A DNA stretch of 32,000 nucleotides from Candidatus Nanohalobium constans (GCF_009617975.1 NZ_CP040089.1:720001-752000); one strand, 5' to 3'. Counted from the stretch's first letter, positions 1 through 32,000 are shown. The notes: generated from the sequence alone by a model not told the origin. Made by a program: numbers and translations.

Positions 1-309
1 TATTCCATCTATCTCTTCTAAACCCTCTACTCCTTTCTCCTCCAGAACTTTAAGAAGTGTTTCTGCGTCATTCTCTGTCTCCCAGCCATTTTTTCTGTTC
101 AGTTCTTGCCAGTTGTATATTTCACAGTTTGCGGAAAGAATACCTTCCTCTTCGATCGGCTGTTCCAGTTCTCCGACTACAGAGTGCAGTACATGGCCTA
201 GAGTAAAGTTTTCTGTCTTTTGTGTTTGGCAGGAGCTGCCTCTATGCTGCATCTCATTGACAAGTTTCTCTACTGTTTCCTGGTTTTCTGCTCCTGCTAT
301 CCCACACAT
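1..309 (-). CDS. asnB: Asparagine synthase (glutamine-hydrolysing), N-terminal class-II amidotransferase domain. Only the 5' part is present; the gene runs off the left edge.
   Basis: Absent from the ORF track because no stop lies in the window. The reverse complement from the ATG at 309 reads MCGIAGAENQETVEKLVNEMQHRGSS...LGHVLHSVVGELEQP...ANCEIYNWQELN...NDAETLLKVLEEKG. The Met-Cys-Gly-Ile-Ala-Gly start (catalytic Cys2), the QP motif and the NGEIYN-like motif are AsnB/Ntn-GATase hallmarks. The frame stays open to position 1. Confidence 0.7.
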   Translation of the reverse strand, partial: MCGIAGAENQETVEKLVNEMQHRGSSCQTQKTENFTLGHVLHSVVGELEQPIEEEGILSANCEIYNWQELNRKNGWETENDAETLLKVLEEKGVEGLEEIDGI

Positions 310-348
310 ACTGGTTTCTGTTGCAGGGAATCTTTTTGAGTTTCCACT

Positions 349-573
349 TTGAAGTTTTCTCCAGGTGAATTTGAAGTGTACGATATTTTACGGGATGCTC
401 TACACGAGAACGGTGAAATCATGATCAGACTGAGTTCAGGTGAGGACAGAGAACTACATCTCCACAACACTGATTTTCTGGAGAACGGAATGGTTAAAGT
501 CGACGGAGACGACGAAATCCACTGGCTAAATCCTGACCATGTAGAGAGATACTGGATTCACGAAGACTTCTAA
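349..573 (+). CDS. Small acidic hypothetical protein (74 aa)
   Basis: ORF track, with a TTG start. The sequence is D/E/H-rich and looks globular, consistent with the local acidic proteome. No recognisable motif. Confidence 0.4.
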   Translation: MKFSPGEFEVYDILRDALHENGEIMIRLSSGEDRELHLHNTDFLENGMVKVDGDDEIHWLNPDHVERYWIHEDF

Positions 574-615
574 ACAATTTTACTCTTTTTCTCTACGAGA
601 TATCCCTGCTCTGGA

Positions 616-1401
616 TCAAACCTCGTAATCCGCACCAAAGTCACTCAAACCTTTCTGACTGTTGTCAATAGCTTCATAGGAGTTTATCACATCCGCCATT
701 TCCACGTCGACAAACTCCAGATCTCTTTCCTCTAGATAATCTAACACCTTATCCGTCATCTTTGGTGCAACAAGTATACCTCGGATACCTCCTTTAAATT
801 CATCCTCTATTTCATCGACATATCTCTGTAGCTGGAGAACAGTGTTGTAGTCCGGGTTGCGCTTAACTTCAATAACTACATAGCTGTCATCACTGTCTCG
901 GGCGAACACATCGATGAAACCGGCCGGAGTCTCCTTCTCCCTTTCAATAACCTTCAGCTCTTCTTCAACTATCCCAGGTTCCTCTTCTATGGCTTCGTGA
1001 ATATCTACTTCATCACCAGAAACCTTCAACTCAGATTTGTCCACCATCTGATCAACTGTCAACAATTCAATCTCCTCAAAACGGATCTCAACTACTTCTT
1101 CCGGATTAGTTCTCTTCGCCTCCAGAATCAGGTGCTTTTCTTCCTCATCAATTTCTACAGTGTAGGAATCGACTTCCGGCTGCCAGTTCTTCGGCTGATA
1201 GTTATCCGGGCCATGCACCAGAATCGCCGAATCCTGCTTCTTAATCACCAACCGCTCACCCCTATCAAGCTTCGACTTAGCCCTACCCTGATAATTGACG
1301 GCGCAGAGACCATTAATCTGGACAGTGTACTCCCTCTTCAGATACTCCGAGAGAATTTCTTCTGCTTCTGAGAAATCCGGGTTTTGAATTAGTTTTTCCA
1401 T
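616..1401 (-). CDS. nucS: Endonuclease NucS/EndoMS (mismatch- and branched-DNA-specific nuclease)
   Basis: 261 aa. The C-terminal RecB-like core GFIDVFARDSDDSYVVIEVKR...LQLQRYV...IRGILVAP matches the NucS nuclease domain. Length and two-domain layout fit. Confidence 0.85.
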   Translation of the reverse strand: MEKLIQNPDFSEAEEILSEYLKREYTVQINGLCAVNYQGRAKSKLDRGERLVIKKQDSAILVHGPDNYQPKNWQPEVDSYTVEIDEEEKHLILEAKRTNPEEVVEIRFEEIELLTVDQMVDKSELKVSGDEVDIHEAIEEEPGIVEEELKVIEREKETPAGFIDVFARDSDDSYVVIEVKRNPDYNTVLQLQRYVDEIEDEFKGGIRGILVAPKMTDKVLDYLEERDLEFVDVEMADVINSYEAIDNSQKGLSDFGADYEV

Positions 1402-1514
1402 GAATGTTAATAGTTAGATAAAATTAAGAGAGATAAACCCTATCTTCCAGATATCACTTATCAATGACAACATATATAAAAGTTTATTTATTTGGATCTA
1501 ATAAGGCGATTAAA

Positions 1515-2012
1515 ATGGGACAGAACGACTATACCAATAAACTTCGTGAATCATCAGAAAACCTTCAAAGAGCTGAGTCTGGACTAACTCATGGTGCAGT
1601 GAACTACGGTCCAAGTTCAATGAGCGAACCTACAAATCCTGGACCTTTAGTATTTCAGATGCCTGTTGCACTCAGAGAAGCAGCTGAATACTGTGAAGAT
1701 TTGGCAGAACAAACTGAGGAAGGGGGAAGACTGGATACAGTAAGAGAAATTCTAGGCAGGCCAACATCAGACGAAATAGCAACTCAGGAAATACCTGGAG
1801 ATCAAGTAAATTCGGTCTATGAGTCTACACAACCATTCAACGGTGAATTTACCTATAACGACTTTGAGCAGGCTGTACAAGCCTGGGACGAAGTTCATGA
1901 TTCAGAAACTTACGAGATGATAGAAGAACCAGGAGATGAATTTAGACCTATCGAACAGGTTCAAACTGCACTTGGTGAAGTTGCAACATTGCAGGACAGA
2001 ACTAATCTCTAA
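1515..2012 (+). CDS. Acidic hypothetical protein (165 aa from the ATG at 1515)
   Basis: The ORF track frame is 1464..2012. I prefer the ATG at 1515 because a TATA-like tatataaaa (1475-1483) would otherwise sit inside the ORF. No recognisable domain. Confidence 0.45.
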   Translation: MGQNDYTNKLRESSENLQRAESGLTHGAVNYGPSSMSEPTNPGPLVFQMPVALREAAEYCEDLAEQTEEGGRLDTVREILGRPTSDEIATQEIPGDQVNSVYESTQPFNGEFTYNDFEQAVQAWDEVHDSETYEMIEEPGDEFRPIEQVQTALGEVATLQDRTNL

Positions 2013-2059
2013 CTCTTCTTTCCCTTCCATTTTATCCATCTAATCTTCTATTCTAAATC

Positions 2060-2725
2060 ATGGACTACACAGTCAAGGAACTACCAGAGTCGGAGCGACC
2101 TAGAGAGAAATTAGAAGAACGAGGCGTTTCTGCTCTTTCGGATGTCGAGCTTCTTTCGATTATCATTAGGACTGGGATCCAGGGTAAGAATGTGAAGGAG
2201 TTGTCGGGTGAGATCTTGGATGAGGTTTCTCTTGATGGTTTGGCTGACAGGAGTTTGGATGAGTTGAAGGATTTTGATGGCATTTCAAGAGTGAAGGCAG
2301 GTCAGTTACTGGCTGCTGGAGAGCTGGGTAGAAGGATGAAGAGGACCGAGAAGGAGAGGATTGAGAGTTTCAGTGATGTCGAGTCTCAGGTTGAGGACAT
2401 GAAGTTCTTGGAGAGTGAGAGGGCACGAGTCTTCTATCTGAACTCCGGGAACGAAATAGTGGCCGAAAAGGAGTTTGATGGCAGTGTTTCTTCAGTGGAT
2501 CTTGAGATGCGTGAAATCTTTGAAGAAGGTCTGAGGTCTAATGCTTCTGCATTGATTTTGGCGCATAATCATCCTTCAGGTAAAGCTGATGCTACTGAAG
2601 AGGATTTAGAGTTTACCAAAGAGTTAATTAATCTTGGAGAAAAGTTGGATATCGGTATTTTGGATCATACGGTTGTTGGAGATGACATAACCAGTTTGAG
2701 GAAGAGTTCTGCTCTCTGGAAATAG
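2060..2725 (+). CDS. radC: RadC-like JAB/MPN domain protein (UPF0758)
   Basis: JAB motif ALILAHNHPSGKADATEEDLEFTKEL...ILDHTVVG, plus an N-terminal HhH-like region LSDVELLSIIIRTG. 221 aa, typical length. Confidence 0.85.
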   Translation: MDYTVKELPESERPREKLEERGVSALSDVELLSIIIRTGIQGKNVKELSGEILDEVSLDGLADRSLDELKDFDGISRVKAGQLLAAGELGRRMKRTEKERIESFSDVESQVEDMKFLESERARVFYLNSGNEIVAEKEFDGSVSSVDLEMREIFEEGLRSNASALILAHNHPSGKADATEEDLEFTKELINLGEKLDIGILDHTVVGDDITSLRKSSALWK

Positions 2726-2837
2726 GTCTCATTATATACCTTTCGGTGGTTTTCCCCACCCTATTTAAAGTTTACTCGAGCGGTCCTATATGTAGCTAAA
2801 ACAGTTTTCTAAGGCTGTCAAGAGTTGATTTCCAACC

Positions 2838-3074
2838 ATGGCGATAGACATTCGTGACCACCGGGCTGTTCCAGACCATCGCAAAATGACTGAAGACGAG
2901 ATCGAAGAAGTTCTCGAGAAATATGATGCGGACAAAAGTGATTTGCCGAAGATAGAGCGCACTGACGCCGCATTAAAGCAGATGGATGTCGAAGTTGGCG
3001 ATGTTATAGAGATAGAAAGAGACAGTCCTACAGCCGGAAAAACCACTTACTACAGAAGAGTTATCGAAAGATAA
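2838..3074 (+). CDS. rpoH: DNA-directed RNA polymerase subunit H (Rpo5)
   Basis: 78 aa. HRAVPDHRKMTEDEIEEVLEKY...LPKIERTDAA...GDVIEIERDSPTAGKTTYYRRVI matches the RpoH signature. Lies immediately upstream of rpoB. Confidence 0.9.
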   Translation: MAIDIRDHRAVPDHRKMTEDEIEEVLEKYDADKSDLPKIERTDAALKQMDVEVGDVIEIERDSPTAGKTTYYRRVIER

Positions 3075-3098
3075 CCGAGTTTCTCAGGTGAAAAAATA

Positions 3099-4556
3099 AT
3101 GAAGGAAGAGTTCTTAGAGCAGATGATTGATAGAAATGTTGTAAAACACCAGATTGAATCCTACAACCGTTTTGTTGAAGAAAGGATTCAAGCGATTCTA
3201 AACGAAGTTGGTTCAATCGAACCAGAACTTCCAGACGGAGAGGACCTCGTCATAAAGATAGTAGATGTTGATATCGAAAGACCTAAGATCAACGAAGCAG
3301 ACGGTTCTGTAAGAAAAATTACACCTAGAGAAGCACGAATGCGAGACCTAACATACTCCTCAGAGATCAAGGTCCAGATGACACCGATCTTCGAAGGAGT
3401 CAAACAGGAATCCGAAGAAGTCACAATCGGAGAAATCCCAGTCATGATTGGATCCGACCTTTGCTGGACCTCAGAATGGGACGACGAAGAAAAGCGGAGA
3501 AATGGTGAAGATCCGGAAGATACAGGAGGATACTTCATCATTAACGGTTCCGAGAAGACAATCGTCTCCATGGAAGAAATGGCAGACAACAAGCCGATCT
3601 ACCAAGAAGACGATGGAGAACAGACCTGTAGAATCAACTCTGAGAACTCAGGATATGTCCAGAGACATCAACTAGTCAGAGACAAGGATATTGTAGAGAT
3701 CTCATTCGCTAATGTGAAGAATACTCCAGCGATCGCATTGATCAGAGCTCTAGGCTACGAGACTGACAAGGAAATCGTAGAAGCGATCGGAGAAGAATAC
3801 TCTTCAGATGTATACCTCAACCTGTACGAGGTAGATGCCTCGAACCAGGAAGAAGCATATGAATATGTAGGAAGACAGGCAGGAATCACATCAGATGTCC
3901 AGGAGAGAGTCGACAAAATACTAGACGAATATCTTCTACCACACCTAGGACAGGAACCAGACTCGAGAGAAGACAAGGCAGAGCTTCTTGCATCCATGAT
4001 CAGAAATGTGATCGCGCTCGGAAAAGGCGACATCACAGAAGACGACATGGACCACTATGCCAACAAAAGACTAAACTTGGCAGGAGAACTCCTAGAAATG
4101 CAGTTCAGATCTGTTTTCCTAGGAAAATGGGGATTGGTCGCAAGAATGAAATACAACTTCCAGAAAAGTGCAAAAAGAGGAAGACTACCAAGCCTTCAGT
4201 CCACAGTTGTATCAGACACGCTCAACAAACAGATTATGGGAGCAATGGCAACAGGAAACTGGGTAGGAGGAAGAACAGGAGTATGCCAGAGCCTGGAGAG
4301 AAACAATCGTATCAAGACGCTGGCACACCTCAGAAACATCGTCTCACCGCTTTCAGCTGACAGACAGCACTTCGAGGCAAGAGACCTTCACCCAACACAC
4401 TGGGGTAGAATCTGTCCAATCAAGACTCCGGAAGGTATGAACATCGGACTGAGAACCCACCTAGCGATGTCCGCGAATGTTTCAACCGGAATGAGCAAGA
4501 TGGAGAAAAACTCTCTAGAGATGAAGCTTGAAGAAACAGGGATCGAGGTCGAATAG
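3099..4556 (+). CDS. rpoB2: DNA-directed RNA polymerase subunit B'' (N-terminal half of split Rpo2)
   Basis: 485 aa with Rpb2 N-terminal (protrusion/lobe/fork) homology: GGYFIINGSEKTIV, HPTHWGRICPIKTPEGMNIGL. AGGTGA Shine-Dalgarno upstream. Confidence 0.95.
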   Translation: MKEEFLEQMIDRNVVKHQIESYNRFVEERIQAILNEVGSIEPELPDGEDLVIKIVDVDIERPKINEADGSVRKITPREARMRDLTYSSEIKVQMTPIFEGVKQESEEVTIGEIPVMIGSDLCWTSEWDDEEKRRNGEDPEDTGGYFIINGSEKTIVSMEEMADNKPIYQEDDGEQTCRINSENSGYVQRHQLVRDKDIVEISFANVKNTPAIALIRALGYETDKEIVEAIGEEYSSDVYLNLYEVDASNQEEAYEYVGRQAGITSDVQERVDKILDEYLLPHLGQEPDSREDKAELLASMIRNVIALGKGDITEDDMDHYANKRLNLAGELLEMQFRSVFLGKWGLVARMKYNFQKSAKRGRLPSLQSTVVSDTLNKQIMGAMATGNWVGGRTGVCQSLERNNRIKTLAHLRNIVSPLSADRQHFEARDLHPTHWGRICPIKTPEGMNIGLRTHLAMSANVSTGMSKMEKNSLEMKLEETGIEVE

Positions 4557-4568
4557 AGGTTGATTAAA

Positions 4569-4646
4569 ATGAGCAAAATTGATACTATGAAGCTTAAATC
4601 GAAAATTGGAAATCTTAAGACACGATTCAGTGAGGTGCTTCACTGA
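4569..4646 (+). CDS. Candidate 25-aa micro-ORF in the rpoB''/rpoB' spacer (MSKIDTMKLKSKIGNLKTRFSEVLH)
   Basis: Read by hand; below the ORF-track threshold. GAGGT lies 8 nt upstream of the ATG, in the start context TAAAATGAGCAA, nearly identical to the rps7 start. Its TGA stop overlaps the rpoB' ATG (TGATG). Basic peptide in an acidic proteome. Confidence 0.25.
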   Translation: MSKIDTMKLKSKIGNLKTRFSEVLH

Positions 4647-6445
4647 TGACAGATGTATTCCTAGACGGACAAATCCTTGGCGATATCGACGACCCTGAAG
4701 AAATAAGAGAAGAAATCATCGATAGAAGACGACAGGGAGATATCCAGAAAGAAGTCTCAATCTACTACGCAGAAGACAAGGATGAGATCCGGATCAACAC
4801 AGATGCAGGAAGAGTACTAAGACCTGTAATCATCGTTGAGGACGGAGAACCTCAGCTTACAGAAGAAGATGTTGAAAAACTGGCTGAAGGAGAAGTTACC
4901 TTGGAAGACTTCGAGGAAGAAGGAAAAATCGAGTACATGGACGCAGAGGAAGAGGAGAACGCCTATGTCGCCATGGAAAGAGAAGAAATCACAGAAGAAC
5001 ATACACACCTAGACATCGACCCAGAGATCATCAACGGGCTATCTGCTTCCCTAGTTGTTTATCCTGAACACAATCGTGGTGACCGTGTAAACTTCGGTGC
5101 TAAGATGTCAGGACAGAGCCTGGGAATGCCTACAAGAGATTTCCACCAAAGATTTGAAACACGATCAAACATCCTAACATACCCTCAGCAGCCTATCGTT
5201 GAGACAAATACATTCAACAGTATTCTCGGAGACCATCCGATCGCACAGAACATGGTTATCGCATTAGCATCCTTCGACGGATACAACATCGAGGACGCAG
5301 TCATAATGAACAAAGCCTCAGTCGAAAGAGGAACAGGACGATCAACCTACATGCGTACTTACAAGACAGAAGCTCAGAGATACTGGGGAGGACAGAAAGA
5401 CGAGATCGGAATCCCAGACAAAGATGTCAGAGGATACAGAAGAGAAGAAGTCTACGGCCACCTAGACGAAGACGGACTAGCCAACCCAGAAACAGAAGTA
5501 GATTCAGACGATGTACTAGTCGGAAAGACATCTCCACCAAAATTCCTTGGATCCGGAGGAGCAGAAGAAGTACAGATGGGACTGGCAGACAGAAGAGAAA
5601 CCTCTCTAACTGTCAGACACGGAGAACAAGGAAAAGTCGACAAAGTAATGGTCTCAGAGACAGGAGACGGAGACAAACTCATCAAGACAAAGATGAGAGA
5701 GTACAGAATCCCGGAACTCGGTGACAAGTTCGCAACAAGACACGGACAGAAAGGTACAATCGGAATGCTTGCACCGGAAGAAAACATGCCATTCACAAAG
5801 CAGGGAATTACCCCTGACATGATCATGTCGACTCACGCTATCCCAAGCCGTATGACAGTGTCACAGATAATCGAATTAATCGGAGGGAAAGTCGGAGCGC
5901 TTCGTGGAGAGCCAGTAGACGGTTCAGCATACCACAACGAAGACAAAGACAAACTAAGAGACCAACTGGAAGAGCTAGGATTTGAATCTTCCGGTAAAGA
6001 GACGATGTACAACGGTGTAACCGGTGAAGAGATGGAAGCAGAGATCATGATCGGTCCAGGTTACTACATGAAGCTAAGCCACATGGTTGGAGACAAGGTC
6101 CACGCAAGAGGAAGAGGACCTGTCACACTTCTAACCAAGCAGCCGACCGAAGGAAGAAGCCAGGAAGGTGGACTCCGCCTCGGAGAGATGGAAAAGGATG
6201 TCTTCGTAGGACACGGAGCATCCCTGCTACTCAAGGAAAGATTCGGAGCAGACGAGACAGAAATCAAGGTCTGTGAGAACTGTGGAGAGATAGCGATCCA
6301 TGACAGAGAAGAGAATGAAGAGTACTGTCCAAACTGTGAATCCGGAGATCTGGACGAGACAGAGATCCCACATGCATTCCTCCTACTGATGAACGAGCTA
6401 AAATCCATGATGATGGATACAGAGATCGAACTGGAGGACAACTAG
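4646..6445 (+). CDS. rpoB1: DNA-directed RNA polymerase subunit B' (C-terminal half of split Rpo2)
   Basis: 599 aa. Rpb2 catalytic-region motifs GYNIEDA, GDKFATRHGQKGT, RGPV..LT.QP.EGR...GGLR.GEME. C-terminal zinc ribbon CENCG...CPNC. Confidence 0.95.
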   Translation: MTDVFLDGQILGDIDDPEEIREEIIDRRRQGDIQKEVSIYYAEDKDEIRINTDAGRVLRPVIIVEDGEPQLTEEDVEKLAEGEVTLEDFEEEGKIEYMDAEEEENAYVAMEREEITEEHTHLDIDPEIINGLSASLVVYPEHNRGDRVNFGAKMSGQSLGMPTRDFHQRFETRSNILTYPQQPIVETNTFNSILGDHPIAQNMVIALASFDGYNIEDAVIMNKASVERGTGRSTYMRTYKTEAQRYWGGQKDEIGIPDKDVRGYRREEVYGHLDEDGLANPETEVDSDDVLVGKTSPPKFLGSGGAEEVQMGLADRRETSLTVRHGEQGKVDKVMVSETGDGDKLIKTKMREYRIPELGDKFATRHGQKGTIGMLAPEENMPFTKQGITPDMIMSTHAIPSRMTVSQIIELIGGKVGALRGEPVDGSAYHNEDKDKLRDQLEELGFESSGKETMYNGVTGEEMEAEIMIGPGYYMKLSHMVGDKVHARGRGPVTLLTKQPTEGRSQEGGLRLGEMEKDVFVGHGASLLLKERFGADETEIKVCENCGEIAIHDREENEEYCPNCESGDLDETEIPHAFLLLMNELKSMMMDTEIELEDN

Positions 6446-6457
6446 AGGTGATTATTC

Positions 6458-8941
6458 ATGAAGAGCATTAAAGAACTTGACTTCGGAGTAATGAGCGCAG
6501 AAAAGCTTCAAAACATCGCAGTAAAGGAAATTGATCAGGCTGAAGTCTACGACGCAGACGGATACCCTGTAGAAGACGGAGTAATGGATCCAGGACTCGG
6601 AGTCATCGACCCAGGAATGACCTGCCAGACATGTGGAGGAAAAATAAGGGAATGTAAAGGACACTTCGGCCTAATTACCCTTTCACGGCCAGTAGTCCAT
6701 GTGCTTTACTCCAAGAAAGTTAGAAACCTTCTCAGATTCACAAATGTCCACGACGACGGCAGTGTTTCATGCCTACTCAAGGACGAAGACAAGAGCTTGA
6801 GAAAAAGCAACAGGATGAACGAAGACCCTGAGACAGGAGAAGAAATCTCAGACATCGACTTCGAAAAACCATACACATACTATCAAGACGGTGAGAAGAT
6901 TACACCTCAGGAGATCCAGGAATGGCTTTCAGAAATACCTGACGAGATGGCAGCCAAGCTAGGAGTGGAAGGATGTAGACCGGAAGATCTAGTACTCACT
7001 CATCTACCTGTACCTCCTGTAACGATGAGACCTTCAATCACTCTGGAGACAGGTGAAAGAAGTGAGGACGACATCACACACAAACTAGTAGATGTCATCA
7101 GGATTAACAAGCGACTTCAGAACAACATCGAGATCGAGGCGCCTGACTTCATCATCGACGACCTTCACGAACTGCTGCAGTACCATGTTGCAACACTATT
7201 CTACAACGACATGAGCAGCGTGCCCCCAGCACGACACAGATCCGGCAGAAGCCTCAAATCATTGATTGAAAGAGTCCAAGGAAAGCAGGGACGTTTCAGA
7301 CAGAACCTGATCGGAAAGAGAGTCAACTTCTCCGCCCGTACAGTAATCACTCCAGATCCAAACATTGGGATCAACGAAGTCGGAGTGCCGTATGTAATCG
7401 CACAAAAGTTGACAGTTCCGAAGAAAATCACAGAGGACAACTACGATCAGGCGATGGAATGGATTGAAAACGGTCCAGATAGCCATCCAGGCGCCAACTA
7501 TGTATTCCAGCCCGATGGCAACAGGAGAAGACTGACTGAAGAAAACAAAGAAGAAATAATGGAAGCAATTGAACCAGGACAAGGATGGAAAGTTGAGAGA
7601 CATCTTTCAGACGGTGATACAGTACTGTTCAACCGTCAGCCATCTCTGCACAGAATGTCTATAATGGCTCACAAGGTCAGAGTTCTTCCTCATAGAACAT
7701 TCCGTTTGAACCTGAATGTCTGTGCACCTTACAACGCAGACTTCGACGGTGACGAGATGAACCTGCATGTCCCACAGACGGAGGAAGCACGGGCAGAAGC
7801 AGAAGAACTGATGAAGGTCCAGGAACATGTCAAATCTCCAAAGATGGGAGGACCGATCATCGGTATGCTTCAGGACTATGTATCAGGACTTTACCTACTG
7901 ACACAGGAAGACAAAGAACTTGACAGAGAGAAAGCATTCAACATCCTGGCTGAAGCAGGAGAACACACAAGAGACCTTCCAGAAGGAGACACAGTCTCAG
8001 GAAGAGACCTTGTATCAATCTTCATCCCAGATGACATCTCCCTGACAATCAATGAAGGAGAAGACAACGAAGTAGTAATCGAAGACGGTGAACTCGTCAA
8101 AGGAATACTTGACGACGACGCAGTCAGTGACTACGGTGGAGAAATCATCCAGCAGCTAAGCATCGAATACGGAAGCGACATGGTTGCAGAATTCATCAAC
8201 CGTGTCTCAAGAGTCGGAGCAATCTTCCTGACAAAGAGAGGATTCAGCATCGGACTCGAAGACCTAGAAGTATCAGACGAAGCAACAGAGAAGATTCAAG
8301 CAGAAATCGACGATGCACTTGACGAGACAGAAGATCTGCTTCAGGAATACGAACAAGGTAAGATGGAGGCAATCACAGGTAAGACTCTAGAGCAGTCTAG
8401 AGAGATCAGGATTACCAAAGCACTCAACGGTGCTTTCACAGAGGCAGGAGAAATCATCACAGACAACTTCGATGAAGATTCCAGTGCATTCGTCATGGCA
8501 GACTCCGGAGCAAGAGGTTCAATGCAGAGCCTTGTAGCGATGGCAGGAGTCATCGGACAGAACTCCGTAAGAGACCAGAGAATCGAAAGAGGATACAAAG
8601 GAAGAACCCTTTCACACTTCAAGAAAGGTGAGCTTTCAGCTAAATCCAAAGGATTCGTATCCTCCAGTATCCTGGAAGGACTGGATGCACAGGAGATGTT
8701 CTTCCACCAGATGAGCCAGAGAAAGGCACTGATGGACAAGTCACTCCGTACCAAGACATCTGGATACATGTACAGGCGTGTCTCCAACGCACTACAGGAC
8801 CTCAAAGTCGAATACGACCAATCCGTCCGCAACGCACAGGGAGACATCATCCAGTTCCGTGCAGGTGAAGACGGAATCGATCCAGGCAAGTCCGACAGAG
8901 GTAAAATCTCAACAAACATTTCCACAAACCAAGGTGAATAA
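6458..8941 (+). CDS. rpoA1: DNA-directed RNA polymerase subunit A' (Rpo1N)
   Basis: 827 aa. CQTCGGKIRECKGHFG zinc site, LPVPPVTMRPS, catalytic NADFDGDEMNLH. GAGGTGA Shine-Dalgarno upstream. Confidence 0.95.
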   Translation: MKSIKELDFGVMSAEKLQNIAVKEIDQAEVYDADGYPVEDGVMDPGLGVIDPGMTCQTCGGKIRECKGHFGLITLSRPVVHVLYSKKVRNLLRFTNVHDDGSVSCLLKDEDKSLRKSNRMNEDPETGEEISDIDFEKPYTYYQDGEKITPQEIQEWLSEIPDEMAAKLGVEGCRPEDLVLTHLPVPPVTMRPSITLETGERSEDDITHKLVDVIRINKRLQNNIEIEAPDFIIDDLHELLQYHVATLFYNDMSSVPPARHRSGRSLKSLIERVQGKQGRFRQNLIGKRVNFSARTVITPDPNIGINEVGVPYVIAQKLTVPKKITEDNYDQAMEWIENGPDSHPGANYVFQPDGNRRRLTEENKEEIMEAIEPGQGWKVERHLSDGDTVLFNRQPSLHRMSIMAHKVRVLPHRTFRLNLNVCAPYNADFDGDEMNLHVPQTEEARAEAEELMKVQEHVKSPKMGGPIIGMLQDYVSGLYLLTQEDKELDREKAFNILAEAGEHTRDLPEGDTVSGRDLVSIFIPDDISLTINEGEDNEVVIEDGELVKGILDDDAVSDYGGEIIQQLSIEYGSDMVAEFINRVSRVGAIFLTKRGFSIGLEDLEVSDEATEKIQAEIDDALDETEDLLQEYEQGKMEAITGKTLEQSREIRITKALNGAFTEAGEIITDNFDEDSSAFVMADSGARGSMQSLVAMAGVIGQNSVRDQRIERGYKGRTLSHFKKGELSAKSKGFVSSSILEGLDAQEMFFHQMSQRKALMDKSLRTKTSGYMYRRVSNALQDLKVEYDQSVRNAQGDIIQFRAGEDGIDPGKSDRGKISTNISTNQGE

Positions 8942-8942
8942 A

Positions 8943-9002
8943 ATGACGAAATTCAAACACGAATTTCTGGCATTCCAAGAAACACGAGGTGTTTCGGAAT
9001 AA
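8943..9002 (+). CDS. Candidate 19-aa micro-ORF in the rpoA'/rpoA'' spacer (MTKFKHEFLAFQETRGVSE)
   Basis: Read by hand. AGGTGA lies 5 nt upstream, in start context TAAAATGA. Its TAA stop overlaps the rpoA'' ATG (TAATG). Same architecture as the 4569..4646 micro-ORF. Confidence 0.25.
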   Translation: MTKFKHEFLAFQETRGVSE

Positions 9003-10117
9003 TGGCAGAAAAACTACACTGGAAAGACAGGACAGAAGAACTTCCTCCAAAGTACCGGAAACTGGGCTTGACAGGAGAGACAAGAGAAAAAATCGAAGAA
9101 AGATACGAACAGATGCAATACGAACCCGGTGAATCTATCGGAATCGTCGCTGCACAGTCTCTTGCAGAGCCAGCTACACAGCTTACGATGGAGACATACC
9201 ACGAAGCAGGAGGAGCACAGGTAAGCCTTACCGCAGGACTTCCAAGACTTATCGAGATTGTAGACGCTAGAAGAGAGCCAAAGACACCGGCGATGGATGT
9301 CTACCTAGCTGAAGACTTCAACGATGAAGAAGGTGCCAAGGAAGTAGCACGGAAACTGCGTGAGATCAAGTTCGAGGATCTGGTCAAACAGGATACACTT
9401 GACATCATGCAGCTGGAAGTAGAATATGTTCTCAACGAGGATCTGCTTGAGGACTACGATGTTGACATGGAAGATGTCAAGCAGAGAGTCAAAGAAGATG
9501 TCAGAAAAGCCAAGATCAGGATTGAAGGCAACAAGATCATCTTGACCTCTTCAGAAGATGACTACGACCTAAGAGACCTGAAGGATCTGAAGAACGATAC
9601 AGAAGAAGCAAGAATCAAAGGACTAAAGGGAATCGAACAGGTTGTTATTAACGAAGATGACGGTGACTGGCAGCTTCAGACAGCCGGCACAGCACTGAGA
9701 AAAACTTTGAAGATGAAGGAAGTGGACGACACAAGAACCACATCCAACCACCTATTCGAGGTTAAGAGAGTTCTAGGGGTCGAAGCCTTGCGTAGAAAGA
9801 TTATCGATGAGACCAATGCTACACTGGAGAAGCAGGGAATTGGTATCGATGATAGACATATCATGCTTCTTGCAGACATGATGACCAAGGACGGAGAACT
9901 CGAAGGAACAACCCGTTACGGAATCGTTGGCGACAAGGAATCGCTCTTGGCACGAGCTGTCTTCGAAGAGACGAAGAAGCACTTGCGTGAAGGAACTCTT
10001 AGAGGCGAGACAGATCCTCTTGACGGAGTGGTCGAAAACATTGTCACAGGTCAGCCCGTTCCAATGGGTACCGGCAATGTCGAGTTAAAACCTAAATTTG
10101 GCGAGGAGGGTCAATAA
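9002..10117 (+). CDS. rpoA2: DNA-directed RNA polymerase subunit A'' (Rpo1C)
   Basis: 371 aa. Trigger-loop region AAQSLAEPATQLTMETYHEAGG and the conserved C-terminal GVVENIVTGQPVPMGTG. Confidence 0.95.
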   Translation: MAEKLHWKDRTEELPPKYRKLGLTGETREKIEERYEQMQYEPGESIGIVAAQSLAEPATQLTMETYHEAGGAQVSLTAGLPRLIEIVDARREPKTPAMDVYLAEDFNDEEGAKEVARKLREIKFEDLVKQDTLDIMQLEVEYVLNEDLLEDYDVDMEDVKQRVKEDVRKAKIRIEGNKIILTSSEDDYDLRDLKDLKNDTEEARIKGLKGIEQVVINEDDGDWQLQTAGTALRKTLKMKEVDDTRTTSNHLFEVKRVLGVEALRRKIIDETNATLEKQGIGIDDRHIMLLADMMTKDGELEGTTRYGIVGDKESLLARAVFEETKKHLREGTLRGETDPLDGVVENIVTGQPVPMGTGNVELKPKFGEEGQ

Positions 10118-10196
10118 CCTCCAACCCTTTATAAAACCTAGGGACAATTTAACAATTACAGAGCACAGATTTTCTTACACTAGCGTGATCAAATAA

Positions 10197-10619
10197 ATGG
10201 CAACAGCAACCTACGACACAGAAATGATTAGAACACTAAGCATGTTCGAATCACTCACAGATGTAGAAGCCAGAGACTGCATGATGAAGGAAGATGAAGC
10301 ATACTTCATCGTACCAGAAGGAAAAGCAGGAATGGCAATCGGAAAAGGCGGAAAAGTAGTCAAAAAAGTACAGAACCAACTAGGCAAAAATGTCAAGATA
10401 TTTGAATACAAAGACAACCTAGGAGCATTCGTAAACAACCTAGTAAGCGTCGATATCAGAAGCCTAGACATACAAGACACAGAAGACGGTAAAACAGTCG
10501 AAATCAATGTCTCAAACGACAACAAAGGACAACTAGTCGGAAGAGACGGAGAAAACATCGACTCAATCAGAGACATCCTGAAAAGGACGCACAATGTCAA
10601 CGAAGTAACCGTCAAGTAA
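10197..10619 (+). CDS. nusA: Archaeal NusA-like transcription factor (two KH domains)
   Basis: 140 aa. KH GxxG-type motifs AIGKGGKVVKKV and LVGRDGENIDSI. Canonical position downstream of rpoA''. Confidence 0.85.
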   Translation: MATATYDTEMIRTLSMFESLTDVEARDCMMKEDEAYFIVPEGKAGMAIGKGGKVVKKVQNQLGKNVKIFEYKDNLGAFVNNLVSVDIRSLDIQDTEDGKTVEINVSNDNKGQLVGRDGENIDSIRDILKRTHNVNEVTVK

Positions 10620-10672
10620 GCAACACATTTTCTTCCAAGTATTCTTATTCCAGCATCTCAAACAGTCTTTCT

Positions 10673-12250
10673 GTGAGACATCCAAAACAAGAACTACAGA
10701 ACCTCGAAAGATTCGAGGAGATACTCCAGATAATAGTTAGAAATGGAGCAGGACACCTTCTTACAGAAACCAAACTAATCAAACACCTCCCTCTTTCTCA
10801 CCGTTTGAAGGCTAGGAGACAGTCAAGACCAGGACCTGAAGCCCTCAGAGAAACACTGGAAGAGTTAGGCACCACATTCATCAAGTTTGGGCAGGTCCTC
10901 GCAGAAAGACCAGACATACTGCCAAGAAAATACACAGAAGAATTAAGCAAACTTCAGGACCATGCACCAGAATTCAACAATGAGAAAGCCCACAGAATAA
11001 TAGAAGAGGAAATAGGAACAGAAAAATTCCAGAACATCGAAGAAGAACCTATCGCCTCAGCATCAATTGCACAGGTCTACAAAGCCACCCTAAACTCCGG
11101 CGAAGAAGTAGTAATCAAAGTCAGAAGACCTGAAATAAAAGACAAGGTTGAAACCGATCTACAGATAATAGACTATCTGGCCAGGAAAGCAGAGAAACAC
11201 TCCAAAAGACTCTCAGACATGCATATACATGACTTTACCAAGGAGTTTTCTAACTGGACTAGAGAAGAAATGGATTTCAAGAAGGAAGCAGTGAATGCCC
11301 AGACATTCCGCAACAACATGGAACAGATGGATGGAGTAACAGCACCCAAGACATATCCAGAACTCAACACTGAGAAAGTAATTGTACTTGAGTACATCGA
11401 CGGAGTAAAATGCACAGATGAGGAAAAATTGGATGAATGGGATATAGATGCTAAAGAAATCGCGGAGACAGCTATCGAAGCCGGAATAAAACAGTCGATG
11501 CGGGACGGATTCTTCCACGCCGACCCACACCCATCAAACTTCCTGATAACCAAGGAAGAAAAACTGGTCTACCTTGATTTCGGCATGATGGGACAAATTG
11601 ACCAAGAAACACGAGAAACACTAGGGATAATGTTGCTATACTTAATCCGAGAAGATGCAGAAGGAATGGTAGAGTGTTTGGAGAAGATTGGACGAACCAC
11701 CGACGATTATGACAAGGAAAGCGTGAAAGCAGCTGTCAACCAGAAGATAATGGCTGTCAGAAACACGACACTGGAACAGAACAGCATAACACAGGAAATG
11801 TTCAACCTGTTCGTAGAAATAAGTAAACACGGCATCTACATGCCCTCAAGCCTAACACTCCTAGGCAAAAACCTAGTAACTGTAGAAGGAATCGGACTAA
11901 CAATCTACCCGGACTTCAAGATTTCAGACCAGTACGAAGACACCATAAAGGAAGTACTATACGATGAAAACAGTCCCGAGGATATCGGCGAAGACTTAGC
12001 TATCGACCTCATAAACAACAAAGACATGATAAGCAGACTGCCGTCCAAGATAAACTCATACCTAGAAAACAGCAACGAACAAGGCAAACAGGAAATAAGC
12101 ATCAAAAAAGAAAGCACAAATCTACTCCCCGCAGTCTTGATACTCTCCTCCACCCTTCTGATAACAGCTGGAGCAACTATCCAACCACTTCTACTCTACC
12201 CCGGAATAGCGGAACTACTACTAGGGGCATACCTAACAGCAAGGAACTGA
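10673..12250 (+). CDS. ABC1/UbiB-family atypical protein kinase with a C-terminal double TM anchor
   Basis: 525 aa, GTG start. ABC1 signature TFIKFGQVLAERPDILPRKYTEELSKLQDHAPEF, then ASIAQVYKA, FFHADPHPSNF, LDFGMMG. Hydrophobic C-terminus LLPAVLILSSTLLITAG...LLLGAYL. Confidence 0.85.
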   Translation: MRHPKQELQNLERFEEILQIIVRNGAGHLLTETKLIKHLPLSHRLKARRQSRPGPEALRETLEELGTTFIKFGQVLAERPDILPRKYTEELSKLQDHAPEFNNEKAHRIIEEEIGTEKFQNIEEEPIASASIAQVYKATLNSGEEVVIKVRRPEIKDKVETDLQIIDYLARKAEKHSKRLSDMHIHDFTKEFSNWTREEMDFKKEAVNAQTFRNNMEQMDGVTAPKTYPELNTEKVIVLEYIDGVKCTDEEKLDEWDIDAKEIAETAIEAGIKQSMRDGFFHADPHPSNFLITKEEKLVYLDFGMMGQIDQETRETLGIMLLYLIREDAEGMVECLEKIGRTTDDYDKESVKAAVNQKIMAVRNTTLEQNSITQEMFNLFVEISKHGIYMPSSLTLLGKNLVTVEGIGLTIYPDFKISDQYEDTIKEVLYDENSPEDIGEDLAIDLINNKDMISRLPSKINSYLENSNEQGKQEISIKKESTNLLPAVLILSSTLLITAGATIQPLLLYPGIAELLLGAYLTARN

Positions 12251-12266
12251 GAATTGATTAACCGGG

Positions 12267-12274
12267 TATAAAAA
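12267..12274 (+). promoter_or_regulatory. TATA-box-like element for rps12-rps7 (leaderless or near-leaderless transcript)
   Basis: tataaaaa is centred about 27 nt upstream of the rps12 ATG (12297). No Shine-Dalgarno lies in between. Confidence 0.5.
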
Positions 12275-12296
12275 ACTTAAGTTATCTAGTTGGGAT

Positions 12297-12719
12297 ATGG
12301 GATTGTACAACGCACGGAAAATGCGGAAAAAGCGGCAGAGTTACCGCTGGAGCGACAAAGACTATAAACGAAGAATGCTCAACCTGAAGGAAAAAGCAGA
12401 TCCACTAGAAGGATCACCACAGGGACGAGGAATCGTACTAGAAAAAAGAATAATCGAGGCAAAACAGCCTAACTCCGCACTGCGTAAATGTGTGCGTGTA
12501 CAACTTCTTAAAAACGGTAAACAGTTGACAGCATTTGTTCCAGGAGACGGAGCAATCGATCACATCGACGAGCACGACGAAGTAATGATTGAAGGAATCG
12601 GTGGAGCAGACTCCGGACCAAAAGGAGACATTCCAACCGTCCGATACAAAGTAATCAAAGTAAACGGTGTCAGCCTAAAAGAACTAGTTGCTGGAAACCA
12701 GCAGAAACCAACACGGTGA
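12297..12719 (+). CDS. rps12: 30S ribosomal protein uS12 (S12)
   Basis: 140 aa. [28 protein letters not shown]...[18 protein letters not shown] is the S12/S23 signature. Confidence 0.95.
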
Positions 12720-12726
12720 TCATAAA

Positions 12727-13353
12727 ATGAGCAATCCAGCAAAAATAGAAGTAGAAGACAAAGTACTCACATTCGGAAAATACGACGCAGAAGAAGTAGA
12801 AATCGGCGACGACGGACTAGTAAGGTACATCAACCTAGAAAACATCCTCTCACCGAGAAGCAAAGGAAGACATACTGAAAGACAGTTCTACAAAGCAGAA
12901 GTACCAATCACAGAGCGGCTGCTAACTCACATGTATGTAGCCGGTCACAGAGGAAACAAACACTACATCACATCCGGTAAAAACACCGGAAAAAGTGAGA
13001 AACTCTGGAATATAATCGAAGAAGTCTTCGACAACATCTACGAGCAGACCGATGAGAACCCAATCCAGGTACTCGTAGATGCTATTGAGAACTCTGCACC
13101 CGTAGAGGAAGTAGTTACCTACCAGAGAGGAGGAGCACGAGCAAGAAAAGCAGTCATCATGGCTCCTCAGAGAAGAGTAGATGTAGCGCTAAGACTACTC
13201 GTCCAAGGAGCATACGAAAAACGACTAGCAGAAAGCGAAGACGCAGTCGAGACTTTGACTAACGAACTAATCGGTGCAGCAGACGGCAACAACGAAATAA
13301 GAGCCGTCAGAACCAAAGAGCGTAAAGAAAGAGAAGCAGAAGGCGCACGATAA
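12727..13353 (+). CDS. rps7: 30S ribosomal protein uS7 (S7)
   Basis: The ORF-track frame opens at 12688, inside rps12. The ATG at 12727 has GGTGA 7 nt upstream and gives a normal 208-aa protein. S7 C-terminal signature present: IENSAPVEEVVTYQRGGARARKAV. Confidence 0.93.
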   Translation: MSNPAKIEVEDKVLTFGKYDAEEVEIGDDGLVRYINLENILSPRSKGRHTERQFYKAEVPITERLLTHMYVAGHRGNKHYITSGKNTGKSEKLWNIIEEVFDNIYEQTDENPIQVLVDAIENSAPVEEVVTYQRGGARARKAVIMAPQRRVDVALRLLVQGAYEKRLAESEDAVETLTNELIGAADGNNEIRAVRTKERKEREAEGAR

Positions 13354-13393
13354 GACCTGCTCTTTTATTTCCTTCATTCCTTTCTACTACTTA

Positions 13394-13702
13394 ATGAGTT
13401 CCGAGATTAGATTCTGCCCCAACTGTGGTTCAACGAAAGTTGAGCCTGATAGCAGTAGAACAAACATGATTGGTGGAATCATCTCAAAAAGCGATCAATG
13501 GCTCTGCAGAGAATGTGAATATCGCGGGATGATACCTAAATCTGCGCCAGAGAAGATTAAGGAAAATTCGGGGGAAATTAAATTTGAGAACACCAGTAAC
13601 TCCGAAATTGAGGCAAGCACTAGTAGAGCATACTTCAGATACTTTCTCTATGTTGGACTACCATTAAGCCTTGTTTACCTCATAACAAAGCTGATATTCT
13701 GA
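13394..13702 (+). CDS. Zinc-ribbon protein with a C-terminal TM helix (hypothetical)
   Basis: 102 aa. CPNCG...CRECEY forms a four-Cys ribbon. C-terminal hydrophobic segment YFRYFLYVGLPLSLVYLITKLIF. Confidence 0.55.
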   Translation: MSSEIRFCPNCGSTKVEPDSSRTNMIGGIISKSDQWLCRECEYRGMIPKSAPEKIKENSGEIKFENTSNSEIEASTSRAYFRYFLYVGLPLSLVYLITKLIF

Positions 13703-13782
13703 AGAAAACGACCTATGGCTAAAGCCTTTTTTAAATCTTGCAAGAGGATTTCTAGTTATAAACCAATTGGTGAATTTCGAAA

Positions 13783-15969
<2,187 letters not shown>

Positions 15970-16062
15970 CATTTTCCTCCCTCATTTTTTCATTTTCAAT
16001 TCTACATTCTATTCAGACTACAATGTTGCAAATCGATCCAAACTACCCAACTTATTTCAATC

Positions 16063-16079
16063 TACACACATAGTGTGTA
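16063..16079. promoter_or_regulatory. Perfect 7-3-7 palindrome (TACACAC ATA GTGTGTA), candidate VapB operator
   Basis: Ends 4 nt before the vapB ATG. A TATA-like ttatttca (about 16052-16059) lies about 27 nt upstream of the ATG. Type II antitoxins commonly autoregulate through promoter-overlapping palindromes. Confidence 0.45.
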
Positions 16080-16082
16080 TGT

Positions 16083-16322
16083 ATGGCGACTAGAAATATC
16101 TCCCTTGATGACGAGGCTTACAGCAGGTTGAAGAAACTGAAGAGTGAAGGAGAAAGCTTTTCGGACGTAGTTAAGAATGTGACGAGTGAAAAGTCCTGGC
16201 TGGAAGTAGCTGGCATCTGGGAAAACGAGACAGAGGAAATTAGAGAAGCTGTAGAAGAAGGTAGACAGAGATCAAGAGGTAGAAGCGACAGGATAGCGGA
16301 GAAGCTAAGTGATGAAGAGTGA
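16083..16322 (+). CDS. vapB: VapB-type antitoxin (DUF217-like)
   Basis: 79 aa. The N-terminus NISLDDEAYSRLKKLKSEGESFSDVVKNV matches the archaeal VapB/DUF217 pattern. Its stop overlaps the start of the downstream PIN gene (GTGA). Confidence 0.75.
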   Translation: MATRNISLDDEAYSRLKKLKSEGESFSDVVKNVTSEKSWLEVAGIWENETEEIREAVEEGRQRSRGRSDRIAEKLSDEE

Positions 16323-16708
16323 TCCAGGACACCTCATTCATTATAGAACTTCTGGACGGCAACAAGGCAGCAATTAACAAATTAAAGAATCTAAAAGGCG
16401 AACCGGAGAAGATATCCTCAGTTACGGTTCTGGAACTTCACGAAGGAGTTGCTAGATCCAGTAAGCCGGAAAAAGAGAGAAAGCAGGTGCTGAACGTACT
16501 TAACTCCAAGAACATTATCCAGGCGGACAGAAAAGTGATGAAGAAGGCAGGGGAGATATCCGGAAACCTTGCCAATAAAGGAGAAAGAATCGACAGAGAG
16601 GACTGCATAATAGCCGCCACAGCACTGCTCGAACAGGACCCAGTAGTAACCACAAACACGAAACACTTCGAAAGAATAGAAAACCTGGAGATAGAACCCA
16701 TAAAATAG
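16319..16708 (+). CDS. vapC: PIN-domain ribonuclease toxin VapC
   Basis: 129 aa, GTG start. Conserved acidic residues at the expected positions: QDTSFII, VLELHEG, REDCIIAATA, VVTTNTKHF. Confidence 0.85.
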   Translation: MIQDTSFIIELLDGNKAAINKLKNLKGEPEKISSVTVLELHEGVARSSKPEKERKQVLNVLNSKNIIQADRKVMKKAGEISGNLANKGERIDREDCIIAATALLEQDPVVTTNTKHFERIENLEIEPIK

Positions 16709-16718
16709 AGCATAGTCT

Positions 16719-16862
16719 ATGAACTTAGAGGAGACAGATGAAGAAAACCTGGAAGAGCGGCTAAAGGAAGGCTACAAAGCCACAGCAGAGCGAGACAGAA
16801 AGATAGCAGAAGAGATGATACACGTCTCAATCGAAGCGAACAGATACATAGACCAAGAATAA
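16719..16862 (+). CDS. 47-aa acidic ORF, possibly the remnant C-terminal half of an antitoxin
   Basis: Read by hand: MNLEETDEENLEERLKEGYKATAERDRKIAEEMIHVSIEANRYIDQE. Starts 10 nt after the vapC stop. The LKEGYxxxAE pattern recalls C-terminal tails of archaeal CopG-type antitoxins. No RHH N-terminus is present. Confidence 0.2.
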   Translation: MNLEETDEENLEERLKEGYKATAERDRKIAEEMIHVSIEANRYIDQE

Positions 16863-16885
16863 TTTTTTTACTCTTCTACTTTACT

Positions 16886-17101
16886 CTAAGATTCAGCATC
16901 CTCAACATTAACATCCTTCAAAACATCTTCCAACTTTTCTCCAATTCTGCCCTCGATACCTCTTGTATCAAACTCTCTTTCAACCATCTTCAAACGCAAG
17001 GCATCACGCAAAAGCTCAGACTTCGAGTTATAACGCCCACGCTCAACCTCTTCCTCAACAAAACGTTCAAGCTCCTCAGGCAGTTCAGTACTTACAGCCA
17101 T
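16886..17101 (-). CDS. Ribbon-helix-helix (CopG/ParD-type) antitoxin-like protein with no adjacent toxin
   Basis: From the ATG at 17101: MAVSTELPEELERFVEEEVERGRYNSKSELLRDALRLKMVERE. This matches the ParD/COG3609 RHH pattern. The ORF-track start at 17107 is a TTG. Confidence 0.7.
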   Translation of the reverse strand: MAVSTELPEELERFVEEEVERGRYNSKSELLRDALRLKMVEREFDTRGIEGRIGEKLEDVLKDVNVEDAES

Positions 17102-17193
17102 AACCAATAACTATTATTGAAAACTAAAGAAAGTTTCCACCAGACAAGACCAAAAACACAAACTTTTATAACTAAAAAGTGACAAATTAATGT

Positions 17194-17655
17194 ATGTTCA
17201 ATTGGAGAGATAAAATACCCTATCTCGGTTCAACAAAAACAGAAGATGAACTCCTTACAGAAGGATTCATGAGATCTGAAGAAACTGCTCAAGATATAAA
17301 TACGGCACGACCATCAACCAGCCAAGGAAGTAATGAACAAGATGTAGACCCTATCTATGTGGAAAACGATGAAGTATCCCACTATTTTGCAAAAGAGATT
17401 CATCAAGGACAAGACTTTCCTGGAGAAAATCCAGAAGCCTTACTTTCAAGAACTAGAGCTGTAGCAGAGGATAAAGACCACGAACTTACCGAAGATTCGA
17501 TAGACAGAGTACTTGAGTGCTATGATACAAAGGACGAGTACATAGAAGCAGCATTAGAAAATGAAGATGACTCTTACAGATCAAGAATAGACGACGCTTA
17601 TCCAGAAATACCTTCCTCACAGGAATTAGGAGAAAGAAGGTCAGACCCAGAATAA
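17194..17655 (+). CDS. Acidic hypothetical protein (153 aa)
   Basis: ORF track. TATA-like ttttataa (17164-17171) lies about 26 nt upstream of the ATG. No recognisable domain. Confidence 0.45.
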   Translation: MFNWRDKIPYLGSTKTEDELLTEGFMRSEETAQDINTARPSTSQGSNEQDVDPIYVENDEVSHYFAKEIHQGQDFPGENPEALLSRTRAVAEDKDHELTEDSIDRVLECYDTKDEYIEAALENEDDSYRSRIDDAYPEIPSSQELGERRSDPE

Positions 17656-17739
17656 GAAACTTTACAATCTCAACCACCGGTCCTTTTTAAAGTTTTAGCG
17701 GGTTATCGGTTATTATACGCTATAGGTGAAACCTTAATT

Positions 17740-19023
17740 ATGGCAGACAAACCACACATTAATCTCGTATTTATCGGACACGTTGACCACGGAAAGTCTA
17801 CTACAATCGGTAGAGTTCTGTGGGATACTGAAAACCTTCCAGAAGAAGAGATGCGCAAGCTTGAGGAGGCTGCTGAAGAAGCAGGAAAAGAAAGCTTCAA
17901 CTTCGCATTCGCAATGGACAGCCTTGAAGAAGAGCGTGAAAGAGGAGTTACAATCGACCTGGCTCACCAGGAATTCGATTCTGACAACTACCACTTCACA
18001 ATCATCGACGCTCCAGGGCACCGTGACTTCATCAAAAACATGATAACAGGAGCTTCCCAGGCAGACGCAGCAGTACTCGTAGTAGCTGCAGACGACGGAA
18101 TCCAGCCACAGACCAAGGAACACGCATACCTTGCAAAGACACTGGGAATCGACCAGCTAGCAGTCGCAGTCAACAAGATGGACCTTGCTGACTACGGAGA
18201 AGACGGTTACAACGACATCAAAGACGAAGTTTCCGAAATGATCCAGCAGGTCGGATACGACACAAGTGACATCGACTTCGTACCTATCTCCGCATTTGAC
18301 GGAGAAGGAGTAGTAGAAAACAACGAAATGGACTGGTACAGTGGTCCAACACTAGTCGACGCACTAGACGACTTCGAAGAACCTGAAAAGGCAATCGAAC
18401 TATCAACAAGAATCCCTGTCCAAGATGTATACACAATCTCCGGTATCGGAGCAGTATCCGTCGGAAGAGTAGAGACAGGAGACCTTTCACAGGGAGACGA
18501 CATCGTCTTCCAGCCAGCAAGTGACAGACTCAACCGAAACATCGGTGGAGAAGTCAAGACAATCGAAATGCACCACGAAGAAGTAGAAAGTGCAGAACCT
18601 GGCGACAACATCGGATGGAACACAAGAGGAGTCGGAGAAGACGACATCAAGAAAGGAGATGTCGCAGGACCAGCAGACAACCCACCAACAGTCGTAGATT
18701 CATTCAAGGCACAAGTCATCGTCCTAAACCACCCGAATGTCATCAGCGAAGGATACACACCAGTATTCCACGTTAACACAGCACAAGTCAGCTGTACATT
18801 CACAGATCTTCACGAGACAATGAATCCAAAGACAGGAGAGACACTCGAAGAAGACCCAGACTACATCAAACAGGGTCAGGCAGCAAAGGTAACAATCACA
18901 CCACAGCAGCCACTAGTCATCGAAGAAAACGACGACATCCCACAGATGGCACGATTCGCTATCAGAGACATGGGACAGACAGTCGGTGCAGGACAAGCAC
19001 TAGAAGTCAACGAGAAGGAATAA
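17740..19023 (+). CDS. tuf: Translation elongation factor 1-alpha (aEF-1A)
   Basis: 427 aa. GHVDHGKST, DAPGHRDF, NKMD. AGGTGA Shine-Dalgarno 12 nt upstream. Confidence 0.95.
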   Translation: MADKPHINLVFIGHVDHGKSTTIGRVLWDTENLPEEEMRKLEEAAEEAGKESFNFAFAMDSLEEERERGVTIDLAHQEFDSDNYHFTIIDAPGHRDFIKNMITGASQADAAVLVVAADDGIQPQTKEHAYLAKTLGIDQLAVAVNKMDLADYGEDGYNDIKDEVSEMIQQVGYDTSDIDFVPISAFDGEGVVENNEMDWYSGPTLVDALDDFEEPEKAIELSTRIPVQDVYTISGIGAVSVGRVETGDLSQGDDIVFQPASDRLNRNIGGEVKTIEMHHEEVESAEPGDNIGWNTRGVGEDDIKKGDVAGPADNPPTVVDSFKAQVIVLNHPNVISEGYTPVFHVNTAQVSCTFTDLHETMNPKTGETLEEDPDYIKQGQAAKVTITPQQPLVIEENDDIPQMARFAIRDMGQTVGAGQALEVNEKE

Positions 19024-19086
19024 ATTTCTTTCTCTCTTACCTTCTTTACTTATCTCACTATCTCATTCTCTACACTTATCCCAGCA

Positions 19087-19094
19087 TTTAAATA
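19087..19094 (+). promoter_or_regulatory. TATA-box-like element for the 19118 ORF
   Basis: tttaaata is centred about 28 nt upstream of the ATG at 19118. Confidence 0.4.
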
Positions 19095-19117
19095 TTGTCA
19101 CTACTAATACATAACAT

Positions 19118-19819
19118 ATGATTAATCTATTTGGTGAAGAACAAACCTCGCCAGATAGCAACTGGACGAAAGAATTTTTTACCGAAGATAGAATAGAAGA
19201 AACATTGGAGGAGGCTATCTCCCAAATTGAACAACCTCCTGCTCAGCCTAGACTTTACAGACTGCTCAACACATTGAGCAGATTTGGATATAGCTCTGAA
19301 AACTTGACAACTCTTTTGTCTCAGAGCCGAGCTGGCGATAAACAAGATAAGTTCGCCATCAAATACTTTGATTCTGAAAAAACCGAAATATTAGACTATG
19401 AAACGGCTAGAATTCAGAAAGATATAATAATAGACAACTCGGAAGAAGTCAACATAGGAGTAGAAGACAAAAGAGACAACCCTTTTCTCACTATTGGTTT
19501 AAGAGGAAAATACTGCAATCCTGCTGGACCTGATATTTCTTATGAACAGAGAAAGAGAATAGCCAATGAAATCGCTCAAGAAGAAGGCGTGTTACCAAAA
19601 GAAATCTTAGACGGCGCTCCAATATCTGATCGTATAGAATATGATGGAGAAAGGGAATATGAGACCACAATTATTGGACAAAGTCCATACTATGATTTTA
19701 TAGATCCTGAAAACCCTAGTATGCCAAAGGAAGAGGAGGATAAAGATAACTTTTACGATGCTACCTTGAATGACTCTACTAGAGATATAGATAGGGAACT
19801 TCAGAGAGAACGAGAATAA
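19118..19819 (+). CDS. Acidic hypothetical protein (233 aa) inserted between tuf and rps10
   Basis: ORF track. It has its own TATA-like element, is AT-richer than its neighbours, and has no recognisable domain. Confidence 0.5.
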   Translation: MINLFGEEQTSPDSNWTKEFFTEDRIEETLEEAISQIEQPPAQPRLYRLLNTLSRFGYSSENLTTLLSQSRAGDKQDKFAIKYFDSEKTEILDYETARIQKDIIIDNSEEVNIGVEDKRDNPFLTIGLRGKYCNPAGPDISYEQRKRIANEIAQEEGVLPKEILDGAPISDRIEYDGEREYETTIIGQSPYYDFIDPENPSMPKEEEDKDNFYDATLNDSTRDIDRELQRERE

Positions 19820-19829
19820 TCTAACACCA

Positions 19830-19837
19830 TTTATAAT
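19830..19837 (+). promoter_or_regulatory. TATA-box-like element for rps10
   Basis: tttataat is centred about 27 nt upstream of the rps10 ATG (19861). Confidence 0.45.
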
Positions 19838-19860
19838 AGTTAACTTCAGTATGTTTTGAT

Positions 19861-20169
19861 ATGCAGCAGGCGCGTGTAAAGCTTAGAAGCACTAGTCAGG
19901 AAAAAGTTGATGACCTGGCAGAAGAAATTGTAGAGATTGGCGATGAGTACGAAGCCGAGATTTCAGGACCAGTACCGTTGCCTACAAAGAACATGAACAT
20001 CACAACCAGAAAAGCTCCTGACGGAGAAGGAAGCAGCACTATTGAAAGATACGAGATGCATGTTCACAAGAGACTTATTGATGTCAAAGACTCGGAAAGA
20101 GCACTTCGACAGGTCATGCGTGTACATGTACCAGAAGGCGTAGACATTGAAATCGAACTAATGGAATAA
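19861..20169 (+). CDS. rps10: 30S ribosomal protein uS10 (S10)
   Basis: 102 aa. ARVKLRSTSQEKVDDLAEEI...GPVPLPTKNMNITTRKAPDGEGSSTIERYEMHVHKRLIDV is the S10 signature. Confidence 0.95.
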   Translation: MQQARVKLRSTSQEKVDDLAEEIVEIGDEYEAEISGPVPLPTKNMNITTRKAPDGEGSSTIERYEMHVHKRLIDVKDSERALRQVMRVHVPEGVDIEIELME

Positions 20170-20280
20170 AATTTTTCTTTACTCTATCCTTTCCTCATTT
20201 AAAGATTCTACAGGTCATTACTTTCTACGAGAGATGGTTCTTTAGAATCCATCCAAATCTGCTAACTGGATTTCCAGTTA

Positions 20281-20288
20281 TGCCGGAG
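20281..20288 (+). repeat. Upstream duplicate of the tRNA-Ser 5' end (TGCCGGAG)
   Basis: Identical 8-mer at 20281-20288 and 20337-20344. The latter is the last leader nucleotide plus the 5' acceptor strand. Confidence 0.6.
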
Positions 20289-20337
20289 GTCGAAAACTCA
20301 AAAGAGTTTTCTCGACCCACAGCAAATCGAGAGATTT

Positions 20338-20427
20338 GCCGGAGTGACAGAGTCTGGCTAATTGTGCCGGTCTTGAGAACCGGTGAGGCATACCCGCCTC
20401 TCCTGGGTTCAAATCCCAGCTCCGGCG
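20338..20427 (+). tRNA. tRNA-Ser (anticodon UGA), class II with a long variable arm; no encoded CCA, no intron
   Basis: Hand-folded as follows:
- acceptor GCCGGAG/CTCCGGC, plus discriminator G
- D arm ACAG/TTGT, with loop AGTCTGGCTAA
- anticodon arm CCGGT-CTTGAGA-ACCGG
- variable arm GAGGC-ATACCC-GCCTC
- T arm CTGGG-TTCAAAT-CCCAG
Total length 90 nt. Confidence 0.85.
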
Positions 20428-20564
20428 TTTCCCACTACTTTCTGAGCTGGGATTTTTCAAGTCTTGAAATTCTGAAAGAATTTCTGTTCCACAATTTGTA
20501 AGATCAAATTGTTTCAAGCAACTCTCAAAGTTGCGTCTAGAAAATCTTCTTGAGATTTTCGTAG

Positions 20565-20577
20565 CCAGCTCCGGCGT
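20565..20577 (+). repeat. Downstream duplicate of the tRNA-Ser 3' end (CCAGCTCCGGCGT)
   Basis: Identical 13-mer at 20416-20428 (T-stem 3' strand, acceptor 3' strand, discriminator and one more nt) and at 20565-20577. Confidence 0.7.
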
Positions 20578-20587
20578 CTTATTTGTT

Positions 20588-20947
20588 TTACCTGTTTTCT
20601 GATGCTGTAGCTATCAGTATATCTCTTTGTACGTGGTATTCTTCTCTGTAGATCATGGTTAGGTAGTTTACTATTCCGTAGATTATGAGTATTACTGTGA
20701 ATCCTAGGTAGGATGCTATCTGGTTGATTAGGGATAGGTTTAGGTTGAATGTGGCGGCTACGGAGGTTATTATGGAGGCGTAGAATAGTATTCTTATGAA
20801 CTGCTGGATCAGTTTGAAGTTTCTGTACTTCATCAGTGCTTTGTTGTACCGTTCAAACTGGTGATCCTCCAGCTTGTTTTCTAGGAAGTCTCTTATCTGT
20901 CCATCGGCTCTTCCAAGAGGGGTGAGTCGAAAGATTTTGTTTTTCAC
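20588..20947 (-). CDS. Hypothetical membrane protein (119 aa, two predicted TM helices)
   Basis: ORF track. Hydrophobic segments ILFYASIITSVAATF and IASYLGFTVILIIYGIVNYLTMI. Uses the A/C-ending codon style of the host core genes. Confidence 0.5.
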   Translation of the reverse strand: MKNKIFRLTPLGRADGQIRDFLENKLEDHQFERYNKALMKYRNFKLIQQFIRILFYASIITSVAATFNLNLSLINQIASYLGFTVILIIYGIVNYLTMIYREEYHVQRDILIATASENR

Positions 20948-21017
20948 ATTCAGTATTTGGATGCTGAGGGCTTAAGTATTTTCGAAGATTAAAAAAATCG
21001 AAGATTCAACTACTACT

Positions 21018-22154
21018 ATGGATATTAGTGCCGATAGAGTTTCATTTTTGATTGTTGCTGCGATTTTTGCTGGAGGAGCCCTTGGCTCAGGGCTTGTATA
21101 CACCCAGATGAGCAGCCAGTTAGACAGTTTAGAGGAAAATCTGGAGAATCAGAACGATGCGGATACACAGATTGTGTACGTAAATGGCAGCGACCAGAGC
21201 CTGGCACCTATATTCGAGAAAGCAGATCAATCAGTCGTGTATATTTCAGCACAAGGCGAAGAGTCTTCTCAAGGATCAGGCTTTGTCTACAGCCGCAGAG
21301 GACACATAATAACCAATGAACACGTAGTAGACGACGCAGATAATGTTGAAGTCAGCTTTACCGATGGAACAACCGGAGAAGCCACCATAGTAGGGACAGA
21401 CCCTTACAGCGATCTAGCAGTTCTGAAAGTTCAAAAAGATAATTTACAGCCATTAAAACTCGGTAATGTATCAGATGTCCGTGTAGGTCAGGAAGTAGTT
21501 GCGATCGGCAATCCTTTCGGACTAAGAGGTTCAATGACCTCAGGCATAATCTCTCAAAAAGGTAGAAGTCTACCAGTTCAACAGGTAGGGCTTGAAGGGT
21601 TTCGTATAAGAGATGTACTACAGACAGACGCATCGATCAATCCTGGAAACAGTGGAGGCCCACTACTCAACACAGAAGGAGAGGTCATAGGTGTAAACAC
21701 AGCTATAGAAACCAACACTGGAAGCTTCTCAGGGATAGGCTTCGCAGTACCTGCTAGCACTGTAAAAAGAGTAGCACCTGACATCATCAGCGATGGTGAT
21801 GCCGAACACCCATGGATAGGTGTTTCAGGCACCAACATGAACCGTGACCTAGCCAAAGAAATGGAGACAAACTCTACGAAAGGCTTCCTTGTAATGAACG
21901 TCTCTAAAGACAGTCCTGCCAGCAAAGCAGGGCTCCAAGGCGGGAAAGAGACAGTTCGGCTTGAAACAGGGACCTTTGTCGTAGGCGGGGATGTTGTTGT
22001 AGGTATCGACGGAGAGGAGATGCGTGACTTGGATGATATACTGAACTATCTGGCTCAGGATGCCGAAGTAGATGAAGAAGTTGAATTAACTATTATTCGA
22101 AACGGTGAACGGATGAATATTCCTCTAACTCTTGAGTCAAGACCTGAAGACTAA
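21018..22154 (+). CDS. htrA: HtrA/DegP-family serine protease (S1C) with an N-terminal TM anchor and a C-terminal PDZ domain
   Basis: 378 aa. Catalytic triad contexts ITNEHVV, SDLAVLKV, GNSGGPLL. Also GNPFGL and TSGIIS. The C-terminal region is PDZ-like. Confidence 0.9.
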   Translation: MDISADRVSFLIVAAIFAGGALGSGLVYTQMSSQLDSLEENLENQNDADTQIVYVNGSDQSLAPIFEKADQSVVYISAQGEESSQGSGFVYSRRGHIITNEHVVDDADNVEVSFTDGTTGEATIVGTDPYSDLAVLKVQKDNLQPLKLGNVSDVRVGQEVVAIGNPFGLRGSMTSGIISQKGRSLPVQQVGLEGFRIRDVLQTDASINPGNSGGPLLNTEGEVIGVNTAIETNTGSFSGIGFAVPASTVKRVAPDIISDGDAEHPWIGVSGTNMNRDLAKEMETNSTKGFLVMNVSKDSPASKAGLQGGKETVRLETGTFVVGGDVVVGIDGEEMRDLDDILNYLAQDAEVDEEVELTIIRNGERMNIPLTLESRPED

Positions 22155-22156
22155 TT

Positions 22157-23143
22157 TTATGGCTTGAATCTTAGTAAAGCGGCTATGCCTCCAAAGTTTT
22201 CCAGTCTTTCCCCTGCTTCATGGTCTGTATGGACTACCTGCACTTGTCCACCTTGCTGCTCTACTTTTTCCACCAGTTTTTTGTCCTCCCTCTTCTTTTT
22301 AGGCGTAACCAGTAGTTCTTCGACAGCACCCATCTCAACCAAGTCCTCGACAGGCTCTCCATAAGAGGCTAGCCCATCCTTCCTCAGCTCTTCCAAGAAT
22401 TCTTCCATTATGGCGGATTCATCTGAGATACGGGAGTCTTTAACAACCTTATCTAAAGCCCCACGCTTAATTGCTTCGTGAAGCCCTGTCTTTCCTGTTA
22501 CCGATGTATCCTGCATCATGATTTTTTCACTGACTTGATCATTCAGCATGTTTTCCAGACGGTCTTTAGAAAATCCTGGACCCGCTAGTACTATTTTGTC
22601 AACTTTCTCGGCTGTTCTCTCGATATATTTTTTGGCTTCTTGGAAGAAGGATGCTCCGCTGTCTTGGTCATCGTAGAGTTTTCCTGGGATGTTTTGATCC
22701 ATCTTGGATAGGTCTTTGATTCCTGATTCTTCCACTATGTAGAAGTCGGCTTCTCCTTTCTGTACCAGGCAGAACAGTACTGTGTAAGGTTCTTTCTGCT
22801 CAGCTTCCAGAAGGTTTTCCCATTCTTCGTCGGTGAAGTTTTTGTACAGTTTGAATCTTTTTCCCGGTTCGATGTTGAATGTGTGGTATCCTAGTTCGAT
22901 GTCTTCTGCTCCTTCTGAGATCTCTCCAGTAACTCTCAACCTGTCCTCTTGGTACTCCAGTTTCTCTACCTTCAGTGTGAGGGTGCAGGTCTTCTTCTCT
23001 CTGCCGTCGAGCTTGGTTCTCTGCGTCTTCATCCTGACACTGTCACCTTCCTGGACTATCTCCTTCAGGAACCAGAGATCATCCTGATTCTCAACCTCAA
23101 CCTGGGCAAATCCTTCCTCTCTATCTTTTTTGAGTAGCTTCAT
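22157..23143 (-). CDS. pelA: Pelota/Dom34 (no-go and non-stop mRNA decay factor)
   Basis: eRF1-like three-domain protein. From the ATG at 23143: MKLLKKDREEGFAQVEVENQDDLWFLKEIVQEGDSV. The ORF-track start at 23176 adds 11 non-conserved residues and would overlap the shared TATA element. Confidence 0.85.
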   Translation of the reverse strand: MKLLKKDREEGFAQVEVENQDDLWFLKEIVQEGDSVRMKTQRTKLDGREKKTCTLTLKVEKLEYQEDRLRVTGEISEGAEDIELGYHTFNIEPGKRFKLYKNFTDEEWENLLEAEQKEPYTVLFCLVQKGEADFYIVEESGIKDLSKMDQNIPGKLYDDQDSGASFFQEAKKYIERTAEKVDKIVLAGPGFSKDRLENMLNDQVSEKIMMQDTSVTGKTGLHEAIKRGALDKVVKDSRISDESAIMEEFLEELRKDGLASYGEPVEDLVEMGAVEELLVTPKKKREDKKLVEKVEQQGGQVQVVHTDHEAGERLENFGGIAALLRFKP

Positions 23144-23162
23144 ACACTTGGAATTGGACGGG

Positions 23163-23173
23163 TAAAATAAAAA
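23163..23173. promoter_or_regulatory. Shared AT-rich TATA-like element between the divergent pelota and surface-cluster genes
   Basis: taaaataaaaa lies about 25 nt from the pelota ATG (23143, minus strand) and about 27 nt from the 23195 ATG (plus strand). Confidence 0.4.
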
Positions 23174-23194
23174 CATGGACGGGAAAAACCGGTT

Positions 23195-24334
23195 ATGGAC
23201 GACGGTTTTCCGATTGTAGTGGTTCTAGGACTGGCAGTTTTCGGAATGATATGGGTTGGCACAGAGGCAGGAGACGGATTTAACCTAGGCGGAAGCGACG
23301 CCGAAAGCATGATACTACTGTCCGAAAACCCGGGCACAATAGGCCAGTCTAATGAGGACTTCAGAACCACCAAGTTCGGAAGCTTCACGGTAGGAGAGGC
23401 ACGAGGAAATGTCCAGGCATACACCGCAGAAGATTTCAGGCTTTCAAACGGCTTATTCAGCGGAGACAAAATCACCGTCAACTACGATGCAACACAGCCC
23501 GGTCAAGGACAGGTAAGCTTCGAAGTACTCGGAAGAGAAGCCAAAGGAGAGATATTCGTAAAAGTAAACGGCAACCAGGTTTTCAGCGCCGCAACAGTTT
23601 CAGGAGCAACACCGGAAATCAATATATCAAAAAGACACTTCAAAAACGGGGAGAACAAGGTCGTGATCGGAACCACCCAACCAAACCCACTGAAGAAAGC
23701 AGTTTACAGCATCGAAGATATCGAAGTCACAGTAGAGGACAGAAAATTCCATGACTACACAGGATACTTCCAAATGTACCAACACGAACTAGACAGTTTC
23801 AGACCCAGCAACCTCACATTCCAAGTACCACTAGACCAATCAGTACCGCAAAAACCACTCGAAATACAGATCAACAACCAAGAAATATTCAATCAGAAGC
23901 TAGGAAGATCAACACAACAAGTCACAGTCACACCACAAAACGCCGACCTCTCAACAGGATACAACACCATAAAATTCTCCACAGACGGAGAATCATACTA
24001 CAGAATCCAAAACGCAGAACTCCAGACACGATACTCAGTAAACGTAAAACCAGCACAGACAAACTTCGAATTCAACCTAGACGAAGAAACACTAAACTAC
24101 GCACAAAGAGACAACACCAAAGAAGAGCTTAGATTCCAATACCAAAAAACAACAACCGCAGAACCAATACAACTCCAAATAAACAACCAATACCAACAAA
24201 TAAAACCAGAAAACGGATTTAATACAGTAGAAATAAACAGCGACGCACTACAAAGAGAAAACACTTTAACACTAAACAGCAACCAGACATTCACAGTAGA
24301 TGATATGCAAATAATCTCAGAAAAAGAAGAATAA
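23195..24334 (+). CDS. N-terminally TM-anchored extracellular protein with three internal repeats (hypothetical)
   Basis: 379 aa. N-terminal hydrophobic helix FPIVVVLGLAVFGMIWVG. Three modules match the pattern xIxVxxNxxxxF/I...G(x)N(T)xxF/I...xIxxxxL: GEIFVKVNGNQVF..., PLEIQINNQEIFNQ..., PIQLQINNQYQQI.... Confidence 0.6.
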   Translation: MDDGFPIVVVLGLAVFGMIWVGTEAGDGFNLGGSDAESMILLSENPGTIGQSNEDFRTTKFGSFTVGEARGNVQAYTAEDFRLSNGLFSGDKITVNYDATQPGQGQVSFEVLGREAKGEIFVKVNGNQVFSAATVSGATPEINISKRHFKNGENKVVIGTTQPNPLKKAVYSIEDIEVTVEDRKFHDYTGYFQMYQHELDSFRPSNLTFQVPLDQSVPQKPLEIQINNQEIFNQKLGRSTQQVTVTPQNADLSTGYNTIKFSTDGESYYRIQNAELQTRYSVNVKPAQTNFEFNLDEETLNYAQRDNTKEELRFQYQKTTTAEPIQLQINNQYQQIKPENGFNTVEINSDALQRENTLTLNSNQTFTVDDMQIISEKEE

Positions 24335-24365
24335 ACCACTCAATCATGCCTGCTGATGACTTCAA

Positions 24366-26621
24366 ATGAGAAACAGAAGACAACGACCACCTAACAGCGA
24401 AAACAAAGAAAGCCTATATCAACGGCTTACTGAAAACACACTATTTCTAATATTTATTTCTTTTACCCCCCTCAATATAGAAGTAGGAGACGCTCTCATA
24501 TATTTCAAGAGAATTTTCCTAGGTCCAAACCGGCTTAATAACGTAAAAAACTTTATAATAAATCTAACGTGGTTTATAGACGACATTATAGCCATTTTTG
24601 GAACTGGCGGCGCAGGTTTATTTATCCCAAGCATAGATAAAGAAGTTCTAAAACTGGCAAAGAAATACTTGCCAAAATCAATAGTGAATAAAGCCGGAAA
24701 ACTGGACTCAATGCTACCGGATGTAATCAAAGAAAAAGCAAAGGAACAAGCAAAAGAGGAAGCACAGAATAAATTCCAGCATAACGGACAAACAGTTGTG
24801 CCAGACGGTGGAGAACAATACCCGGAAAGTAATGTTAGAAGGAGAAATGAGTTAAGGTATGATGATGAGCGTCACAGTGTTGAATGGTTGAGATCCATTT
24901 TTTCTACAGGTTATAGGTTAGCATCGAAAGCTATTATCCCTGTATTGATCCTAGGTTTGATTGGTGGAGGAATCTTGATGTTTAGTGGTGGAGGCGGTTA
25001 TATGGGTCTTCTTGGTGATATGTTTGGTAGTGAGACTAGTCAGGCGGGCAATGCTTTTTCTGATTTTGGTGAGGTTATTGGTTTTCAGGCAGGTAAGTTT
25101 GGTAAGACGTTGAGTTGTTTTGGTGATGCGGGTTGTATCAAGGAGTGGGAGTTGAATAATACTCAGGAGCCTGGGTCTAATGATGTAGGTGAGACGTATG
25201 AGTTGAGGGTTGATGGTTTCAATGTTTTCGGTGCTGATCAAAGTTTTGATGTTGCTTACCAGGCTCCCGGGACAGGGATACCGATTTCTTTCTTGTTGAA
25301 GAATACTAGGCATCAGTTGAAGGGTATTGATGCTAGGAATGTTTCTTACCGTTTGCGTATTACTGAGACCAAGTTTGCCAGTGGAAGTGATGATCAGTGT
25401 AGTAGTGGGTGGATTTCTCTGCAGAAATACGGTCAGGATGTGGATGGTCTTGGAGAAGGTAACGCTAACAACTTGCTTTTGCCTGGTGAGAGTGCTGAGC
25501 CATTGAACTGGCAGGAGGAGGACATGAGTCTGGCGGACTGTGGTCTGCTTCAGCCTGGTCCAAGTAACAGTTTTGATGCTTTGCTGCAGGTAAAGTACAA
25601 TTACAGTTCTCATTCGATCCTTCAGATTGATGCTATGAGCAACAGGCACAGGAATGAGGAGAACATAGAGAGGGATAGGAAGAACTCTGATGCAGTGGAT
25701 ACTCCTGTCCAGTCATATATTGCTACTCGGAACCCTATGACATTTAGCGAAGTAAACGGCGATAGGATTGATAGACCTCAACAGTTTGAAGTAGGAATCA
25801 GCACTGACGAAAATGATGTATCGTACAAGGTAGATGCTGAAAGCTTTGAGTTCAAAGACTCATCCCTGACCGACCACGTGGAATCAGAGTGTTCAGGACT
25901 TGTTAAGGCTGATGAGGGCGGTGAGAACATGTTTGAGCTTAATAAATCAGTGAAAGAAGATATCGGTGACAGGCAGGAAGACAGTTGGTTCGATAAGAGG
26001 AGTAGCGCCGTAAAAGCGTTTTGCAACTTCGAATTTAATGACCCTGAGGAAATAAGCGCCACCGGCGAGACCTTGACATTTACAGCTGAAGCAGACTACC
26101 AATTGAAGCTTTCAGAGCACAGAACCAGTTTCAAAGTTAGAAACACTAGATGTACTACAGAGAACTGTCCAATGCTCAAACCTGTCAGCGAGAACCTGGA
26201 TACTATAGTGCAGACAGACTTAGATGACCAAGACATCAACCGTAGCAGCGAAGATTACAGAGACAAACAGTATGCTATCTGCGGGAGACCTCAAGATGAT
26301 GAAGACGGATGTTCCGTGCTAAAAAACGGGTTCAAAGATAGAAGCAGCTTGGTAGAAGAAAATAGAGAGGAAGAAAGTAGAGAAAATGGTGCAGACTTAG
26401 TGGTTGAAGAAGGAAATATTGCGGTTAAGACATCCGCAATCGATGATTCAAAGGCATTTACCTGCGACGCCAAACAGAAGAGCTTCAATAACTCTGTGGT
26501 GCAGTTTGAACCAGATGAACTAATAGATGCTATTGATGAAGTAGGGAACAAAGCTTTGAACTACAGCAGAGGAGACTGGGATATGGTTGATTTAGAGAAA
26601 CCTGGCATAACCTGCAAATAA
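24366..26621 (+). CDS. Large membrane-associated, Cys-rich extracellular protein (hypothetical, 751 aa)
   Basis: Long uninterrupted ORF. Hydrophobic segments near the N-terminus and at AIIPVLILGLIGGGILMF, followed by an acidic ectodomain with repeated Cys pairs: CFGDAGC, RCTTENCP, ICGRPQDDEDGC. Contains beta-strand-like YxY motifs also seen in the downstream lipoproteins. Confidence 0.6.
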   Translation: MRNRRQRPPNSENKESLYQRLTENTLFLIFISFTPLNIEVGDALIYFKRIFLGPNRLNNVKNFIINLTWFIDDIIAIFGTGGAGLFIPSIDKEVLKLAKKYLPKSIVNKAGKLDSMLPDVIKEKAKEQAKEEAQNKFQHNGQTVVPDGGEQYPESNVRRRNELRYDDERHSVEWLRSIFSTGYRLASKAIIPVLILGLIGGGILMFSGGGGYMGLLGDMFGSETSQAGNAFSDFGEVIGFQAGKFGKTLSCFGDAGCIKEWELNNTQEPGSNDVGETYELRVDGFNVFGADQSFDVAYQAPGTGIPISFLLKNTRHQLKGIDARNVSYRLRITETKFASGSDDQCSSGWISLQKYGQDVDGLGEGNANNLLLPGESAEPLNWQEEDMSLADCGLLQPGPSNSFDALLQVKYNYSSHSILQIDAMSNRHRNEENIERDRKNSDAVDTPVQSYIATRNPMTFSEVNGDRIDRPQQFEVGISTDENDVSYKVDAESFEFKDSSLTDHVESECSGLVKADEGGENMFELNKSVKEDIGDRQEDSWFDKRSSAVKAFCNFEFNDPEEISATGETLTFTAEADYQLKLSEHRTSFKVRNTRCTTENCPMLKPVSENLDTIVQTDLDDQDINRSSEDYRDKQYAICGRPQDDEDGCSVLKNGFKDRSSLVEENREEESRENGADLVVEEGNIAVKTSAIDDSKAFTCDAKQKSFNNSVVQFEPDELIDAIDEVGNKALNYSRGDWDMVDLEKPGITCK

Positions 26622-26628
26622 CAAACTT

Positions 26629-27213
26629 TTAGAGCAGCAGGAGAGTGAAGTTTCTTAATGCCATAGAACCACCTAGGACAAAAACCAGTTTGAATAGTAT
26701 GTCTGCCTCAACCCTGCCAAAGTTTTTATCAGCCCATATCAACGGCAAGAAAACCAGCAAAGCCTTAGGAATAATCAAACCAGGAACCATTCCAAACTGG
26801 CTCATCAAATAGGCTACGAACGGATTGGCTTCACGTAGAGAACCGTGTGAAAAAGTAGAGACAATATCCATGACGTGTGAAAAAAGCGCGGCAGCAAAAA
26901 GTTTTCTCTCAAAAAAATTGATTGGGACGAACAGAAAGGCAAAAACGAAAACAGATGCAAGGAACTCAGGGACAAAACCTGAGGAAGCAACAAACAAACA
27001 TATTGCCAGTAAAAATGTTTCATCCAGACCAAAATTTTGGTTTAAACTGTGGATAGCTGCTGCAACAGCCGATAAGAGAAGACCTGTTAAACCAAACTGG
27101 ATTACCGAGTGTAGAAAACCGAGCTGGAGGGAGACTGCGGCAGCCAATCCAGAATACAGGAATAGCCGTAGAAGAGTCTGATTTCTCAGAAATCTTTTAA
27201 TCCAAGCCTCCAT
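26629..27213 (-). CDS. Polytopic membrane protein, DUF5658-like C-terminal region
   Basis: I prefer the start at M34 of the ORF-track frame (ATG at 27213), which avoids overlap with the divergent gene. The HVMDIVSTFSHGSLREANPF...GLIIPKAL pattern resembles DUF5658 (D..T....g..E.NP....K). Confidence 0.5.
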   Translation of the reverse strand: MEAWIKRFLRNQTLLRLFLYSGLAAAVSLQLGFLHSVIQFGLTGLLLSAVAAAIHSLNQNFGLDETFLLAICLFVASSGFVPEFLASVFVFAFLFVPINFFERKLFAAALFSHVMDIVSTFSHGSLREANPFVAYLMSQFGMVPGLIIPKALLVFLPLIWADKNFGRVEADILFKLVFVLGGSMALRNFTLLLL

Positions 27214-27223
27214 AACCTTAGGT

Positions 27224-28087
27224 ATGGATAGCAAAGTAATAATATTGATTGCGTTAGCCAGCATAGCAAGCGGATGTGCTGACACAGGAGGCGGAACAGG
27301 TATTTCAATCAAAGAGCTTAACGTGGAGCCAAGTCAAATCAGCGCTGACTCCACCGCAGTAGTCAACTTCGAAGCAGTGAACAACGGAAACCTGGCTGGA
27401 GAAGTCAATACCGGTTCCAACGGCACGGAAATAATGACAAACTACTGTTCTGACATATTCAAAATAGAAGATTTCAGATCCTCCGCAACAAAACCAAGCA
27501 GTAACGAAAACCAGTACAAGTTAGAGACAGGTGACAGGCTTAGACTAACCTGGATGCTAGACCAAAACAAACCTGGAGAAATACCTTTACAGGGCTATCC
27601 ATGCGACCTCAAGTTCCAGTTACCGTTCAACTACTCAGTAAAGGCATACAAACAGATACAGGTCAAGCAGGACAGAGAAGCAGATGGCAGCCCTAACCTA
27701 GGAAGCGATATTTCAGAAGGTCCTCTAAGCATAGACATGGAAGTCATTGGAAGCACGTCAAACCAGAGAGACACAGTACTGAAGCGGGACAATGCCTCAA
27801 TCTACCTTACCGCACACAACACTGACGACGAAGACAGCAGCTTCAGAGGACTAATCAAGATACAGAACATCAGTATAAGCTCCAGCGGCAAAATCCAGGT
27901 AAACAAGGACTGCGGTGAAAAAGGAAGCGTAGACCTAGCATCAGGAAAAGAGAAAATATACAGATGCCAGATAAAACATGATGAATTCGATACACCAAGC
28001 ATTAGAGGAGAAGTCGAAGCAGAGATCAACTACACTTTTGTGAAAGACCTAGGCTCAAAATCAATCCAGGTGAAATACAATGGATAA
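27224..28087 (+). CDS. Lipobox surface protein paralogue 1 (287 aa)
   Basis: Signal peptide ending LASIASGC, then a G/T-rich tether, then the CARDB-like segment ISIKELNVEPSQISADSTAVVNFEAVNNGNLAGEV. Overlaps the next gene by 8 nt. Confidence 0.7.
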   Translation: MDSKVIILIALASIASGCADTGGGTGISIKELNVEPSQISADSTAVVNFEAVNNGNLAGEVNTGSNGTEIMTNYCSDIFKIEDFRSSATKPSSNENQYKLETGDRLRLTWMLDQNKPGEIPLQGYPCDLKFQLPFNYSVKAYKQIQVKQDREADGSPNLGSDISEGPLSIDMEVIGSTSNQRDTVLKRDNASIYLTAHNTDDEDSSFRGLIKIQNISISSSGKIQVNKDCGEKGSVDLASGKEKIYRCQIKHDEFDTPSIRGEVEAEINYTFVKDLGSKSIQVKYNG

Positions 28088-28874
28088 CAAAATAATCCTT
28101 ACAGCCATTCTAGCCCTAGCTGCATCAGGATGCATGGACAGCACAAACCCTGGTGGAGGAAGCGGAAACGGAATACAGGTAGAAAAATTCTCCATAACAG
28201 ATGACACACTAAATCCAAATCAGAAAACAGTAATAGAAGCAAAAATACGCAACTACAACAAAGCCCCAACAACCCTGAACTCCGAGAACATAACCCTATT
28301 CAACACCGGACAACTAAAGGTACAGGAAGACAGCAAAAACTGCAACCCCAAGAAAATCAGCAACTCCGACCAAGACATAAACCCTGTCATCAGATGCACC
28401 TGGAATGTAGAAGCACCTGGAAAATCCTTCATAGAAGGCTTCGACTCAAAACCTCTTTCAGTCAAACTTCAGATAAGATACAGCTCCACAGTCGAAAACA
28501 ACCAACCTCTGAAAATAAACTTCCAAAATATGTCAGAAATCAAGGAAAGCAGCCCAATAAAAACCACAGCAAGCAACAACGACCTAAAAATGAGCATAGA
28601 AACACAGACACCCTCACCAGTAACAACTCCAGAAACCCTGACAGTCAAAACAGCAAACACCGGAGTAGGCAGCATAAAGGGCAAAATAAAAATCAAATGC
28701 AGCCCAGAAAAACTGTTCTCAGAATGCCCACAAGAAAAAACCCCGATACAAGACCAAACAAGATTCAATTTAAACGCAGAAACAGAGCTAACAGGCACCC
28801 AGAACATCTTTATCTCCACACATTATAAATACGAGAAGAATCCAAACCTTGACATAGAGGTCGTAAACAACTGA
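28080..28874 (+). CDS. Lipobox surface protein paralogue 2 (264 aa)
   Basis: Signal peptide ending LALAASGC, a G/S tether, then IQVEKFSITDDTLNPNQKTVIEAKIRNYNKAPTTL. Its stop overlaps the next ATG (TGATG). Confidence 0.7.
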   Translation: MDNKIILTAILALAASGCMDSTNPGGGSGNGIQVEKFSITDDTLNPNQKTVIEAKIRNYNKAPTTLNSENITLFNTGQLKVQEDSKNCNPKKISNSDQDINPVIRCTWNVEAPGKSFIEGFDSKPLSVKLQIRYSSTVENNQPLKINFQNMSEIKESSPIKTTASNNDLKMSIETQTPSPVTTPETLTVKTANTGVGSIKGKIKIKCSPEKLFSECPQEKTPIQDQTRFNLNAETELTGTQNIFISTHYKYEKNPNLDIEVVNN

Positions 28875-30022
28875 TGAACAACACAAAACAATTAATAATC
28901 CTTTTCACGATAGCAGTAGCAGCATCAGGATGCGCAAACACAACGCCAAGCAACACAGACTCCCAGTCAACCACGACATTCATCGACGTTAATACTTTTG
29001 AAGCAATACCTAACCCCGTTCCATCCGGAGAACAAATCACTCTAGACATGGAACTTGAAAACACGGGAGACGCAGAAGCAGAAGACGTAGCCGCACGAAT
29101 ATTCGGACCATCTGTAATCAACCAGAAAAGCGCCGGAGAAAGAACAAAATCACTTGGCAACCTGAGATCTTCATCAGATACCTCATTCCCAGGACGCACA
29201 AGCTGGAGCATAAACACAAATCAGCTAAGCTCCAACCGTGAAGTAAACTACGACATAAACGCCAACATATTCTACGGATACGAAACACGCGCAGACACAG
29301 AATTCAAGTTCGTATCACGAGAAAGATTCAGAGAACAAGACTACAGTCGCGGAGAAGCAACAATAGAAAACTCAGAAGCACCAATAGAAATAGGAATAAG
29401 AGGAACAACACCAATAACCTTCGACAGCAACGAAGGAAACCCAAGCGAACAAGTCTGCATAACAGTCGAAAACACAGGAAGCGGACAAGCATTCACAGAC
29501 GGAGACAACGCAGAAAGCCGAGAATACAACCTCAACGACGCAGAAAAAGACACAGTTGAACTAGTAATAGACGAAATAGCCGGCATGGAAATGGAACCAG
29601 AAGAAAACACAGACGTAGAAAACAACGCAAGAAACGGAGAAGAAGCAAGAGTAGACGTCAACCTGATAGAAGGTACCGAAGGATGGCAATGCTTCACACT
29701 CCGCCCAGAAGAAAGCCTACAAAACTCAGAAACAGACGTAAACACCCTCATAACAGCAGAATACAACTACAAAGAAGAAACCAGCACATCCGCCACAGTA
29801 GAAGGAAGAAGAGGCGACTCATCCAACTCAGACGGAGAAGATGGGGATACATGGAAGTACAAAGACAGTGCTGATTTAGATAGTAATGATTATGAAGCAC
29901 TTGAAACAAGTTGGGAGGATATAGAAGATGGAAGCGATCCGTCTGAAACCTGTCCTGCGCTCAGAGATACTGACACCGAGGCGGCTGAAGACAAATTTGA
30001 AGAACTTTGTAGTGAAGAATGA
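28874..30022 (+). CDS. Lipobox surface protein paralogue 3, with an extra acidic Cys-containing C-terminal tail (382 aa)
   Basis: Signal peptide ending IAVAASGC, an S/T tether, then FIDVNTFEAIPNPVPSGEQITLDMELENTGDAEAEDV. Its stop overlaps the next ATG (ATGA). Confidence 0.7.
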   Translation: MNNTKQLIILFTIAVAASGCANTTPSNTDSQSTTTFIDVNTFEAIPNPVPSGEQITLDMELENTGDAEAEDVAARIFGPSVINQKSAGERTKSLGNLRSSSDTSFPGRTSWSINTNQLSSNREVNYDINANIFYGYETRADTEFKFVSRERFREQDYSRGEATIENSEAPIEIGIRGTTPITFDSNEGNPSEQVCITVENTGSGQAFTDGDNAESREYNLNDAEKDTVELVIDEIAGMEMEPEENTDVENNARNGEEARVDVNLIEGTEGWQCFTLRPEESLQNSETDVNTLITAEYNYKEETSTSATVEGRRGDSSNSDGEDGDTWKYKDSADLDSNDYEALETSWEDIEDGSDPSETCPALRDTDTEAAEDKFEELCSEE

Positions 30023-31323
30023 TGGAAAGTAGAAAAAAATCACTAGGCTTATTTTTTATCTTACTTACTTCTATTGCCTTGGCTGCAGGCTTCTCATATA
30101 ATACTCCGTTAGATGGCGGTGAAAGTGGTTTAGAACTTATTCAAACATATTCAACCGAAACAATACCTGGAACGACGGATAACGAACTTCAGACATTGAA
30201 GACACTATCAAGCTGCTACCTTCTGAATGATATTGAAACATTGGGAGATTGCATAGATAGTTACGAGGAAGACATGCCAGTGGGCGTGGAAGAGGTTTTG
30301 GATATTGATAATGATGAGGAAGATTCTTCTGATCCAGGGGACGCTGAGGTTGATGATTACCTTCAGTTGGATGAGGGTGGTACCCGGATAGAGTCTTCTG
30401 AGGTTGGGGATGGCAGCGACCTGGTTGTTGAGTTGGATGTTAGTATAGGTGATGAGGTTAGGGATTATGGTTCGAGACCGACTTTCAATCTTATGAGAGA
30501 TGGTGAGGAGGTTTCTTCGATTTCTGTGAAGTGGGATGAAGGAACGGTTGAGTTTCCTTGGAGTGATATATGGAATGGAGAAAGGGAAGATGATGTGAAT
30601 TTTGATTTAGAGATGGAGGGAAGCGAGAGTGGAGATGCCCATTGGAAGAGGCAGATAATCAATGATATAGGTACAGTAGATATCAGTCGTTGTGGCTCCG
30701 ATCATGTTTACAGCAGTTTCCATGATAAGTATGGTATTACAGGGTTTGATGATTGTATTGAAGTTAACGAAGGTTTATCTGATTCAGTTGAGGATATTCA
30801 TGATGAGACAGGATGGAGTTTGGAAGCAGAGCAGAGTGTGATCCATACTATTTCATCTGTCAGTAGTTCAGATGGTGATGAAGACAGAACACTTGAAATT
30901 AACACCGGGGACTCGGGCTTCTGCGGCAGAATTTACTTTGAAAACAACTTTGACGGCGGGGAAGGAGAATACACCTTTGATGCCGAAATGGTTGAAATGG
31001 GAGGTAACCATGACCCGCAGGAATTTATTATAGAGGTTAACAAAGACGAGGTAAAATCTGCAAATATTGGCGGCGGAGGCTCAAATTCGTTCAATGTTGA
31101 ACTTGAGGATGGAGACCTGGTAAGAGTAGGGATCAACGGATATGGAGATAAGTCGTACGATGAGAGACCTCCTCTCGGATGTAACAGTTATCAGTCAAGA
31201 ACCCATGTGGCAGTCGATGTCCCAGGCAACTTCAAAAGTGGTGAGGACAGCTCATCATCAAACGACTGCACAATATACGAAGAGGGAAGCAGAAACAGAC
31301 AACAATGCGAAAGATACAGCTAA
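30019..31323 (+). CDS. Extremely acidic secreted protein with 8 Cys (434 aa, hypothetical)
   Basis: N-terminal signal/anchor KKSLGLFFILLTSIALAAG. D/E-rich throughout, with eight spaced cysteines. G/T-ending codon style, unlike the three genes upstream. Confidence 0.65.
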   Translation: MMESRKKSLGLFFILLTSIALAAGFSYNTPLDGGESGLELIQTYSTETIPGTTDNELQTLKTLSSCYLLNDIETLGDCIDSYEEDMPVGVEEVLDIDNDEEDSSDPGDAEVDDYLQLDEGGTRIESSEVGDGSDLVVELDVSIGDEVRDYGSRPTFNLMRDGEEVSSISVKWDEGTVEFPWSDIWNGEREDDVNFDLEMEGSESGDAHWKRQIINDIGTVDISRCGSDHVYSSFHDKYGITGFDDCIEVNEGLSDSVEDIHDETGWSLEAEQSVIHTISSVSSSDGDEDRTLEINTGDSGFCGRIYFENNFDGGEGEYTFDAEMVEMGGNHDPQEFIIEVNKDEVKSANIGGGGSNSFNVELEDGDLVRVGINGYGDKSYDERPPLGCNSYQSRTHVAVDVPGNFKSGEDSSSSNDCTIYEEGSRNRQQCERYS

Positions 31324-31333
31324 ATAAAAAATT

Positions 31334-31356
31334 GAGGAGAAAAATTTGTTCTCCTC
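31334..31356. terminator. Hairpin flanked by an A-run and a T-run between convergent genes (candidate bidirectional terminator)
   Basis: GAGGAGAA-aaatttg-TTCTCCTC is an 8-bp perfect stem. It is preceded by aaaaaatt and followed by tcttttt. Confidence 0.45.
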
Positions 31357-31361
31357 TCTTT

Positions 31362-32000
31362 TTACCATTCTCTTACTAGGATGGCTGCTGTGATTACTAG
31401 TGCTAGTAGGATAGCTGCTGTTAGTTTGACTAGGTTGCCTGATGTTTGTAGGTTTCCTAGTGCTTGGCTGAATTGTCCTGTGATTCCGTTACTTAGTTGG
31501 TTGGAGTTGTCTTGGATTGCTTCTTCTATTTCTTTGCCTATGACTAGTTCTACTGTCTGACTTGTTGTGGTGTTGGTTCCTGTTGCTGTTGCTGTGATTT
31601 GGACGTTTCCTTCTTTCTTGAATGGGATTCCTGCGTACATGTAGGCAGTGCTTGTCTGTCCTGCGCCAACTGTCAGGTTGCTTGGTTTGATGTTGACCCA
31701 TTCTGGTCCTTCGTAGGCTAGTTCGTAGGTGTTTTCCTGTGTTCCTGTGTTTTCTAGTTGGACTTCGTAGACTACTGAACGGTTTTCTCCTGCGCTTGCT
31801 ACTTCAGGTACGACGTTCATTGATACATCCCAGCAGTTTTCTACATTTACTGTGGTTGTCCCTGTCTTGACTGGTTCTTCGTATGTTGATGCTGTTGCTG
31901 TTGTCTTTACTTTGTAGTTTCCTGTTTCTAGTGTTGTTGCGTCGACTAGCGTGGTTATTTCTGCGGTTTCTCCTGGTTGGATTTCTGCTTCCTGTGTCTG
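31362..32000 (-). CDS. CARDB/COG1361-like cell-surface protein, C-terminal part with a TM anchor; the gene continues beyond the right edge
   Basis: The ORF track starts at the M at 31820, but I translated 31821-32000 in the same frame and found no stop (QTQEAEIQPGETAEITTLVDATTLETGNYKVKTTATAS...). Repeated motif xxPGExxxxxxxVxNTG. C-terminal helix LVKLTAAILLALVITAAILV. Confidence 0.65.
   Translation of the reverse strand, partial: QTQEAEIQPGETAEITTLVDATTLETGNYKVKTTATASTYEEPVKTGTTTVNVENCWDVSMNVVPEVASAGENRSVVYEVQLENTGTQENTYELAYEGPEWVNIKPSNLTVGAGQTSTAYMYAGIPFKKEGNVQITATATGTNTTTSQTVELVIGKEIEEAIQDNSNQLSNGITGQFSQALGNLQTSGNLVKLTAAILLALVITAAILVREW

Follow-up and report, generated by a model that had tools for sequence, protein, structure and literature searches.

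The window, by which we mean the whole 32,000-nucleotide stretch of DNA analyzed, comes from Candidatus Nanohalobium constans LC1Nh; an earlier note on this DNA had correctly guessed an episymbiont of haloarchaea. Toward its end lie eight consecutive open reading frames (G1 to G8), all of which were found at the coordinates and with the features reported in that note. On the plus strand, G1 (23195-24334, 379 aa) encodes a transmembrane (TM)-anchored three-domain protein and G2 (24366-26621, 751 aa) a membrane protein with a Cys-rich ectodomain. G3 (26629-27213, minus strand, 194 aa) encodes a polytopic membrane protein derived from AliA. The plus strand continues with the predicted Sec-type lipobox protein G4 (27224-28087), its paralogues G5 (28080-28874) and G6 (28874-30022), and the very acidic, 8-Cys protein G7 (30019-31323). 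Only the 3' part of G8 (31362 to beyond 32000, minus strand) is present, as the window end cuts the gene. Every module product is annotated as "hypothetical" in the genome, and none of the eight proteins (0/8) reached a curated cutoff in Pfam and NCBIfam. Thus, the claim that the cluster lacks any recognizable enzymatic domain holds at curated thresholds only, and the descent of G3 from the AliA family speaks against it.

The genes are tightly packed. As previously described, the three lipobox paralogues and G7 are linked by start/stop overlaps (8 bp for G4/G5, 1 bp for G5/G6, and 4 bp for G6/G7), and G7 is translationally coupled to G6. G1 and G2 probably form one operon. The true start of G3 is M34 (27213), in agreement with its orthologues, and G3 does not overlap G4; the two genes are arranged head-to-head with 10 bp between their starts, a distance of 5 to 13 bp in all loci compared (12/12). 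A CTTTTAA box (27194-27200, plus strand) lies inside the I-K-R-F codons of G3, with its center 27 nt upstream of the G4 ATG, and CTTTTAA or TTTTTAA occurs at an unchanged distance from G4 in 12/12 loci compared. We infer that this putative TATA box is the promoter element of a leaderless G4-G7 transcript. On the opposite strand, the A/T-rich box TATTATTA (27237-27244, minus strand) is centered ∼27 nt upstream of the G3 start, inside the signal-peptide codons of G4. A counterpart is present at most orthologous loci, and this box is the putative TATA box of G3.

G4, G5, and G6 carry the lipobox motifs IASGC (Cys18), AASGC (Cys18), and AASGC (Cys20), respectively, and the lipobox Cys is kept in all orthologues. 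Their paralogy is apparent by hhalign (98.5% for G4 and G5, 98.2% for G5 and G6). The family to which they belong comprises 166 representatives and has no Pfam model. In the alignment of 145 members, the lipobox column is Cys in 140 (median position 20), preceded by G at -1, by S or A at -2, and usually by A or V, instead of L/V/I, at -3. A twin-arginine motif occurs in only 4/145 members. Taken together, G4 to G6 are predicted to be Sec-type lipobox proteins that are lipidated on Cys. G4 contains four more invariant Cys residues (75, 127, 230, and 248) and G5 contains 5 Cys; G6, which is labeled CARDB-containing in UniRef, has 3 Cys in its core and 2 more in an acidic C-terminal tail. N53, Y270, and Y272 are nearly invariant across the 145 sequences. 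The N-G and Y-x-Y signature that had been proposed for several of the proteins is borne out for the lipoprotein family. In the Pfam search, none of the window proteins matched CARDB (PF07705), and 3/145 family members gave a weak match.

Structure prediction combined with Foldseek, as the earlier note had suggested, returned recognizable folds with only generic or low-scoring matches. The AF2 model of G4 (pLDDT 92.3, pTM 0.83) consists of two tandem Ig-like beta-sandwiches that retrieved generic tandem Ig folds only (TM-scores ≤0.25). The model of G1 (pLDDT 82.9) contains beta domains at residues 38-186, 188-285, and 287-377, which retrieved galactose-binding/CBM-like sandwiches (BcsB, reelin, and beta-galactosidase domains) with TM-scores ≤0.26. 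By sequence, G1 showed no similarity to PDB chains. In the model, the G1 ectodomain thus appears as three jelly-roll domains resembling carbohydrate-binding modules, held by a single N-terminal TM segment (residues 4-22). The protein has no Cys and contains an internal repeat (residues 122-276 versus 224-373, hhalign 97.4%). G2 has 12 Cys, a TM segment at residues 189-207, and a variable N-terminal membrane region. Its conserved Cys-rich ectodomain spans residues ∼245-660, with ten Cys invariant in 12 orthologues, and residues 395-466 resemble residues 118-189 of G6 (hhalign 78.6%). The GenBank call for G2 is only 636 aa; the orthologue alignment favors the longer 751-aa reading frame. As to the idea of a common building block for the cluster, detectable homology connects G4, G5, G6, and one segment of G2 only, and G1 and G8 remain unlinked.

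G3 had been described as DUF5658-like, although its score against that family (PF18902) is 19.3 bits, below the cutoff of 25.2 bits, and in other loci its slot is occupied by AliA. Among short-form orthologues, the L001 protein also falls under the PF18902 cutoff (23.8 bits), and those of L004 and L005 have a recorded PF18902 match. Against PF01889 (DUF63), G3 scores 21.6 bits, below the gathering cutoff of 25 bits, over profile positions 152-264 of 269 only. In L002, the same slot holds a full-length PF01889 protein (146 bits, profile positions 1-266), and in L007, L011, and L013-L015 the protein is full-length by the family HMM. The short and long forms align by hhalign at 96.8% (E value 2.6e-10), with H113, D116, E128, K150, and R187 invariant in 14 sequences of both forms. 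G3 keeps the C-terminal core (H113-x-x-D116, E128-x-N130-P131, K150, and R187) and, relative to the long form, is missing ∼70 residues, among them the loop with the first conserved Arg (GGxxR). No full-length AliA was found elsewhere in the 119 kb of Nanohalobium-group sequence scanned. Slot, strand, and head-to-head partner are the same in all loci, as expected for positional orthologues. On this comparison, G3 is the positional orthologue of AliA and a shortened, AliA-derived (DUF63/DUF5658-type) protein.

Across ∼20 distinct nanohaloarchaeal loci, among them a contig of Nanohaloarchaeum antarcticus, the genes G1 to G6 follow one another in an identical order and orientation. In every nanohaloarchaeal locus that is long enough, the arrangement is HtrA, Pelota (minus strand), G1, G2, G3 (minus strand), G4, G5, and G6. 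Aenigmarchaeota loci contain a G1 homologue (hhalign 98.4% and 89.2%), a membrane protein, AliA on the minus strand, and two to four lipobox paralogues; the G6 family HMM matches the latter with E values of 7e-43 to 4e-31. No conservation of the G2 family is detectable in Aenigmarchaeota beyond its slot, which a membrane protein occupies, and a weak lipoprotein-like domain (56%). Module genes were found in 24 of 80 metagenomic AliA loci. As a control, we considered the 10 AliA loci from other lineages that extend 4 kb or more in both directions; module genes were present in 0/10.

Co-conservation across relatives, which the earlier note had asked for, thus applies to the G1-G6 core and not to the full gene set. 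G7 (23% D+E, 8 Cys, and a hydrophobic segment at the N terminus) is absent from eight loci (L002, L005, L007, L010, L011, and L013-L015), and only its first ∼90 aa match L001; by these comparisons, it is a variable add-on outside the conserved core. G8, convergent with G7, carries a TM segment at its C terminus and gave an Ig-like match (FixG_C, E value 8e-5), and its orthologues are ∼580 aa with several Ig-like matches. It is conserved beside the module in Nanohaloarchaeota and absent from the Aenigmarchaeota loci, and we regard it as a lineage-specific neighbor.

With moderate confidence, we favor the view that G1-G6 constitute an ancestral DPANN cell-envelope module common to Nanohaloarchaeota and Aenigmarchaeota, in which a lipidation enzyme is grouped with the lipoproteins it would act on and with their anchored partners. 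At its center would stand the AliA-family gene, reduced in Nanohalobium to the 194-aa core of G3. Divergent from G3 would run the operon of lipobox paralogues G4-G6, with tandem Ig-like sandwiches and conserved Cys pairs; on its other side would lie the operon of anchored G1 (three jelly rolls) and G2 (10-Cys ectodomain with one G6-like domain). G4-G6 would be exported by Sec and lipidated on Cys+1 by the AliA-type enzyme encoded next door. They would then stay on the outer membrane face and, we infer, physically join G1 and G2 in a layer or complex of tethered beta-sandwiches, which may act as an envelope scaffold and possibly bind glycans. The synteny supports the notion that these tethered surface proteins of the beta-sandwich type form a coordinated set.

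The earlier note had gone further and proposed a host-attachment or cell-cell interface apparatus, in which the tethered proteins would dock onto the surface of the haloarchaeal host. As an ectosymbiont, N. constans makes contact with the envelope of its host and stretches it, both module-bearing phyla belong to DPANN lineages with a presumed dependence on hosts, and the G4 and G1 models resemble, respectively, tandem Ig-fold adhesins or integrin legs and carbohydrate-binding jelly rolls. We nevertheless consider this function rather unlikely and found no specific support for it. The Foldseek matches to G4 are generic folds with TM-scores ≤0.25, and the core is conserved in two phyla from very different habitats, with presumably different hosts. 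The core genes evolve at moderate rates, like neighboring HtrA (G1, the best conserved, shows 62 to 67% identity within the genus), and do not have the strain-variable appearance that had been raised as a check. The variable gene is G7 only, which is not co-conserved, and the candidates put forward for interaction of N. constans with its host are strain-specific PKD/LamG proteins. The module looks more like core envelope equipment than a strain-specific attachment device, and contact with the host may be among its uses.

A second alternative concerns G3, which could be losing function because it is below the PF01889 cutoff, shortened, and the fastest-evolving gene of the cluster (29 to 34% identity within the genus). 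G3 would then be a decaying remnant or serve another membrane function, and another enzyme would lipidate G4-G6 in Nanohalobium. The AliA paper notes archaea that have many lipoproteins and lack both AliA and AliB, pointing to other lipidation routes. This explanation is unlikely in our estimation, as the G3 frame is unbroken in six Nanohalobium-group loci, its position and promoter arrangement are kept, and the intramembrane polar residues (H, D, E-x-N-P, K, and R) are invariant despite ∼30% overall identity.

Conserved order alone is no proof of a functional link because the synteny includes housekeeping genes: Pelota in each of the two phyla and HtrA in Nanohaloarchaeota only. The genes could therefore be mere neighbors in small, slowly rearranging genomes, but we judge this quite improbable. 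The flanks beyond the block differ between loci (EF-1a/S10 or ribosomal proteins/SecY on the left, with the right side varying too), and the block survives across phyla. The tight coupling by stop/start overlaps and closely spaced head-to-head starts is also kept, and a gene for a lipidation factor makes functional sense beside three lipobox genes.

An uptake system with solute-binding lipoproteins, or a pilus- or secretion-like machine, is largely refuted and highly improbable: archaeal lipoproteins are often substrate-binding proteins and the G1 N terminus (short n-region, F, and hydrophobic stretch) is superficially prepilin-like, but no gene for a transporter permease or ATPase, for PilB/PilC, or for a prepilin peptidase occurs within or beside the module at any locus, and homology to ABC transporters or S-layer biogenesis was likewise not found. 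A substrate-binding protein set does not agree with the tandem Ig-like fold of the G4 model. A type IV pilin should have a conserved [KRDE][GA] cleavage motif with pilus biogenesis genes nearby; in G1, the -1 residue before F5 varies (G/A/R/K/N/S), leaving no conserved G/A cleavage site.

Returning to the envelope module, a bolder version can be formulated, which we regard as speculative and unlikely as it stands: an undescribed DPANN envelope complex of a jelly-roll anchor, a Cys-rich membrane protein, and three Ig-like lipoproteins, whose assembly depends on a dedicated AliA that the module itself encodes, present in Nanohalobium as an active ∼190-aa DUF5658-type core. If true, the DUF5658 family as a whole would represent minimal lipid transferases for lipoproteins and candidate lipidation enzymes for archaea that have lipoproteins but lack AliA and AliB. 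DUF5658 (PF18902) comprises small membrane proteins of unknown function that have the E-x-N-P motif in common with the short-form G3 orthologues; the link between DUF5658 and AliA consists solely of these bridging sequences.

Among known systems, the G4 model recalls tandem Ig-fold adhesins and integrin alpha legs (Cnm, CNA, ClfB, SdrG, invasin, and CARDB-type archaeal surface domains) in its two stacked beta-sandwiches. In contrast to those proteins, G4 shows 8 to 12% identity, TM-scores within the low range given above, and no sequence membership. Cnm/CNA-type adhesins are wall anchored, whereas the G4-G6 family is predicted to be lipid anchored. Similarly, G1 can be compared with CBM/galactose-binding-like arrays (BcsB, reelin repeats, and glycosidase accessory domains), being modeled as three such jelly rolls on one TM anchor. 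BcsB, too, is an extracytoplasmic array held by a TM anchor, although the G1 locus has no synthase partner. The bacterial Lgt pathway follows the same logic as that proposed here, in that the lipobox Cys comes behind a Sec signal peptide and a membrane lipid is added by a polytopic membrane enzyme. Homology to Lgt is not detectable, and archaea would attach ether-linked archaeol. To our knowledge, no signal peptidase is known for the archaeal lipoprotein pathway.

The closest comparison is with AliA and AliB themselves (PF01889, formerly DUF63; arCOG02177/arCOG02178; HVO_2859 and HVO_2611 in Haloferax volcanii). In H. volcanii, lipobox proteins depend for their lipidation on the DUF63 protein AliA (HVO_2859), and the putative catalytic residues conserved in AliA/AliB include two arginines. 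G3 has in common with this family the C-terminal module, in which H-x-x-D, E, K, and R-N are invariant, but, at 194 aa, is shorter than AliA (∼260 to 290 aa) and lacks the loop region after TM1. The aliA neighborhoods reported so far (IMPase, GldA, and SpoIIM) are unlike the G1-G6 module; aliB genes are also reported near lipoprotein genes (PMC12462473), much as G3 lies beside G4-G6.

The eight surface-protein genes G1 to G8 (window 23195-32000; G3 and G8 on the minus strand) that an earlier note had delineated were all recovered as described when the open reading frames were checked (8/8). Its guess at the lifestyle of the lineage, an episymbiont of haloarchaea, was also borne out: Candidatus Nanohalobium constans LC1Nh, with a chromosome of 973,463 bp, is a cultivated ectosymbiont of Halomicrobium (PMC7443923). 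By composition and hydropathy, G1 (QGA80793, deposited as hypothetical) is free of Cys and carries a single N-terminal transmembrane (TM) segment, G2 contains 12 Cys, with a TM segment at 189-207, and G3 is polytopic. An ASGC lipobox is present in G4 (Cys18), G5 (Cys18), and G6 (Cys20), which are QGA80796-98 and likewise deposited as hypothetical; G7 combines 23% D+E with 8 Cys, and G8, truncated at the edge of the window, shows a C-terminal TM segment. The proposed linkage of G4 (27224-28087), G5 (28080-28874), G6 (28874-30022), and G7 (30019-31323) by overlapping stop/start codons was confirmed, with overlaps of 8, 1, and 4 bp. No Pfam or NCBIfam model matched G1 to G8 at or above its cutoff, and an Rfam search of the window gave no matches. 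The cluster therefore lacks a recognizable enzymatic domain, as had been claimed, at the level of these models, but G3 derives from the lipoprotein-biogenesis protein AliA. The plus strand shows a very strong AT skew (0.3-0.5) at window 3000-20000 and 23000-30000, a region of co-oriented RNA polymerase, translation-factor, and surface-protein genes whose coding strands are heavily A-rich.

An indexed protein search retrieved only seven G2 homologues; the contigs of these and a GTDB scan with a G1 alignment (N. constans itself was not among the returned genomes) provided 13 loci. Wherever the sequence sufficed, order and orientation were the same: HtrA, Pelota (minus strand), G1, G2, G3 (minus strand), G4, G5, and G6. 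In most loci, G6 is followed by G8 (minus strand) and then by a gene for a very large PKD/CarboxypepD_reg protein. G7 counterparts occurred only in three loci (L001, L004, and L008), with similarity that is barely there. Across approximately 20 distinct nanohaloarchaeal loci, the module genes (G1 to G6) are one-to-one orthologous and fixed in order. Relatives differ in what lies between EF-2 and EF-1alpha: the interval holds a 153-aa acidic ORF (17194-17655) in the window (interval 16000-17700), a MazE/PemK toxin-antitoxin pair in L001 (1304-2061), and a ParD-like antitoxin with small ORFs in L005 (2523-3453).

G3 (26629-27213, minus strand) had been called DUF5658-like. It shows sub-threshold matches to both DUF5658 and DUF63 (PF01889), the latter family now being named AliA_AliB; against PF01889 it reaches 21.6 bits, under the 25-bit cutoff. 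HVO_2859 of Haloferax volcanii, a "DUF63 family protein" by annotation (PMC9426492), is AliA (arCOG02177), which is needed for the lipidation of lipobox proteins in that organism (PMC12462473). A protein homologue search with G3 alone gave no matches. Comparison of orthologous loci places the G3 start at M34 (27213), yielding a 194-aa protein; 10 bp separate this start from that of G4. A protein of 259 to 271 aa occupies this position, on the same strand, in sister nanohaloarchaeal lineages. In L002 it is a full-length member of PF01889 (146 bits, profile 1-266 of 269), and the other long proteins also score over their full length against the family HMM. Within the Nanohalobium group (the window, L001, L004, L005, L008, and L010), the corresponding proteins have 187 to 199 aa.

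Profile-profile comparison of six short with six long forms gave a probability of 96.8% (E 2.6e-10) over the C-terminal 88 columns. In a joint alignment of 14 short and long sequences, including two Aenigmarchaeota AliA proteins, the H and D of an H-x-x-D motif, an E, a G, a K, a second G, and a C-terminal R are invariant (14/14); in the short forms, the invariant E sits in E-x-N-P. Approximately 55 columns that follow the first TM helix, among them those of the GGxxR loop, are missing from the short forms, as is another short segment. Because of the profile-profile match and these invariant residues, G3 is, judged by sequence, a shortened AliA derivative with a putative enzymatic role. The DUF5658 label survives as a sub-threshold match, but descent is from AliA, a full-length PF01889 protein occupying this position elsewhere. 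G3 is also the fastest-evolving gene of the cluster (29 to 34% identity within the genus), and a scan of 119 kb of Nanohalobium-group sequence turned up no further AliA. G3 may be inactive. A more novel reading, in which DUF5658-type proteins are minimal AliA enzymes, is less likely than the main reading of the module given below.

The start codons of G3 and G4 lie head-to-head, 5 to 13 bp apart, in 12/12 loci compared. All 12 have a CTTTTAA or TTTTTAA box 24 to 30 nt before the G4 ATG (window 27194-27200), which is the spacing expected of an archaeal TATA box with a leaderless mRNA; we infer that it is a putative TATA box of a leaderless G4 mRNA. This box sits within the G3 codons for [IV]K[RNS]F, and an A/T-rich box occupies the mirror position before G3, within the G4 signal-peptide codons. 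The two putative promoters appear to be interleaved; transcription of either gene would therefore cross the TATA box of the other. The [IV]K[RNS]F motif, found at the N terminus of nanohaloarchaeal AliA/G3 proteins (minus-strand G3 codons 1-7, window 27194-27213; L001-L015), is encoded by the reverse complement of the CTTTTAA box. Aenigmarchaeota AliA proteins do not have the motif, and their genes start 30 to 33 bp from the neighboring gene. The motif may be conserved through the opposite-strand promoter rather than through the protein. Because it coincides with the putative G4 TATA box, we left it out as evidence of homology between short and long forms.

A profile of mature G5, G4, and G6, searched against 1.84 billion cluster representatives, defined a lipoprotein family of 166 representatives. 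In 145 aligned members, the lipobox column holds Cys in 140 (median position 20), preceded by G at -1 in 136, S at -2 in 118, and A, V, or T at -3. Only 4/145 have a twin-arginine-like motif, and only 3/145 have a CARDB match, which is weak. Members mostly contain 5, 3, or 7 Cys; G4 has four invariant Cys beyond that of the lipobox, compatible with two disulfides. Family-level hhalign comparison linked G4 with G5 (98.5%, 218 columns) and G5 with G6 (98.2%, 185 columns), making the three paralogues as previously proposed. In one G5 orthologue (L010, 8917-9693), the lipobox departs from the usual pattern as LLTTAC, Thr occupying both -3 and -2; neighboring genes retain SGC.

The lipoprotein family also includes members from Aenigmarchaeota MAGs, where two arrangements were found. 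One consists of Pelota (minus strand), a 363-aa protein, a 1078-aa membrane protein, AliA (minus strand), and four lipobox proteins; the other consists of a 383-aa protein, a 434-aa membrane protein, AliA (minus strand), and two lipobox proteins. G1 has homologues here in the 383-aa protein (hhalign 98.4% over 351 columns) and the 363-aa protein (89.2%), and the lipobox proteins match the G6 family HMM (E 7e-43 to 4e-31). The proteins at the G2 position are membrane proteins, one with a weak lipoprotein-like domain (56%), and profile comparison detected no orthology to G2. A Pfam search of these proteins gave no matches. The expected co-conservation thus held for G1 to G6 in Nanohaloarchaeota and for the core in Aenigmarchaeota, but not for the variable G7. 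In both L016 (11747-12979, minus strand) and L018 (11433-12695, minus strand), the last lipobox gene is followed immediately by an oppositely oriented gene for a 410- to 420-aa MJ0043_C-domain protein; in L018, a gene of the inositol monophosphatase family, reportedly a frequent aliA neighbor, lies 2.5 kb beyond.

A metagenome scan with a long-AliA alignment yielded 80 loci, which were then annotated with HMMs. Fifteen are nanohaloarchaeal and carry module genes, including a contig of Nanohaloarchaeum antarcticus (L030); nine have a more distant AliA with G1-like and/or G6-like lipobox genes, often with Pelota. Since module genes occur in 0/10 AliA loci that belong to other lineages and extend 4 kb or more to each side (a lipobox-like ORF is nearby in only 1/10), the association is lineage specific and is no general property of aliA. 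Pelota (window 22157-23176, minus strand) adjoins the G1 homologue in divergent orientation, both in Nanohaloarchaeota and in several Aenigmarchaeota-type loci (L016 108-1106; L049, L065, L068, and L069). That a ribosome-rescue gene should be tied to an envelope module in more than one phylum is unexpected. Because Pelota shares the synteny, conserved order is no proof of function.

The AlphaFold2 model of G4, built from 145 family sequences, is all-beta with two tandem sandwiches (pLDDT 92.3, pTM 0.83). Foldseek against the PDB retrieved only generic tandem Ig folds (E 3e-5 to 3e-3, TM-scores ≤0.25): integrin alpha legs, the MSCRAMM adhesins Cnm, CNA, ClfB, and SdrG, the CEP192 SPD-2 domain, and invasin. 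The G1 model (15 orthologues, TM helix left unmodelled; pLDDT 82.9) has three beta domains resembling, at low TM-scores, galactose-binding or CBM-like jelly rolls, with matches to beta-galactosidase accessory domains, reelin repeats, Cry toxin domains, BcsB carbohydrate-binding domains, and CBM22. PDB sequence-profile searches with G1 and G2 found no similar chain. A common beta-sandwich building block had been suggested for several of these proteins; detectable homology links G4, G5, G6, and one G2 segment (395-466 with G6 118-189, family-level hhalign 78.6%) but does not extend to G1 or G8, whose homology to the lipoproteins was rejected (≤4%).

The G2 N-terminal membrane region is highly variable and is followed, after the TM segment, by a conserved region of approximately 400 aa with ten invariant Cys. 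GenBank lists G2 (LC1Nh_0912) with 636 aa, implying a start at M116. This gene model is probably too short, because the 115 upstream codons (window 24366-24710) can be aligned to the hydrophobic N termini of the orthologues, and the G2 start abuts or overlaps the G1 stop in relatives. From Nanohalobium to Aenigmarchaeota, G1 has an invariant Phe5 immediately ahead of the TM segment (window 23195-23215), after an n-region of only 3 to 5, often acidic, residues. A prepilin-like signal was ruled out, as the residue at -1 varies.

In the mechanism we propose, G4 to G6 would be substrates of the adjacent AliA-type enzyme and would join G1 and G2 in an assembly on the outer face of the membrane. Genes for AliB are often near lipoprotein genes, and some archaea have lipoproteins with neither AliA nor AliB (PMC12462473). 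Host attachment by the surface proteins of the module is possible, because the modelled folds of G4 and G1 are adhesin-like and CBM-like. However, the core is conserved across phyla, its rates are moderate (G1 is 62 to 67% identical within the genus, and HtrA likewise), and no strain variability is apparent, the variable gene being G7, outside the conserved core. For these reasons, the sequence comparisons point to core envelope equipment. A reading of the module as a substrate-binding protein/ABC set was considered and rejected.

If a complex of these core envelope proteins mediates envelope integrity or contact, it offers a concrete target in the N. constans-Halomicrobium coculture. DPANN envelopes are almost uncharacterized, and the module comprises surface proteins of host-dependent members of this group that are conserved, look abundant, and have no Pfam model. 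As a naturally minimized AliA, G3 would mark the residues that survive reduction and connect DUF5658 to AliA. The first components of archaeal lipoprotein biogenesis, AliA and AliB, came only in 2025; here, an aliA gene is naturally paired across phyla with one lipoprotein family and two anchored partners, which provides defined candidate substrates and interactors. A literature search found no published description of this module, and its proteins other than the AliA-family component are without a Pfam model. The family of that one component was characterized in 2025; the module would bring a lipoprotein-biogenesis gene together with its candidate substrates and anchored partners.
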